Shown piece by piece: positions 1 to 64,000 of a DNA stretch of 64,000 nt; positions within the stretch are counted from its first letter, which is position 1, and each line of letters begins with the position of its first letter. Location of the stretch: positions 114,576,001 through 114,640,000 of the forward strand of contig CM097885.1 in the NCBI GenBank assembly GCA_044892525.1, in the 5' to 3' direction. The position numbers and the translations under genes are program-made. A model generated the notes under the pieces. The model made no database searches and was not told the origin of the DNA. It saw only the letters and a list, made by a program, of their open reading frames with translations. This stretch comes from Schmidtea polychroa. Lineage: Eukaryota.

Positions 1-1804
1 TTTGCACTTCTAAAAGGAATCTCGAATATTAAGAATCGTTCATCTTCTTCATGTTTTAACAATTACCAAATCTTTGATTTTCTTGGTCATTGATTTGGAA
101 TTTGTAAAAGTATTTAAAAAACATTTTTGTTGTCTTTAGCATTGGCCGGTTCGGTATCCTTTACATATTCCCGTAGTAACTATTGTTAGTAACCATTCTT
201 TGATGTCTCTCAGTCCGTTTTCAGCTTCCTTTTAATTCCTTTTTTTGATGTTTAAAACTAGAATATTATGACATCATTTCGGTAAGTATTCCATCAAAGA
301 TTTGATTGCTTTCGAGGAAGAACTAATATTCTGATCTTCGGCTTGGTCGTCAGTTACATCTGATTTATTTGAAATAGAACATTAAATATCGATTATAATT
401 TTTATTTAAAATTCAATTAAATTAAATGTCGAATATTTAAACAAAATTATTTAAATAATCGACATAACTGTTTCGTTTTTGTGGAGTATCTTTGTTTTTA
501 AGAATGCATTATAATTTAATTTGTGTATTGGTTTATGTTTAGATTATTTTGGCAGTTTCATTTTAAATTTGGTAAATTTGTAATATTTCCGATTACTAAT
601 TGCTTGGACTTTTGTTATTTGTGCTTATCAATTGGCTGGTTTGTAGTCTGATTAATATAAAGTGACTAGATATTTTTTATTGGAGCGCGGAACATGTTCA
701 AATCAAAATATTCTTTTTAAAATTAATTTTCTAATTCGTCTGTAAATTTTTAAAATCTTTTTCGACATGGCTATTGGAAATTAATTTTTTTTTATTTAAA
801 ATTTATAGTAACTTAATTAATATTAAAAACACATACTTTTTGGTGCGAAAAAAAACTAACAATTTGACCTTTAAAATATTCGAATTTAGAAGTCAGCAAT
901 TATTGGTCAAAAGTCAAATATCTGTTGCTACTCTAACCCTGCATGAATACACAATAATAATCTGTGCATTATGGAATATTATAAACACTATTTTTATTTC
1001 TTCACTAGAAGTGTGTAAATTTTACTAAGTAAAAAGGTTTTTTTAGAAGTATTCATGTTCTTATCGTTTAATATATCGTTTAATTGAATATATATTGCAT
1101 ATTTTTAAAAAAACTACGAATTTTTTAACCTAGCAGGTCATATTTACACAACTTACAATGCACAATATTTTATTATATTACATTTATGGGGAAAAGACGA
1201 AAAAAGAAGAAACAGAATTAAGAAGAAGCAAAAAACAAATTAATTTTTGAAAATGTTGAAAGTGTTAGATATCACAACTCAGACAAGCTAAGATAGTGGC
1301 CTTTCGCTTCGGCTTGATTTTGCCTTAATATGATTATAACCCCACTACTTGAAAAAGATATTTTTAAGAAGGAAAAATATAATTCTTATAAAACTTCACT
1401 GCAAAAAATATTTTTAAAACTAATAAAAATTTAAAGTGTAAAAAATTTAGAGCCTAGATAGCTTAGTAAGAATGGGGTATTATTAAATGTTCTCAAAAAA
1501 AGATTATTGTGCTATTGAATTACTTGATTGTGCCCATGGATTTATAATATGTTATAATTAATTAATTATTTGACATCAAGAAATTGCTGTGCTTATGGAT
1601 TTATTAATTGGGAATATAAATTAATTTAATTAACTCGAAAAAAATTTAATATGATAGATAAATTAATTAATCAAAGAGAATTAAATTAGATTTAAAAACG
1701 AAAAACAAGATTAACAACAGCAGTGGATTCCAGGAATTGAACCAATATTTCAGATTCAGACACTGAACCTGTAGCCAAAAAAACAAAATTGTTTAAAAAT
1801 TTGG

Positions 1805-2330
1805 ATGCAGTTTTTTCAAAATAGAGATCAAGTAGTTGAATGGCTCTCAAGGACCAAACTTTGGTCATTTGATAAAGCATATGACACCAGAGATGGACGC
1901 AAAGAGTTGTACCGTTGTAATCTTGTCAGGAAAATAGGACCACAATGTAGTCAAGTCATGAAACTTCAATACAATAGTAATAATCATGGTGTTGTCCTCT
2001 TTGAAACCACCTGCAATCACAATCATGACGAAATCTTAGAAAACCAAACCAAAAGAGGGATTAATATAGCAACAAAGGAAGCCATCAAAAAGCTGTTACA
2101 ACTTGGAGTGAAGAAGCCAAAACTCATCAGCCAGAATTTGTTTAAAGAGAAACTTTTATATGCTGAAATTGAAATTCCAAATGATAGACAACCTTTTAAT
2201 TTTCTTCAAACTTTAAAAGGGTCAAATTCAAAATCACTAACTTTTGGTGAGTTAGTCAATCTTCTCGAGAAAAATTCAACCATTACAAAATGCTTAGATT
2301 ACCCTACTCCCATGGTTCAAATAATAACTA
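1805..2330 (+). mobile_element. Mutator-like (MULE) transposase N-terminal fragment (WRKY/GCM1-type zinc finger)
   Basis: ORF 1805-2362 has GRKELYRCNLVRKIGPQC...LFETTCNHNH (C-x9-C...H-x-H), typical of the region upstream of invertebrate MULE DDE domains; the DDE domain is absent. Confidence 0.6.
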
Positions 2331-3059
2331 TAGAGAAATATAAAAAAATAATCAATAAATAAATTAATAGGAAATCGAATTCAGAAGCTAAGGAACAAAA
2401 AGATTAAAAAAATTTAAAAGGAAGCAAAAATAATTGAACCAGATTAAATAATTGAATTTCAAAAATTTGAAGATAAAAGAAAGAAAACAACGATAACCGA
2501 ACCAGAATAAAATGTCGAATTACAGAGATCAGAATAATTAACAAGAAAGCGACAGTAATTAATCACGAATAAAATAGTTGAAATTACAAAGATCGGAATA
2601 GTTGATAAGAGAACAACAACAATTAGCTCAGAGCAAAACAATTGAATCGAAAGCTTTGGAAGGATCAAACTAGAGAAATTAAATTCAGACAAGCCTCCAA
2701 TCCTTATATAAAGATCTAATTCAGTGAATCCAAAGATCAAATTATAAATTAGTATAGAAGATCGTAACAGTCAGTGACCTCCCACTATTCACGAAAAATT
2801 CAGAACTTTCAAAGGTCTTTAATTTTGTCGTTATTAAATACACTTTTTAAAAGATTAATTCGTTTGTTATATTTTAGTTGTTTTGATATCTATTATTGTA
2901 AAAGTTATTCATTTGTCATATTACATAAAATCACCCCAGTTGTCCCGAAACAGTTCTTTTTAAAGAAGATTTGGCTGGATCCTAACAAAACTTCCCTAAC
3001 AACATAATAGTAATACACAGTTAAAACATAAATATAGAAAACCTTCGATCCTAACACTG

Positions 3060-3605
3060 AGATATGGTAGCAAAAATGACATTGAAGGTGTTGAACTGTC
3101 AGAAGAATTTATATTTATTTCAAGTTTGCTAAAACTATCAGATAATTAGGAAATAAGTCTTACAGAATGAGTTAATGTCAATCTATCCACAATTATATAT
3201 TGCTCTAAAAATATTAACAATACTAGTTCATAATGCTAGTGGGATAAAGAGTTTTCTCGTCTAAAATTAATAAAATATTATCAGAGGTCATTCATGGTAC
3301 AAAACCGACTATCTCGACTATCTATCTTGTCCATTGAAAATAATATTTCGAGAGCAATAGACAAAGAAGATATACTAAGAGATTTTACTACAAAACCAAC
3401 CAGCTAATTTATCACATAAGAATGCTCCTAGGATCTCTGAAATTCAATTAATAATGATTTGTTATATTTACAAATAAATAACTAATAAATTAATAAATAC
3501 TTTGTTATTGTTCTTAATTTCACTTGTATTATTTATATTTTATAGTTCCTAAAAAGACTGTTTTCTTTTGTTACTAGGGTGGCCAAAAGTCTCAAACCGG
3601 CCCTG
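3060..3605 (+). mobile_element. hAT transposon 3' end: C-terminal dimerisation domain remnant and right TIR
   Basis: Frameshifted translation LYPQLYIALKILTI...SFSRLKLIKYYQRSFMVQNRLSRLSILSIE; ends in ACCGGCCCTG (reverse complement of a CAGGGCCGG hAT terminus) at 3605. Confidence 0.8.
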
Positions 3606-3688
3606 ATTATTAATATTTAATTAATTAATATAATTTCAAGACATTTTATTTCAATATCTTTTTATCGCATATTTGAAATTACTTTCAG

Positions 3689-4227
3689 AAGTTATTCAGT
3701 TAATTCCCAAAGACCACAGTCAGCTGTTGATAAAACTGATAGATCGTTTTTAATAACCGTTTGTCCTCTCGTTATGCAAACCGATCTTATGAACCGAAAT
3801 AATGAATGCTATTCCAAATCAGTACGCTCTGACCAATGTTTGTGTAATAAACAGAGCATTACAAAGTTAACAGATGTCGAAATTTTTGATTTTTTAAATT
3901 CCGTCAAATCTAATAAAATAATAGTAATTGGTGTCATCTCAACTGGGTAATTTTCATTATTACTATTTATGACATTTTGTTAGAACCTCAGGCCTGCAAG
4001 TAAATTCGAAAAGGAAATTTATTGAAAATTCTCTCTTCAATTTAATCACTGATATTTATTTTGATGATTTAAAAAACTCAAGCCAAAAACCATGCATTAT
4101 ATATAGTAGAAAATCATACCGATTGTTTTTGTACGACATTAGTACTTCTGGAAAATATCTTAATAGCACACAATCTTTACTGTTAAAAAAACATCAGATT
4201 ATTCCAGGAATGTGCCTAATGTTTCAG
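3689..4227 (+). CDS. ERICH6: ERICH6/FAM194-family protein, internal exons 3689-3946 and 3984-4227 (upstream exons not resolved)
   Basis: Phase-compatible AG/GT exons encode ...VCPLVM...QCLCNKQSITKLTDVE...KIIVIGVIS and ...PCIIYSRKSYRLFLYD...LLLKKHQIIPGMCLMFQ, which match the FAM194 C-terminal motif series; 37-nt intron 3947-3983. Confidence 0.65.
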
Positions 4228-4379
4228 GTTATTTTATAATTTATTTGTAAAATTCACCATTCTTATTTTTCCTAAAAACTTTATTCATATATTCATATAT
4301 TTTATATTATTATTATTCCAAGTAAATACATATTACTAAAATTATTATTTAACTATTAAGACGATATGTTATTGAAACC

Positions 4380-4760
4380 ATATTGTATGAAGAAAATGCC
4401 ATATTCCAGATTATCAGAATTTCGCGATCTCGTTTTATCTGCAGCTATCAAAAGATTATTCCGTGCCTCTAATAATAATTGTTCTTGATTTAGGTCTATA
4501 AATGAATTCTTCCCATTTATATTAACTTTTCTTCCAAATAGTATTTCAATTTGCGAAAATTCAATAATCTTCGTTGTTGAATTAAATGAATATTCAATTT
4601 TTCAGGCACAATATCATCCCTACATCCTCAAGTTGTGTAATTGCACTCCATATACGGGCTCATCTTGCTTCTGAGTAGGTTTTATACCAACCATCTTGCT
4701 GAACCATCTTGCAGTTGCAATTACTGGTTTCCTTCATATGGGTAATATCGATTAAAGATT
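4380..4760 (-). mobile_element. Possible decayed retroelement integrase C-terminal fragment
   Basis: Minus frame STTKIIEFSQIEILFGRKVN...EQLLLEARNNLLIAADK resembles the Gypsy integrase tail (S.TG.SP.EL.FGR); no catalytic core seen. Confidence 0.3.
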
Positions 4761-4879
4761 TTTCCATTGAATTCTTTATTACTCTGGAAAATAAATACTC
4801 AGTTATATATTTGTGTAATGGCTTTCTTATTGAATCATGTTATAAAAATTAATTGAGGTTTTTGATGATATGTATCTTA

Positions 4880-4958
4880 AATGTAAATTTAAAGATAAAA
4901 TGTCATTTTTTTCGCGGAACACTGGAAGCGTAATCGGAACACGGGTTGAGAACCACTG
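4880..4958 (+). mobile_element. hAT (Charlie-type) right terminus
   Basis: GCGGAACAC...GGTTGAGAACCACTG is the reverse complement of a CAGTGGTTCTCAACC hAT TIR; no partner end found. Confidence 0.5.
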
Positions 4959-5387
4959 GGATAGAGGATGAGTTCCTAGTCATTTTGATGTGTCATATGT
5001 ATTTGTGTGAATAATTGTATGACTCACATTCTATGTTCAACGAGTTCTTGTCAATTGAAAAGCATGAGTCATCTTTTTTTATTACATTATGACTAATAAT
5101 TTTTCTAAAAAATCTGCTAAGTCCATTTAAACAAAGACATTCGTGAGTCATACTTTTATTGAAAAATTGAAGTATTTATTAACAAGTTTCCCCCCTCAAA
5201 TATTTTTCAAAGTAATTTTTTTAAAACTGAATATTTTGTAAAATTTTTATTTTGAAAATTTATTTTAAAATTCTTTAGCAAAATTCATTTTAATGTTTTT
5301 GTTAGTCATGCACTTGAGTTGTACATGTCTTTATAAATTATTCATTTATATCGCACATCTCCATGTTAATCGTGCACATTAAATCTC

Positions 5388-5390
<3 letters not shown>

Positions 5391-5438
<48 letters not shown>
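5391..5438. repeat. (ATT)16 microsatellite
   Basis: Perfect trinucleotide run. Confidence 0.95.
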
Positions 5439-6266
5439 GTTTTTATCATTATTATTTTTGTATTATTTCTTCTACTAATAGTATTGTTATTATTATTATT
5501 TTTGTATTTCTTAATAATATATATTTTTATTATATATAAATTTGCATTTCGCAAAATAACATTATTAAAAATATCATTAGAAAGATTGTTTAAATGATTC
5601 CTTTTTTGCCTAAAACCTGCCATAATTTTGGACATAGTTATCCAAATCAGAACCGTAACGATCAATAAGTATGTAGCAAGATATATCCCCATTATATATT
5701 GTTTTGTAGAAACAATCAAACTGCAAATAACTAATATCATTACACTAAAGAAAAAGCTAGCTTTATCAACAGTATCTTTGACTCCAGCTTAAAATATCGT
5801 AAATTGAAATATGGTTGTTTGTTTCAGGCGTTTTTCTTGTAATAGTTTCTGGTATGTGTATGCACACAAATGCGGGAGGGGTTGTTTTGTCATTTTTATC
5901 GCGTCTGTGTGCGCGTTGTTATTAAAATAGTTATACACCAAACACCACTGAGATACATTTTCTATAGTGGTTGTTGGTGTGTAAATTATTAAATTGACTC
6001 ACTAATTTAATAAATTTCATTTCTTGAAACGATGAACCTTTTGACCATTACATTGATATGACGGAACAAGAAGATCAAAATCGACTGTACGAAATATTTA
6101 CTAACTTGTTTGATATTGTGATTTGATTTTAATGAAAATGATTTGTTTAATATACCGTGCGATTCATAATTCTGTCTCTAAAACTAAAATAAAACAACAG
6201 TAAGAACCAACCAAATGTTACTTTAATGCAGAACAAATAACGGTAAATAACAAGCAATTTCATAAC

Positions 6267-8034
6267 AGTAGGTATTTAGTGGACCACGATAACACGACCA
6301 TCCGGTGTACCAACCTCTAGAAAAAACAGTTGTTGCCATTGGCCATATTTAATTTTTCTGGGATTTTCAATACAAAATATGATCCTCGTTAAAAAGCATA
6401 GATTTTTCTGACTATATCGAGGGATCTCCATGGTCACCATGGATTTTCTTTACAAAACCCGACTGTCGCTTAAAAAGCATGGATTTTTCTGAATATAGTG
6501 AGGTGGTCTCGATGGGTTCTGTGATCCTCGCAAAAAAAGCCATGATATTTCTAACTATAATTAAGGTGGGTTTCCATGATCCTGGTAATTTCTATACAAA
6601 ATATGATCCTTGTCAAAAAAGCCATAGTAATTTAAGGTTCCAGGATATTTTCAATACAAAATCCAACTATCACTAAGAAAGTCATGAAGCCCAGGATATT
6701 TTGTTCATAGAATTAATGGTTAGATATTTGATTGATCAATGACCACGTGAAATTATTGGCTAAATAGGTAAATTAAATGCTAAATTATTTATGTTAATTA
6801 GGTAAATTAAGGGTTAAATTAAGTAAATTAATAAATGGTCTAGAATTTTAAATTAAGTAATAAATTTTGAAAGATGTTCAGAATTGGTAATAATAATTAA
6901 AATTAAAGTAAATTAAGTAAATTAAGAGTTTGCAGATATTTTGAATATTGATACGTTTCTTTTTATTTCTATTGCCTAATTCCACCAATAAGTTTTAAAA
7001 AGTCTATAACTTGATAAGGAAGTAAAGTTTTTTAAATTCTAAAATAATTTATAAAATAATTGTAAATGAGAAATTAATTTATTAACAGTTAGACTTTTTA
7101 AATTTATTAATGGAATTAGACAATAGAAATAAAAAGTAACGTATTAATATTCAAAATATCTGCAATTTAAAAATACAATTAAAATTAAATTATATACCTT
7201 ATACCAACTTTTTTAATATAAATTTGGTAAAATTAAGAAAAGTTTTTAAAAACCTCAAATAATTTATTAAATAATTGTACAATTATAGATTTTAAAATTT
7301 ATTTATACATCTTCCTACAAATAAAATTCTTTTAAAAATCAACAAATTTACTAAATATTTTTATTAAAGTGATAATTTTTAGTAAAATAATTTTAAATAA
7401 ATGTAATTAATACTTAATATCTCTACTCTTATTCGTTTTCTTCTCATCAAAAACATTTCAAACACACTTCTCACTGAGAAGTACCAATTCTCATCATCTT
7501 TTAAAATTTAACCCTTAATTTACTTAATTTAAAAATATAGTCCTTAATTTACCTAATTTACTCTAATTATTACTACCAATTCTCATCATCTTTCAAAATT
7601 TAACTCTTAATTTCACGTGGTCATTGATTAATCAAATATTTGACCATTGATTCTATGTAAAAAAATTATTGGGACCTCAAATAACTATGTCTTTTTAGCG
7701 AGGATCGGATTTGTATAGAAAGTCCCAGGACCAGGAGACACACCTAAATATACTTAGAAAAATCCATGCTTTTTAATGTTAACTGATATTAGTGTAACCC
7801 ATTTTTGTATTGAAAGTCCCAGATTCGATCAAGACCTCCTCACTATAATCAGAAAAATCATGGGTTTTTTAGACCCTTTTTTGTATTGAAAATTTCAGAA
7901 AAAATAAGCGAAGTCCTATGCAACAATTACATAACCAATAAACACAAAAATGGCTACTGCAGCACTTATTTTCTAGGTGGAAGTGGAGGAGTACACCGGA
8001 TGGTCGTGCTGCAGTGGATTACTAACTACCTACT
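6267..8034. mobile_element. About 1.8-kb imperfect palindrome (foldback) with internal ~110-bp repeats; probable non-autonomous Maverick TIR derivative
   Basis: Ends AGTAGGTA(T/G)TTAGT...CACGACCATCCGGTGTAC are inverted copies (6267-6320 vs 7990-8034); TCAATGACCACGTGAAATT at ~6737 vs its reverse complement at ~7610; GCAGATATTTTGAATATT at ~6932 vs its reverse complement at ~7148; arm repeats match 39285-39570. No TSD found. Confidence 0.75.
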
Positions 8035-8512
8035 GCTTATTAATAAAAAGTATTCGATCAAAAGGTTTCACAATGTTGTTTGAACAATTCCCAAATACAG
8101 ATGTTGGATAAATGTGTTTTTGTGTGATTGACTGTATGTGCTTGTTATGAAGTGTATAGCGTTAGTGTTGGTGTGCAATTATCTATATAGTGATTTACAC
8201 TGTCAATATGCAGAGCTTCATAAGCACTGTTGTGCGTTTGTGTGATTTTTTTTATGAAATTTAATTATATTACATTACCGAGCTAAATTTTTTGGCTTGC
8301 TTTGATTTTTTATACTTAAATATTAAAAATAGACGAATACAAGAAATTTTAGAAAAATTTAATAAATATCAATAATTTGAATTCAAATAGAGACTGACAG
8401 GCTCTGTTGTGCATTTTAGCGTTATTAACAAAAAGGTAATTAAATATTATGGGAAATATTCAAAATTTTTATTATTAAATTTACTTTAATTATTTTGAAT
8501 TTATTTATTTAG

Positions 8513-8774
8513 AAAGGAAAACTTATGTTTGCAGATTACATATTTAATGGATACGGTTCTACTAAAAGTGATTTATTCAAACAAATAAATTTGTGCAAAC
8601 AACTTTCTGAAGATGGATTTCATCTACCAAATGATTTTCAATTTAGGTATTTAAAAATATCCCTCATCTTAATAACCTATTTTTAGTTTTAGTAATGAAA
8701 GTAAACAATGGCTGGAAGAAGATGCTTATTCTAAAATACAAACTTTTAATGCTCCTCAAAACGTGACATCATAA
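8513..8774 (+). CDS. ERICH6: ERICH6/FAM194-family protein, terminal exons 8513-8646 and 8687-8774
   Basis: Joins in phase 0 after ...GMCLMFQ (4227) to give KGKLMFADYIFNGYGSTKSDLFKQI...DGFHLPNDFQF, the FAM194-like LMF.GGKL.F...NGYG...G..LP.DF.F motif; 40-nt intron 8647-8686; stop TAA 8772-8774. Confidence 0.65.
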
Positions 8775-8962
8775 CTACTTACTTAAAATCGAAATTTATA
8801 TAAAATGATATTTCATAAATTAAATATTTTTTTTACTTTTTAATTCTTATGTAAAATCTGTATTTGTTTGTAATTTTTTATAGAAATAAATTGAATTGAA
8901 TTTGATGTAACGTTTAATGAATATTAAAATCAACTAATTGAATAATTTTGGTTGTACTAAAG

Positions 8963-10040
8963 CAGTGGTCCGTGGTGCACTTATTGGGGGTATGTAGATC
9001 GTTGAGTAAAGAATGAATTGTTTTCCGAATTTTTATTTTAACAATTACGTGAAAAGGTTCAATATTATAAAATTAAACAGCAATTCTATATAAATATATT
9101 TTTAAAAAATAAACCCCATCCTAAGAAGTTTAGCTTTTCTAATTCATAGTATTTGGTATTTTAAATTTCCCATACGTCCATAAAAACGCCGTTTTTTAAA
9201 TATTTTGTTCATAAGCAGTCCATTAAATTTGGTTCATTATTTGGATTTCAAAAGATAAAAAACGGCATACAATCGCAAAGATTCTGATTGAGCTATTTGC
9301 AATGGAAATGGTTAAAATTAGGTGTGGTAAAGAAGCGAATCCCATTGTCCAATATTGCAATTCATGATTGAATTAAGGATATGTTTTAAAACAAATTGTG
9401 CAGCAAATAAAAAATTCTCAGCAAAAATTGGCTTGCAATTAGATAAATTCACAGATGTTTCTAATTGTGCTCAACTTCTTGTTTTTGTTAGATATGTGAA
9501 TGAAAATGATATCAAGGAAGAATTTTTATTTTGCGAACAACAACTACAAAAACTGTGGATATTGTGTCAATTATGAATAATTTCTTTGTCTTCAATGGGA
9601 TCTTGTGGCCGCTATTTGTACTCAGGGTTGGACTGGAAACACATTTAGGCTCAGGGAATATTGGTAATGTAGGCCCACAATATTAAATTTAAGAAACAAA
9701 AATTTCGAAAAAGTACATGACTAAGTCCTCGTTTATCAATTAATTTTATTGCTTCAATTATTCTTTCGAGTATTTGATTATTTAAATTCATTTCATTAAA
9801 AAAATAAAAAACTTGACTATATTTGTGGGCCAGTAGACCCACGGTGATATTGGACCGATGGGCCAGTTCAGCACTGTTTGTACTGCTGGTGATCCAGTCA
9901 TGCTCGGGTAAAATTTTGGATTTATTGCTCTTGTGAAACAGGAAAACCCAAATGTGTATCCTAGTTATTGCATTCTGCATTTTCATACTTTAGCATCAAA
10001 GACTTCCACCTTATTTCAAAGAAGTATTGGATATTGATGA
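8963..10040 (+). mobile_element. hAT transposon (SCAND3/ZBED8/Buster-type), decayed transposase
   Basis: Starts CAGTGG; translation IGLQLDKFTDVSNCAQLLVFVRYVNENDIKEEFLFCE (QLDESTD motif), then AVCTAGDPVMLG..GFIALVKQENP...CILHFHTLASKT after the MITE. Confidence 0.85.
9623..9876. mobile_element. hAT MITE nested in the hAT transposase
   Basis: TIRs CAGGGTTGGACTGG / CCAGTTCAGCACTG; exact 8-bp TSD TTTGTACT (9615-9622 and 9877-9884). Confidence 0.9.
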
Positions 10041-10056
10041 TGATAACCATTTAGAC

Positions 10057-10323
10057 CAGTGGTACGCAAACTATGTGCCGCGGCATATTAGTGTGCCGTA
10101 AAAGAATTTAAAATGTGCCGCTAATGCGAAAATATTTAGTACGAAACCACGTATAAAATTTATTTGCGACAAAAAACAAGCGCACTCATCCCATTAAATA
10201 AAATATATACATGTAATTTCATTTTATTAAAAAAATTCTATATAAAAGATACATTCTTTCTATTTGTGCCATGACTTTTTTTTTCTATTTTGTGCCGGGA
10301 GGTAAAAAGTTTGCGTGCCACTG
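10057..10323. mobile_element. hAT MITE
   Basis: TIRs CAGTGGTACGCAAACT / AGTTTGCGTGCCACTG; exact 8-bp TSD ATTTAGAC (10049-10056 and 10324-10331). Confidence 0.92.
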
Positions 10324-10894
10324 ATTTAGACGATTGTGAGTTTATACCACAGTAATTAGATGTAGACGGATATTTACGTTCCGCTACAGAATATTTAGTG
10401 AATTATGTAGTGATAATTTAAAATTCAGAGATAAAATAAGGTATATGAATCCGACAGGTCGAATACAGATATAGAAGGAGATGGCATAAATGAAATTAGA
10501 GTTGAAAGTGAAAGTGTTAGACAATAATGACCTAGGAACTAATGGCAAAGATAAAATTAAAATAACATAAGTACAAAAGGAATGGCAAGTGCCAGAAAGT
10601 GAAATGAATAGTGAAATTAATACAAAACATCGTAGAACTTTGTATAAAATAAAGAGGAGCCTAGTAAGGTTAGAATTAGATGTTGATGAAACAAAAGGGT
10701 TATTAAAAAATTTAGTTAAAGTAGTATATCCAATGTTTGATGTGAAAGTGGATACAAAGTATGAGTTGGGGGGATATAGTGAATGAAATGAAAATAAACT
10801 TCCTAGCGTTATGTAAAGATTTGGTGAAAAGGATGAAATTTGTATACCCCATAAATCATTAAACTGGAGTGTTAACCCAAAGATAAGGAAAACG

Positions 10895-11424
10895 ATGATA
10901 TTTCCATGGACAATGTTTATGATAATTATCTTGTGTGCAATAATTACTCATACAATATGCATGTCTCCGTTATGATTGTTCAAAAACTGAAATGGGAAAA
11001 ATTAATTCGGCAATAGATATGTCAGAATGTCCAAATACATATCCGAGAAAATTAAAGATTGAAAAGATGTAAAATATTATTTATATCAAGAAAATGATTT
11101 ATGACGAACGAAAATTCAAGAATGTATAGTTAAACGTTCTATATTCGTGTTTTAATGTGGCAAATGTAGCCACACCTCATTGATAAAGATTTATACAATC
11201 CCACAGCCAGTGGGAGTTAATCCCGAAAATTGTCTAGCAGCAATTCAAACCGAAGAGTTAAAATCAACCCGGAATTTAAACTAAAAATAAATCATATAAA
11301 TAGAGAAACGGTGGTTGTAAAGGGAATAATGAAAAAAGACGGAGATTGTGAAGGGGAACCATACAAAGTCCGTGGTAAAATTATTCAAAAGGCTGTGATA
11401 ATTGAGGAATATTTACGGAATTGA
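10895..11424 (+). pseudogene. Class III fusion glycoprotein (chuvirus G / herpes gB-like) env remnant, N-terminal part
   Basis: Hydrophobic leader MIFPWTMFMIIILCAII, then (frameshifted, with stops) CLRYDC...IDMSECP...QECIVKRSIFVF*CGKCSHTS...ENCLAAIQ...GIMKKDGDCEG, the cysteine pattern of retroelement-borne gB-like env proteins. Confidence 0.65.
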
Positions 11425-11593
11425 GAGAATTTGAAGGAGCACAAATATATAAACACACACCAATTTGTGGCAGAAATTACAAAACTTATCTCTTTCTACA
11501 TCATTAGAGCAACAATACTTTTGGGTATCTTTTGACGTTTCAAATCTTTATGGATCCATCCCTATACTGGAGAGAACAACGTCTGTACAGTAA

Positions 11594-12549
11594 TGTTGGG
11601 TTTTATGATATCAAAAATCAACCGTTGGTTACTCTGACTCCACGTGTTCCAAAAATTAATAAACACAACTCCCAACGTATATTTGTTTTATATTAAATTT
11701 GCAATAACGACACTTTCAGTTACCCACCATTTTCTTACAATTTCCGATCGAACTCCGCTCTGGAAGATCTCAACCTTGTACGATTTAAAAAATAAGTTTC
11801 ACCTTTTTGTTTGATTCCGCTCTCTGATCCGAACTCTTTTAATATTCCTTTCTGACTCCTCGCTTCCTCTTATAATTCTTTTTCTTCTTTTATTTTATTC
11901 CTGGAACTCCTATCGTCTGTTTCTTCTTCCCTACCTGAGGCTACCGCCGATTATGTGAATTTTGAGTTTCCTTATAAAGTCCAATAATCGTTGTAATTGC
12001 CCCATTTTTCACCTAATTGGTTTTGAATTCTTTGGTTATCATTCCCTAATTAGCTATTTCTGTTGACCCTCTTCGTAATTCCCCATCTTTTGTTTACTCT
12101 CTTTTTATCCGACTGGTTGGATAATTGCCCTCTGAATTCCTCGTTTGTTTACCCTTTCAAATTACCGTGCTCGGGTTTTCTTCATCGCTCAGGTTCTCCA
12201 TTGGCTCGGGTTTCCCATTAGCCTATTAATTAATTAATTAATATTTTACGTTTTTTCATATTTGTCTGTTTTACGACCCTTTCTAAATATTTTCTAACAA
12301 TTTCTTGCTCACTGTCTTTTCGCCATCCCCTAATCTACCCCTCTCCCGTTTCCAGCTTCAATTTCGATAAATTTTCACTTTATTCCACTTCATCAGATTT
12401 GCGCATTTTCCGTTTCGCGTCTGATTGTACCCTTTTATAGTTCTGTTTTTACCATATCTTTCTTTGCCATTGCTTATCTGCTTGACCGCCATTCAATTTC
12501 AGTTTTCCTGAAATATATAATTTAATAATTTACTTTTAAAACCTCAACA
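11594..12549. mobile_element. Solo LTR inserted in the Penelope RT
   Basis: Termini TGTTGG...CTCAACA; 4-bp TSD GTAA (11590-11593 and 12550-12553); the RT reading resumes on either side. Confidence 0.8.
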
Positions 12550-13167
12550 GTAACAGCTTCTTTCCTCGAAACCTTTTAACCAGAAACAGTTTTCGCAGAC
12601 TTTTCTGAACAAGATTTCATAGAAATCTTCAAACTAGCCAAACTAGGCAAACCGTTTAAACAAATTCATGGTTTAACTATGAGTAACTTTTTGACCAATT
12701 TTAGCCATTTTCCACATGAATCATACAGAATCAAATAATGGATCATTTTTTGGAGATAAAATCCTGATGTGTAACAGATATATTGATGACATTTTCACAT
12801 TCACTACGGTACCTCTCAACATAATCTTGGCACATGTAAACTGCACTAACACCAATGTACAGTTCACTCTTGCACTACCTTACCCAAAAGGCAAAATTGA
12901 TTTTTCAGATACCCTGATAAGTCCTTCTGAAGGTCCAGACACAGTCACATTCAGCACACTCACATTCACTAAAATGTATACCGTGGACATATTATTCCTT
13001 GAGAAATTCACGTTGCACTCCATTGAAAAATCGCTCTATTAGTAAAGAGAAAGAAAAGCAATAAAGAACTGTTCGGACAAAACGAAAAAACAAGAAACCC
13101 TGGAAAACTTCAAAACACGGTTTTTTGCAAAATGGATACCCAAATACTTTTTTAGTGTTGTTAGCAT

Positions 13168-13391
13168 TGTGAGGAGTTAAAATTAAAATGTTAAATTAAA
13201 TTTATTTCCTGATTAAATTTTGTAAAATTAATAGTGAAACTTAAATTATCTGAATTATAGTAGAATTAAAATGGTTTAAAATTAAAATATTAATTTTCTT
13301 TAAAATTCTTATTTTTTTACAAAGTATTATTATTTATTATCATTATTTTTATTAATTTCAAAGTATTATTGTTATTGTTAAATCCTACACA
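13168..13391 (+). repeat. LTR-like fragment (TGTGAGGAG...) interrupting Penelope; related copy starts at 14913
   Basis: TGTGAGGAGTTAAAATTAAAATGTTAAATTAAA is shared by 13168 and 14913; this copy ends TCCTACA(CA); no TSD verified. Confidence 0.6.
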
Positions 13392-14912
13392 GAAACGGAT
13401 ACCAAGGTGAGGACATTGAAAAAATGAATTCTTCCCCAAAAAGATCTAGGGAATTAACACAAAAGAATCAGAAATATTTCTATCTTAATATCCCATTCAT
13501 CAGTGACATACTCGACTTCAAGATTTTGAAAGAACTTAAACGTACCCGTCTTCCAATTTGGATAGCACATAAATCTTGGACATCGAGAAAAGCTCTGGCA
13601 AACAACATAAATAGAGAAAACAATTACACAATGAAAAACTGACAGACACCGAAAGATATGTGCTTTAGAAAAAACATCGTCTATTGCATCACATGCAATG
13701 TATGCAATGAAATCTACATTGGAAGTACACTCAGGACCTTGCCTTGAAGAGTTAAAGAACATCTAGATCCTGGTGGAACATCCTCGTTGGGCAGACATCT
13801 ACGGTAGTGTCAGCCAACAGAGGAAAGAAAAAATATTTCAATAGAAATCATAGCTAATGGAAACATCCAAAAGAAAAATTTCAGATTCAAAGAAACAATT
13901 CTCATCATAAACAGGCGGCCAAAAATCAACACTGAAGAAGAAATCAATGAAATCATGAATTTGATCTGTTGTCATTGATCTTGAGAAAAACTGACAATAT
14001 ATAAAGAAATTAAAAAATTTTAAAAAAATATAATAAATTAAAAAGTAATAATTAGAATAATATAGAAAATTTTAGGAAATATACTTTCAAAAGATAGTAT
14101 TTATAAATCAAAATTGACACATTTATTGAAATATTTAAATAGCGTATATAAATAGTTATTGGAGGCTTTATTTTAAAATATTTTGAAATATTTTATTAGG
14201 CTTCAGGAAGCTAATTATAAAAGCTTTATAAAAATTTTAAAAATTTTAGTTTGTGTCATTTTGAATTTTAAATGATATTTATTTTATTTTATTTTTAATT
14301 TTAATTTTCAATAAAATTTTAGAAATATTTAATAAAAGAATTCATAAAAAGAAAGTACAAATTATATTTATAACCAATGAGAATTAAGAAAAAGGAAATA
14401 AAAGAAAGATAGAAATGTATTTTCGAGAAGAAGATTGTTAAATTCCAGGAGATTGATAAGGACTATCTTATAGTCGAAAATTTTTTCATTAAATACATTA
14501 TTTGCAGCAAAAGGCTTATTTACTTTATTGTTTTAAATAATAAATGTTGCTACCAAGAAATCATCACTTTATATTATTTATATTATTATAATTATTATTA
14601 CTATTATTATTATGTAGTCAGAATTTATCCGACAAGATATTTTGTCTCCTATGGTTACTGATCACACTCAAAATGTCATGCTTATTATTATTATTTTCTT
14701 CAAGTTCTTATTTTATTTACAAAAATATTATTTTCAATGTCAAATTATTTTTACAGGGTCATATTAATTTTTGCTAATGATGATTTTTCCACCAATAAAA
14801 TTTATTTAACGAGGACTCAGTTTAAAGGTTTTTCAAACGGCTATAACGTACACGGTGATTATTATTATTACCCATATTATTATTATTATTATTACTTTAT
14901 TATTATTATTTT

Positions 14913-16140
14913 TGTGAGGAGTTAAAATTAAAATGTTAAATTAAAATTATTTCATGATAAAATTTTGTAAAAATAAATGTGAAACTTAAATTATTTGAAA
15001 TATATTAGAATTAAAATGGTCTAAAATTAAAATGAATATTTAATTTTAATTTTGAAATAAAATAATTTTTAATAAAATTGAAATTCAAGTATGAATGTGG
15101 TATGTTGACATACTAATATTCACAAAGACAGAAAAAGAACACTATTACTTATTTAAAAGAGTTCTAGGGAATATCATAACAGAATTGAAGTTTCTGGGAC
15201 ACATAATAAATAAAGACGGCATACAAACAGATCATACTAAGATAGAAGCAATACAATCATTTTAAAAACCAAAATGTGTAAAAAAAAATCTGAAGAGCTT
15301 TTTGGGTATCTGTAACTGTTATCGACGGTTCATAAAAGACTAAGCTAAGAAGGCAAGAGCACTAGAGAGCATATGCGGAAAAAACAATTAGAAAATAAGA
15401 TGAAAAGGCTTTCGTGGAAATAAAAGAACCATTGGTAACCGCCACAGTATTGGTATTTACAGACTTCAGAAAAGAATTTATATTAGACACAGACGCAAGG
15501 TTCGATACTATTGGAGCAGTTCTTTCGCAAAAGGATAAAAAAGGGACTGCGATGAGGAGCCACGAAAAAGGATACTGTATTACCAGGAAAGAATTATTAC
15601 CAATATACTATTTTTGTAAATATTTCAACCATTACTTATATGGTAAAAGATTCTCACTGAGATTGGAACATAAACCTATTACGTTTATGGTAACAACGAA
15701 GAAACCAATAACTGCTCAATTCCAGACATGGATAAACTATTTAAGCAGTCTGGATATTAAAATGGAATACAAGAAAGGGACAAGTCAAACAAACGCGGAT
15801 ATGTTATCCAGGAAAATTTGCGGAACATGTGTACAGTGTATGATGGAACAAGAAGATCCAAAAACCGGCAAAATTGAAACCAGAATATGAACAGTAACAG
15901 TAAGAAGGCGGAGATAACAAGTGGCAAAATGACAATGTGGAGGTCCAAGAAATAAAAAATAAGTTAGAAAATAAAGATTGTAAATACATGATGGAAAACA
16001 ACACGGTACTAACTAAGCAAGGTAAAATATGGATACCATCAAATAATAGACAGAAGATGATAAAAGAAGTACACGTATTGCTAATTACACGTATACCTGC
16101 CATGCAGGTACACAGAAAGTAAAGAAATATATCCAAAATA
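14913..16140 (+). mobile_element. Ty3/Gypsy remnant: LTR start followed by RT-RNase H-integrase start
   Basis: YVD-ILIF..., FLGHIINKDGIQTD, SFLGICNCYRRFIKD, FILDTDARFDTIGAVLSQ, YCITRKELL, NADMLSR, IKEVH..HAG; several stops and deletions. Confidence 0.9.
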
Positions 16141-18254
16141 ATTTCGACATAGAAAAAAGAGGACCAATCGTATATAAATAATTGCATATATCGGTGTATA
16201 CACCCCAACCAAAATGATATATAATAAAAGTAGAGGACCGATCACCATAAACAAAGATAAAATAATGCGAAAAATCAAAAATATTAAAATCCACGCTTAT
16301 TTAAGAGTAAGGAAAATAAATCAGAGAAATGGACAATTGGCAAATATTGTAGAGAGGACACGAGAACAAAATACTGAGAACCGAGAGAACACATAATAAT
16401 AAATAAAATAATGAATGTCGGGGACGACATTTTGCGAAGACGCGGAGAAAAAATTAGATCAAACTAGGACAACAACAAACTAGGACAACAACAAACGGCA
16501 GATCAAGATGAAAGTCAAAATGGACATGAGGAGTAATAGGAACAATCAGGAAAAATTATACAAGAACATGATTGACGGAAAATGAAGAGCGCACATATAA
16601 CAAAATAAAATGTGAACAAATAAACACAATAAAAATGACAAGGAAACACAAAACGAAATGAACAAACAGGAAACAACAAGTAACAAATTCACAGAAGGAA
16701 GGCAAGGGCAAAGACATTTGAATGAAAAATCAAAACAGCGAGAAAACGACAAATATAAAATAAAACACGATACAATGAAATGGAACAATAAATTGAAAGC
16801 TTAACATCACGACACGGCCAATTAAAATAGCAATAGATGCTAACAAAAATGAGATCAATTAGAAACATTGGAACAAAAGTTTTAGTTATGGAAAACGAAC
16901 ATACTGCCTACTTTTACTATGGAACAAAAAGTTACAATAATGAAAAACGAACGAACTGTCTACTTTTATTACGAAACAAAAAGTTGTAATTGTGGGATTG
17001 AATAAATTCAGAAACGATAAATGCAATAATATCAACCACTCCAGGAACAGCTAGGAAGAAATGCGTATAGATGTAGGTATCCAGATATATGTAGATATGT
17101 GTATATGAATATAGGTGTATGAATAAGGGTATATGTATAAGTATATGCGTACATATGTATAAGTATATATAAACGAACAATAAAATGACGTAATGAACAA
17201 ATAAACAAATAAGCAAGGTTAAGAGCCAAAGTTAAGTAGTATACAGATACGGGAATATGTTAAAACAAAATATATAACGATTTGCACAATATAAAAAAAA
17301 TTAAAGGGAAACGTAAAGAATCAAATTTTGGGAAAACATACAAATATGGAAGCGTGATAAATTACAAAATTGAGCAGGGATGTTTAATAAATAAACCATT
17401 AACGAATAGAAAGGTAACGAATAAAATGGATGAACAAATATTAACGAGTAATGCGAGAGGGATCTGCCTGAGGAAATAGTGAGCATATTAACGAGAAACA
17501 AGTCAATCGAAGCGGTGAGAGTAAAAACGATAGCAATAAAACGTTAACCAGACAAGAGACGTGTATATATTTAGAATAATGAAGAAGGACCAAGAGTAAT
17601 CGAGAAAAGTAGATTAAGAACACGACGTAAAAATGAGAATAGTATTACGAAAATTGATAGCAAATGAATAAGAAAAATTTTTTTTGGGGTTTGAGAAATC
17701 CACAACCTATGAGCTACGCTCAGCGTAGTGCGGATAAGGCACAGGAAAGTACCAACTGTCCTGACGAAAGATGTGGAACAGGGCCCATCGCATATACTGG
17801 AACATCTCTGCGTGTGACTGATCACCACACGATCGGAGATCGACCAGTGCGAGTGTTTCGCATCCAGAGTCAGGAGAGTGGGGAAAACCCGGAAGAGTAG
17901 TAAAAAGAAGCATGCAGGAGAAATAAAAAGAGACCAAGTAAATGGGAAAAGACAGAGCGGAGTAAAGGGAAACAATTAGAGCTTAAAGACTCAATTCATA
18001 AGACAACCGGTAGGCAGAATAATAGAGGACAAAGAGAGTTAAAGGAAAACGAATAATAGATGCGAATAATAGATGCGAATCCGGAGTCAAGGGAATGGGG
18101 AAAACCCGTAAGAGCAGAAGGAAAAAATTTAAAAAAAAACAGGCATGCAGGGGGATAAACGATTAGAAAGTGCACAGTAACTAAAGTAAAGACAACAAAA
18201 ATAGTGAGCCTAGGACAAACAGAGAAATGGAGAATAAAACATGCATGTTAAGGA

Positions 18255-18528
18255 TTATTAAGGCCGAGCTGTTGAAGTGTCCAGCTGGTCAGGAAAATTA
18301 AGACTGCGCTGGGAAGAGTCCAGCCAGTCAGGATATTAAGGCCGAGTTGTGAGAAGTCCAGGTGGTCAGGATTATGAAGATTGAGCTGTTGAAAAGTGCC
18401 AGCCAGTCGTAAAGGCTAAAAATTAAAGTGAGATAGCCTAATAAAGCTAAAAATTAAAGTGAGATAGCCTAATAAAGCTAAAAATTAAAGTGAGATAGCC
18501 TAATAAAGCTAAAAATTAAAGTGATAGC
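18255..18528 (+). repeat. Two adjacent minisatellites: degenerate ~38-bp units (18255-18410) and a 31-bp unit x~3.7 (18412-18528)
   Basis: Units like TAAGGCCGAG(C/T)TGT..AAGTCCAG..GGTCAGGA; then AATTAAAGTGAGATAGCCTAATAAAGCTAAA repeated with period 31. Confidence 0.85.
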
Positions 18529-20089
18529 ATACTAAAACTATAAATCACAGTGAGGTAGAATATTAAAGCTAGCTAAGAGAGGAAATTGAGGAAGAATAAT
18601 TAAAAATTAGATGATAGAATTAGATTATAGAGAAGAATAAACGAGCTCGTGGTAGATGATAATAAAATTTTAGTGAGAAAGAGAAACAAGAAAGGAAAAT
18701 GAATCAAGAGATAGCGAAAATAAAGAATAAGTGAGAATAATTAACAAAAGGAAGAAAATAATTAAATAATTAAAAGGGATCCCAGTGAAGTAGAAAAGGC
18801 TCTACAGAATTTAATTTTTGTGGTTTAAATCGGGAAATGATTTTTTTTTATTGGTTCCAGAGTAGAACCAAGTGAGGGAAACAGATAAGAAAGGATAGGT
18901 AAAATAGCGACAATAGCGCAAGAGAATTAGGAAAAATGAGGAGGGGTAATTAGCAGCAACGGACAACGACCTATTGATATTATAATTGATAATTATAGAT
19001 AATTGATACGACCATATAGATAATTATTACTACCCCACATAGATAATTTAACATCGACGAAAGTTTGGGATTATGGTTCATTACAACCCACGATATAGGA
19101 ATTGTACATCATTTGAAAATGTCGAAGGTATAAACAGATTAGATAATAATTTTTAAGGCTTCGAAAGTAGAAACGGAGAAATTAGAATTTTTAATAAGTC
19201 TGGAAAGCGGAGACCAATGGGATAAGAATTTTGTTTCAGTTGATTGTTTTGAATGCAGAAACGAACGAGTTAGAAATTTGTAAGGTAAAGAGTGGCAGGT
19301 TAACGAATGATAAGATTGGTAAATGTTTGGGTAGATATATAACAGAAAATAAATGAAATCTCAGTAGAAATGACAAGAAATGAATTGATATTAGATAATC
19401 GGGTAAGAGAGAATGAATGAGAATATAAGAAGAATAATAGAAATTCTAGTTAAGAATGAGTTATAGAAATGACAAGGAATGAGTCAAGTGGAGATGAGAG
19501 GCAATACAAGTACAACTGTGAATATAGTTTCAAACTTAAGGAAAGAAACCGTTAAGTAGAACAATGAACTCAGTCAAGAAAAACAGCAACGATAATAATA
19601 GTTAATGAAAGGAGGAAATATAAAGGGTAACCGATATAGTAAACTCAAAGAAATGATTAAACTGGAAACAACCGAGAACAAAACAAGGACCATAGTAATG
19701 AAGAAAAACTAAGAGGTAATACAAGTTAATGGATAGAGATAACAGAGAGAGATAGTCATTCAAAGCCAAGAAAACCATAGAAACGAGGAAAAAGAACACG
19801 AATTAAAATAAATAAGGATCGAGAAAATTAAGTAGAACATGAGAATAAAGGCGAAAACTAAAGGAACGAGGAAACAAATATTAAGAGATGCCCCAGGAAA
19901 CCAAAACAAAAACATTGCAATTATGTTATATAATATATAAATTATAATTTATAAAGATAATAAACGGTAAGGAGGAGTGATATTTTTCTAGTAAGGTAAA
20001 TCAATCAAGCAAGCTAATAGCCAAGTATCAACAATCAACCGGAATTCATCACCAAATAATTAAGCCAATCGATAATAGAACCAAGTATG

Positions 20090-21754
20090 TCAAACGAAGA
20101 AGAAATGAAAGCTGCAAAGAAAGGAAAACGAACAATCAAATCCAAGCAAACGCAAGAGAGTAAAAAGGAGAAATCAAAGCGACATCTTAAAAACGGAAAG
20201 TCGACCCTCAAAATAGAGTGGTAAAAGGAATTTTAAAACAGTCAGTCGAAAAGTTTAAAACGCCAGTGGAACTTCATGAAAGAGAAAATAATATAAAAGC
20301 AGAAATATTGAAAGACCTTGAAACCTAACTAAAGAAAGAAATCAACGACGGAGAGATAATATGGATATATGAGCGAACAAGCTAGCTGAGATGCAAATCA
20401 GATAAGCATTCTTACAAAACTATGCAGTAACATAACCGAGTATCAATCCGAAATGAAAAGAAAGCAAGAATAAATGTACTACAATACGTTGGAAGCAGAT
20501 CACAAATTGAAAACAACCTAACTAAACAACCACAAGAATGGAACAGCTTACAGATCACAGAGGCCCGAGAAGCAGAAGAAAGATGGAGTAGACGAAAGAG
20601 AAGAAGAGAAGAAGAGTATTGGAGGAGGAGAAAGGAAGAACTGTCGAAAGTTGATATATTGAGACTAACTACCAATGACAGCCAGAGGGAAAAGATAGAA
20701 GAAATGTGTGAAAGACGACAAAGAAAAGTAATACAAATCAATATGATGAAAGTGATACCGAGCAACAAACTGGAATCACAAAGAACTCTGGACTCAAGAG
20801 TGGAAAGTGAAACAATCGAAAGAATAGAAAATGTAATATTGGACCATCAAAATATCAGAATCATTGGGAACAATCGGAGAAATTATAAAAATACGGAAAA
20901 TCAGGCTGATATTACAGCAATCCAAGAGAATCGCATGAGATCAGTCAACAGAAGAGATTGCAACAAATCGAAGACTAACGAAGACCACGAAATTCGAAAT
21001 GGTGAAAATAATGAAAACATCGAGACAGAAGAACGAAGAAAAAAAATGATGAAAGTGAGATTGAACCAAATATCAATAATAAAGTAAACCAGTATTGTAA
21101 CGAATGCCAGCAGCGAGGACACAATGAGCGTAATTGTTCTTTGAATATGATAGGTTGGAATTGTCAGAGAATGAGGCATTGCGAAAAGAAATGTCGTCGT
21201 ATAAAAAGGTGTTACGAATGTAAAAGAACAGGACACTTAATTAACACTGTCCGAATGTGGCAAATCCAGAGAAAAATCAATCACGGAGAAGTACCACTGA
21301 ACCGACCAAGCAATACGCACAGAGAAAAGAATTCAACAGTCAGATAGTAGAAATTGTCAACCTCCAATGTTAATAAAACAACAGTCGACAAACGTACGTC
21401 GAAGTGAAGAAACATGTAAAACTCAACGTATCCGAAGAATTGAGAAGACAATGTATAGAACAAGGTGACATAAATAAAGAATTTGTGATGAAAGAAAAGA
21501 GACGGGATGAATTGATAATGATATGGAGACAAGTTGACGAAAGCAAAACAAAAAAAAATGAAGTACTAAAAACAACGATACTCAGACTAAACGAAGAAGC
21601 AAGGTCAACAGAATTAAGAATCAATGAAATAATGAATAATCGAGAGAAATGCAAAGATATGGCAGCAGAGACACAAATGATGATGGCCAAGGAAAAGAAG
21701 AAGGGTAGTGCAAAGAATGAAGTGGAGAGAAGTGTAGATGAGAGTAATATATAA
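20090..21754 (+). pseudogene. Decayed gag/ORF1-like coiled-coil protein with three CCHC-type zinc knuckles (copy 1)
   Basis: CNECQQRGHNERNC, WNCQRMRHCEKKC, CYECKRTGHL at ~21090-21250; charged coiled-coil segments; multiple stops. Confidence 0.65.
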
Positions 21755-22769
21755 GAAGTGTACATATGTAAAAATTGATGTATAAATAGCAAACCAAATG
21801 TATTAGACGTATAGGTATAAATTGATGTATAATGTAGCAAAGGATCGATGTATAAATAATTAAAATAGAAATGGATCAAGTAATCAGTTGGGAAAAAATT
21901 TGAACCCTTACAATGATAAAGGAGAACAGAGGCTCAAATGAGAAGAAAGAATATAAATCCAAAAGAAAGATAAAAGTGCAGACCCGGAAAGAATGAGTTA
22001 AACGAATATCTAAAAGTAATATCTAATTTGGAACCCCTAAACAAAGAACGGTAAAAGACCCTGATAAATGAGACGAAAGTCACAGACCCAGTGACATTGG
22101 AAACTTAATCAAATCAAGCGAACTTGGACTAAAATCAAAAATAATTCGAGTTACCCGTTAAAGAAAGAAAATCCCTTAATAAGAGCAATACCGTAAACAA
22201 AACCACCAAGAAAAACCAAAAGAAAAATCAATGTGTCAAATCACCCAGTTAAACAAAAATTCCGAAGACCCTTGAGCAAGGTCTGTCATATATTATCAAA
22301 TGATCCAGAAAATCAGAATCCCAGCATAAAAATCCAAAGAGAATCCGGGAAAACAGTCAAACCCCGATAGAAAGAATCCTATGATCTTCAGTAAGTATTA
22401 CGAGCTAAATTATGAAAACCAACAACAGCAATCAAACATGCCTACAAAAACCAGCCTAAAGATTGAAAACCGAACCCAGAAACGAGAAGAAACAACCAAC
22501 TGAAGAATTGATCCAGAAATAAAACTGTTGTTTGTGACTTGACTTGAGTTTGGACACGGTATAAGTATGTGTGTGTATTATGACCAGTCACTGTATGTGG
22601 CAACTGCTTGAATTTTAGCTTAGACCCTTTTCTGATAATTCAATTTTAACATGTCTTAAACTGTTATAGTATGTTTATGGGTTAATGGAAATGTAATAGA
22701 CTATGATCTGGGAAATTCATATGTCTAACAGAATTGCGGGACGCAATTTTAACGGGTCCCGGAGTGATT

Positions 22770-24793
22770 TGTTGGGCTAGAACCGAGAATCGAGAGCATG
22801 TTTTAATGAATCAAAAATAAATAACATAAAAATCGCACCAAGTTATATAAAAACACCAAAAACTAAAGTACATAACACACGGATGATAAATAAGACCCGG
22901 TTAATAAAATAAAGGAACGCAAATAAAGGTCACAATCACTAACACCATTAGGAGAAATATCGCATTCGGAATATCTAACAACTAAAAATTAAAATAATAA
23001 TAAATAAAATAATGGGTAATAAATTAATTAATAATATGGAAAACTTTTAAATATATAAATATAAAATTTAAAATAAATTACCTAGTAAACTGGTAAAATA
23101 ATAAAAAGTAGAATAAAAGTAGTAGAATTAGATAAACCATAAAATTTATAAAACTAAATTGTTTAATGAAAACTAAAAATAAAACCAACAAAATTATTTA
23201 AATTAAAAATTTAAATTATAAAACTTATAAAACCAAATTGTTTAAATTAATGAAACTAAAGTAAAATTAACTGAACTTATTTAAATTATAAAACTTGTAA
23301 AACTAAATAAAAATTAGCAAAAACTATTTAAATTATAGAATTTATAAAAATAAATCTTAAAAATTAATAAAAATTAGAATTTTGATTAATTAAATTAATT
23401 AAATTAAAAAATAAATAATTGCACACATTCATGCATGCATGCAAAAATTAATCAGAATCGCCTCGTATTCTAATTGGATATAACAGCAGAGAATGCGTAG
23501 GCGTATAATTCAATCAGTATAAATACTGAGTGAAATTTCATTTAAAAAAAATGGAGAAGTCACGCTCAACTGGTTAACTGAAAATCGCTACAGTAGACAA
23601 TGCAAATCCCATGGCTCTCGATTGTCAGTTTTATGCATGCGTGGTGAGGTAAATTTGATTTTTGTTAATTTTATGTTAATGATTTATATGTTAATTTTAT
23701 GTTAAAATTTATATGAAATAATAGGTAATTTTTAGGATTTAGTAATTGAATTGGTTTGGCTAATTTTGCGTCTGTTCATTTTAATGTTAACTTGGAATAA
23801 TATTTTAATAGGAGTAAGATGAGTTTGATTTTATTAATGACAAATTTATATGATGTAAAATGTAATTTGTAGGATTGAATAAAATTTTTAATTGGATTTG
23901 TTTTTAATTGACTCCGGAGTCTTGTTTATGATACTTTTTGAATAATATTATAATTTAGGTTGGGTTTTTCTTGATATTTATGTGTCGATGGTCTGGGCTG
24001 GGGCAAGGTTTGTGGACGGGCGGCACTACGTGCTGTTGGTCGGCAGATATTTCGCCAGTTGAGTCCATCGGCGTAGGGAATATAGATAGGGATATGAACG
24101 GTTAGGGGGGAATCAATTTTCGATAGTTTAGGGCCCTATTTAGAGTTAGAAAGTATAGGACTTTTATTTTCATAGATATTTCTGAGTTAGGAGAAATATT
24201 AGAATAGTTATGAACTGTTGTCGGTAGAGGAAGTAGGTTTAGGCAATTTTATAGAAACCACGAATAGTTAAGATATTCGATCGTTCAGGATTAGGAATAC
24301 AGGCAGATCCCTGCTCAAATTTTCATGAGAAGTGTGGAAACATGTTTATTAACTTGTGAATAAGGGCCAATCCCTGCTCAAATTTTTCAAAGGATAATTT
24401 AGATATTGTAGGGGGTATATAACAATAATTATTAGATGGACAATAAGGGCGGATCCCTGCGCAAAAATTTTACAAGGGAACAGTTGGAAATACCCTTAAT
24501 TGAGGACCACAAATGATCTAAAACAGCATACATAGTGAATAATGACGTAAGACCTTCTATCGGCAGTCTAGAACCCGAAAAGAAAATACAATGGGGAGTA
24601 GTTTTAGTAATAGAGCTCACCTGCTCATTGTTTTTTCGCCTTTGTGTACAGTACAAACATGGTCGTCACCATGGGTACACAAATGGTTTAAATTGCAATA
24701 GTCATGGAGGTGCTTAGGAAAGAGTCGAGTGAATATCTAAATTACCCCTGACGTATTTAAAATATAAAATGGCACACCCCTAAGTAACCAACA
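22770..24793 (+). repeat. LTR (2024 bp), variant of the 1547-bp LTR
   Basis: TGTTGGGCT start and GTAACCAACA end; last ~500 bp nearly identical to 46610-47118; 5' part diverged and longer. Confidence 0.85.
23473..23529 (+). promoter_or_regulatory. LTR promoter: ATTGG (CCAAT) box and TATA box
   Basis: ATTGG about 40 nt upstream of TCAGTATAAATACTGA; the same spacing is kept in the otherwise diverged LTRs at 46114-46161 and 59455-59502. Confidence 0.6.
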
Positions 24794-25029
24794 ATAGGTA
24801 AGGTAATAGAACAGTAATAGTCGTAACCTTGAGGGTCGGAATGGTGTTGATAAGGTACAGAAAATTCTTTTGATGGAATAAATCATGAAGTAAAGGAAGA
24901 GGGACTACCCGACAAAATGATCACCTATTCCCCAAAGTGTTTTTGTTTATTATTTCTCAGAAGCAAATCTGATTCTGATTTAGATAAACATTTTTTATCA
25001 TCTTTTGTTTTCTAATAATAAGCACGATG

Positions 25030-25720
25030 ACTACTCCAGTTAAAAACGCAAAAACGCAGTCAATGCTAAGCAGAGAGAAGAGATCCGGCTGTTTTGTGAA
25101 AAGATCGATCGCTTGGCAGAAACCTAGTTCTCCACTCCCCAAATGAAAGAATAGACAAAGAAATTATACCGCCTTGAGCACTGCAGGAACAGTCTTATTG
25201 CGGAGAATCGATCTTATCGCGTTCTTGTACAGGAGCAATCTCAAGCGCTCCATCATGTTTATACGAAAAAAGAGTTGGGTACAAGGATCACTGATTTCAA
25301 AACCCTCAGCAACAACACTATTATCCCGGTCCATTTTCAATGGGTGAATCTCATGCTGAAAACCGCTTGCTTGGGCTATACTACATTGACACCTTCGACC
25401 CTAGCCCGGTCGCCTCAACATCTTCAGAAGTGCAGGTACCGACTAAAACCATTGATCTGCGAACGCCCTTTTCAGACCAGCCTCAGAAGAAGTCCCGGCG
25501 GAAGAATCTTACTAAGGTCGAGCGCAACGCTAGGAAACGCGCTCGTCGACTCATCTGAGCATACTCCCGGCCACTGAGTCTTATGATAGAGATGCCCGAG
25601 GAAGTCCGTCCCTCGTATTTCCCAATGAATTCGAGCTGGACACCCTCTTAGCTGAAATTGAGAGGGATGGATGGTGACGATCTAGGTCCTTTTCTCAGAA
25701 GACATCAACAATTGATCTTT
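25030..25720 (+). pseudogene. GC-richer decayed orphan ORF of unknown family
   Basis: Long open frames joined by stops and a frameshift (QREEIRLFCEKIDRLAE...KKSRRKNLTKVERNARKRARRL); no recognisable motif. Confidence 0.35.
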
Positions 25721-26505
25721 TCCGTTTTTGTGTCATGTATCTTTGTATATAATCATATCATTATCATAAATATTTCTATAAAATTTTATTTGTGTTGTTG
25801 CTTTCTTCTGGAATCAGATTTTCATTGGAGTGTAGACAAACGTAATATTTATACCCACCCAAAGGTAGTAGGGGATAAATCCAACGTAAATCTTTCTATC
25901 CGCCGTCTAGAACCAGTCAGAAATGTTATGGGAGAGTCGTGTTAAGATATGCGCTCCCCTGCCTTATAATTTTTCATCAACGTTGAGCAGAACCAACCTT
26001 ATCATGGTTAGGGGCTCTGTATTCGAAATAGAGTAAAGTTATATGCACCTACAGACTGTGGTCATAGCTCATTTTCGCGTTCCAAGCGCCAACAGTATAT
26101 TCTAAAATGTAAAGGTCATTTCACCTGACGATTCACAACTTGAACTCCAACAAAATTCATGAGTTATTTTTTATTCAATTAGATCGCAAATATTTTTATA
26201 TTAATAAATACTGCTAAAATAAAACAAGTTGCCTTCAACACTATTCAGAACTCATTATAAGTTGCATTTTTATTTGAAATACTTCGTTTCATTAATGCTA
26301 GATATCTTTGTTAATAATAAACACTAAATTGTTTTGCTGCGATTTATTTTAAAGGAGTAGCAAATAATAACTTATCACACATTTATAGTTTTTCTATAAA
26401 CAATTTATTGTTGTTTAAAATATTGTATTGTATTTTCATTTTCAATATTATATTTTAAAAAAAATCAATTATAATTTTACGTGACCTCAGTTTTCTAATT
26501 TATTA

Positions 26506-27200
26506 ATGTTTCAGAAATTCGTAATTTATATTTATCTTTGTATATTATAAAATATTTGAACTTTTAGGTTAAATTGTGTTTCAGCAGTTCTTTTAGAACA
26601 ATGGTTAATTATTCATAATTTTTTAATAAAAATATTTTTAAGAGTTCTAAATCGTGGAAAGTAACTCGCTTAAACCATGTTGCAATTGCTGTTCCTGATT
26701 TAGAAAAGGCAACCAAGTTTTTCCGTGATACTTTTGGTGCCAAAGTCAGCAAACCAGAGGTTTTTTAGATTCTAGTTTTTTTTATTATTTTTCTAAATTA
26801 CAATATAAATTTACTTGTCTTCTATGATTTTAATTACAGATTCGCCTATGAAGTTTAAATTGTTAAATTATAATTATAATTAATTGAATATTGCATATCA
26901 ACTAGGAATTATGTAAAAACAATCTAAGTTTATTAATTATAAACATAATTTTCTTATTTTAAAGTTGTAGTTAATATAATTATAAATATTTTATGTTTTC
27001 TTGTAATTATGTATGAAGATGTTTTATAATTTTAACAGTTCTATCCCAAATTTAATATAGTTTATATTCGTTATTCTACTTTTCAATTTTATTGCTGATG
27101 GTCTTGTTTTTCCAGCTTTTTTTAATTTTTAGTATTTTAGCCACAGAAAGAACACGGAGTTTACACAGTCTTTGTTGAATTAGAAAATGCCAAAATTGAG
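26506..27200 (+). CDS. MCEE: Methylmalonyl-CoA epimerase, exons 1-4 (26506-26520, 26568-26603, 26643-26759, 27141-27200)
   Basis: All phase-0 GT-AG joins give MFQKFVKLCFSSSFRTMSSKSWKVTRLNHVAIAVPDLEKATKFFRDTFGAKVSKPEPQKEHGVYTVFVELENAKIE: a transit-peptide-like leader plus the LNHVAIAVPDL VOC-fold motif. Exons 1-2 are less certain than 3-4. Confidence 0.93.
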
Positions 27201-27480
27201 GTAATTTTTTATTGAATTATTACAAATCTTATTGAATCTGTGTTAGCTAATCCAGGGATTTTAAAATTGACTGTAGATATTAAACTTATTTATTACTTCT
27301 ACCAGAAGATTTCACTTAGAAATAATAGTTTATTTCAGGAACTACGTTGAATACTCATCCGTACTTTTTAGTGACAGTAAATAAATAGATTAAAATTAAA
27401 TAGATTAAAATATTTTTTACCGATGTCTAACAATAAAATAAGATAAACATTACAAGCTTTGTGATACCCAGTGCAAATCC

Positions 27481-27526
27481 CAATAGTAGACTAGTTTCGA
27501 GCTTTTGGCTCTCATCAGTATTATAC
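27481..27526 (-). ncRNA. Minimal type I hammerhead ribozyme
   Basis: Minus strand: ATAATA CTGATGA GAGC CAAAA GCTC GAAA CTAGTC TACTAT. Complete core, 4-bp stem II, palindromic ACUAGU stem III, GUC cleavage triplet (+27489-27491), stem I with 5 of 6 pairs. Confidence 0.85.
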
Positions 27527-28653
27527 AGGAGACGTGAAGATTTCTCTTCGCGCCAGGTAAGTATACAATATTGCTGATTCAACTCTATTGCATACTTTAC
27601 CTGCTACACTGGAAATCACATCACTTGCAAATTCGCTAAATCACAGAATAAAAATATCTGCAAACTTGTAAACATGGCGTATGAAAAATCATATTCGCCT
27701 CTGGAGACACCGTCATATACAGAAACTGTTTACAAGTGCATCCGTAAACCTTTAGCATTTTTAACGGTATTTAATGAAAATGGAAGGATGTTTTTACCTT
27801 TGGAATTGTATAAAATCTGTTTTCCCACTTAGTTGCACAAATATTGTTTAATGTGAAATATTTTTATGTTTGTTTAACTAAATAGATCTAAAACCAAAAT
27901 TTCTATCCAACTAGACAACTCAAAATAACAATAATCATTAACCCCATGCCATCGTGAGACCAGACATAAGATTATTTTGGTTAACCGTATTGAAATGTAT
28001 AATTTGGAGTCACAAATGGAATAAATCATCTAATGAGTACACTTTGACCCTAAACGGAAGTTTTCAATATATACAATTTTTGTGTAGTTCATCCTAAAAA
28101 TCATAACAAGGTGAAGAAAATTAAATGCATTCACAAAAAGTTGAAATGTAATTTGGGATTTTATTGAATTACCTACCAGTTAGAATTTCTGCCTTAAAAT
28201 TAATAGAAATTTGAAAAAAAGATTAAAATAAAAACTGAAAATTATTGTATAGTTATGTGTAATATCGATTCCATGATTCTGTCTTCCAATTGTAAATTAT
28301 GAATTTTGTCATTTTAAGATGTTAGAATATTTATTGTCAATGTTTTTCATTATATTTTATTATTATTTATCAAATGCAAAATAATTAATTATTTAAAATT
28401 TTTAAGAAAGCTCAAACTGTCGAAATATATCGTAAAACGAATGTTCAAGTGGCGCTTTCTTGTAATGAAATTGTTATCATGTCTGTTTAATTATTTATTT
28501 AAAAATCATATTTCATTCTTAATTTCATTTCGAAAAATTATATTTTTATAACACATAAACCTCCCTGAAATTAAAAATTCCGGGTCTTTGTGAAATTTTG
28601 GCATGGAAGAAATAGGACTCTGAAACAAATCGAAAAACGTAATAAAAATAACA

Positions 28654-28930
28654 ATGAATAATAAATTTTCAGATGTATTTCCTTGTGAAAACCTAGACAA
28701 GACAAAAAACAATTATGTAGTATTTGATGATTATGTAAATGATAAAAATCAACAAGTAATGAAATCATACTTAACAAGATCTCGACATACAAATTGTTGG
28801 TTGTTGTATTTATCTTTCACAAAAGTATTTTGATTTACCTAGAAGATCAATTCGTGGAAATTCTAATTTTTATATATTCTTTGAATTGAATAAACGTGAT
28901 CAGTTTATACTGATTTATTTTCTACCTTGA
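28654..28930 (+). pseudogene. Maverick/Polinton A: A32/FtsK-like packaging ATPase, C-terminal part
   Basis: YVVFDDYVNDKNQQVMKSYLTRSRHTNC..LYL(fs)SQKYFDLPRRSIRGNSNFYIFF (Walker B plus the RH / Q.YF..P..IR.N motifs). Confidence 0.8.
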
Positions 28931-29479
28931 TTGAAAAACAGGAATTTAATTAATTTAACAAGAACAACCAATAATTGATGATATATTGGCAACTCCAAAT
29001 ACAAGGACATTTAAATTGAATGTAAATTTAGATTCATTTTCTGCTCCAAAAAATTTACCAAAATTAATTGAAGCAACTTAAATAGGAGATAAAGAAGGAA
29101 TAACATTGTTGATGAATGATGATAAATATATAATTACTTTGGAACAAGATTCATTTTATATTTTCTATCCCCAAAAAGATGTGAAGTATTTCCTATCACC
29201 TGGTTTATTATTATGCATTGAAGGAAATGTATTTGATGTTGATGGAAGCTTACAAGTTTCAAAAAATGAAATTGGAATACATTTTAAATTGGTTAAAGAT
29301 TTAAAAAATTTTGTTAGAATTTACTTATTAAATAAAATTAAATGTTGCTTAAGAACGTTTGGAAAAATTAGAGCTAGAAAAAGAATTGGAATTCAAAGAT
29401 TCAGAAGGAGAACAAGAATCAGAACTACAACCAGAATTTGAAAAAAGTAAAAATATTAAAAAAATTAAAACTGAATAAA

Positions 29480-29650
29480 AGGGAAAAGGTTTGTCAAGTA
29501 TATTTTATTTTCCAGATAATCCAATTTCACTATTTGAAAATTTGATTAAATTATTAGCAGCAACATGATAATACTTATAATCAAGTTAATGCAATTTTAC
29601 AAAGACTTGGAACTTAAATTAATAACAAGTGACAAGTATAAAAAAGATTT
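29480..29650 (+). pseudogene. Maverick A small conserved ORF remnant upstream of the major capsid gene
   Basis: GKGLSSIFYFPDNPISLFENLIKLLAA...NQVNAILQRL, a pattern recalled from invertebrate Maverick small ORFs. Confidence 0.45.
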
Positions 29651-29699
29651 TAAAAAGATTCTTCAAAATAGATAATAAAACTAAAATTTAACAATAAAA

Positions 29700-30891
29700 A
29701 TGGCATCAAGTTTTGATTTTAACAAGACCTTTTTATTTTAATCATGATATCCGAAAACAAGATTACATGGAAATATTCCCATCAACAGCAAGTGCAAAAG
29801 CATTAAATAATGGAGGTAAAATATATTAAAACATTAATCAATCTTCAACCTCTCTAGATATTTCTAATTCACTTTAGTATTTCAAGGTTAAAATAACTGG
29901 AAATGAAGTAACTGATAAATTTACATTTTAACACAATTGGATACTAAATATTTTTACTATAAAATTAGGACCATCAGAATTAGAAAGAATAGATCGTCCT
30001 GGTCCAACTTCTTCAATTTTAAATTTTATCATGGCAGATTCAGATTTTTAAAAACAACATGGAGAATTTAGTGGATGGATGTTGGTGATGGAGTAGTAGA
30101 AAATAAAGGTTATAAAAAACGAGTTGAATTATACAAGCGGAATGTGTTTGAAGGAATGTTTCTATTAAAAACTCTATTTGGATTCTTTCAAAATTACAAT
30201 AGATTAATATATTTAATACCATTTGAACTTTCAATGACATTGAATAATGATTTCAAAAGTTGTTTATTCGAAACAGTTGTAAATGCAGCAACTAAAATAA
30301 AATTTGAAAGTTTAACACTTGGTTTCATCAATAACTTATAATTCAAAACTAGAAACTAGAATAATGGATAGAATTAATATTGAAAAACCTATAACAGTAA
30401 AATTTTTTCAAAGAACTAGGTATAGTTGGAAACCAACATTTTTAAATTCTAGACCTCGTTATATTTTTATTGGGTTTAAAGAAGAAACACCGGATTTTAC
30501 AAAGAATAATTCAAAATTCATTCAATCATTTGGAGGAGATAAAGAGATTCATTCTCTAAGGGTTCAATTAAATACAACTTGGTATCCTTTAGATCCCATG
30601 AATTTTAATAGTAAAAATAATTAACAAGCAAAACCATATCAGGCATATATAAATTCTTGTAAATCATGTGGAGTAGATCCACAAACAAATTTGATTAATT
30701 TTAAAAATTTATATTCTATATTTGGTTTTGATGTATCTGATTAAGATGAAAAATTATCTATTAATGGTGTTAATGTTAAGATTGATATTGAAAAGAATAC
30801 AGGTTTTACAGCAAAATGTTTTTGTGTAATTTTGACAGAGCGAGAAGTAGAAATTCAATTGAAAAATGGAAAAATAATTAATATTTTGTAG
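29700..30891 (+). pseudogene. Maverick A major capsid protein (hexon-like, double jelly-roll)
   Basis: LFGFFQNYNRLIY.IPFELSMT, SRPRYIFIGF, LRVQLNTTWYP, FKNLYSIFGFDVS; many in-frame stops. Confidence 0.8.
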
Positions 30892-30962
30892 ATAAAATGT
30901 ATGAAAAATTGGAAAAAATGGTTAATATATTGTCAACAAAATATTCAACGACTTTCTTTTAA

Positions 30963-32744
30963 CACGTTGACTGCCATATGCCCCACCCGCAGTACACAGT
31001 ACATTTTTATACATATGCCACGTGTAACGCCGGCGGTACATACATAATACTACTGAATAATCATGTTTTTCTTGTGGCAGTGGGCTTAAACTGTTTATTT
31101 ATATACAGTGGCACCTTGATAAAAGTAAATTAAGGTTTTTTTGTTATGGTTTACATCTACATTTAGAGGTATAGCTGGAACAAAATGGAGAAAAACGAAA
31201 AGATTACAAACATAAAAATTTTATTTCAAACATAAAAATTCATTAATTTGTATTATAAAAATTAACAAAACAAAAGAACTTCGGTATACATATATGAAAT
31301 ATAATAAAATATAATATAAAATAAAAATTAATGTAATTTATTAAAGCAATTTGTGCATAATGGCGGTTATCCTCACATCCACTGCAAAAAGTTGTAACTC
31401 TTGGTTTTTTTGTTGCTTCTTCTCGTCCTTTCTGCTGTTGCAATTGTTTGTAGCATTCAACACACCTTTTACGTATAACTCTATTTCTGTTGTCTCTGGT
31501 GGTATACGTTTGTATTAAATGCCGTCTAGCTGGTGGACGTTGTACTACACGGATACTGACGAAATTGATGTTTCGCAAAGGGATTCACAAATAGATTTTC
31601 TGAATTCAGCTATTTTTATATTTGGTTTACTTAGTTTGTATAAAATAAGCGCGTTTACAACGGCTATACTCAGAAGGTACTCAAATGCTATCTTATGGTA
31701 CCAGCGAATAGTTCTGCGTAAAGGCGTAAAATAGCTAGCCATCTGGTCAGATAAATCGATACCTGATTTGGCAAAATTATAATCAATTATCATTTGAAGC
31801 TTTATGATATCTTCATTGTTGCGATTTGTTTTGCCAGTTCGAACTTCTGTTAAGTCGTGCTTTGTGCTCAACATAAGAACTTCTCGCTTGTCCCTCCATT
31901 TAGCTACTACAATGCCTGAATTCTCTCGACCTATAACTTCATGCTTTCGGAGTTTAGCATTAGTGACTTCAGTAGGATTACCAATTCGGTTTTTCCTAAG
32001 AGTTCCCAGAAGATGAGTTTGCTGTGTTATCAAGGCATTAGCTAACGACCTAGACGTGTAGAAATTATCAGTAACAATAGTTCTACCGTTATTTAGATAA
32101 GGCGCAGCCAGATCGAGTACAATCTGAGTGCTATGTGTAGCACCTGGTGTTGGTCGTCCTCTTCTGGCCGAATCATCTGTTTTTCCGCAATAAATTTCAC
32201 TTGTATAGGTGTACCTAATTGGATCACAAAGCTTGTAAACTTTAACACCATATTTATGTGCTTTTCCGGGATTATATTGACGAAACATCAGTCTTCCACG
32301 CCAAGGTATCATGCTCTCATCCACAACCAACAGCTCACCTGGTATTTTAGCAGCTATAAATTTTTTTTCCAGGAGTTCAAGCAAATAGGCAACTTTACCC
32401 AAACGATAATTTTGTATGGTATCGTCATCTGCAAAATGAATAAATTTCAGCAATAATTGGAATCTATTTCGGGACATCTGTCTAGGAACAAATGAGTTGA
32501 GGTAAAAGTTAAACCTTACTATAACTAATTATGCAATCGATGATAATTAGAGACTGTGAATTATACCACAAAACATTTTTTTTCAAAAATATAAAAAATA
32601 ACCTGTGTACAGCCGGCGGCACACGCGGCACATAATGAAAACGGTATTTACTAGTTGCCGCGTGTACCGCCGGCTGCCACAGTCTATAATGTACTACGGC
32701 ACCGTAAGAATGTAGTATTTATATATATGGTGGCAGTCAACGTG
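30963..32744 (-). mobile_element. piggyBac transposon, internally deleted (1782 bp)
   Basis: 14-bp TIRs CACGTTGACTGCCA / TGGCAGTCAACGTG; flanks TTAA (30959-30962) and TTAT (32745-32748); GCCGGCGG subterminal repeats at both ends. Confidence 0.92.
31327..32477 (-). pseudogene. piggyBac transposase (PGBD4-like), 5'-truncated, C-terminal cysteine-rich domain frameshifted
   Basis: MSRNRFQLLLKFIHF, VVDESM, QYNPGKAHKYGVK, TDNFYTS, GIDLSDQ (all three catalytic Asp); CVEC...CSGC...LCTNCF in shifted frames. Confidence 0.92.
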
Positions 32745-33139
32745 TTATGTTCAACGCAGTTATTTGTTTCTGAATTTACAAATAAATTTCCTATTCCTTT
32801 ATGCTTGAATAGAAATTATAACTATAAAGTTGTATTGCAATGGTTTAAAGGTTTTAATAATGTTCGCAATGTTACAAGTGAAAATAATAAAATAATAATA
32901 GAATGGGTTTCAAAGAACGGAGTTACACAGTCAAGCTTGGCAAACTTAAAAGAATCAAAAGAAATAATTATACCCCCTGGAGCATATGAATTAAGTAATT
33001 TATTTTCAACAATTAAAATTCTAGTAAAAGATGTTTTGAATGTTAATAAAATGATTTTTCCAAAACAAATGCAAGAATATAAAACATGGTGTGAAAATCA
33101 TAGTGGTTTTGTTTTATAGTTGTAAAAATTATTGATCCA

Positions 33140-33970
33140 AATTTCATTTTATTTTCTGATGATAATGAAACCAGTATAAATTTATAACTTGAACCCTCTG
33201 CTATTTCCTTTTTTTATTTGTTCTATTTCTGTATTATCTTTTTTCCACTTATAATCTTCATCTTTTTCCATCGTGTTTATTATCGCGTCTTCGTGTGCCA
33301 ATAAACATGTACTCTTTGACAACATATCTGCCTGATCAGTACCTTTTCTATACTCTATTTTAATATCCAGACTACTGAGGTAGTAATTCCATGTCTGAAA
33401 TTGCGTTGTTTTTGGTTTCTTTGTGGATAACATAAACGCTTTATGGTTCGTTCTCAAAATGAACCGTTTCCCATATAAATAATGATTGAAGTGTTGACAA
33501 AAACAATAGATTGCCAGCAACTCTTTCCTTGTTATACAATATCCCTTTTCATGATTTCTCACTGCATGAGAACCGTATGCTATAACCTTTTCGCACCCGT
33601 TGTCGTTTTTCTATGAAAATACTGCTCCAATCTTGTCAAAACTCGCATCAGTATCGAAATCCGGAAACTCTAAAATAGGTGAGGACATTAAAGTATTTTT
33701 CATATTTTCGAATGCGATGTTGCATCCGTCAGTCCAAATTAATTTTTTGTTGTTTAACCCACATAGCTCTTCTAAAACTCTTGCCTTTTTTGAGTATTCC
33801 TTTATAAATCTTCTGTAGTAATTGCATATTCCTAGGAAGCTTCTCAGATTCTTAACACATTAAATGATTTAATCGCGTTTAACTTTGATGGGTCCGTCTG
33901 TATTCCATCTTTGTTGATTATATGACCTAAAATTTTGACTTCCTCTTTAAGGATATGGCACTTTTCAGGG
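33140..33970 (-). mobile_element. Ty3/Gypsy RT-RNase H fragment
   Basis: EVKILGHIINKDGIQTDP, FILDTDASFDKIGAV, HEKGYCITRKELL, ADMLS; same clade as 15090-16140 and 60460-60860. Confidence 0.88.
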
Positions 33971-33974
33971 TTTA

Positions 33975-35125
33975 TCCAGGTACGACTGATGTTTTATGTC
34001 ACTATCTTTCAATGTTACACCTTTAGCCTTTTTTGTTTCCTCATCACCCAACAAACTATAACAATTAGGTCTAAGAAAAACTCATTCCTTATATTTAAGA
34101 CCTTTTTTCGCGTCTTTGAACTTTCCAATGACAGAATCAAGGTTCTTACTATATAAGGAATGACAACTATCGTAATTGAAAGTATCTAATAAATTATCTC
34201 GGATCATTGCAGGTAAAAGAACCTCAAGTTTACAGTTAATTACTTCCAGGAAAAAAGAGTCTGTATTAACGATATTAATTTTACAACTAAACTCATTGCG
34301 AAATGTTTCTAAAAAAATTTATATTGTAATTCATACATTCTAAGTTTAGATAGATCAAGTACAGACTGACCAATGTAACTTGGTCTATCTAAATATATAG
34401 AATCTGAATTTAATAAAGCGGCAATTAAATTATCTATTTTAATGGATTTTTTAAAAGTTGGGTTTGAAGAATATTTAACTAATTTACCGTCGGTAGTACA
34501 TAGGCGAAGATTCATTCTTCTCTTTAAATTTCCTACTGTTTTACCATATAAGCTATTATTTAACAATTTATAATAATTTTTGTCTAAATTATTTATGCTT
34601 TTTGCTCTTAATTCAGTATTGGTATCTATGTATTTTTTAAAAATTGGAGATTGCTTAAATCTTACACCCCTATTTACATGTGTTACTTTAACACCAAGTT
34701 CCAAATATAATTTTAATAATCTCCAATGAATCACATAATTAGATTTTGGAAGATGGGTTAATAATAATTTTTCAACCTTTGAACCAGCAGGTTTCATTTT
34801 TTTCAGCAGCTACAGGGAAATCGTCCAACTTATCATGAAGCTCGGAAGGAATTACAACATCAACTTCAAGACAAAGATTCAAGATTTAAATTCCTACATT
34901 CGTCCATTATTAAATCAAATCCGTCAAGAACCCAACTAAATTCACGACAAGGTAATTGTTGACTTAAAGCCCAACCTTAAAGATTATTAATATCTATATA
35001 AAGTAACTCGGTGTTTTCATCGGTTTTTACATAATGTTTATTTACAAAAGTAAGACCGCCTCTTATTCCACCCTCATAATAGCTAAACATTTCATTTTCA
35101 GTTATCAGTTCAATCGGTTCATCTA
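33975..35125 (-). pseudogene. Maverick B protein-primed family B DNA polymerase, catalytic part
   Basis: GGIRGG, LLYIDINNL*GWALSQQLP, YYKLLNNSLYGKT, IVNTDS, GKFKD, LRP..YS, KKAKGV. Confidence 0.92.
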
Positions 35126-35330
35126 ATAGAATCTCATTGGATCAAATGCATATATTTTGTTTGGTTTTACATATATTGCAAGCCAATGTTCACCATTCAG
35201 ATTAGCAGATTGAGTATTTACAATTATTGCTTTGTTGACATCTAAATAAGGTATTTTGTCTAATGGAAAAACACCTTGAAATTCTTTTCCTAGTAATTTT
35301 CTTCCAATAATTTGTATCTGAATAGAACTA
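35125..35330 (-). pseudogene. Maverick B adenain-like cysteine protease, N-terminal half
   Basis: FQGVFPLDKIP...AIIVNTQSANLNGEHWLAIYV...AFDP (catalytic His and Asp); truncated before the catalytic Cys. Confidence 0.85.
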
Positions 35331-35406
35331 AATTAATAAGAATTAAATTATTTAAATTATTTCTTACTTCATATTTGATTAATTGATTTTCTATATTTGG
35401 TTTATA

Positions 35407-36746
35407 TTATACCAAAACAGTACGAGTAGATGTAATTTGAATTTCTTTTTCAAAAACTCCATATACAATTACAGAAACAGCTTCAGTAAGTGAAGATGCA
35501 AATTTAATATCTAATCGTAAATTTCCACTTTGTGGTAACTGACTTTGATGAAGATCAAAATCGGGTGCCAATACAAATTTAAAGAATGGATACTTATTCT
35601 TAAAATCAGACACGGGGATACCACAATTCATATTTTTATTTAGATATCCCATATTTATAACTTGTACTATAGTCATCTTTCTCAAAATCTTGACTATATT
35701 TTTCACGATAATCACTTCCTTTACTTAAAATTATGGACTTGACATGAAAACGATCCACTAAATATTTTACTAGATTGAAATGCAACAAGAATAAATTTAG
35801 TTAATCGTCTATCTCCAAATACTTCTTTATAAAAAGAGGAAGAACCAATAGGTAATGAGAAATCAACAACTTCTTTGCTTCTTAACCACTTAATCTACAC
35901 ATTTATTTTGAATTTTGTCTCAAAAACTTGTTTCTATACGAATATTAGAACTCCTAAGTAAATATGTATAATGTTCGCCCGTCTACGGCACGAGCATGTA
36001 AAATATCATAAGTAACTATAATGTTCGCCCGTCTATGTCACGGGCACGTACATTAAGTGGTTAAAGGATAGATTGCATTTTTTGTAGACAGACCAATTTG
36101 ATATCCTGCCAAAACCGATGGTTCAACACGAACTCTTCTAACCATTAATTTTGCATCTAATAATACAATTTTCGGTTCAATTTTCGCACAAGTTAAACTA
36201 AGTGTTGGATTAAATCTTGTAAATTTAATTTGAACACTAACACCTGGTAGTAAAATATTTAGTTTGATCAAAGAAATCAAATTGAAGTGGGGAACATAAA
36301 GAAAAGGATTTTGATTTTTCAATCCATGTTTTTCTCGTAAGATCTTTGTTAGTATACACCATTCCACCTAAAGATGTTCGTTTAGTATCTCCGTCATAAT
36401 TTATAAGTGTGTCAATTAATGCTTTGTGGGCAAATCTATCATTTGATCCTTCAACTTTGATTGAATTAAAAATTAATTCAACATCTTTAAAAAGGGTTTG
36501 GAAGAAATTATTTGGAATTTCTTCTGAATCACCTAAATTATTAACAACTTTCAATTGAATATACAACAAAGTATCATTCAAAACTAAATATTCAGTTTGC
36601 GATCCATTTATGTAAAATTGAATCGAGGATGAACCAGCATCTGTAATTGAATTCCTTGGGTATATATCTTCAAATGCTCCATGTTCAATTACTGCTTGGG
36701 GAGAAGGTCTATCGAAAAGACATAATTCTGATTTAGCGCTAATCAT
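35407..36746 (-). pseudogene. Maverick B major capsid protein (hexon-like), interrupted by a MITE
   Basis: KSELCLFDRPSPQ, IQFYINGSQTEYL.LNDT.LY, NNFFQTLF, SPLQFDFF.Q.KY..PGV, AIYPL|RSKEV across the MITE, GNLRLDIKFA...VIVYG.FE. Confidence 0.88.
35886..36060. mobile_element. piggyBac-type MITE (175 bp)
   Basis: TIR CCACTTAAT / ATTAAGTGG; TTAA on both sides (35882-35885, 36061-36064); internal duplicated ATAATGTTCGCCCGTCTA. Confidence 0.88.
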
Positions 36747-37105
36747 TTTTCAAAGATGGTACCATATCCTTTCATTCTTTTGTTTATATGTTTCTTCATA
36801 ATTTTTCGTCGTGTTCCGCCTTTTTGTTCTTTATCATTTTTAAATACATCGTATATTTTATTAATTACTTCAGGTAAATGTTGCATCACAGCAGGTAATG
36901 AATCCTTATTTTCAGAAATTGCATTTGATTTTAAAGCCGGCAAGATACTAGAATTATTATTTATTACGTCATTAGCTGTTTTCATACCAAAATTTACAAT
37001 TCGTCTAAGAATTGGGAGTGCAAATCTACCTATTGTCTTCAACCAACCGGTTCCATATTGTTTACCAACAAAATATGGTAAATCACCACCCGATTGGTTA
37101 CTACT
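36743..37105 (-). CDS. Maverick B small basic/amphipathic virion protein
   Basis: Open frame NQSGGDLPYFVGKQYGTGWLKTIGRFALPILRRIV...EQKGGTRRK, lying between penton and hexon; resembles Maverick/adintovirus amphipathic core proteins. Confidence 0.65.
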   Translation of the reverse strand, partial: SSNQSGGDLPYFVGKQYGTGWLKTIGRFALPILRRIVNFGMKTANDVINNNSSILPALKSNAISENKDSLPAVMQHLPEVINKIYDVFKNDKEQKGGTRRKIMKKHINKRMKGYGTIFEK

Positions 37106-37134
37106 ATAAAATGTATTATGTCAGGATTACTCAT

Positions 37135-38119
37135 TGATTTTACGAAAATGTAATGTCAAGTATGTTTTATATTCTTTTCCAAATATGTATTTTCTACTAT
37201 AATCTCGTATATTGATTTCTATATTGTTTATATATGAAGACGATACCTGCAAGTACATTGGATTCTTTTCAATTATTTGTACTAAATCATCTTTTTTTAT
37301 GTTTTTCCACCCAAATACATTTCAATAGAGGAACCAATGTATCACCAACAATAATTGGTTCGATAATATTTGTATAGATCATCAATTGTTGATTGCGCTG
37401 TAATATTTCAGGTTCTTTGAAATCAATAATAAGTTTGTCAGTATATGCTTCTACTAATAATCCTAAACTATTAGCTAAAAACTTACTAAATTAAACTTTA
37501 CTGACATCATCATCCATTACAATTTTAACGATTTTTCCTTTTTGAATATCAACAGATTTAAATGTATTTCAGATAAAGTATTGATGTATAATTCATCTTC
37601 GAAATAATGTTCAAATTTTGTTTTTTCAACAACACTTATAATTATACCAAATTGATCAATTGTTTTATCTTCTGTAAATTTAGGTAATTTAATTCGAAAA
37701 TGATCAGTATCACTAATAACCGATACTGATTTTAATCCAGATTTAATAGCATGTTCAAAATCTGGAAACGTTATTTTAAATGGAACATGTGGACAAACAA
37801 CAACCAAATTCTCATATCTTTCAATGAACATGTCAACTTCAGAAGTATTTGTAGGAATTATTACTTCAAAGGTTCGATTTGAATTATTTATTCTAAAATA
37901 TTTAATTTCTTCATCCATCTTTACTTTTTCATATTGTATCAATGAATTACTGTAATAAGGAAAAGTGTTATACACAAAAGTAAAGTCCATGAGAGCTACT
38001 TCCCATTCACCATCCAAGTACATTAGATTTTGAAATTCGACATTAAATTTACTAGCTTCATTATCAGGGAAAATAAGAGGACAACTATTAGAAGGTAAAA
38101 TAATATAAAAATCTTTCAT
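37135..38119 (-). pseudogene. Maverick B minor capsid (penton-like)
   Basis: MKDFYIILPSNS..IFPDNEASKF.V......LDGEWEVAL; C-terminal YVGDTLVPL...IEINIRD in a shifted frame. Confidence 0.85.
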
Positions 38120-38124
38120 AATAT

Positions 38125-39203
38125 TTATTTAATCAATTGATTTTCGGATATCCAAGTTGGAGTTTCATATCCATGCCATTTAACATAGTATTGTTTATAT
38201 TTACCATCTTTTTTGGTTTTTAAAATCTTTTGAATTCTAAATATTGTAGGAGCAGAAATAACTTGGAGTTCTTGTTCATAGAATTTACCAGTGATTGGTT
38301 TGTTTTCATGATCAACTATCACATACATGACAGGATTCTGTTTTTTATCGATTTTCAAAATTTGATATACTTCATCACTCCAATTATTATCAAAGTTTTT
38401 GATGAATGGTGAAGAATTGATTTTACTAATTCTTACATGATCACCAACCTTGTATTTTGGTTTATTGATTTTTTCTATCTTTGTTTGATTTTTAGTAAAA
38501 TCAACAGGTGTTTGTCCTTTGCGGCGAATGATTGTAACTGAAAATAAATTTTGGCAAAACATTTATCCAAGTTTTATTACCTTGATATACAAAATATTTT
38601 TTCAATCGTTCTCTTAAAGTTCGATTAAATCATTCTACATGAGCAGCTTTGAACTGAGAAAATACCGAGTAGTTGTTTATTCCTTTGATAACCTCTTTAA
38701 CTTTGCTGTTATAAAATTCTTTACCTATATCAAATATTTAAAGATTACTTAATTAAATTTAATTACCTAAATCGGTTTGTAAATTAACAGGTTTACCATC
38801 TGCAAACATTTCTTTTATCGCATCAGCTATTTCATTCGCAGATTTAGTTTTTGTAGAACAGCACGAACATATCTATTAATAACATCAATACAAGTCAGAA
38901 TATATTTGTACCCCTTGTTAATTTTTAATAAGGTATCATTTCCATCTAATCCATTTGCCATACATCATTGTTTCCAATTGTTATGTATGGTCTTGTTGGA
39001 AATCGTTTCAACATTGGTTTATTTAAACTTAATGCTAATTGATTAGATAACCATTTCTGAGTTTCTTTCTTTGAATTATTCACTCGTTTTGTTAATTTTT
39101 CTACACCACCAATACCATCTGGATCTTTTGGGTTTGTCCATATTGTCTTGAACTTTTTCTCTTTTATTTTCTCGTTTGTTTTCACCCTTTTCACTTTTTT
39201 CAT
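38125..39203 (-). pseudogene. Maverick B retroviral-like (rve) integrase with chromodomain-like tail
   Basis: GGVEKL...WL...SLNKP..KRFP, WQMD, YILTCIDV, LQTDLG, KYKVGDHVRISK, WSDEVY, FYEQELQ, YYVKWHGY. Confidence 0.9.
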
Positions 39204-39284
39204 TTTTTGTTTTGTGATACTTTTCCTACATTATTACAATACTTTGTCAAAATATTAAAATCTACAATATTTTTATTTGGTAAT

Positions 39285-39681
39285 AAATTTTGTATTGAAA
39301 ATCCCTGGATCAATTGAGACCCCCTCACTATAGTCTGAATAATACTGGCCTTTTTCTATATGGCCTATCTAAATGTATTGAAAAAAAAAGTTTGTATTGA
39401 AAATCCCAGGACCATGGAGACCCCCTCATTATAGTCTGAATAATCCATGCTTTTTCAGTGAAGACTGCCTTTTTCTATTGAAAAAAAAATTTGTATTGAA
39501 AATCCTTGGATCAATTGAAACCCACTCACTACAGTTTGATAAAAAAGAATTTTGTACTAAAAATCCCTGAAAGCAAAGAAAGTGAGTTGGAACAATTGCG
39601 TAGTCAAAAGTTGGAATTATTTACCCCCCCTCCCCCCCCCCCCTCGGGGGTGGTAATTGTTCCAAGGCGCTCCTAACTACT
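39285..39681. repeat. Maverick B probable terminal repeat: ~110-bp subterminal repeats, hairpin and ACTACT end
   Basis: Three copies of TGTATTGAAAATCC(C/T)...GA(G/A)ACCC..TCA(C/T)TA(T/C)AGT; TTGGAACAATT/AATTGTTCCAA inverted pair; ACTACT at 39676-39681 (AGTAGT on the minus strand). Confidence 0.6.
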
Positions 39682-40567
39682 TGCTAGCGTACAATACAAC
39701 AATAATTACCGTGGAGGGTCCAAATAAATCTGTGTTTGTTCAAATGCCGCCAAGTTTATGAATAGTTTATATCTTATAGATAGACTAAAATGTTTAGACT
39801 CAAAAGATTATTCGAAAGAATGGAGAATTTAGAGACCGGTTATAATCTCTCATTTCAATATATACAATCCTTACAAAGTAAATTATATGATGAACTTAAG
39901 CAGTTATGATAATTCCTAATAAACATGATCGTTTGTTTAGAAATATTGAAATATTGAGCAATCAAAGGATCTATAATATAATTGAAAACCATAATTCAAC
40001 TTCGACGATGCCAAACAATGTCGACAAACATGAGTACATCAGAATTTACCCGTTGCTAATTTAAATTATTTCATTGTTTAATGAATGTATTGCTTATTTC
40101 ATTGTCTAAATAAATTTCTTTCATGAAACCTTCAAAGTGACACTTGCGTTACCTTTACATCATTTGCAATGACATCATAAACCTTCGAAAATACCATTGA
40201 AAACCATATAAATGATACCTCATTTACCTTGTTACGATACTTGAAATATTTTTGATTTTTCCTTAAATTTTGTCCATTATTGATGTTTTCATATACAGAC
40301 ACATACATTTCCCGCCCCAAAATATATATTTTCATAAATTTTTACAAAGATTCATATTTCTCCTTTAAATATTTCGAAAATTTCCTTAAATTTAATCCCG
40401 TTTAGTCACTTTATCTGGTTGTTCTTGGATATATGTAATCTGTGGGTAAACATTTCAATGTTTAAATATTTGATCAATATTTTAATTAATGTTTTATCTA
40501 TTTCAATCTAACTTACATTTAGATTTTCAAATTAATTTTTTTTATAAATTAAATATTTTTATTTTAG

Positions 40568-40861
40568 CTTTTGCATCCATTGGGTGATAATAGTCCAATA
40601 CAAAACTTTTTAGACAAGAATAAAGCAGGTGGTATTCATCATATATGTTTAGAAGTAACTGAAATTTTTAAAAATAAGTTTCATGTCTTTATTAAATAGG
40701 TAGATAATATTAAAGAAGCAATGAAAGATTTAAAAGTTCATAATGTGAGAACGCTTGGTGACGAACCAAAGGTTGGGGCTCATGGATTTCCAGTTATATT
40801 TCTTCATCCTAAAGATGTTAATGGTGTTCTTACTGAGTTAGAAGAACCTAAAAAATCATAA
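40568..40861 (+). CDS. MCEE: Methylmalonyl-CoA epimerase, exons 5-6 (40568-40654, 40700-40861)
   Basis: LLHPLGDNSPIQNFLDKNKAGGIHHICLE | VDNIKEAM...PKVGAHGFPVIFLHPKDVNGVLTELEEPKKS*; total protein 158 aa; intron 4 is 27201-40567 (13,367 bp). Confidence 0.95.
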
Positions 40862-41949
40862 TTTAATTTTAATTTTTGTTTATATTATATTTTTATTTAT
40901 ATGCTTTCCTTTCATTTATAAAATTATATAAATGCATGTATAATACATTTTTCTATTAAATAAATAGATTTAATTAAATATATTTTTATTTATTTATCAT
41001 AACTAAAATATATAAATAAATTTTCTTTTAAATCTACCAACAAGAAACTTTTGATTCTTATCCTTTATGATTATTATTCTTTACCTATTTAGCAGTTAAT
41101 GAAATATTGTTGTTATATTGCTGTTGGGGCTGCTGGCATAAACTCCTCGTAATCGTCGTCAAGGTTGATCGTGAGTTCTTAGAGTAGTTCTCTGGGACGT
41201 TGAAGGCGGTCTTTACTTGGATTGCTCATCTCAACCAGCTTGGGTATTGGGTTGGTTGGTTGGTTGTGAGAGAACAGTACTACTGGTACGATGTGGTGAG
41301 GTGGGGTAATATCTGCTTGTTATGCAGTCACTAGATGCGGGAAATGAGTCTCTAATTCTACTCTAGTGTAGACACTCATCAACGTATGACTTTGCAATCA
41401 ATTCATTTTGACATCGATTTAGCCGATGCATTTGTTTTCTTATTTTGTGCAACATTTCTGGCACAAACCAAATTCTTTCTATTCCTTCGATCTCTTTGTC
41501 TTATTTTCTATGTTTAGTATTACAATTTTCCTTCACTACTTGTGGGCATTGTAGACACGTCAATTTCCGTCGTTCGCTTTGTTTCGGTCATGTTCCCGAA
41601 GAAATCCATTTATTATTTAAATTAAACGGTATTATTGAATTAATGACCTCGTTTTCATGAATTAAACCGCATTTCATTTTTCTCCATTTAAATCTAATTT
41701 ATAGAGATAAAAAACGGTGGGGTAATGTAGAAATGCACAAAATAAAAATTGAAACAAAAAAGTCAATAAAAATATCGGAATGACAAAAGTGCAAAGATTA
41801 ATTAAAAAATTTGAAAATTTGAAAAATAATATTGATCGGAAGAAATGGATGGGGTTGAACGACAAATCAAGTGATGCGCGCTTGAGTCCCCAGGGAAAGT
41901 TTTAACGTAAAAACAAATTAAAAATTAATTAAGGCAGGTTATATAAAAC

Positions 41950-42200
41950 GAACAATGCGCCACAAACTTTACAGTCTATTGCAAAGGCCGGATGAGTCTG
42001 TAATGGGATTGCATATCCCTTAAGCTCTCTCTTATCAAGTAAGCTTTTGAAATGAAACCTGAAAAAGCTGATGTAACGAAACTAGTTAAAGACCTATTTT
42101 TGACGGGAGTGAAAAAGGATATCAAAAAGCCCTATTTCAAAAACTTCGACGAATTTATTAAAATTCTGAAAATTGAATTGAATTTCAAAACTACACAATC
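41950..42200 (+). mobile_element. Retrotransposon gag remnant
   Basis: LYSLLQRPDESVM...KDLFLTGV resembles the Q...ESV..Y...D.F..GL gag motif. Confidence 0.45.
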
Positions 42201-44549
42201 CAAAGCATAATCTTTTGAAACTATTAATGAGCCAAGAGAAAGATCAATAACGCCAGTCAGAAATAATTTACTCCAGAAAGCAACTTCAGGGTGAAGTTTG
42301 AACCCAGAAAATCAAAATTCAGCCCAAATGATGAGGCAGAAAGGCCAATCCAATGCAGTTATAGTAACAGAATTAGGCTTTACTTAAACCATTGTTGATT
42401 TAAAATAATTCATGCAGAAGCCCAAGCCTCGTTCAAAGACAAGGACATAGCGACAATCAGTTTTTTTAAAAATAATAGACAACCAAGCCCAATGATAATG
42501 TGGTCAGATTGGTTGAAAATGTGATTGTGAGAAGAGCCCCAATAAAAAATTGTTTTGCAAGATTAAGAGCTCCATCAACGTCACCATCACAACAGAGGGG
42601 CAGGAGGATATAAGGTAAAATTCAATGTCACTCTTGTAGAGATTATGGCCATATGGCTAGAACATGTCAAAAGAATAATAAAATATTCTAAAGACAGATG
42701 TTAAAGAAAACTAGATGTTAGGTTCGATGCGGTACTCGATCTAACACAGATAACGTTTGACTCCGCTGGTAATAATAGGTTGCGTATATAACATTTATTA
42801 AACAAATTAATAACGATATGGATTTAAATATTTATTGAATCAAAATTATATATATAACACAACTAATTAATAAAAAGAAAACTGGTTGATTGCTAAAGTA
42901 TAGATATCGGTTATTCAAACCGTCCTGAAGGTTATTACTAAGTATCAAGGCTCGCCCTAAATGCGCCAACAGCCCGATATAGGTGCTAAGGATAAAGACG
43001 AGGGTGATTCCCGTAAATTTAACACTATAGTCTAAATCCCAGAAATGGATAAGACTTAATTTTTTAACAAAGCGAAACAGTAACAAAAGACGTACTGACG
43101 CTTTGACCCTTTATATGTATATATTTTGGATAAATTAATATGTTAACAAATAAAAGATATAAACTAACTAATATTTTTTTTATCTGCAACTAATTAGGTA
43201 AATATGAATAGATAGAACCCGATAGTGGTTATTGTCTATTCCAACTTGAGTTTGTCAAAAAATTCCAAATAATTTGCTCAGAGAGATGTCAACTTTTCAA
43301 TCGATAAGTATCACGCTATCCAACTTAAATTAGAATTGAAATTATGCGCTTGCGATAATCGAAATTGTTCAATTATGTTTAGTTTCAATCTGACTTTCTT
43401 CTAATTAAGATTTATTGTGAGCCTTCTCCGTAATTCTAATATTTTCCCGTCCGTTTCTTGCATATTTAATATTCGTCCTTAAACTAAAATTTATAACTCA
43501 ACAATATCTATTTTTAGTTACTAAAATACTATTATTATTCAAAATCTAAATATAGTAATTGTTTATTGCTATTTATATTTTAACTCTAACTATAGTAATT
43601 ATTTTCTATTTTAAGTAATTATTAAATGCTATTTTTAATTTATCGTGGTTCCTTTCCTAAAATCTCTTTATGTCCTTATCTTGGCTCCTATTGAACCCCA
43701 ACATAGATTCCAAAGCGTTTGTGCCTCCAAATTATTTTAATGATAGAATTGAAAATGAGATGAAACAAGTAACTCGACGTTAATCTGATCTATCGGATCT
43801 CGCTGCGCATCGGGTTTCATTCCATGGGATCAGGTTATTTTCCGGATTAACTTTCCCTGTGAACACCTTATTAAATTTTCATTATAATTTCTGAACTCTT
43901 ATATCCATTTGGCGTTCAACCAAACCCGATACCCGATCAATATTGATTTTTGATTTTTTTGTAAATTAATTTTGCACTTTTATCGATTTTACCATTATTT
44001 ATTATGCTTTCGTTTTACTTATAAATTTTGTTTTTGCGCTAACCCCAACATATCTACCCTTTAATCAGGATTTATCCACGAATCTATTAATTTATCAATT
44101 ATTTATTAAAATGATAGAGTACTCTCAATAACATAATGACAATTTATAATAATAATAATATTAATTATTGGCATCCCTTTCACACTATTAGGATTCTCAT
44201 TCGTTAGAACATCAATATCTTTTTGCAAATCACTAAATAATTCCATAAATTTTATTTAATAAATCAAACGCTCAAAACGGTTTTCTTTTGTTTCTTATTT
44301 AAACAAATTTCAATTTTTCTTTTAAAATATATTTCGATAAAAAATTTTTAAAATTTAACAAAGTTTCTAATTAAAACTTTAAGAATCTTTCATCTTCCTT
44401 ATATCCCACTTCTTAAGAATTTTTTAAAGTTTTTCCACGTTTCTTTCAATCTTTTTTATCATTCTCGTTTCTTAAATGTATCGTTTAACATGCACTTTCT
44501 CGATCACTTTATATGGTCCCTCATATCTGTCCTGGCTTTTGTTGCGTGT

Positions 44550-45571
44550 TTATAATTTTACTAACACATATTCTCCTTGTTTGTTCTTTTTGTTCTTCCT
44601 TTACCTGTTTTTCTTTTGACCCGCAACATTTTTCCCTGCTAATCCTTTAATCAAAACACTATTTCAGTCGGGCTTTTCCTGTCGTTTTTATTTTGGTTGC
44701 ATTTAATGTTAATTCGACTTCTGGTAATATCTCTGCCCAATCTGTCTTCCTTCTGTCCCGTAAAGTAGCATTTATCAGCTCTCGTATTTTCCTGAATTGC
44801 CTTTCTATCTGTCGATTTGTTTGGTAATGGTATGGATTTGTAAGTCGTAACTTAATATCAAGTTTCTATGTGAATTCTCTCATCATTCCTGATTCAAACG
44901 CCTTTCCATAATCAAATCTTATCTCCTTTGGGCATCCAAATCCCTAAATCCATTTTTCTAAAATCGTTTTCTTTATTGTTTCGTCATCTTGTCTTGTTAT
45001 AGCTGTCAAGACTTGATACTTACTATATTGGTCTATTATAACCAATATATACTTCTTGCGTCCATTTTTTTCTTGCATTGATCCACATATATCCACGAAT
45101 ATAATTTCGAACATTTCTGTTGATTCTAGTATTTTTACTGGTTCCTCCGATGTAATTGTTATAGCTTTGGTTTTTTGATCAGTCTCACAACTTCGAATAG
45201 TTTCCTGAATCTGACTTCACAAGGTTTTTCCAATATATCTATCTTTCATATAATCGGCTATCTTTTCGACTCCAGCATGATACAATAGTCTATGGATTTC
45301 CTTTATGGTTTTTGTATCTCGTTTTATGGTATCATCGTTCTCTTTCTTCATTCTTCATCCAAACTTCCTTTTTGAATGGTGCTCCTACCTTCTTCTCTGA
45401 TCGAGTCTAGTAATGTAATTTTATCTTTCCTCTCTTAGCTTCTTCGTGGGTAATTTTGACATTGACCACACGTTTCACATTTAGTTCTGGACACCATGTC
45501 TGCATTTTGCTGATTAACACCCATTCTGTATTCACCGATTATATCTAAAATTCTCAAATAATTGATCCAGG
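44550..45571 (-). mobile_element. Ty3/Gypsy pol (RNase H end plus integrase), left part of the host element split by the large LTR element
   Basis: WINYL...NADMVSR; YHAGVEK; IFVDICG; FGCPKEIRFDYGKAF; PYHYQTNRQIER. Confidence 0.88.
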
Positions 45572-47118
45572 TGTTGGGCTGAAAACGAGAACTGAGAGTT
45601 TGTTTTAATCGATCGAAAATACCTAACACAAAAACCACAAATTTGAAAATAATCTATGATCAAGATCTAATTTAAAATAAATGAAATAAATTACATCACA
45701 CATTAAGAACCAATAAACCCTGTATAATAGAATAAGAGATAAATAAATTTAACAAAAAATTCAACACTTAAAAATTTAAATAGAAAAATAATAAAATATA
45801 AAATAGAATTAGTTGAAAATTATTTAAACAATATAAAAATAAAATCGTCAAAAATAATAAAATTAGTTAGCATTATATAAATTGTAAAGTTTATAGAATT
45901 AAATGGTTATTTAACTTATTAAATTTAAAGAATAAAAATGTTTAAATTAATAAAAATTAATATAACTCAAATTATTTAAATTATAAAATTTATAAAATTA
46001 AAATTAATAAAAATTAAATAAGAAATTAATTAAATTTAGTGAATTAAAACAAATAAACAATTGCACACACTCATGCATGTATGCAAGACTAATTCAGAAT
46101 TTCTCGCACTCTGATTGGATAGAGTGGCAGCAAATGCATGAAAAATCAGTATAAATACTGATCACAAATTCATTTAAAACTACTACTTTTTCTCTAACAT
46201 CAAAATTTAGTTGTAGCCAGTGAAGCTCTCAGTTTTCGATTTTATGCCCACGTGGATTTGGTAATTTATTTTTTATTGTTGTAGTAATTTTATGAGATGA
46301 TTAAATTTAATATGCAATAAAATTTTTAGTTAAATTTTCTTTTGTTATTTTCTTTTAATTGTTTAATTTCATTTAGTTGCAGATATTAAATAACATTTTT
46401 TATTGTGTTCAATTTTTATACTAACTGATTACGAACGTTAGTACCGCTGAATTGAGATTCAGCATATCATGGTTTGAGGTACCTTCGGGATGCTCAGACT
46501 GGTGGGTATGCTGGTTTTTCAATCGCGCAGCTGGATTGGGCCGGAATGTGGGGGCTTCCTCACGGGTCCTATCGCTGGAAGTACTGTGGTCAAATGTAGG
46601 TTAGGACTGAGAATACAGGCAGATCCCTGCTCAAATTTTTTGAAGTATAACGTAAATATTATGGGAAGCGTGGATTAACTTGAAAATAAGGGCCAATCCC
46701 TGCTCAAATTTTTCAAAGGATAATTTAGATATTGTAGGAAGTGTAGAACAATAATTATTAGCTGGAAAATAAGGGCGGATCCCTGCACAAAATTTTATAA
46801 GAGAACAATTAGAAATACCCGTAATTGAGGACCAACAACGATTCAAAAATAGCATACACAGTGAATAATGACGTAAGACCTTCTATCGGCAGTCTAGAAC
46901 CCGAAAAGAAAATACAATGGGGAGTAGTTTTAGTAATAGAGCTCACCTGCTCATTGTTTTTTCGCCTTTGTGTACAGTACCAACATGGTCGTCACCATGG
47001 GTACACAAATGGTTTAAATTTTAATAGTCATGGAGGTGCTTAGGAAAGAGTCGAACGATTATGATTACCCCTAACGCATTTTAAAATGTAAAAATGATAC
47101 ACCCCTAAGTAACCAACA
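45572..47118 (+). repeat. 5' LTR
   Basis: Direct repeat of 58913-60459; the only differences I noticed are two A/T changes near 45795 / 59135. Confidence 0.95.
46114..46161 (+). promoter_or_regulatory. LTR CCAAT (ATTGG) and TATA boxes
   Basis: ATTGG at 46114 and TCAGTATAAATACTGA at 46146-46161; conserved in the variant LTR. Confidence 0.6.
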
Positions 47119-47125
47119 TGATTTT

Positions 47126-47143
47126 TGGGGGCTCAGCCGGGAT
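47126..47143 (+). promoter_or_regulatory. Primer-binding site complementary to the tRNA-Pro 3' end
   Basis: TGGGGGCTCAGCCGGGAT matches the canonical PBS-Pro TGGGGGCTCGTCCGGGAT at 16 of 18 positions, 7 nt after the 5' LTR. Confidence 0.88.
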
Positions 47144-47838
47144 TCTCTCTATTTCAAACATTGTTCAAGAATTTATTTTGATAAATCGATTCACGGAATT
47201 CGAATTTAGTATCAGTATCAATCATAACATTTTAGTAGCCAGCCAAACTACTCTAAAGCTTATTAGTGGGAAATCATTAATTTTAATTTTTGCTGTAGTT
47301 ATGTGTTAATTATCTATGATTTAATATAGCTATATTTGTAATGTATCATTAAATGTTTTTGAGTAAATTATTTTCTTTCTCTTACCGAGTTTATTAAATT
47401 AAATTAACAAATTTTTATTTAAAGTAGGAAGACATGAAATAGAAATCATTTATTGTATTACACCTTAATAATTTATATTTATTAAGATTTATTACCTCGC
47501 CTGAGTGGTATGCTGGTCCAGGGTAAAGAGGAATTCCGCCCTTGTACCTGATAGTCCAGATACTATTTCATAGTTCGATCAGCAGTTCAGTGAGGGTGCT
47601 CATAGGGAGACCGCCTAAGTCCAAATATTGATGTGAGACTTGGAAATTTTTCTGTTTTGCCGAAGGCATAACGATTTTACTCCATTAGGAAAAATACGAG
47701 TGTCCGAATGATGAGAATGAGGATGAATAATTCTTAGTTAGCCAGAGAGAGATATGAGAAGCCGAGATAAAATAATACGTATCACTGAGCGAGCATGATG
47801 GTTATTGAAGTGACCACACAGATAATGTCATAATCCAC

Positions 47839-48186
47839 AAAATTCAACAATAACGTACAAATAGTAGTATTCGGAAATATGCGCATTATAATAATTCCAC
47901 CAACAAACATAGAAAGTAGAGAGTAACTCTACTGGTGCATTTTTTTTTTCTTTTATTTTTGTAGAAGGTTTTCTTTTTGGTTGTCTAATGAGCATATGAA
48001 AATTGTCCTTGTGGTATTTGAAGCATTAATGACAGAAATCTATTAGTTTTCAATTCAAAATTTGTGCAAATTTTATCGATTAAGTGTGAATATAACAAGA
48101 AATTCATAATTTAACTTTATTAAATTTATTTCATGTTCACTCGCATTTTAAATTATCCAGATACAGCTGTTGATTTTGTATCATTA
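47839..48186 (+). repeat. ~346-bp segment duplicated at 62915-63260
   Basis: Identical apart from the length of one poly-T run. Confidence 0.95.
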
Positions 48187-51100
48187 TTATTTCCTGTGAC
48201 ATTATTCAACTCACTTGATGAAAATGCGTTCGGCTGTTGCTGCGTGGCTGGTGGCGTTGTCAAATGTTTCTAAAAATTAAACAATGTCATATATTAAAAA
48301 TTCAATCAAATAAATTGTTGAGCAACACGTTTTCGCATCAGCGGTGACATAATGTGTGTAAGTGTGCGAATTTGTGTGACATGACCTGTCACAATTTGTC
48401 ACAACAAGTCCAATTTGTAAATTTTCTCATAGAGTCAATGAGCAGATTTTCGGTTTGATTGAGAGACCACTCAAGAGCGGCGCCAATTTATCTGTCAATC
48501 AAGTAAGCGGTCCGTTTGATGTGTCGATTATAATCGGCAACAGATAAAAACAGATCTGACAATCGTAGTTGGATATTTCTACACACACACGTGTACACAT
48601 ACACACTAGAAGATATTCAGAGATCTCTCACATTCACTGAACGACATATTGAAATGTCGGCCAAGTGCAGGCAGGATGATTGGCATAGTCGAGACAATTA
48701 TATCAAAGAACTGTCGGCTAGTGTTATGTGAACAGCAACACAACCGGAACAGGCTTGCTACTTCGGCGGCTTTCTCAACGAATTTCATTGATTGATTATT
48801 TATGAATCGCAGAGCGGTCGTCGTATTTTGCATTTGGATGATTGCTGTAGTATTCAGACGAAATTGAAATTTTATGAGATTTACAACACGAAAATGGAAT
48901 TTGTTTTTATTGATGTTAACATGTCTATCAATTGGAATAATGATTCGAATATTTACTTTTGAAAATGATGCTGGAAATTTGATTAGTTCTTCGATTCATT
49001 GTAATTTCTCTCGGTTCGTTTCGTTGTTTTTGTCGATGTCGAATAAAACTTTGAGCGACTATCAAATCTTACATGAAACCCCATTAATGAATATTCATTT
49101 GAATTTTTCCCACATCAAATACATCAATGCGTTGATAGTCAGTTTATTTTTCTGATATTCTGGATTTAGGTGTAGTTAGTGAAGGTATGTAATCTCGGTA
49201 ATGTACTCATTTCCCCAAAGCACATTCAATTATCATAAATGAGACATTCATTTAGCTTTGCCAAATAGGCTTTGTTTTGGATTTAGTTAATTTTAAGATT
49301 TTTGTAAAAATAATGAATAAAGAAGTAAGATATTTATTTATTTGTTCTGATGTGCATTGAATTTTTCATGGTTTATCTAAAATATCAAGAATTTAGGGAA
49401 GAATCTTTAATATGATTGTTTATGTGATCGAGTGATGGCCGAGTGCCGGTTGGTGTGTCGGCCTCTGTCGCGACGTGGGTTTGTTCCGGTGGATTGTTTC
49501 TTTATTTTCAAGAGAGCGGCTTGGAATGGTTATATATATTTTTCATTGATTTTGTGGACTTTACTAATTGAATCTTTACTAATTAATGTTTTATAAGTAT
49601 TTTAAAATTCAGTTTTCAATAAAATTATGTATGGCTTTCTATTTTTGATTTAATTAGTTAGGATGAGACGGAGGGTTGTCAGATTTGCATGCATGGAAAA
49701 TGATCATTAATTATGTTATTATGGCATTTTGTACCTGTATATAAATTTATATGCACTTAAATAATTATTGTTAGGCAGTAATGGGATAATCAATGTATTG
49801 CTTTTGTGGGTACAAATAGAGATATTCTTCGTTGCTTAAATTGCATTGGAATGATGAATTAGTAGTTTGTTTTGAGTTTTGTTGTGGAATGATTGTTCTG
49901 ACTCGTGATAATATTTATGTTATAAAACTATGAAATGTGAATTTTTGAACAAATACTGCCAAATTGGTGAATGAATGTAGTGATGGTCTTCGTAGTATGG
50001 AAACTTCTTGGAAGGTACACTGATAGATGAAGAATTAATAGTATGAATGATTATATGCATATGATATATCAGAATGTATGGATTAAAGGGTTTATGAAAA
50101 AGTAAGCTACATATGATTCTGGTATTGAGTTGTCGATACATACAGTATATGATAAGGAATGTTTACACCAATTATGCTCTACCTGTAATACTTTCTACAC
50201 ATACCAAGCCAAGGGTAGAGTACCCAAGGAGGTTGGAAGGCGTCGGTAAAAGGAAAAGATTAAACCCTAAAAACGATCGAATAAACATTCAAATAAAAAA
50301 TATGATAAGACTCGACAGATAACAAAGCACCAAACGATAAATAAAGCAAGTGATAACCATGCCTTAGCTTCTGCAAATGTGAATCTGAGACGAACGACAT
50401 TAAAGATAAAGAGATGAGTTTACCAGACGAAACGGAGCGAATCAACAGATTCTACTGAAAGTAAAAGAAAGTGAAGACATGGAAAGACATCGAAACATCA
50501 CGAATAGAAATAATAACTATATATCATCAACACCTAGAATGAACAAAAGCGTTAAGTAAAAGACCAAAAACAAGAACTAAACTTGTCTGCAAGATAGATG
50601 AAGGGATATAACTCGCTGGTAACTAGAAAAATAAATATGAACCAAAGACAATCGAGAATAACTATTAAAAAAAATAAAACCACAGTATAAAAAGGGAGCA
50701 AAAATAAAACGAAATAAAATCTTCGTGACAAAGACAGTGAAAAACTTTGCAAAATAGGCGAACATCACAGACATCAAGGATATGTCGAAAATGAATTTTA
50801 AAAATTTATGTAGAACGGCTCAGGAAGTTAACAAAGTAAATACAGAAATTAAGGAAAATAACTCCACAAGACACCGGAATAACGTGGTGGATATCGACAA
50901 AGGATCCGGCGAAAGAAACCAAGAAGCCCAAGGTTAGCCAAAGTAATATGAATATACATGACAGTTATACGTACGATGCTCATATTAATAACCGGAATGA
51001 ACTATGAAAAATTTTCTAACGTCAACGATAGAGAATGGGAAACAATTAGAACCAGACGGGTGAAATATACAGTAAATGAAAGAGTACAGAACGCTAAACT

Positions 51101-53849
51101 AAGAACAGCGAAAAGAGATCTAGAGAGTATCACGAATTACGAACCCACATACATAGAAAGGGTTATGACTATATATAGGGTGAACAATGAATATATAAAG
51201 GTATATGATTATATAAAAATATATGTATATATATTAGCGCGGTATGATTAGTATATAACTTCGGGAAGTAAAATGAAATAAAATTCAGATAAAAGATTAG
51301 GAATCAATGTAGGTGAATTGATAGAATGAGACGGATCACATTGGAAATCAATCCCAATACCACCACAGGAGAAATATGGAAGCAGAAAAGCGTCATATTA
51401 TAGTAAATAACATTAGCTATACAGAAGCAAGGAATCTCATGGAGGAACAATCTAATCGAATATTTGAATAATGAATTTGTTCATGAGAGAATAATCAAGG
51501 ATCAGAGAGGAAAAATTGAACTAAAGTAAAGAGAAATGGAACGACTCTAATGATAAAGCCGAATGCAAGAAATGAACTACTAAGAAAACTGAGGAAAACA
51601 AAGAGAGAAAGATATGGTCAGAATGTAACGGAGAATATCAGACGGGAAAAGGAAACGGGAAAACGAAAACGCAGGGAGCTGAAGATGAAGTACAAATAGT
51701 TATAACAAATCCAGCATAGTATTCATTGAAAATTGTTATAAGATGATGAGTAAAATATTCCGAGGGGAGGTGGAATGATCAGAAGAACACCGTATCCGTG
51801 TTTTGCGTAAAGGAGGAAAAACAACGAACTATCAGCAGGGTCATAACATGGAAAAGAGACGGTAATGGCAGAACTGAGTGCCAAAAAGAGGACTAATTGT
51901 ATATAAATAATCGCATATATCGGTGTATACACCCCAACCAAAATGATATATAATAAAAGTAGAGGACCGATCACCATAAACAAAGATAAAATAATGCGAA
52001 AATCAAAAATATTAAAATCTACACTTATTTAAGAGTAAGGAAAATTAATCAGAGAAAATGGACGTTTAGAGAATATGGTAGAGAGGACACGAGAACAAAA
52101 TACTGAGAACCGAGAGAACACATAATAATAAATAAAATAATGAATGTCGGGGACGACATTTTGCGAAGACGCGGAGGAAAAATGAGATCAAACTAGGACA
52201 ACAACAAACGGCAGATCAAGATGAAAGTCAAAATGGACATGAGTAGTAATAGGAACAATCGGGAAAATTATACAAAAACATGATGGACAGAAAATGAAGA
52301 GCGCACATATAACAAAATAGAATGTGAACAAATAAACACAATAAAAATGACAAGGAAAACACAAAACGAAATGAACAAACAGGAAACAACAAGTAACAAA
52401 TTCACAGAAAGAAAGCAAGGGCAAAGAAATTTGAATGAAAAATCAAGATTACGAGAAACAACAAATATAAAATGAAACGCGATACAAAAAAAAAAAAAAT
52501 AGAACAAAAGTGAAAGTTTAACATCATGACACGGAAAATTAAAATAACAAGAGACACTAACAAAAATGAGACCAATTAGAAACATTGAACAAAAGTTTTA
52601 GTTATGGAAAACGAACATACTGCCTACTTTTACTATGGAACAAAAAGTTACAATAATGAAAAACGAACGAACTGTCTACTTTTATTACGAAACAAAAAGT
52701 TGCAATTGTGGGATTGAATAAATTCAGAAACGATAAATGCAATAATATCAACCACTCCAGGATCAGCTAGGGAAAAATGCGTATAGATGTAGATATCCAG
52801 ATATAGGTGGATATATGTATATGAATATATGTTTATGGATAAGGGTATATGTATAAGTATATGCGTGTATATGTAGACATAGATAAACAATTAAATGAGA
52901 TAATGAAAATAAAAGACCAATCAAAGTTACGCGCCAAAAGTAAAATAGCAAATAGACGCGGAAATAAGTAAAAACATAAAATATAGGGAGTGGAACAAAG
53001 AGGCCCATAAACAGGAAAAAAAAAAAAAAACAACAAACAAATTTTGAAAACGTAAAATATACGAAATGAGAAACATTATGACGGGGAAATCAGTGAGAGG
53101 TAACATAAAAAATCAAAGCTGAGGAAAATATACAAATACGGAAGCGTGATAAATTACAAAATTGAGCAGGGATGTTTAATAAATAAACCATTGACTAATA
53201 GAAGGGTAACGAATAAAATGGATAAACAAATATTAACGAGTGATGCGAGAGGGATCTGCCTGAGGAAATAGTGAGCATATTAACGAGAAACAAGTCAACC
53301 GAAGCGGTAAGAGTAAAAGCGATAGCAATAAGACGTTAACTAGACAAGAGATGGGGATATATTTAGAATAATGAAGAAGGACCAAGGGTAATCGAGATAA
53401 GTAGAGTAAGAGCACGACGTAAAAATGAGAATAAAGTCCTACGAAAATTGAGAGCAAATGAATAAGGAAAAAATTTTTCTGTTAGGATTTAGGAAATCCA
53501 CAACCTATGAGCTACGCTCAGCGTAGTACGGATAAGGCCCAGGAAAGTACCAACTGTCCTGACGAAAGATGTGGAACAGGGCCCATCGCATATACTGGAA
53601 CATCTCTGCGTGTGACTGATCACCACACGATCGGAGATCGACCAGTGCGAGTGTTTCACATCCAGAGTCAGGAGAGTGGGGAAAACTTGGAAGAGTAGTA
53701 AAAAGAAGCATGCAGGAGAAATAAAAATGAAGACCAAGTAAATAGAAAAAGACAAAGTGAAGTAAATAGAAACAATTAGAGCTTAAAGACCAAATTGATA
53801 CGATAACCGGTAGGCAGAATAATAGGGGACAAAGATAGTCAAAGGAAAA

Positions 53850-54032
53850 CGAATAATAGATGCGAATAACAGATGCGAATAATAGATACGAATAATAGAT
53901 GCGAATAATAGATGCGAATAATAGATGCGAATAATAGATGCGAATAATAGATGCGAATAATAGATACGAATAATAGATGCGAATAATTGATGCGAATAAT
54001 AGATGTGAATAACAGATGCGAATAATAGATGC
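53850..54032 (+). repeat. 13-bp minisatellite (CGAATAATAGATG) x~14
   Basis: Tandem copies; only about 2 units at the homologous site 18050-18080. Confidence 0.95.
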
Positions 54033-54211
54033 GCATCCAGAGTCAGGAGAGTGGGGAAAACCAGTAAAAGTAGTAAAAAACAGGCATGCAGGGGGATAAA
54101 CGTTTAGAAAGTGCACAGTGACTAAAGTAAAGACAATAAAAATAGTGAGCCTAGGACAAACAGAGAAATGGAGAATAAAACATGCATGTTAGAGGATATT
54201 AAGGCAGAGTT

Positions 54212-54640
54212 GTGAAAAGTCCAACCGGTCAGAGGAGGAAGATTGAGCTGTTGAATAGTGCCAGCCAGTCGTAAGATCGAGTTGTCGAATAGTCCAACCG
54301 GTCAGAGGAGGAAGATTGAGCTGTTGAATAGTGCCAGCCAGTCGTAAGATCGAGTTGTCGAATAGTCCAACCGGTCAGAGGAGGAAGATTGAGCTGTTGA
54401 ATAGTGCCAGCCAGTCGTAAGATCGAGTTGTCGAATAGTCCAACCGGTCAGAAGAGGAAGATTGAGCTGTTGAATATTGCCAGCCAGTCGTAAGATCGAG
54501 TTGTCGAATAGTCCAACCGGTCAGAGGAGGAAGATTGAGCTGTTGAATAGTGCCAGCCAGTCGTAAGATCGAGTTGTGGAATAGCCCAACCGGTCAGGAT
54601 AATGAAGATTGAGCTGTTGAAAAGTGCCAGCCAGTCGTAA
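54212..54640 (+). repeat. 73-bp tandem repeat x~5.8, a dimer of two diverged subunits
   Basis: CCAACC anchors at 54221, 54294, 54367, 54440, 54513 and 54586 (period 73). Confidence 0.95.
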
Positions 54641-56179
54641 AGGCCTAGAAAAATAATGAGATAGCATTTAAGCTAACAGTGAGATAGAATATTAAAGCTA
54701 GCTAGAAACGAATTGAACTTAGATACGAGAATTCGAATTTAGGGAGGATTAAACGAGCTCGTGGAAGGTGATAATAAAAAATTTTTTTTTGTGAGAAAGA
54801 GAAACAGAAAAAGAAAAGGAATTAAGGAGATAATGAAAATAAAGAATAAGTGTGAATAAATGATGAGTAAAAGAGGAAAATAATTAACTAATTAAAGGGG
54901 ATCCCAGGTAGGTAGACAAAGTTCTACAGAATTTTTTTTTTGGTTGAAACCGGTTAAACGAATTTGTTTTTGGTTCCAGAGTAGAACCGAGTAAAGAGTA
55001 ACAGGTGAATTAGATATAAAAGGATAAGTAAAATGGCGAAATTGCGCAAGAGTATACTAGAAAAATGAGGAGGGGTAATTAGCAGCAATGGACAACGACC
55101 CATCGATATTATAATTGATAAATATAGATAATTCATACGACCATATAGATAATTATTACTACCCCACATAGATAATTTAACATCGACGAAAGTTTGGGAT
55201 TATGGTTCATTACAACCCACGATATAGGAATGGTACACCATTTGAAAATTTCGAGGGTATAAACAGACTAGATAATAATTTTTAAGGCTTCGAAAGTAGA
55301 AACGGAGAAATTAGAATTTTAATAAGTCTGGAAAGCGGAGACCAATGGGATAAGAATTTTGTTCCAGTTGATTGTTTTGAATGCAGAAACGAACGAGTTA
55401 GAAATTTGTAAGGTAAAGAGGGGCGAGTTAAGGAATGGTAAGATTGGTAAATTTTGATATCTCAGTAGAAATGACAAGAAATGAATTGATATTAGATAAT
55501 CGGGTAAAAGAGAATGAATGAGAATATAAGGAGAATAATGGAAATTTTAGTTAAGAATGAGTTATAGAAATGACAAGGAATGAGTCAAGTACAGATGAGA
55601 GGCAATACAAGTACAACTGTGAATACAGTTTCAAACTTAAGGAGAGAAACCGTTAAGTAGAACAATGAACTAAATCAGGAAAAACAGCAACAATAATAAT
55701 AGTTAATGAAAGGAGGAAATATAAGGGTAACCGCTATAGTAAACTCAAGAAATGATTAAAACTGGAAACAACCGAGAACAGAACAAGGACCATAGTAATG
55801 AAGAAAAAACTAAGAGGTAATACCAGTTAATAGATAGAGATAGCAGAAAAGGATAGTCATTCAAAGCCAAGAAAACCATAGAAACGAGGAAAAAGAACAC
55901 GAATTAAAATAAATAAGGATCGCGAAAATTAAGTAGAACATGAGAATAAAGCTGTAAACTAAGGGAACGAGGGAACAAATATTAAGAAATGCCCAGGGAA
56001 ACCAAAATAAAAACATTGCAACTATGTTATATGATATATATAAATTATAATTTATAAAGATAATAAACGGTAAGGAGGAGGGATATTTTCCTAGTAAGGT
56101 AAATCAATCAATCAAGATAACAGCCAAGTATCAACAACCAACCAGAATTCATCAACAAATCATTAAGGCAATCGATAAT

Positions 56180-57850
56180 AGAACCAAGTGTGTCAAACGA
56201 AGAAGAAATAAGAGCTGCAAAGAAAGGAAAACGAACAATCAAATCCAAGCAAGCGCAAGAGAGTGAAAAGGAGAAATCAAAGCGACATCTCAAAAACGGA
56301 AAGTCGACCCTCAAAAGAGAGTGGTAAAAGGAATTTCAAAACAGTCAGTCGAGAAGTGTAAAACGCCAATGGAACTCCATGAAAGAGAAAATAATGTAAC
56401 AGCAGAAATAGCAAAAGACACTGAAACCTAACTAAAGAAAGAAATCAACGACGGAGAGATAATATGGATATATGAGCGAACAAGCTAGCTGAGATGCAAA
56501 ATCAGACAACCATCCTTACAAAACTATGCAGTAACATAATCGAGTATCAATCTGAAATAGAAAGAAAGCAACCTCCAAGAATAAATGTATTACAATACGT
56601 TGGAAGCAGATCACAAATTGAAGTCAACCCAACTAAACTACAACAAGGATGAAAACACCGTACAGATCACAAAGGCACGAGAAGCAGAAGAAAGATGGAG
56701 TAGACGAAAAGAACTTCAGGCAAAAAGAGAAGAAGAGTATTGGAGGAGAAAGGAAGAACTGTTGAGAGTTGATATCATGAGACTAACCACCAATGACAGC
56801 CAGAGGGAAAAGATAGAAGAAATGTGTGAAAGATAACAAAGAAAAGTAATACAAATCAATATGATGAAAGTGGTACCGAGCAACAAACGGGAATTACAAA
56901 GAACTCTGGACTCAAGAGTGGAAAGTGAAACAATCGAAAGAATAGAAAATGTAACATTGGACCATCAAAATATCAGAATCATTGGGAACAATCGGAGAAA
57001 TTATAAAAATACGGAAAATTAGGCTGATATTACAGCAATCCAAGAGAATCGCATGAGAGCAGTCAACAGAAGATATTGCCACAAATCGAAGACTAACGAA
57101 GACCATGAAAATCGAAATGGTGAAAATAATGAAAACATCGAGACAGAAAAACGAGAAAAATGATATAGGCGAGATTGAACCAAATATCAATAATAAAGTA
57201 AACTAGTATTGTAACCAATGCCAGCAGCGAGGACACAATGAGCGTAATTGTTCTTTGAATATGATGGGTTGGAATTGTCAGAGAATGAGGCATTGCGAAA
57301 AGAAAAATCGCCGCATAAAAAGGTGCTACGAATGTAAATGAAAAGGACATGCAATTAACAACTGTCCGAATGTGACAAATCCAGAGGAAAATCAATCACG
57401 GAGAAGTACCGCAGAACCAACCAAGAAATACGCACTGAGAAAAGAATTCAACAGTCAGATAGTAGAAATTGTCAACTTCCAATGTTAATAAAACAACAGT
57501 CGACAGTCGTACGTCGAAGTGAAGAAACATGCAAAACTCAACGTATCCGAAGAATTGAGAAGACAATGTATAGAACAAGGTGACATAATAAAAGAATTTG
57601 TGATGGAAGAAAAGAGACGGGATGAATTGATAATGATATGGAGACAAGTTGCCGAAAGCAAAACAAAAAAAAAAAAAAAAAAAAAAAAAAAGAAAATGAA
57701 GTACTTAAGACAACGATACTCAGACTAAAAGAAGAAGCCAGGTCGGCCGAATTAAGAATCAATGAAATAACGGGTAATTGAGAAAAATGCAAAGATATGG
57801 CAGAAGAGACACAAATGATGACGGCCAAGGAAAAGAATAAGGGTAGTCCA
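56180..57850 (+). pseudogene. Decayed CCHC zinc-knuckle gag/ORF1-like region (copy 2)
   Basis: CNQCQQRGHNERNC and CYECK*KGHAINNC at ~57210-57365; homologous to 20090-21754. Confidence 0.65.
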
Positions 57851-58912
57851 AAGGATGAAGTGGAAATTAAAGAGGAAGTGTAGATGAAAATAGTAAGAAA
57901 GAAATGAACATATGTAAAAATTGATGTATAAATAGCAAATTAAATGTACTAGATGTATAGGTATAAATGGATGTATAATGTGGCAAAAGATCGATGTATA
58001 AATAGAAATGGATCAAGTAATCAGTTGGAAAAATACTAAATTTGAACCCTTACAATGGTAAAGGAGAACAGAGGCTCAAATGAGAAGAAAGAATATAAAT
58101 CCAGAAGAAAGATAAAAGTGCAAACCCAGAAAGAATGAGTTAAACGAATATCGAAAAGTAATATCTAATTTGGAACCCAAAACTAAGGAGAACGGTAAAA
58201 GATCCTGATAAATGAGACGAAAGTCACAGCCCCAGTGACATTGGAAAGTTAGTCAAATAAAGCTAACTAAGACCCAGATCGAAGATAATTTGAGTTACCC
58301 ATTGGAGAAAGAAAATCCCTTAATAAGAGCAATACCGTAAACAAAACCACCAAAGAAAACCAAAAGAAGAATCAATGTGTCAAATCACCTAGTTAAACAA
58401 AAGTTCCGAAGACCCTTGAGCAAGGTCTGTCATATACCATCAAATGATCCAGAAAATCAGAATCCCAGCCTAAAAATCCAAAGGGAATCCGGGAAAACAG
58501 TCAAACCCCGATAGGAAGAATCCTATGATCTTCGGTAAGTATTACGAGCTAATTATGAAAATCAACAACAGGAGTCAAACATGCCTACAAAACCCAGCCG
58601 AAAGATTGAAAACCGAACCCAGAAACGAGAAGAAACAACCAACTGAAGAATTGATCCAGAAATAAAACTGTTGCATGTGACTTGACTTGAGTTTGGACAC
58701 GGTATAAGTATGTATGTGTATTATGACCAGTCACTGTACGTGACAACTGCTTGAATTTTAGCTTAGATCTTTTTCTGATAATTCAATTTTAACATGTCTT
58801 AAACTGTTATAGTATGTTTATGGGTTAATGGAAATGTAATAGACTATGATCTGGGAAATTCATATGTCTAACAGAATTGCGGGACGCAATTTTAACGGGT
58901 CCCGGAGTGATT

Positions 58913-60459
58913 TGTTGGGCTGAAAACGAGAACTGAGAGTTTGTTTTAATCGATCGAAAATACCTAACACAAAAACCACAAATTTGAAAATAATCTATGA
59001 TCAAGATCTAATTTAAAATAAATGAAATAAATTACATCACACATTAAGAACCAATAAACCCTGTATAATAGAATAAGAGATAAATAAATTTAACAAAAAA
59101 TTCAACACTTAAAAATTTAAATAGAAAAATAATATAATATATAATAGAATTAGTTGAAAATTATTTAAACAATATAAAAATAAAATCGTCAAAAATAATA
59201 AAATTAGTTAGCATTATATAAATTGTAAAGTTTATAGAATTAAATGGTTATTTAACTTATTAAATTTAAAGAATAAAAATGTTTAAATTAATAAAAATTA
59301 ATATAACTCAAATTATTTAAATTATAAAATTTATAAAATTAAAATTAATAAAAATTAAATAAGAAATTAATTAAATTTAGTGAATTAAAACAAATAAACA
59401 ATTGCACACACTCATGCATGTATGCAAGACTAATTCAGAATTTCTCGCACTCTGATTGGATAGAGTGGCAGCAAATGCATGAAAAATCAGTATAAATACT
59501 GATCACAAATTCATTTAAAACTACTACTTTTTCTCTAACATCAAAATTTAGTTGTAGCCAGTGAAGCTCTCAGTTTTCGATTTTATGCCCACGTGGATTT
59601 GGTAATTTATTTTTTATTGTTGTAGTAATTTTATGAGATGATTAAATTTAATATGCAATAAAATTTTTAGTTAAATTTTCTTTTGTTATTTTCTTTTAAT
59701 TGTTTAATTTCATTTAGTTGCAGATATTAAATAACATTTTTTATTGTGTTCAATTTTTATACTAACTGATTACGAACGTTAGTACCGCTGAATTGAGATT
59801 CAGCATATCATGGTTTGAGGTACCTTCGGGATGCTCAGACTGGTGGGTATGCTGGTTTTTCAATCGCGCAGCTGGATTGGGCCGGAATGTGGGGGCTTCC
59901 TCACGGGTCCTATCGCTGGAAGTACTGTGGTCAAATGTAGGTTAGGACTGAGAATACAGGCAGATCCCTGCTCAAATTTTTTGAAGTATAACGTAAATAT
60001 TATGGGAAGCGTGGATTAACTTGAAAATAAGGGCCAATCCCTGCTCAAATTTTTCAAAGGATAATTTAGATATTGTAGGAAGTGTAGAACAATAATTATT
60101 AGCTGGAAAATAAGGGCGGATCCCTGCACAAAATTTTATAAGAGAACAATTAGAAATACCCGTAATTGAGGACCAACAACGATTCAAAAATAGCATACAC
60201 AGTGAATAATGACGTAAGACCTTCTATCGGCAGTCTAGAACCCGAAAAGAAAATACAATGGGGAGTAGTTTTAGTAATAGAGCTCACCTGCTCATTGTTT
60301 TTTCGCCTTTGTGTACAGTACCAACATGGTCGTCACCATGGGTACACAAATGGTTTAAATTTTAATAGTCATGGAGGTGCTTAGGAAAGAGTCGAACGAT
60401 TATGATTACCCCTAACGCATTTTAAAATGTAAAAATGATACACCCCTAAGTAACCAACA
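58913..60459 (+). repeat. 3' LTR
   Basis: Direct repeat of 45572-47118. Confidence 0.95.
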
Positions 60460-60860
60460 CAGGTTTGAAATTGTAAAGTAATTGGCTTCTTGGTTGTCAT
60501 CATAAACATGATCGCCTTGTTATCTGTCCTTAGCGTATAGTATACCGCCAATGGTTTCTTTCTTGTAATGCAATATCCTTTTTCATGGCTCGTCATCGAG
60601 TGTGATCCATACGCCATTATTCTCTGCTTCCCATCTTTATCTCTTCGTGAAAGCACTGCTCCAATGGAATCAAAACTGGCATCAGTATCTAAAGTGAACT
60701 CCTTTCTCAGATCCGGAAAGCATAGGATCGGTGCTGTCGTGACTGCTAACTTCAATCCCTCGAATACGTTATTCGTTCCTTCAGACCATTCCAGTTTTTG
60801 TTACTGGGACCGTATTCAAAATCCTCGAACGGTATCGTCGTTGAACCTCATAACGTGAAG
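60460..60860 (-). mobile_element. Ty3/Gypsy RNase H, right part of the same split host element
   Basis: EFTLDTDASFDSIGAVLS...HEKGYCITRK...KKPITLQFQT; removing the insertion and one CAGG restores FQTWINYL. Confidence 0.92.
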
Positions 60861-61713
60861 AGAAAAGAATGAAACTCCATGATCATCATAATATTTTAAT
60901 TTAAATACATTATCATAACATTGGTATAAAAAATGATAATAATAAAAATAAAATTTCCATTTTCCTTCCGATGTAGATAATAAGCTGCTGAATAAATTGA
61001 TGTACTAAGATATATGAATCGAATACTGGCTAAGTTGAATGATGTTGGACTAGATCCCTGTATGAAGTTTTATTAGAATTGAGGGAGTCAACCAAGTGTT
61101 TATCTTATATTGTTTTTTCATCCAATCAGGATTTAACTAGTGTGTGAAATGCCCTTTTTTCTTATTTTTGTTGTTTTTAATTTCTTTTTCAAGGTTATTT
61201 ATCTTTTTCTTTTGATAATTTAGTTAATTTATAGAAAGTTTAAATTTACAACCATTTTGACTACTACGGTTTCTAGCCCAGCAATAATGAGACCTTAACA
61301 CGTAATTCACCATGTGTCAAAAGAGTTCAGTAACGAAGTAAAATGAATTTTCAAATTAGTGAATAATAAATAATTTATTAAAATTAAACATGTAAAAAAG
61401 GAAGAAAAGTGAAATTTCATGAAATTACAATTATTGTTTAATTAAAATAGTTTAAATTTATTCATTATATCTATATAAACGCAATGATGTATAATTCAAA
61501 TTTAATTATTTAAAAATTTAATTGAGGTTGAATTTTAATTAGTGAAAATTATAAATTAATAAAACTTTTATTGATTCGATTGACATAAATTTACATTTAA
61601 TTAAAAATTATAATTTTTTAAATATTTTATTACTTATTTTTATTAATATTTAATCGAAAATTTCTGATATAATCAATTTTAGTATCCAAGAAAAAATAAC
61701 TTATTACAACTTA

Positions 61714-62940
61714 ATGGACGATATTTGTGTTAATGGGCAAATTATATTGGAAGAATCTCACAACGATGATTATGAACCAACCGAACTAGAAATACGAGAT
61801 TATGTGTGTTTAATTGGAATTGATCCTGATAATGAAAACGAACTAATGCATGTAGCTAGAATGGGAATTAAAGCTCCATTACCTGATAATTGGAAACCGT
61901 GTCAAGATGTTAATGAAGATATTTATTATTTTAATTTTGCAACGGGTGAAAGCATGTGGGATCATCCATGTGACGAATATTTTCAAAAAATGGTTATAGC
62001 AGAAAGAGAAAAATTGTCAAGTAAAACTTTGGAAAGGCACTTGATAAAACAAGATTTAAATAACATCACAACAGAACAATCGACACATATTAATTTGGAA
62101 ACTGCTATCAAATCTCTCAAAACAAATTTTTTGCCAGATTTCGTAAATCATGAAATTTTTAACAAAATTTCTTCTGAAGATTTGAAAATTGTGCCACAAA
62201 ATAAAATTGTTGAATATTACCATGATGAAGAAAATTCAGGTGACATATCTTATTCTGAATCAAATAATAAGCAAACGTCTGAAAGTAAAAGTGAGGATTA
62301 TGGAAAATTTATTAATTTTGGATTGGACAAAAGTCTTACCGATAGATTGGATAATGAATCCGGGAACTCAATAATTTTTAAAGAAAATATTCTGAATAAA
62401 AATAATTTTATTCGCGATTGCATTGATCCCATAAAAGTCCTTGAAATCGAAAAGAAACCTGAATTTCTAATTTCTAAAGAAAATAGGAAGATCATCGGGG
62501 ATGGTTCACTCAATATTTCCTTAAAAGAAAATAAATTAAAATTTAAAATAGATGAAAATGACAATTTCTTAATTCTTGAAAATAATATTACAAATTCTAA
62601 TACAGATTTTAATCTTGCTTGTAAAAATGAACATAAAAAATCCAATCATGAGAACCTAAAATTATGTTCTATTGATCAAAATAATGCAACAAAAACTTCT
62701 AAAAATTCTCCGTTAGATAATAATATCTCGATTGATATTAACAATGAAATGTATATTTTACCTGACAAAATATATGAACTCCAGACAATTCACATGAAAG
62801 AAATTAGTGAATTAAAGAATGAATTTCACAATGAAAAAGTGTTAATAACTGACAAACATCAAAATGAAATTAAGAATATAATAACTAACCATACAAATGA
62901 AATTGAAAAATTGAAAAATTCAACAATAACGTACAAATAG
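61714..62940 (+). CDS. CEP164: CEP164 N-terminal portion (WW domain), apparently truncated
   Basis: [20 protein letters not shown]...[51 protein letters not shown] matches the CEP164 N-terminus; the ORF stops just after coiled-coil onset, inside a duplicated segment. Confidence 0.88.
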
Positions 62941-63260
62941 TAGTATTCGGAAATATGCGCATTATAATAATTCCACCAACAAACATAGAAAGTAGAGAGT
63001 AACTCTACTGGTGCATTTTTTTTCTTTTATTTTTGTAGAAGGTTTTCTTTTTGGTTGTCTAATGAGCATATGAAAATTGTCCTTGTGGTATTTGAAGCAT
63101 TAATGACAGAAATCTATTAGTTTTCAATTCAAAATTTGTGCAAATTTTATCGATTAAGTGTGAATATAACAAGAAATTCATAATTTAACTTTATTAAATT
63201 TATTTCATGTTCACTCGCATTTTAAATTATCCAGATACAGCTGTTGATTTTGTATCATTA

Positions 63261-64000
63261 CACCAACCGGCAATTGATTATCATCAAATGGCCATTCATT
63301 TGCATATTTAATAATATAAATATTAACTTACCTATAATAAATGTGTGTGTGTCATAGCCAGAAGGGACATTCAATTAGCTAGGTGACATTGAATTAGCTC
63401 TTACACTATAGAAAGATAGAAAAAATTGCTGTTGGAAGAAAAATAAATAAATACATACAAACACGGTTCACAAATTTTCTATAATATAAAATACACACTA
63501 TAGGACATTGATTTATCATAAGGACATTCAATAAGCTAAAAATTTTCATTTTTAAATCAAATTATTATCAAAATGTTCGAAGATATTTCAGAAGCTTCTT
63601 CAGAATCAACAATTCCATTTCAAGAAATTCATAGAAATGTGTAAGTTTTTCATTAAACTTTAATTATTTTTTAAAAATCGATATAGAATTACCATTAAAG
63701 ATAAAGAAAGAATCATTAAATCCATGGAAGATGGCCATGATTATTATGAATTAGGCCGTATTCTTGGAATTAAGCGGAATACAATAACCAGCATTATTTT
63801 GAAATATAAGAAGACTGGAATTTTATCCGCAGGAACAAGAGGAGGCAATCGACCAACAATTATCACAACAATTATTGGCCAGGAATTATTGAACTATGTC
63901 GAAAGAAATTATTATTCGACATTAAATCAAATGAGATTGTTTTTATCTACAAATCACAATGTAGAAATTTCCACAAAATCAATATCCAGGTACCTGAAAA
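63261..64000 (+). mobile_element. Tc1/mariner (IS630-like) transposon, 5' end with an intron-containing transposase
   Basis: Starts CACCAACCGGCAA after TA, at the point where similarity to 48186 stops; exon 63573-63640, 46-nt GT-AG intron, exon from 63687 gives KDKERII...ELGRILGIKRNTITSII.KYKKTG...GTRGGNRP...STL.QMR...SISRYLK (paired-like HTH, GRPR-like linker). Confidence 0.85.

Follow-up and report, generated by a model that had tools for sequence, protein, structure and literature searches.

Maverick/Polinton elements reportedly obey a general end rule, 5'-AG...CT-3', formulated by Kapitonov and Jurka in 2006, and Repbase includes non-autonomous Polinton entries. Autonomous members measure 13-25 kb (PMC10748475) and are bounded by terminal inverted repeats (TIRs) of ~46-1500 bp; protein priming at the ends is their presumed mode of replication, and the footprints left when the integrase inserts them measure 5-8 bp, mostly 6 bp (PMC10748475, PMC8097293). 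In vertebrates, the outermost 6 bp of Mavericks read (AGT)2, (AG)3 or (AC)3A, and the integrase heads a module pointing towards the centre of the element (PMC8097293). Incomplete derivatives have been described as well: C. elegans harbours TIR-only remnants, catalogued as Polinton_CE_TIR (PMC11414722), and in butterflies polB-less polinton SVs remain mobile (10.1101/2025.02.07.637071); for the anole, PMC3014272 states that non-autonomous copies are absent. As far as the accessible text of the literature searched goes, no end-to-centre palindromic gene-less Polinton was found, and the available portions of PMC11662393, PMC2871265, PMC9341512, PMC10175614 and PMC6431247 hold nothing on non-autonomous palindromic Polintons; supplementary repeat libraries could hold such families.

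Here, we analysed a window of 64,000 nt of Schmidtea polychroa DNA (AT-rich, ~30% GC), the whole of the stretch under study, which contains a gene-less palindromic element of 1768 nt at 6267-8034, reading AGTAGGTA...TACCTACT and lacking a target-site duplication (TSD). The parts of the element are listed in Table 1 together with those of a broken Maverick in the same window. Our analysis bears out the gene-less palindrome proposed in the preliminary description: the left arm aligns with the right at a score of 235.5, which none of 200 shuffles attains (maximum 54.5), and the longest stop-to-stop frame is 97 aa. No Maverick gene in the element is among the tblastn matches listed for the ORFs of L001, L010, L013 and L020, and Rfam returned 0 matches over 5500-9000, so that a 7SL head was not detected either. 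The symmetry is real but imperfect. The outer arms (6267-6912 against 7470-8034) differ by many indels and match in 407 of 505 aligned columns, the left outer segment pairing in 44 of 54 positions over 6267-6320, and the inner arms (6913-7047 against 7048-7182) match in 106 of 131 columns; from end to centre, 513 of 636 aligned pairs match and 72% of positions are covered. The arms, of ~780 and ~990 nt, are ~80% alike over aligned columns, ~290 nt (7183-~7470) have no partner, and the palindrome turns ~100 nt to the left of the element midpoint, at a central hairpin with a DNA fold of -63.5 kcal/mol (z -12.6).

Table 1. Parts of the palindromic element and of the neighbouring broken Maverick (positions in the window)
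Feature	Position	Strand	Remarks
Left outer terminal segment	6267..6350	+	43% GC; shorter by ~45 nt than its right counterpart; other copies cover it poorly
Left subterminal block	6351..6700	-	4-5 worn copies of a ~65-nt unit, plus the head motif
Inner left arm	6701..6912	+	AT-rich (20% GC); pairs with ~7470-7670
Central hairpin	6913..7182	.	Stem 6913-7000 / 7095-7182, 73/87 pairs; turning point of the palindrome
Unpaired AT-rich segment, right side	7183..7481	.	Repeats the hairpin loop (7020-7083) directly, at 80%, in 7235-7303
Inner right arm	7482..7670	-	AT-rich; 40-nt duplication 7482-7521 / 7574-7613, 95%
Right subterminal block	7671..7910	+	Units at 7711 and 7805, head motif at 7881
Right outer terminal segment	7911..8034	-	Family end at 8034
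End block of the neighbouring broken Maverick	39270..39681	-	Terminus AGTAGTTAG at 39681; also a G-rich tract and a 100-nt repeat in 2.5 copies
Broken Maverick core	33980..39230	-	Integrase with chromodomain, core genes, major capsid, cut protease, polB piece

The element sits among older repeats: its flanks (5810-6240 and 8170-8490) are themselves repeated DNA, mostly at ~12-50x depth of near-exact pieces. An inverted duplication of the whole locus was considered and rejected, because the likeness between the two flanks is unconvincing against shuffles, 7 of 200 of which reach it in direct and 13 of 200 in inverted orientation. Close by, at 5934-5985, lies the end of another very abundant repeat family, with 64-92 contigs per run carrying unrelated flanks before 5933/5934 and contigs that stop matching at 5966 or 5983.

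Both termini of the element read AGTAGGTA inward, from 6267 on the forward and from 8034 on the reverse strand, and these are the only two exact sites in the 64 kb. The ends are thus of the Polinton type, 5'-AG...CT-3', and AGTAGG on either side agrees with (AGT)2 in five of six positions, so that the exact 6-bp motif of vertebrate Mavericks is not present. The end word CTAACTAC, previously said to lie beyond the repeats, is intact at the right terminus but not in the shorter left segment. No TSD of 4-10 bp was found at offsets of up to 4 nt either way (4-5 bp had to match exactly, while longer ones could contain one mismatch); the flanking 6-mers, CATAAC and GCTTAT, match at 2 of 6 positions, a result with P ~0.02 for a 6-bp duplication decayed to the same degree as the arms. 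An empty-site joint from 6266 to 8035 is not among the joints listed (15 of 194), which is uninformative either way.

The connection to Mavericks comes from the repeated ~65-nt unit of the subterminal blocks. Its 15-mer head motif, TTGTATTGAAAATCC, occurs ten times in the window at up to 2 mismatches, six times in the element and four times in 39290-39566, where 0.91 occurrences per window are expected and 0 of 100 shuffles reach 10. The reported match between the arm repeats and those beside the Maverick integrase was reproduced: the right arm (7710-7944) is colinear with 39391-39605 over 154 of 211 aligned columns, at a score of 123 against a shuffle maximum of 40.5 (0 of 200), and the left arm scores 107 with the 39270-39681 block against 38 for shuffles, while none of 338 other window tiles exceeds 49.5 with that block. 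Coordinates and quoted motifs of the preliminary description also proved right, save for the motif quoted at 39290, which is off by one base. Aligning both arms to this block, as had been proposed, shows the subterminal unit to be common to all, with identities of 0.50-0.82 between element and block (82% in the best pair), but leaves the outer ~125 nt unmatched: the alignment of right arm and block ends 90 and 76 nt before the respective termini, and beyond it only AGTAG is common, the scores being reached by 23 of 200 and 90 of 200 shuffles. The arms thus have their unit in common with a probable Maverick end, but the neighbouring Maverick is not the parent. With the outer 125 nt unrelated and the units 50-82% alike, direct descent was rejected, and the neighbour is better seen as a related family, a cousin. 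As to the inner arms, matches in 27-41 kb are no better than those in other AT-rich parts of the window, and none were found in 28 related metagenome loci. Neither the element nor the 39230-39700 block has a match in any of these 28 Maverick loci, and scans with patterns of the ends and unit gave 0 matches in metagenome contigs, viral contigs and prokaryote genomes.

The sequence and position of the block at 39270-39681 argue that it probably is a true Maverick end. It starts 40-55 nt from the start of the integrase alignment (39215-39225), its terminus points outward and, unlike that of the element, is exactly AGTAGT and thus agrees with (AGT)2; beyond it, the next ~885 nt are host intron, up to a host exon. 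All of the Maverick debris is enclosed by a single 13.4-kb intron (27202-40566) of a host gene with a glyoxalase fold (26650-40860), presumably that for methylmalonyl-CoA epimerase, whose exons read on across the intron. Besides two Maverick relics, this intron contains Gypsy pieces and a piggyBac frame. The relic beside the block is rearranged: its polB piece (33980-35332) is inverted relative to L010 and adjoins a cut adenovirus-type protease at ~35125. A Maverick ATPase was found neither anywhere in the 64-kb window nor resuming beyond the relic, and 27150-40600 contains neither a second end of this Maverick nor a second copy of its flanking 6-mer. Adjacency of TIR and integrase is not the layout of the relatives, since in all nine related loci with ORFs that were examined (of 28) genes rather than an end lie directly upstream of the integrase, with an ATPase motif in 7 of 9 and Pox_A32 in 3 of 3 tested. 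However, these metagenome loci are only ~65% alike in DNA, and the integrase of vertebrate Mavericks heads an inward-pointing module, so that an integrase beside the end could be native or could result from one deletion. Searching viral contigs for the integrase yielded 0 confirmed loci.

Several further observations concern these Mavericks. Between capsid-like pieces of the second relic, at 31545-32528, lies an open 310-aa piggyBac-type transposase frame (DDE_Tnp_1_7, E 2e-63). Among the relatives, L010 carries a TBP-family gene upstream of the ATPase (2393-2866; Pfam TBP, E 1.7e-18), and frames like it, judged by eye, occur in L006 and L009. L020 has three 88-nt repeats (7135-7436) at the contig end, beyond its core genes, which are perhaps subterminal units of its own; their sequence is unrelated to the ~65-nt unit.

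Evidence that the element belongs to a family comes from contigs of four public runs (X1-X4, of 7) of the same organism, from two studies; of the remaining three, X7 contained 0.04 of the words. The left junction is bridged by a contig of X3 without differences (record 19, 6178-6378) and the right one by near-exact contigs of X1 and X2 (7801-8123; 1 difference in X1 record 8), and the hairpin is covered by another X3 contig, again with 0 differences (record 22, 6888-7167). In X3, 56 contigs leave the element exactly behind 8034 into unrelated flanks (loose ends of median 250 nt, mutual agreement 0.41), which identifies 8034 as the end of a multi-copy transposon; among the loose-end entries listed (24 of 2797), this break is seen for X3 and not for X1, X2 or X4. 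These 56 loose ends may belong to full-length Mavericks rather than to small elements. The commonest class of matching X3 records is 90-95% alike (2446 of 5598), so the copy in the window is not young. Joints from 6377 to 6533 and from 6377 to 6615, among those listed (15 of 194), skip 155-238 nt in the left block, which suggests that other copies carry fewer subterminal units.

Coverage differs strongly between the two sides. Summed contig depth, which is not copy number, amounts against near-exact pieces to ~70x at the right and ~5x at the left terminus, and is ~800-5200x on the left inner block and 19-26x on its right partner. The far deeper coverage of the ~65-nt unit than of the terminus points to a unit common to many end families. 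A family with fixed, different arms would cover both sides, whereas a symmetric family mapped onto a patchily decayed copy, or onto a chimera, would give the depth pattern seen. Variant sites hint at a family with greater symmetry than the copy in the window: of the 40 sites listed (from 204), 23 fall in the element, 19 of them with a partner and 4 without, and for those with a partner the letter of the other copies restores arm pairing in 12, breaks it in 5 and does neither in 2, a count that cross-mapping between the arms inflates, as it blurs both the variant and the depth tests.

Taken together, we propose, with a probability of roughly 0.6, that the element is an old and now decayed member of a palindromic, gene-less family with Polinton-type ends, which was moved in trans. 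Like autonomous Mavericks (PMC8097293, PMC10748475), it has AG...CT ends starting AGTAG, inverted arms on the scale of TIRs and a subterminal unit in common with the probable Maverick end in the window; unlike them, it is gene-less, 1.8 kb rather than 13-25 kb long and palindromic to its centre, and, unlike in vertebrate Mavericks, its sixth base is G rather than T and this copy has no TSD. Departing from the autonomous members in genes, size, exact end motif and TSD, it is not one of them but most likely acts as a non-autonomous Polinton derivative. Likeness extends to the TIR-only and polB-less Polintons, whose ends persist without the full gene set and which, in butterflies, also move (PMC11414722, 10.1101/2025.02.07.637071); as described in the accessible text, however, the C. 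elegans and butterfly cases are remnants or carry genes and do not form one inverted repeat from end to centre. Against a mobile family speak the missing TSD and an end reading AGTAGG instead of (AGT)2.

In line with what is established for Polintons, the cis signals would be the AG-type terminus, serving as the site of priming and integration, and the repeated ~65-nt unit, a candidate protein-binding site. A helper Maverick, of a family not found in the window, would have supplied the terminal protein and pPolB for replication from both ends, and its integrase would have inserted the element, which could in this way have spread in trans, much like a MITE or a defective-interfering genome. Following insertion, the arms presumably mutated independently and the footprint was lost. 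No matching helper was identified, because the outer 125 nt are unlike the one Maverick end at hand. More speculatively, the mirror shape may have arisen by fold-back of a displaced or nascent strand during strand-displacement synthesis and not by simple loss of the interior. Protein-primed replicons yield palindromic or hairpin derivatives, as with phi29 in vitro, yeast pGKL1 plasmids and Neurospora kalilo. The element resembles such derivatives as a gene-less, end-to-end inverted duplication with a putative origin at both ends; these are free DNAs, whereas the element is integrated, and for it a fold-back origin would be speculative.

The stronger proposition, of a wholly palindromic mini-Polinton family of ~1.8 kb, made by fold-back replication and multiplied in trans at a tenth of the size of its helper, we advance only tentatively. 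If it were true, the polymerase and integrase of a Polinton would work in trans on a pair of copies of a single end and would not require genome-length packaging; the AGTAG terminus and the ~65-nt unit would form the minimal cis signal common to Maverick families of one host; and an animal DNA virus-transposon would have genuine satellites of a MITE-like or defective-interfering kind. A gene-less family of small size, if still moving, would delimit the cis signals and demonstrate action in trans. The copy in the window is a weak witness to this, being decayed and devoid of both a footprint and a known helper. A unit kept in two families with differing outer ends offers a ready candidate binding site.

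Alternatively, the element may be a collapsed larger palindrome, a pair of bare TIRs or a chimera of two copies. Such an in-place dead remnant, in which a full-length Maverick or a larger palindrome lost its interior, or two copies were combined, and two facing TIRs were left, seems to us rather unlikely. Arms of 780-990 nt fall within the 46-1447-bp range of vertebrate Maverick TIRs (PMC8097293), so that two bare TIRs would look like a snap-back product; divergent arms with non-matching flanks are the signature of chimeric Galileo copies (PMC3573991), and TIR-only Polinton insertions have been scored in C. elegans (PMC11414722). The lopsided centre is consistent with such an origin, as is the coverage, in that no contig in X1-X4 spans the whole element and some interior bins reach only ~13x. 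However, pairing extends to the central hairpin, so that a deletion would have to leave almost no unique interior, and the AT-rich interior is covered by many contigs (for example, 36-44 at 7404), although AT-rich DNA can match by chance at 84%.

Still less probable is an origin outside the Polintons, in a foldback or MITE family (Galileo/P, hAT or Mutator superfamily) of which one truncated arm would lie beside the Maverick integrase by chance. P-type elements start with CA, and MITEs of the hAT type have an 8-bp TSD and start with (C/T)AG. The palindrome at hand gains one C/G pair at 6266/8035, which would give a CAG start, and with these ends the flanking 8-mers match at 5 of 8 positions (P 0.058 by chance; had a duplication decayed, a match at no more than 5 of 8 would have P 0.225), the sole argument for a hAT-like reading. 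Galileo/Foldback elements have as their hallmark long TIRs with internal repeats, which the element also shows, and are further likened to it by varying tandem units, TIR extension, two-TIR copies and chimeras with divergent arms and no TSD (PMC3573991); the relatives of the neighbouring Maverick, moreover, have no end beside the integrase. Yet Galileo is a cut-and-paste transposon of the P superfamily with 7-bp TSDs (PMC3573991), whereas the ends and the unit of the element point to Mavericks; at the element, there is no 7-bp duplication within 1 mismatch, and the family end listed gives an AG start, the loose ends lying at 8034 and not at 8035 among the entries listed (24 of 2797). In addition, the end at 39681 is exactly AGTAGT, and an insertion at 39270-39681 would have to have lost its inner part along with all Maverick genes beyond it, two events against one. 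Finally, an assembly artefact or chance inverted similarity is scarcely credible: palindromes are prone to mis-assembly and the interior is ~80% AT, but the arms are only ~80% alike, the shuffle controls stand at 0 of 200, and the two junctions and the hairpin are each crossed by near-exact contigs, which come from runs of two studies, one of the runs possibly being the source of the window itself.

The remainder of the window contains other features. A ~15-kb element at 45572-60459 is bounded by direct repeats of 1547 nt that are 99.9% identical (LTR-like, young); it shows strong strand skew and no long frame, and much of it recurs, 88-92% alike, at 16154-24793. A 348-nt direct repeat, 99.4% identical, occurs at 47839-48186 and 62915-63260, with the word AGTAGT near its start (47863 and 62939). 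At 1805-2362 there is a 185-aa frame with no Pfam match, and at 61714-62940 a CEP164-like host frame with a WW domain runs unbroken for 408 codons.

Follow-up and report, generated by a model that had tools for sequence, protein, structure and literature searches.

The window, by which we mean the whole 64,000-nt stretch of DNA analysed here, contains on its minus strand one copy of a 372-bp hammerhead-ribozyme repeat of a known kind, likely a non-LTR retrozyme. The following features, listed from the full unit and then in 5' to 3' order, were delimited:

27394..27765, minus strand: complete 372-bp unit of the retrozyme family; copies are 91-98% identical, and the 3' edge is uncertain by ~5 nt
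27606..27620, minus strand: upstream strand of helix A, predicted to pair with 27474-27460
27586..27603, minus strand: 5' arm of hairpin B, complementary to the U1-like strand (hairpin z -5.2)
27521..27600, minus strand: putative intron-like GU...AG interval of 80 nt, ending inside helix I; mostly AG at its end in the family, AA in this copy
27554..27570, minus strand: 3' arm of hairpin B, including U1 nt 1-11 (pairing probability 0.98-1.0)
27546..27564, minus strand: U1-like segment, matching 16/16 with the host U1 genes L031, L033 and L036 and 18/19 with the array U1 gene L041
27532..27553, minus strand: hairpin C with a GAAA tetraloop, from the fold; its 5' arm is U1-like nt 12-19
27483..27524, minus strand: predicted type I hammerhead with a 6-bp helix I, CUGAUGA core, 4-bp helix II and 2-bp helix III
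27460..27474, minus strand: downstream strand of helix A in the predicted fold, previously read as a 'U1A loop'

Elsewhere, the window encodes a 327-aa transposase frame with a PF13843 domain (31545-32528, minus strand), which we take to be piggyBac-like, and a 428-aa frame with a WW domain near its start (61654-62940, plus strand), which presumably resembles CEP164. Two long stretches (16000-24000 and 50000-60000) show similar strong AT and GC skew and are probably related large repeats. A search with Rfam over the whole window identified nothing at cut-off.

The hammerhead repeat family

The host genome is AT-rich and comprises 781 Mb, with four large contigs. A genome search with a 141-nt stretch as query returned full-length copies with 96-98% identity, and alignment of 60 loci set the unit bounds at 27765 and ~27394; counted from the former, the U1-like segment falls at unit position 202. 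A 20-mer near the unit 3' end has 1,318 exact matches genome-wide and the U1-like 19-mer has 989, with no matches for the reversed control of either. The repeat family is dispersed in more than 1,000 genomic copies, and these, together with their insertion structure, support the mobile hammerhead element proposed in a preliminary description of this DNA. The unit has a GC content of 34% and lacks coding capacity. Sampling of copies drew on 90 regions surrounding the 100 places at the head of the list of 1,318; all of these regions lie in the first 56 Mb of contig C1, where 97 motif matches were reduced to 95 by removal of two identical contexts. Their insertion structure is characterised by partial head-to-tail tandems (periods of 348-383 bp and at most three units), frequent 5' truncation and inverted 5' pieces. 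The 3' ends cluster at unit positions 320-339 (55/95), and AAT/AT runs adjoin 35 of 83 terminal 3' ends compared with 27 of 600 background windows. Such a pattern likely marks a non-LTR retrozyme mobilised by Penelope-like elements. An excess of 5' ends starting exactly at the cleavage site was not found, as the four of 95 ends at unit positions 274-281 are indistinguishable from background; two copies (L053 and L066) start exactly at position 278. Downstream of another copy, a weak Rfam match to mir-753 (L094:1240-1321, minus strand; 33.5 bits vs 62) is probably microsatellite-derived.

The hammerhead that had been placed on the minus strand is borne out by a type I core at 27524-27483, with the palindrome ACUAGU in helix III and predicted cleavage after 27489, though its scores stay below the Rfam cut-offs: 20.9 bits for HH9 at 27533-27469 in the window copy (cut-off 52, E 0.069) and 27.4 bits for Hammerhead_1 in a better copy (cut-off 34). 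A strictly intact ribozyme is encoded by 23 of 78 copies. Helix I of the window copy contains a mismatch (A at 27521, where 64 of 78 copies have G), so this copy is probably decayed. Canonical type I hammerheads of animals are said, in the available part of PMC4209133, to act as dimers. Thirteen natural monomers measured between adjacent cleavage sites are 348-383 nt long. The earlier layout had overlooked the 372-bp unit as well as the complementary arm upstream. In a different repeat family, a 480-bp inverted repeat (L384:1076-1555) has a minimal hammerhead-like core in both of its arms.

Other families combining U1 and hammerhead sequence at longer spacing were not found in this genome, where five matches comprised four insertion variants of the present family and one unrelated sequence. 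Pattern scans of metagenome and viral sequences yielded at least 120 and 61 matches, respectively; a loose stem filter passed seven of the 181 listed, which by eye are not hammerheads and of which none is like the element.

The U1-like segment and its conservation

The U1 14-mer previously recognised at 27564-27551 is present on the minus strand, and alignment with the U1 genes of the host extends the match past the common U1 end into host-specific sequence, to 16 of 16 and 18 of 19 positions. In each comparison with a host U1 the match outscores all 200 shuffles, and the chance of the 16-mer is ~3e-8 per unit. Even when nt 1-11 are attributed to complementarity with a perfect splice donor, the chance of the remaining 5-8 nt is ~1e-3 to 2e-4, and the letters past the donor complement match the host U1 where it differs from the Rfam U1 consensus. 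Judged by these sequence comparisons, the U1 match exceeds chance. Two contrary findings had been named beforehand, loss of the 14-mer from other copies of the element and a host U1 of different sequence, and neither was encountered.

Among the 95 unselected copies, 63 reach the U1-like segment, which is exact in 33, has at most one mismatch in 49 and at most two in 56; the other seven carry decayed remnants of it. The expectation that the U1 head and the hammerhead co-occur with shared boundaries holds for their joint occurrence, as these 56 of 63 copies indicate, but the copies do not begin at U1 +1. Since 201 nt of the element lie upstream of the match, it is not a U1-headed RNA, and with one of 95 copies starting at unit positions 199-205 the proposal of the segment as an RNA 5' end or SINE-like head is not supported. 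Beyond these 16-19 nt, the rest of U1 does not align with the element. Compared with U1 snRNA (RF00003), whose first 16-19 nt it shares, the element lacks the stem-loop I loop, a free stem-loop II loop, an Sm site and a match to the Rfam model; the set of stem-loops I-IV is not present, in agreement with the earlier judgement that this is not a normal U1 gene. Free chimeras of U1 5' fragments were likewise absent among the 100 matches listed of 272, in which the 16 outside the U1 array consist of four U1 genes and 12 element copies.

The host has several U1 variants. At least six divergent ones (L031-L040), with 5' ends AUAC or AAAC, are clustered with U5 genes; one of them contains an altered splice-site-pairing letter, and their upstream promoter sequence is hardly common between genes. 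Furthermore, a large tandem array with a period of ~1.77 kb extends from G000:C4:74003798 onward (L041, L410-L423), each unit containing a U5-like gene along with two U1 variants that differ from one another; 253 reverse-strand pattern matches suggest more than 200 units.

Within the family, type I and type II units (62 vs 12) differ in 42 columns, of which 26 lie in unit positions 1-142, five in 143-201 and 11 in the gap-rich tail, and unit positions 202-312 contain no subfamily difference. A relative was identified in contigs of organism B, derived from three runs of one study and guessed to be RNA, with a consensus agreement of 0.5-0.9 at their loose ends. It contains GUA at the cleavage site, an altered loop 2 and an altered 3' arm of hairpin C, and no difference is listed at 27538-27568; letters from loose ends show differences in the head at +2 and +16, and in some cases at +9. 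Contig depth drops three- to tenfold at 27562, matching ends at 27559-27573 in 15 of the 24 listed pieces, eight of these 15 continue for at least 34 nt in unlike upstream sequence, the consensus of which can still be read as a hairpin, and four of the 24 end at 27544-27545, short of the U1 strand. The organism B sequences suggest sequence-level retention of the U1 core alongside drift in the flanking letters.

Predicted folding of the unit

Folded alone, the reported stretch is no better than its shuffles (z -0.26). Whole monomers folded as circles beat their shuffles in 13 of 13 cases (z -3.7 to -10.8, 40 shuffles each), and when 15 copies are folded as an alignment, the four-way layout of the whole-unit fold is recovered, with two-sided changes in 0 of 56 pairs, so that the core is without covariation support inside this genome. 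Hairpin B is predicted to comprise 17 bp, with U1 nt 1-11 forming its outer 3' strand, and its 5' arm opens with the donor-like CAG/GUAAAG in 42 of 78 copies, GU being replaced by GG in 28 of 78. In the outer hairpin, the three changes between subfamilies are all confined to the partner strand, and one of them abolishes the GU; as evidence, three out of three is weak.

The GAAGA-GAAA-UCUUC hairpin of the preliminary description was recovered at 27549-27536 with pair probabilities of 0.96-1.0. For the last hairpin (27483-27459) the letters had been given correctly, but all seven pairs of its stem have a probability of 0.0 in the whole-unit fold. Its loop, compared earlier with the U1A-binding loop, is instead paired with 27620-27606 in the predicted fold, and both the whole-unit and alignment folds rule out a U1A-loop hairpin. 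The suggestion of free pairing with host 5' splice sites also fares poorly, the U1 strand being predicted to be ~100% paired in cis.

Origin of the U1-like segment and relation to known elements

Unit size, GC content and ribozyme type fit retrozymes as described in the available parts of PMC7229834 and bioRxiv 10.64898/2026.07.22.740005. Non-LTR retrozymes are delimited as non-coding tandem units of 150-450 bp with a GC content < 50%, limits within which the present unit falls. With the metazoan representatives (newt satellite 2, mussel, coral and axolotl), as far as the available text of PMC7229834 describes them, the family shares a ~370-bp unit of low GC, a type I hammerhead whose helix III is short and palindromic, an arrangement from monomers to short tandems, a strongly self-paired predicted circle, the lack of an ORF and the presence of Penelope-like elements in the genome. 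It differs in its internal U1-identical segment, which that text does not mention, and in its mostly dispersed, truncated copies with inversions; its cleavage and circles are predicted. The insertion features match descriptions of Penelope-like elements in the portion of PMC8557442 at hand. Partial tandems, inverted 5'-truncated pieces, microsatellite targets, a hammerhead and an intron-like interval reaching helix I are shared with Penelope pseudo-LTRs (pLTRs) as portrayed in the available parts of PMC4209133, PMC8557442 and bioRxiv 10.64898/2026.07.22.740005; in contrast to these, most copies here lack a linked ORF, the hammerhead is canonical rather than minimal, and the unit is not homologous to the pLTR in the single family compared. 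The schistosome Sm-alpha/Sj-alpha SINE-like elements are likewise high-copy invertebrate hammerhead repeats, for which the accessible text of PMC2770079 and PMC2220036 reports a pol III promoter. Crocodilian SINEU (Kojima 2015, PMC4494074) shares with the present family its nature as a non-autonomous retroelement containing U1-derived sequence. According to the available part of that paper, SINEU bears U1/U2 at its 5' terminus, is moved by Tx1 and is described without a hammerhead, its U1 sequence was probably added by template switch, and no snRNA promoter was found; the U1 piece here is 16-19 nt long, internal and predicted to be base-paired. No published hammerhead element with U1 sequence was found in a search that covered few subscription papers. 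The element class is known, and the U1 segment is apparently new.

A Penelope-like family with intact 856-aa frames comprising a reverse transcriptase (RT) together with a GIY-YIG domain at the C terminus (L384:1736-5195 and relatives) is very young and abundant in the host genome (at least 150 copies of 97-98% identity) and terminates at AAT/ATT runs in each of 25 loci, in a window slightly wider than that used for the retrozyme. Its pLTR measures 280-310 bp and its targets are AAT. One retrozyme copy (L059/L391) directly adjoins a truncated GIY-YIG element of this family, at the inverted 5' piece of the latter; this retrozyme-Penelope junction (L391:3597-5555) lies between AAT runs and could reflect insertion at an existing copy or co-integration. 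A motif search detected no hammerhead in the pLTR of the 856-aa family, and comparison of this one family with the unit identified no common tail or ribozyme, so it stays a candidate partner only.

We consider the locus likely to be a non-LTR retrozyme copied by a Penelope-like RT, with a likely captured U1 5' fragment in a predicted hairpin, and assign this reading as a whole a probability of roughly 0.55. Cleavage, circles, partner, capture and masking are parts of it that we infer, as follows. Tandem units would be transcribed, and paired hammerheads would cut out a ~370-nt monomer, which is probably circularised. In one run of organism A, a contig joins the unit end to the unit start, which fits a tandem and a circle equally. 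A Penelope-like RT/GIY-YIG protein would prime from AT-rich microsatellites at AU-rich spots of the RNA and insert cDNA that is truncated, inverted or partly in tandem. An ancestral copy probably acquired the U1 piece by template switch onto U1 RNA, by analogy with SINEU, and we regard U1 capture as a quite probable source of the segment. Paired with each other, the U1 strand and its upstream complement would close an arm of the four-way junction that lies at the ribozyme's base. As the complement is donor-like, this pairing would hide that strand from real U1 and prevent splicing of the 80 nt before helix I; the captured U1 5' fragment may thus, in terms of the model, form a stem masking the element's own donor-like site. 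With about a third of the copies having lost the donor GU, masking cannot be relevant to all subfamilies. That the U1 end is retained as a constrained decoy masking the element's own donor, or as the marker of an snRNA-type start, appears unlikely.

A possible but rather unlikely reading dispenses with U1 ancestry and derives the unit from a Penelope-type pseudo-LTR whose short intron ended at the ribozyme. A fold-back copy of the splice donor, necessarily similar to U1 nt 1-11, would have been retained as a hairpin, and the following 5-8 letters would agree with U1 by chance. Any donor complement resembles U1, and ancestry could therefore run the opposite way. The 80-nt interval, running from the donor GU at 27600 to the AG position at 27521 in helix I, would accommodate such an intron; the stem continues for 6 bp beyond U1 +1 into non-U1 letters, 5' inversions that make fold-backs are frequent in the family, and the U1 strand contains, 37 nt before the AG, a motif that we take to be branch-point-like. 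In Drosophila virilis Penelope, the 75-bp pLTR intron likewise runs up to the 5' end of helix I, according to the available text of PMC4209133 and PMC8557442. Against an origin without U1, however, the U1 strand is perfect, whereas it is the donor strand that has an extra A and the frequent loss of GU; a coincidence of ~1e-3 is demanded, and donor-likeness and the pyrimidine run would be an automatic result of base pairing. Spliced copies with the 80 nt removed are absent genome-wide, among 98 anchored copies (0/98) and, as a joint, from four contig sets, an absence that carries little weight because Penelope-like elements retain introns.

U1 +1 might instead be a true start, with the upstream 200 nt acting as an snRNA-type promoter and a capped precursor trimmed by the ribozyme. 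Newt satellite II provides a precedent for an snRNA-type promoter (PMC2220036, citing Coats 1994, in the part available), the similarity to organism B stops near +1, and host snRNA promoters are so barely alike that one could escape comparison. The scarcity of 5' ends at unit positions 199-205 speaks against this reading, as do the upstream region, which looks like paired RNA in sequence and differs between subfamilies in a compensatory manner, and the +2 letter of organism B, which is unlike that of all host U1 genes examined. The region from -85 to -50 moreover shows no significant likeness to the corresponding regions of 12 host U1/U5 genes; the lowest p was 0.052 and none of 48 comparisons reached p < 0.05, in a comparison of low power because the host U1/U5 upstream regions hardly resemble each other. 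The borrowed snRNA promoter envisaged earlier therefore finds no backing here, and we judge a true start at U1 +1 very unlikely. A promoter look-alike at -79 to -61, seen by eye against L033/L036, is not significant and is missing from one subfamily. Highly improbable, in our estimate, is a trans-acting U1 mimic whose hairpin B opens and pairs with host 5' splice sites, directing itself to nascent transcripts or altering splicing. Such a role would draw on the splice-site-pairing sequence being present in ~1,000 exact copies and retained at the sequence level in organism B, and if the upstream arm is missing, the U1 strand can pair alternatively with the strand of helix A. In monomers, however, its predicted pairing probability is ~1, and the RNA has neither Sm site nor stem-loop I nor a free U1A loop.

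On the preferred reading of a Penelope-copied retrozyme with a captured U1 fragment, the family represents an invertebrate case of retrozyme insertions with the full Penelope signature. If the U1 segment is functional, it bears on how Penelope-type RNAs escape intron loss and on the transcription of animal retrozymes; if it is a mere stem relic, it would be a modest curiosity. A decoy that masks the donor would constitute a cis mechanism for Penelope-style intron retention, protecting the ribozyme. As the 370-nt RNA has defined pairing partners, both questions are testable by a few point mutants.

What the first reader, a model, noticed from the sequence alone, without database searches (positions are those of the whole stretch)
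27481..27526. Canonical minimal hammerhead ribozyme antisense within MCEE intron 4
Seen: minus strand CUGAUGA-GAGC-CAAAA-GCUC-GAAA-CUA-GUC, with stem I pairing 5 of 6. Known: a 2-bp stem III closed by the palindrome ACUAGU is the signature of minimal hammerheads from Penelope-like elements and non-LTR retrozymes, which cleave as dimers. Inference: this is the relic or active monomer of a retrozyme-type element. Only one copy is in the window, and no clear RT or GIY-YIG ORF is attached.
Basis: partly seen in the sequence, partly recalled or inferred. Interest (0 to 1): 0.78.

Follow-up and report, generated by a model that had tools for sequence, protein, structure and literature searches.

The report
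Solo hammerhead-ribozyme retroelement copy in intron
A genuine-looking hammerhead self-cleaving RNA motif sits inside a roughly 330-base, tightly folded mobile-element copy, inserted backwards in an intron of the methylmalonyl-CoA epimerase gene of an AT-rich invertebrate; elements of this kind are already known and common in animal genomes.

Summary
On the minus strand at 27530-27478 there is a complete type-I hammerhead. Its catalytic core is intact. Helix II has 4 bp. Helix I has 6 bp (5 paired) and is extended by 5 more bp after a bulged U. Helix III is a single A-U pair capped by the palindromic tetraloop CUAG. A literature-based descriptor gave 0 hits in 3000 simulated windows.

New evidence: the motif lies in a 327-345-nt island (about 27431-27757) that folds far better than shuffles on the hammerhead strand (z = -5.8, against -3.7 for the opposite strand; flanks -1.4 to +2.5). 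That strand has 17 G.U pairs and only 1 A.C mismatch, which points to structure at the RNA level.

Size, low GC, self-pairing, lack of ORF or LTR, and hammerhead architecture all match animal non-LTR retrozymes. The short palindromic helix III implies cleavage as a dimer, so a solo copy is probably weak or inactive.

It lies 278 nt into a 13.4-kb MCEE intron and is antisense to the gene. There is no second copy and no RT/GIY-YIG gene in the window. No close relative turned up in the collections I could reach, so copy number, tandem arrays and circles remain untested.

Verdict: a new member of a known kind, of low to moderate interest.

The parts
27431..27757 (-). Body of the hammerhead-bearing element, a structure island. 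The bounds are approximate; the outer limit is about 27430-27775.
   Evidence: GC is 35-40% here against 13-28% in the flanks. The minus-strand RNA has MFE -110.3 kcal/mol, z = -5.83; the plus strand has -81.8, z = -3.72. In sliding 300-nt windows only 27400-27849 is an outlier. The minus strand has 17 G.U pairs against 1 A.C mismatch. A weak 17-nt direct repeat (13/17) brackets the island at 27414-27430 and 27758-27774; it may well be chance.
27478..27530 (-). Complete type-I hammerhead ribozyme motif, including the extended helix I.
27526..27530 (-). Outer helix I, 5' strand (UCCUG). It pairs with 27478-27482. U27525 is bulged.
27519..27524 (-). Inner helix I, 5' strand. It pairs with 27483-27488 at 5 of 6 positions, with an A.C mismatch at 27521/27486.
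27512..27518 (-). Catalytic core box CUGAUGA (C3-A9).
27499..27511 (-). Helix II hairpin: GAGC, loop CAAAA, GCUC. It has 4 Watson-Crick pairs, including G10.1-C11.1.
27495..27498 (-). Core GAA (G12 A13 A14) plus A15.1.
27490..27495 (-). Self-complementary hexamer ACUAGU. In a monomer it gives one A-U pair capped by the CUAG tetraloop. Between two copies it gives a 6-bp helix III (self-duplex -4.8 kcal/mol).
   Evidence: Architecture as described in PMC4209133 and PMC7229834.
27489..27489 (-). C17. The predicted self-cleavage is 3' of this base, between 27489 and 27488.
   Evidence: Position follows from the hammerhead numbering applied. Cleavage itself was not tested.
27478..27488 (-). Helix I 3' strand: inner 27488-27483, outer 27482-27478.
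27635..27756 (-). Predicted domain A: a long imperfect, branched hairpin in the 5' part of the element RNA.
27451..27629 (-). Predicted domain B. A 23-bp closing stem (27629-27604 with 27451-27476, 5 G.U pairs) encloses a 21-bp hairpin (27603-27554), a small hairpin (27553-27532) and the hammerhead.
27141..27200 (+). MCEE exon immediately upstream (context). Its donor GT is at 27201.
   Evidence: PDB 3rmu_A residues 36-55.
40568..40654 (+). Next MCEE exon (context). The acceptor AG is at 40566-40567. The intron that holds the element is 27201-40567.
   Evidence: PDB 3rmu_A residues 56-84, E = 2.6e-10.
26643..26759 (+). MCEE exon two upstream (context).
   Evidence: PDB 3rmu_A residues 4-33, E = 5.5e-08.
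40700..40861 (+). Last MCEE coding exon with its stop codon (context).
   Evidence: PDB 3rmu_A residues 85-133, E = 3.4e-15.

Best explanation
The locus is a single (monomeric) genomic copy of a small, non-coding, hammerhead-bearing retroelement of the animal 'non-LTR retrozyme' kind. Current literature derives these elements from the terminal repeats of Penelope-like elements. The copy is about 327-345 nt long. It is inserted antisense, 278 nt into the 13.4-kb intron between two MCEE exons.

Shown here: the minus strand encodes a type-I hammerhead with every core position intact, embedded in an RNA whose strong, G.U-rich secondary structure exists only on that strand.

Inferred from the family's published behaviour: in such elements, transcripts of tandem copies cut themselves at the GUC site. 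Helix III in a monomer is only one pair plus a palindromic tetraloop, so two hammerheads must pair through ACUAGU to form a 6-bp helix III and become active. The unit-length RNA is then circularised by a tRNA ligase and copied back into DNA by a reverse transcriptase supplied in trans.

This copy has no partner hammerhead in cis and no RT nearby. Its monomer fold favours an alternative pairing that sequesters part of the core. It is therefore most likely a dead-end insertion with weak or no self-cleavage at this locus. Lying on the antisense strand, it does not cut the MCEE pre-mRNA.
For: Motif intact and not expected by chance.

The class is real. Of 17 metagenomic motifs retrieved with only the outer helix II pairs fixed, 16 have a fully paired helix II; the 17th also pairs fully once a bulged G is allowed. 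Helix I was not in the search pattern. Across eight sequences from six families it shows compensatory changes at all 8 pairs, with 87.5% of cells paired against 29-39% when the partners are slid.

Architecture. Helix I of 6 bp, helix II of 4 bp and helix III of 1-2 bp with a palindromic loop is the canonical metazoan type-I hammerhead that works as a dimer (PMC4209133). It is the same design as axolotl HHR_Amex1, which has a single pair plus a palindromic tetraloop in 330-bp repeats (PMC7229834).

Element features match published retrozyme features: 170-400 nt, GC below 50%, highly self-paired RNA, no LTR/PBS/PPT. Here the island is 327-345 nt at 35-40% GC. Fold z is -5.8 on the hammerhead strand and -3.7 on the other. 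The flanks are unstructured. G.U to A.C asymmetry is 17:1 on the minus strand and 2:4 on the plus strand. The longest ORF is 51 aa.

Dispersed monomer copies, many of them intronic, are reported for such families (bioRxiv 10.64898/2026.07.22.740005).

The monomer MFE prefers an inactive alternative fold, -10.4 against -5.7 kcal/mol.
Against: No second copy of the unit or of the hammerhead exists in the 64-kb window. No tandem arrangement is present.

No sequence relative of the flanks was found among the 16 metagenomic loci. Viral and prokaryotic collections held no match, and the literature text held none. Repetitiveness, the defining property of a transposable element, is therefore unproven.

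Rfam's hammerhead models do not reach gathering score.

The element bounds rest on composition and predicted structure only. The bracketing direct repeat is weak (13/17).

The one tandem-repeat comparator I could fold (L005) does not fold better on its hammerhead strand. Strand-specific structure is therefore not universal in relatives.

Cleavage, circles and expression are untested.
Confidence: 0.68

Rival explanations
1. The locus is the 3'-terminal remnant (solo pseudo-LTR or heavily 5'-truncated copy) of an autonomous Penelope-like element, not a copy of a dedicated non-autonomous retrozyme.
For: PLE hammerheads sit in the terminal repeats near the 3' end, and most genomic motifs are single, probably from truncated PLEs (PMC4209133; PMC8557442). 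The hammerhead here lies about 50-60 nt from the 3' edge of the island. Retrozymes and PLE terminal repeats are reported to be sister sequences. Hammerheads with the same core lie 400-700 nt downstream, or 200 nt upstream, of RVT_1 ORFs in loci L002, L007 and L013.
Against: No RT or endonuclease remnant lies on either side. tblastn with the three hammerhead-linked RT ORFs finds nothing in the window at E below 0.3. The motif lacks the PLE min-HHR traits of a long helix II, a bulge between positions 9 and 10.1 and a short helix I. The compact, strand-specific fold of the whole island looks like a self-contained RNA unit.
Confidence: 0.17
2. The locus is a host-maintained (exapted) intronic ribozyme or structured antisense RNA, comparable to the conserved intronic hammerheads HH9 and HH10 of amniotes.
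For: The core is fully intact and the surrounding helices are well kept. The best Rfam match is HH9, with a nearly identical loop 2 and a two-part helix I. The location is intronic.
Against: It is antisense to MCEE, so it is not part of the pre-mRNA. The HH9 score is far below gathering (20.9 against 52). No evidence of conservation could be obtained. The intron is otherwise a collection of transposon debris.
Confidence: 0.06
3. The motif is a chance match in AT-rich intron sequence, and the neighbouring hairpins are unrelated inverted repeats.
For: A permissive hammerhead descriptor does hit random sequence, at 0.028 per 64-kb window. The finding was selected from a scan of many windows. Rfam gathering score is not reached.
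Against: The stricter literature descriptor gives 0 hits in 3000 simulated windows. The extended helix I arises in 0.13% of random flank pairs. The motif coincides with the only structure island in about 3 kb, on the same strand, and that island has a 17:1 G.U to A.C asymmetry that DNA-level inverted repeats would not give.
Confidence: 0.04
4. The locus is an integrated copy of an infectious or satellite-like circular RNA (viroid-like or satellite-virus-like agent), not a retrotransposon of the host.
For: The same hammerhead core occurs in about 1.2-kb metagenomic contigs that encode a satellite-tobacco-necrosis-virus-like coat protein (L001, L008, L015). The size and compact fold are viroid-like.
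Against: Those contigs show poor type-I helix I pairing (3 of 8) and share no flank similarity with the window. The element has no ORF. The type-I architecture with a palindromic helix III is the one typical of animal genomic repeats.
Confidence: 0.05

Closest known systems
Animal non-LTR retrozymes (Cervera & de la Pena 2020, PMC7229834), in particular the amphibian satellite-2 / axolotl Rtz_331 units carrying HHR_Amex1
   Same: Both have a type-I hammerhead whose helix III is a single pair capped by a palindromic tetraloop, so cleavage is efficient only as a dimer. Unit size is about 330-350 nt. GC is low. Neither has an ORF, LTR, PBS or PPT. The unit RNA is predicted to be highly self-paired.
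   Different: Here there is a single copy, not a tandem array. Copy number in the genome is unknown. The helix I internal loop that carries the loop 1-loop 2 tertiary contacts in the amphibian and HH9 motifs is reduced to one bulged U plus an A.C mismatch. In that respect it is closer to the mussel retrozyme hammerheads, which lack the archetypal contacts. No sequence similarity to any published unit could be tested.
Hammerheads in the pseudo-LTRs of Penelope-like elements (Cervera & de la Pena 2014, PMC4209133; Craig et al. 2021, PMC8557442)
   Same: Type-I topology, a palindromic 15.2-16.2 / loop 3, a conserved G10.1-C11.1 pair, expected action as dimers, frequent occurrence as single dispersed motifs, and a position near the 3' end of the unit.
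   Different: PLE min-HHRs usually have helix II of 6-8 bp, an unpaired base between positions 9 and 10.1 and helix I of 4-5 bp. This motif has 4 bp, no bulge and 6+5 bp. No RT/GIY-YIG ORF or direct terminal repeat is attached.
Rfam RF02275 Hammerhead_HH9 (conserved intronic hammerhead of amniotes)
   Same: It is the best-scoring Rfam family. Both have a two-part helix I, a 4-bp helix II with an A-rich loop (CAAAA here, CAAAAA in the model) and an intronic location.
   Different: The score is 20.9 bits against a gathering score of 52. Helix III of the model (3 bp plus a 5-nt loop) is replaced by the short palindrome. The orientation is antisense to the host gene. Conservation is unknown.
Schistosoma Sm-alpha and other SINE-like or satellite repeats with type-I hammerheads (cited in PMC4209133; element details from my own knowledge)
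   Same: Short (about 330 nt), non-coding, dispersed or tandem repeats of invertebrates that carry a canonical type-I hammerhead.
   Different: No tRNA-like head was found (ARAGORN found nothing in the window). Internal promoter boxes were not tested. Sequence relation was not tested.

Membership tests
Hammerhead ribozyme, type I | All conserved core positions present (C3 U4 G5 A6 N7 G8 A9; G12 A13 A14; A15.1-U16.1; H17) together with the G10.1-C11.1 pair | tested here: met
   CUGAUGA, GAAA and GUC are in the right order and spacing, and helix II starts G-C.
Hammerhead ribozyme, type I | Helices I and II formed by flanking or internal complementarity, with the open end in helix I | tested here: met
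   Helix II has 4/4 Watson-Crick pairs. Helix I has 5/6 pairs plus 5 more after a 1-nt bulge, P = 0.0013 for random flanks. The same helices covary across 8 sequences of this class.
Hammerhead ribozyme, type I | A stable helix III in the monomer | tested here: not met
   The monomer has only A15.1-U16.1 plus a CUAG tetraloop. A 2-bp stem with a 2-nt loop is sterically impossible. A 6-bp helix forms only between two copies (-4.8 kcal/mol). This is the known dimer-type design.
Hammerhead ribozyme, type I | Reaches the curated Rfam gathering score of a hammerhead model | tested here: not met
   No hit at gathering score in the window. HH9 scores 20.9 bits against 52.
Hammerhead ribozyme, type I | Site-specific self-cleavage after H17 | not testable with these tools
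   No transcript or end-mapping data are available.
Animal non-LTR retrozyme | Unit of about 170-400 nt, GC below 50%, with no ORF, LTR, PBS or PPT | tested here: met
   The island is 327-345 nt at 35-40% GC. The longest ORF is 51 aa. There are no long terminal repeats. The bounds are approximate.
Animal non-LTR retrozyme | Unit RNA highly self-paired on the hammerhead strand | tested here: met
   z = -5.83 on the minus strand against -3.72 on the plus strand. The flanks are unstructured. The G.U to A.C asymmetry is 17:1.
Animal non-LTR retrozyme | Head-to-tail tandem copies, each with a hammerhead | tested here: not met
   There is one copy only, and no similarity to adjacent sequence. Monomer derivatives of such families are, however, reported.
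Animal non-LTR retrozyme | Multicopy family in the genome, co-occurring with PLEs | not testable with these tools
   No eukaryotic genome collection was available. The source species was not identified. Metagenome, viral and prokaryote scans gave no flank relatives.
Animal non-LTR retrozyme | Expressed as linear and circular unit-length RNA | not testable with these tools
   No expression data.
Penelope-like element (autonomous copy or pseudo-LTR) | RT plus GIY-YIG endonuclease ORF adjacent to the hammerhead-bearing repeat | tested here: not met
   Pfam scans of neighbouring ORFs, the ORF list for 24.7-31.5 kb, and tblastn with three hammerhead-linked RT ORFs.
Penelope-like element (autonomous copy or pseudo-LTR) | min-HHR architecture: helix II of 6-8 bp, an unpaired base between positions 9 and 10.1, helix I of 4-5 bp | tested here: not met
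   The motif has 4 bp, no bulge and 6+5 bp.
Exapted intronic hammerheads (HH9/HH10 type) | Lies on the sense strand of the host pre-mRNA | tested here: not met
   The MCEE exons are on the + strand and the motif is on the - strand.
Exapted intronic hammerheads (HH9/HH10 type) | Conserved at the orthologous position across species | not testable with these tools
   No orthologous introns are available.

The most novel reading that the evidence does not exclude
The element is not a dead transposon copy. It is a host-retained, single-copy antisense structured RNA with a live hammerhead in the MCEE intron, cut only when it pairs through ACUAGU with a second hammerhead RNA made elsewhere (trans-dimerisation). 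That would give a switchable antisense transcript or small-RNA source acting on MCEE. The intact core, the well-kept helices and the near-perfect 21-bp hairpin (27603-27554) do not exclude this reading.
Probability: 0.05. Interest if true: 0.6.

Novelty: new member of a known kind. Interest (0 to 1): 0.27.

Why it matters
If the reading is right, this is one more example of a very common class. Thousands of type-I hammerheads in retrozyme or PLE-derived repeats are already catalogued in invertebrate and lower-vertebrate genomes. It therefore adds an annotation rather than a concept.

Its modest value is twofold. First, it shows that a solo copy can be recognised from a single window by combining the motif with a strand-specific fold signal (z-score and G.U / A.C asymmetry), even where Rfam models fail. 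Second, it flags that the source genome probably harbours an uncharacterised retrozyme/PLE family that produces small circular RNAs.

It does not bear on MCEE function, since it lies on the antisense strand of an intron full of other transposon debris.

Tried and rejected
(1) Rfam at gathering score over the whole window gave nothing. At E-value threshold only a sub-threshold HH9 hit appeared.

(2) I searched for other copies in the window with the exact 30-mer at up to 3 mismatches, with repeat finders and with word-7 blastn of 27201-28500 against the window. Only AT-rich noise came back.

(3) I searched for relatives elsewhere. The metagenome pattern scan gave 16 loci that share the core only and have no flank similarity. 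Viral contigs gave 0, prokaryotic genomes 0 and literature full text 0.

(4) Species identification failed. An exact look-up of the 408-aa ORF was not on record. Its relatives reach at most 62% identity (molluscs and fish). piggyBac relatives reach at most 73% (insects). The source genome is apparently not in the protein collection.

(5) PLE identity of the RT ORFs next to same-core hammerheads remains open. There was no GIY-YIG Pfam hit even at E up to 1 and no PDB relative, and the homologues are unnamed.

(6) A Maverick/Polinton terminal-repeat origin was rejected, because no inverted copy of the island exists elsewhere in the window. A MITE origin was rejected for lack of terminal inverted repeats. 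A tRNA-derived SINE head was rejected because ARAGORN found none.

(7) The comparator fold of the L005 tandem unit did not reproduce the strand preference, so that argument is not generalised.

(8) Evaluating the energy of the trans-dimer failed, because the structure is pseudoknotted for the evaluator. Only the duplex energy of the palindrome is reported.

Full report
OBSERVATION.
- helix I 5' strand, 27524-27519
- CUGAUGA, 27518-27512
- helix II: GAGC / CAAAA / GCUC, 27511-27499
- GAAA, 27498-27495
- CUAG, 27494-27491
- UC, 27490-27489
- helix I 3' strand, from 27488 downward.

The predicted cut is between 27489 and 27488. Inner helix I pairs at 5 of 6 positions. After one bulged U (27525) it continues with five further pairs, 27530-27526 with 27478-27482. 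The full motif therefore spans 27530-27478.

All core positions are intact, including the G10.1-C11.1 pair.

IS IT MORE THAN CHANCE?
- The 30-nt core, with up to 3 mismatches, occurs once in the window and in none of 100 shuffles.
- A deliberately loose type-I descriptor does hit random sequence of this composition, at 0.028 per 64-kb window. Loose hammerhead look-alikes are thus expected by the hundred in a whole genome.
- A descriptor transcribed from the published canonical metazoan architecture gave 0 hits in 3000 simulated windows. It required helix II of 4 bp starting G-C, loop 2 of 4-6 nt, a palindromic helix III of 4 or 6 nt, and helix I with at least 5 of 6 pairs.
- Helix I is independent of the core boxes. 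Pairing as good as that observed arises in 0.13% of random flank pairs.
- Rfam does not endorse the motif. Nothing reaches gathering score in the window. In a 1-kb search the best family is HH9 at 20.9 bits against 52, E = 0.023. This is expected, because Rfam's type-I models require a real helix III.

CONTEXT. The window has 30% GC and no N. It is rich in invertebrate-type transposons. I do not take it for human.

Four + strand exons tile the solved human MCEE chain 3rmu_A without gap or overlap:

| Exon (+ strand) | 3rmu_A residues |
|---|---|
| 26643-26759 | 4-33 |
| 27141-27200 | 36-55 |
| 40568-40654 | 56-84 |
| 40700-40858 | 85-133 |

All four have AG/GT boundaries. The spliced model was searched exon by exon, by reference.

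The hammerhead lies 278 nt into the 13,367-nt intron 27201-40567, antisense to the gene. The label 'intron 4' was not verified, because exons upstream of 26643 were not identified.

The same intron also holds:
- a piggyBac transposase ORF
- a polymerase-B fragment and a weak double-jelly-roll hit (Maverick/Polinton-like remnants)
- an LTR-retrotransposon RNase H fragment.

THE NEW FINDING: A STRAND-SPECIFIC STRUCTURE ISLAND. The motif sits in a 35-40% GC island within 13-28% GC intron sequence.

| Region folded | MFE (kcal/mol) | Shuffle mean | z |
|---|---|---|---|
| 27780-27425, minus-strand RNA | -110.3 | -78.4 | -5.83 |
| Same region, plus strand | -81.8 | n/a | -3.72 |

In 300-nt windows from 26.2 to 29.2 kb, only the two windows that cover the island are outliers. 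They give z = -6.6 and -4.6 on the minus strand, while all other windows fall between -1.4 and +2.5.

The minus-strand fold contains 17 G.U pairs and only one A.C mismatch in symmetric loops. The plus-strand fold has 2 G.U pairs and 4 A.C mismatches. Decaying DNA-level inverted repeats would give the two kinds in similar numbers. The asymmetry says the helices were shaped as RNA, on the hammerhead's strand.

The predicted fold has two domains:
- Domain A is a branched hairpin, 27756-27635.
- Domain B has a 23-bp closing stem (27629-27604 with 27451-27476). It encloses a 21-bp hairpin, a small hairpin and the hammerhead.

A weak direct repeat (13/17) brackets the structured part at 27414-27430 and 27758-27774. 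I treat it as possibly chance.

WHAT IT IS. Cervera & de la Pena 2014 separate two kinds of hammerhead:
- Canonical metazoan type-I hammerheads have helix I of 6 bp, helix II of 4 bp and helix III of 1-2 bp capped by a 2-4-nt palindromic loop. They are active as dimers.
- PLE 'min-HHRs' have helix II of 6-8 bp, an unpaired base between positions 9 and 10.1 and helix I of 4-5 bp.

This motif is of the first kind. It has the same helix III design as axolotl HHR_Amex1, which sits in 330-bp repeats, cuts poorly as a monomer and cuts well as a dimer.

Animal non-LTR retrozymes are described as 170-400-nt, low-GC units without ORF or LTR, whose RNAs are highly self-paired circles. Monomeric dispersed copies are common and often intronic, and the family is derived from PLE terminal repeats. 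Every feature that can be read from one copy is met here. The features that need a genome or RNA (tandem arrays, copy number, circles) are not testable with these tools. The window itself holds one copy only.

RELATED SEQUENCES. A pattern that fixed the core, the ACUAGU palindrome and only the outer helix II pairs found 16 metagenomic loci.
- 16 of the 17 motifs have a fully paired helix II. The 17th does too once a bulged G is allowed.
- In an alignment of the window with seven type-I loci, helix I shows compensatory changes at all 8 pairs, although it was not in the pattern. 87.5% of cells pair, against 29-39% with slid partners.

The class is therefore real and the window's motif fits it.

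None of the loci shares flanking sequence with the window. Their contexts are mixed:
- related RVT_1 ORFs in L002, L007 and L013
- a 727-nt tandem repeat in L005, with relatives L003 and L009
- satellite-virus-like coat-protein contigs (L001, L008, L015)
- phage-like contigs (L004, L006, L012, L014).

The ACUAGU palindrome is thus not diagnostic of PLEs.

HOW IT MOST LIKELY WORKS.
Shown: an intact hammerhead inside a compact RNA-level fold on the antisense strand of the intron.

Inferred from the family:
- Tandem transcripts cut at GUC when two hammerheads form a 6-bp helix III through ACUAGU (duplex -4.8 kcal/mol).
- Unit RNAs are then circularised by a tRNA ligase.
- They are copied into DNA by an RT supplied in trans.

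For this solo copy no partner exists in cis. The nearest-neighbour model also prefers an alternative pairing of ACUG (27519-27516) with UAGU (27493-27490) over the active-like fold, at -10.4 against -5.7 kcal/mol. I therefore expect little or no self-cleavage from this locus, and no effect on the MCEE pre-mRNA.

RIVALS.
- A 5'-truncated PLE tail is the serious one (0.17). It differs mainly in what the other genomic copies would look like.
- Exaptation is disfavoured by the antisense orientation.
- Chance is disfavoured by the structure island.
- A viroid-like or satellite origin is disfavoured by the type-I architecture.

LIMITS AND SLIPS. The source species was not identified. No eukaryotic genome collection was available.

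In my early reasoning I began to recall fragments of the MCEE protein and of RNA polymerase III promoter boxes from memory. The two short patterns used were taken from the alignments printed.

The hammerhead core boxes used in scripts are those quoted in the finding. They are also given in PMC8557442.

VERDICT. This is a bona fide-looking canonical type-I hammerhead in a solo retrozyme-type unit: a new member of a known kind. Interest is 0.27.

Noticed in passing
window 16800-24740, 52500-60400 and 45570-47060: Two copies (91-96% identical) of an ~8-kb repeat and a third partial copy. They contain internal arrays of a 13-nt unit (x14 at 53850-54033; x2.4 at 18050-18080) and a 73-nt unit (x6 at 54207-54640). 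The element type was not determined.
   Followed up: no
window 31545-32477 (-): A 310-aa piggyBac-type transposase ORF (DDE_Tnp_1_7, E = 3.8e-62) covering profile positions 77-348, so the N-terminal part is missing. The nearest relatives are 64-73% identical and mostly from insects (hoverfly, sciarid fly, aphids, beetles).
   Followed up: partly
window 28650-30630 (+) and 34309-34797 (-): Maverick/Polinton-like remnants inside the MCEE intron: a protein-primed polymerase B fragment (DNA_pol_B_2, E = 5.3e-09, about 78 of 468 profile positions) and a weak double-jelly-roll capsid hit (E = 0.0055). Only fragments were seen, and I did not examine or count breaks.
   Followed up: no
window 15414-15890 (+), 33182-33562 (-), 60384-60800 (-), 38125-38562 (-): LTR-retrotransposon debris: RT_RNaseH fragments at 15414-15890 and 33182-33562 and a weak chromodomain hit at 38125-38562. 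The 60384-60800 ORF was not scanned; I read it as similar by eye from its translation. A 100-nt inverted match (78%) links 15682-15781 and 33339-33438.
   Followed up: no
window 61714-62940 (+): A 408-aa ORF whose first ~100 residues carry a WW domain and match CEP164-like proteins at 58-62% identity (molluscs, fish). It is probably the large first coding exon of a neighbouring host gene.
   Followed up: partly
L007:691-2961, L013:2200-4245, L002:3-1580 (metagenomic loci): Related 530-760-aa RVT_1 ORFs lie beside hammerheads of the same core. 163 homologues of the L007 ORF were found, and those listed sit on contigs of about 1.5-10.7 kb, mostly 3-4 kb. This suggests a large family of small RT-plus-hammerhead elements. 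No GIY-YIG Pfam hit, PDB relative or source name was found, so PLE identity is unsettled.
   Followed up: partly
L001:72-755, L008:357-1055, L015 (about 1.2-kb metagenomic contigs): Tiny contigs encode a satellite-tobacco-necrosis-virus-like coat protein (TNV_CP, E = 1e-24 to 1e-27) and carry the same CUGAUGA...GAAACUAGUC core, with poor type-I helix I pairing. They are possibly satellite-like agents with a hammerhead of another topology.
   Followed up: no
L004:11004-11033 and 9014-9048; L006, L012, L014: The same hammerhead core occurs in AT-rich phage-like or bacterial contexts (primase/DUF5906 ORF, GGACT-domain ORF). L004 has a second, diverged copy 2 kb away. Helix I pairing in type-I register is absent.
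   Followed up: no
L005:319-348 and 1046-1075: A 727-nt tandem repeat (87% identity at lag 727) has a type-I hammerhead in each unit. Relatives are L003 and L009, from marine metagenomes. Its hammerhead strand does not fold better than the opposite strand (z = -2.3 against -4.4).
   Followed up: partly
window 27554-27603 (-): A near-perfect 21-bp hairpin lies inside the element, just 5' of the hammerhead, and has the dimensions of a small-RNA precursor. No Rfam family matches it.
   Followed up: no

Follow-up and report, generated by a model that had tools for sequence, protein, structure and literature searches.

The window analysed here, 64,000 nt of Schmidtea polychroa DNA without any N (GCA_044892525.1, CM097885.1, forward strand, 114,576,001-114,640,000), contains a host gene for methylmalonyl-CoA epimerase, the exons of which match PDB 3RMU (E 2e-8 and 1e-14) and share a single reading frame on both sides of a large intron. 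As the original prediction had it, two opposed capsid modules do lie in this one intron (27201-40567): a forward-strand module (family A, 28572-33171) and a reverse-strand module (family B, 33974-39681) converge on a Gypsy RT/RNase H fragment at 33170-33977. Every gene of both modules is broken, and the locus encodes no working viral protein set. Family C, named in the list, is the intact sister family of A; L-numbers denote loci fetched from elsewhere in the genome.

26643..26759, +, host methylmalonyl-CoA epimerase exon; Pfam Glyoxalase E 3.8e-7, PDB 3RMU E 2.2e-8
27141..27200, +, host exon upstream of the large intron; AG/GT borders, reading frame resumes at 40568
27201..40567, +, putative GT-AG intron of 13.4 kb enclosing all transposon pieces; splice predicted from the reading frame
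27378..27765, unstranded, high-copy short repeat lacking Polinton coding sequence; 92-97% at 39 other places, 40 scored
28572..28990, +, rear portion (Walker B side) of the family A packaging ATPase, frameshifted; from residue 144 on, 48-59% to the ATPase of family C
28981..29672, +, two small broken family A ORFs; common to other A copies, 66-91%
29700..30891, +, family A major capsid gene with stops and frameshifts; Pfam PF21738 (DJR-like) E 1.8e-10, 36-46% to family C capsid
30899..30962, +, 5' portion of the family A penton; 75% to copy L017, continuous with the remainder in L037
30963..32744, -, piggyBac, 1.8 kb, 14-bp inverted ends, TTAA at left and TTAT at right; Pfam DDE_Tnp_1_7 E 2e-63
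32768..33105, +, truncated middle portion of the family A penton; 82% to L037, 35% to family C penton
33104..33171, +, 68-bp scrap of a fibre-like gene; 91% to L038:1505-1572, which lies within the stretch matching that gene
33170..33977, -, internal Gypsy RT/RNase H fragment without LTR; RT_RNaseH_2 E 2e-23, deletion-type joints on both sides
33974..35126, -, family B PolB, internal piece of ~390 codons; PF03175 E 4e-9, 39% to family C PolB
35124..35401, -, front portion of the adenovirus-type protease of family B; Peptidase_C5 E 0.0017, 87% to a B copy
35407..36749, -, major capsid gene of family B, with frameshifts and an interruption; 81-93% to its open counterpart in B copies
35886..36060, unstranded, 175-bp insertion in the B capsid gene, 9-bp inverted ends, TTAA duplication; missing from B copies
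36743..37129, -, small amphipathic/basic family B ORF between penton and capsid; 92% to a B copy
37130..38128, -, family B penton-like gene fusing two tandem paralogues; overlapping matches to both paralogues of B copies
38125..39230, -, family B integrase with chromodomain, frameshifted; Chromo E 2.6e-4, rve E 1e-8 on a B copy
39269..39681, -, left terminal repeat of family B, which starts AGTAGT and contains 100-bp subrepeats; tandem repeat, 75-80% to both B-copy ends
39682..40400, unstranded, older repeat, likely accessory sequence from a third Polinton family that is B-like; 67-81% at 39 other places
40568..40654, +, host exon downstream of the large intron; AG/GT borders and frame
40700..40861, +, final host coding exon; PDB 3RMU E 1.2e-14

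The piggyBac element, the 175-bp TTAA insertion, the fibre-gene scrap and the third Polinton relic had been overlooked in the original prediction.

Family A

The predicted content of the forward module, comprising part of an ATPase, small ORFs, a major capsid gene and a penton, stands except for the start of the penton frame: piggyBac interrupts the penton gene, and the apparent ORF begins in sequence that piggyBac supplies. The ATPase has no front part bearing Walker A, and DNA matches of the window to other A copies begin at 28572; the family A ATPase gave no match to that of B. The family C ATPase matches Pox_A32. The 68-bp scrap derives from a fibre-like gene that is located downstream in another A copy (L038). 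Upstream of A, where a search for a left terminal inverted repeat before 28650 had been proposed, neither a terminus nor a target duplication was found, the region holding only weak AT-rich matches of 40-50 bp (28195-28242).

Genome searches, in which the best 28-150 candidates were scored, returned no whole or terminus-bounded A copy, and 11 of the 12 closest matches to the A capsid carry stops; the full gene set of family A is thus assembled from separate decayed copies. Among 14 A neighbourhoods, three have their own integrase (81-85% among themselves and 65-77% to that of family C, with no DNA match to B), two their own protease and five decayed C-type PolB pieces. These PolB pieces (63-82% to family C PolB, 66-84% to each other) are not firmly assignable to A, as they resemble family C about as closely as one another.

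Family B

All that had been predicted of the reverse module is present, from terminal repeat, integrase and penton-like gene through amphipathic ORF and major capsid to protease and PolB. The window copy derives by deletion from a family of high copy number, retaining the left end alone and lacking the ATPase, which has been deleted. Its PolB comprises ~390 of ~1,400 codons and its protease ends ahead of the catalytic cysteine region, while its integrase is 78-95% identical to that of a B copy. The terminal repeat is joined to the integrase by a deletion at 39287, and the deletion point (39287-39295) coincides with the start of the match in 27 of 27 other B places scored. A second B-type terminal repeat was not found in 27201-34000, nor did the six bases outside the B terminus recur there, though deletion could have erased the second copy. 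An assignment of the PolB to A, with the true joint at 35125, was excluded by 87-90% DNA identity to the PolB of five of five B copies, against 39% to family C. The 37130-38128 gene, which had no match in Pfam, is putatively penton-like by its position and motifs.

Elsewhere, family B is complete. All five fetched copies span AGTAGGTAG to CTACCTACT over 16.2-17.9 kb with matching 6-bp target duplications, and each carries an ATPase (Pox_A32, E 8e-7), integrase (PF00665, rve, E 1.3e-8 on L001), two penton-like genes, capsid, protease (Peptidase_C5, E 1.4e-5 on a B copy) and a long PolB frame. None (0/5) matched a capsid, penton, ATPase or protease of the A or C type. The 1,165-aa PolB frame of L004 did not match PF03175 at E 0.01, while the family C PolB did (E 7e-15). 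The family also carries a TBP-like gene, a RING gene and a small ORF with a pX domain (PF05829, E 3e-6).

To the right of B lies the relic at 39682-40400, other copies of which have B-type genes within ~2 kb at four of seven fetched places, and ~3 kb away in the random locus L066. Assignment of this flank to A was rejected, since A-type genes occurred near the repeat at one of the seven places and B-type genes at four.

The two capsids and relation to known systems

The two hexons had been described as sharing no obvious similarity. They are, however, distant homologues: with the family C capsid used in place of the broken A gene, the two show 20% identity across 359 columns at a probability of 98.3. 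The B capsid sequence matched nothing in Pfam or PDB; the fold predicted for the open capsid of a B copy (pLDDT 91) retrieved double-jelly-roll capsids in Foldseek, with PBCV-1 at E 1e-14. This capsid may be of the Beta class of adintoviruses, to judge from motif likeness.

In gene content (pPolB, rve integrase, packaging ATPase, adenovirus-type protease, double-jelly-roll capsid, penton-like gene), and in terminal inverted repeats starting AGT with a 6-bp target duplication, the B copies resemble Polintons/Mavericks (polintoviruses), as characterized in PMC4028283, PMC10748475 and PMC8097293. The window, unlike a typical member, holds truncated pieces of two families alone; decay is described in PMC8097293 as the usual state of most genomic copies. 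Among the classes outlined in PMC8502044, A and C recall the Mayetiola-class module of Alpha adintoviruses, as both share the PF21738 capsid and C additionally a PF03175 PolB. Family C further encodes a PLA2-like domain (PF08398, E 2e-9), in a region that also aligns in two A copies; this domain lies in the frame that precedes the integrase core, with a weak pX match in another ORF. Family C is thus unlike the PLA2X layout of PMC8502044, and is set beside the Mayetiola class by description. Family B, with a PF03175-matching PolB piece, a capsid of just 20% likeness to the A/C type, a pX small ORF and an amphipathic ORF, recalls an Alpha-PolB adintovirus (PMC8502044) with a putative Terrapene-class (Beta) module. 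However, B differs from Terrapene-class adintoviruses in its TBP-like gene, RING gene and tandem penton-like genes. The same source gives GasderminX and Cupiennin genes as marks of the Terrapene-class module and an N-terminal OTU-like domain as a feature of the Alpha adintovirus PolB (pfam03175 class); N-terminal PolB frames had no match in Pfam.

Origin of the pile

The intron very probably holds the broken remains of two separate Polinton families, likely inserted independently and likely joined by deletion. Of the two origins first put forward, the arrival of two different endogenous viruses within the same intron is accordingly supported, as family B is complete without A and the pieces match their own families. 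The other, whereby what survives was once a single composite Polinton whose two virion modules shared ATPase, integrase, protease and PolB, is extremely unlikely. It draws on the observation that the surviving enzyme pieces sum to one each, on the proposal (PMC8502044) that Polinton lineages exchange modules, and on the presence of B-type genes near 9-10 of 28 A stretches. However, each of the five bounded B copies holds an ATPase of its own and none holds A-type genes, integrase and protease of their own occur in A copies, the window has a single terminus, with no second terminus or target duplication found in 27201-34000, and A and B differ in their divergence from sister copies. The sum of one each thus holds, but of fragments: deletions within the copies in the window account for the seemingly single and complete gene set. 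As for whether A and B occur intact only apart, each with its own enzymes, this is borne out for B (5/5); for A it largely holds, extending to integrase and protease, and not to a whole copy or a firm PolB. The composite account is already largely refuted, and the bolder form of it, in which the locus is the fossil of a once-inserted hybrid that captures the proposed adintovirus module swap, is equally improbable. A limited literature search, which is not proof of absence, found no report of a two-capsid Polinton.

The Gypsy junctions, which have overlaps of 4 bp and 2 bp, are spanned by the window alone among the candidates scored (40 of 421 and 40 of 326). This uniqueness among 40 scored candidates each speaks against a composite element and would also fit a mis-assembly joining unrelated repeats. 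An assembly error is nevertheless scarcely credible, as the window is free of N, the host exons on either side share one frame, the joints have short shared words, and the pieces show their own decay and target-duplicated insertions.

The proximity of A to B is at the random rate. B-type genes lie beside A in 10 of 28 stretches, one of which (L021) reflects A's own integrase scoring best to B, compared with 11 of 40 random 10-kb stretches, all from four large contigs (Fisher p 0.60); any Polinton genes occur in 17 of the 40. Where an A fragment does lie near a B-like element (L027/L028, L029/L030), the A breakpoints are others and repeat arrays lie between. It might be supposed that B targeted older Polinton sequence, so that mixed piles would form regularly and allow modules to be exchanged: the B end in the window adjoins the third Polinton relic, two B copies lie inside the PolB and integrase of a related family, and the chromodomain of the B integrase could favour repeat-rich chromatin. 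However, B left ends lie within Polinton sequence at two of 17 sites, below the background of 19-26% among 635 control tiles (binomial p for enrichment 0.86 and 0.95; the test leaves out 8 of 25 B copies, for which no left terminus was found), and B is not in excess near A, which makes targeting very improbable. Clustering of B near A, or aiming at Polintons, as suggested by the 9-10 of 28, was thus rejected once random stretches and left flanks had been compared.

The pile is likely a chance product of a genome crowded with Polintons. In the order suggested by sequence identities, rather than by an empty site, the old B-like relic and family A (67-91% to sister copies) would have come first, followed by family B (87-97%) and the Gypsy element. 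Further inserts may have entered, piggyBac into the A penton and the small TTAA element into the B capsid. Later deletions, the joints of which carry short shared words, would have cost B its right end, the ATPase block and the greater part of its PolB, and would also have removed both Gypsy ends together with the integrase, protease and PolB of A. The host would have tolerated the pile because it is presumably removed with the intron by splicing.

Significance

Decayed, nested transposons in an intron are ordinary, and the locus as found matters little; about one in four random 10-kb stretches of this genome carries B-type genes. A true two-capsid element, if real, would reveal how Polinton lineages swap virion modules, but the evidence points away from one. 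The locus serves rather as a caution that deletion can yield complementary gene sets in repeat piles. Expansion of Mavericks in planarians is reported in 10.64898/2025.12.11.693146 and PMC8532177. Of more use is a by-product of the analysis, a Polinton load measured at 16-19% of sampled bases (bootstrap 8-28%), far above the low fraction given as typical in PMC10748475, with at least three capsid-bearing Polinton families in the genome.

Layout of the locus

It is very probable that the locus holds two separate Polinton families, A and B, which entered one intron independently and were later cut by deletions, the presence of one enzyme of each kind being coincidental. The exons on either side code for methylmalonyl-CoA epimerase (PDB 3RMU match, E 2e-8 and 1e-14), and the proposal of two modules facing each other in one host intron was borne out, with A on the forward strand, B on the reverse and the epimerase exons outside.

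Features of the locus (window positions)
27201-40567: predicted GT-AG intron of the epimerase gene, its splice proposed from sequence; the reading frame runs on across it
28572-33171 (+): block A, pieces of family A (six-frame reading, Pfam)
30963-32744: piggyBac splitting penton A (DDE_Tnp_1_7, E 2e-63; 14-bp inverted ends)
33170-33977: Gypsy RT/RNase H piece on which blocks A and B converge (six-frame reading, Pfam)
33974-39681 (-): block B, pieces of family B (six-frame reading, Pfam)

All viral genes in the window are broken. Alignment of the A ATPase to that of a relative begins only at residue 144, and the Walker A motif is therefore missing; the B protease stops ahead of the catalytic cysteine region, and B PolB retains ~390 of ~1,400 codons. 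Neither the piggyBac in penton A nor the 175-bp TTAA element that interrupts capsid B was in the original gene list. Block A was also shortened by deletion, as window 33104-33171 (68 bases) matches the downstream fibre-like gene of another A copy, L038, at 91%.

Families B and A elsewhere in the genome

The 781 Mb assembly (1,012 contigs) was searched with both blocks, and each family has relatives elsewhere. With block B the best 28 of 11,010 candidates were scored; apart from the window itself these are 27 places, each with a match that begins at window 39287-39295. Five copies retrieved with both flanks begin with AGTAGGTAG and end with CTACCTACT, measure 16.2-17.9 kb between matching 6-bp duplications, and all carry ATPase, integrase, two penton-like genes, capsid, protease and PolB; at E 0.001, none matches the A pieces, or the capsid, penton, ATPase or protease of family C, a sister family of A with intact genes. 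Family B is thus complete without A, which argues against a single hybrid Polinton whose two capsid modules share one enzyme set. In the window copy, the ATPase block was lost with the DNA between the terminal repeat and 39287, which a deletion removed, the two penton-like genes are fused into one, and the protease is joined to mid-PolB at 35126. This PolB belongs to B, since its identity is 87-90% to the PolB genes of those five and 92-94% at 39 further places.

A TBP-like ORF (Pfam TBP, E 2.6e-16; L040:9590-10000 (-), L111-L114) occurs in all five bounded copies of family B and is deleted from the window copy. Family B regions (L003:2246-4286 and 6405-7550; L004:2-3496) include a tandem pair of penton-like genes, some copies have a RING-finger gene (E 2e-5), and PolB itself contains a weak match of endonuclease VII-like type (E 0.003). 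Palindromic elements (L101/L102, L103/L104, L105/L106, L107/L108) carry a head-to-head pair of B-type PolB genes and lack every other reference gene, with arms 99.1-99.9% alike in all four fetched and 6-bp target duplications in 3/3 checked (9.4-11.7 kb); in L101/L102 both frames are open over 1,214 codons. Separately, one stretch that contains Gypsy sequence (L109/L110) forms a long inverted repeat with 98% identity across 6.5 kb.

Elsewhere in the genome, block A has matches of 69-91% (best 40 of 1,298 candidates scored). Stops interrupt 11 of the 12 closest capsid matches; the other 137 non-self matches (best 150 scored) are to family C, at 43-46% identity and mostly in open frames, marking it as a high-copy sister family (L014, L039). 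In family C a PLA2-like domain lies in the reading frame that precedes the integrase core. Fourteen A neighbourhoods were fetched as 28 stretches of 10 kb. Integrase lies upstream of ATPase in three, these integrases being 81-85% identical to one another and 65-77% to family C and not matching B at the DNA level, and protease follows penton in two. Judged by these sequences, family A has an integrase and protease of its own in other copies, a further point against the hybrid. However, no whole A copy was found among the best-scored matches and 14 neighbourhoods, and decayed C-type PolB pieces (5/14) are about equally close to family C and to one another; both observations count against our reading.

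The two capsids and known systems

The A capsid piece matches PF21738 (E 1.8e-10). The B capsid, modelled from an open gene of a B copy with 77 homologues (pLDDT 91, pTM 0.88), resembles the double-jelly-roll capsids of PBCV-1, iridovirus and virophage (best E 1e-14) and also matches adomavirus LO7 models; presumably it resembles the non-Alpha class of adintovirus virion module. When the family C capsid is used as a proxy for the damaged A gene (36-46% identity), the C and B profiles can be aligned across 359 columns, with 20% identity and a probability of 98.3. The two capsid types noted are real; rather than unrelated, they are distant homologues of two lineages. For adintoviruses, PMC8502044 describes two classes of virion module and exchange between them. 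PF21738, PF03175 and the PLA2-like domain make A and C consistent with the Alpha class. In their genes, termini and 6-bp duplications the elements agree with Polintons/Mavericks as presented in PMC4028283, PMC8097293 and PMC10748475. Searches of the Polinton/Maverick literature on two-capsid and nested-insertion topics listed no report of a two-capsid Polinton.

Junctions, neighbourhood and a possible sequence of events

The A-Gypsy and Gypsy-B junctions are spanned at no other place (best 40 of 421 and 40 of 326 candidates); at these joints the flanking sequences share 4 and 2 bases, and the Gypsy ends are both internal, with the LTR absent. The left terminal repeat sought upstream of 28650 was not found; 27200-33200 holds no second B-type terminus, and the 6 bases outside the B end do not recur within 27201-34000. 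On the right, B adjoins an older repeat (67-81% to other places), likely a third Polinton relic, with B-type genes within ~2 kb at 4/7 fetched places.

As a random control, 40 stretches of 10 kb were sampled from the four large contigs, with the fourth set at 90 Mb and the small ones excluded. Polinton genes occur in 17 (B-type 11, C-type 6), and Polintons make up 16% of the 397,744 sampled bases by protein matches and 19% with DNA matches (bootstrap 8-28%). Linkage of B to A was rejected, B-type genes being present in 10/28 A stretches vs 11/40 random ones (Fisher p 0.60). Targeting of Polinton sequence by B was likewise rejected: among the 17 of 25 B copies that gave a left terminus (the 8 without one excluded), 2 left flanks held Polinton sequence vs 19-26% of 635 control tiles. 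Since the neighbour rate equals random and left flanks fall below control, neither linkage nor targeting is indicated.

With junctions confined to this locus among the candidates scored, no second terminus and no excess of B near A, the hybrid element is scarcely credible. Under independent integration into the same intron, A and the third relic would have preceded B, as their lower identity to sister copies suggests; deletions would then have removed DNA between A, Gypsy and B. Deletions with short shared words and later TTAA insertions are present. The core set noted is real in its pieces and is very unlikely to be the shared set of a single element; one enzyme of each kind would reflect coincident gene losses. 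The locus is a collection of real Polinton pieces of ordinary cause.

Elsewhere in the window (23100-24740 and 45780-47060; 15000-23000 and 50000-59400), blocks recur ~22.3-22.6 kb apart at 72-96% and tandem arrays match one another; a single large element of LTR type is probably present there in several copies. A host-like ORF of 428 codons with a WW domain (61654-62940 (+); E 4e-6) may resemble CEP164.
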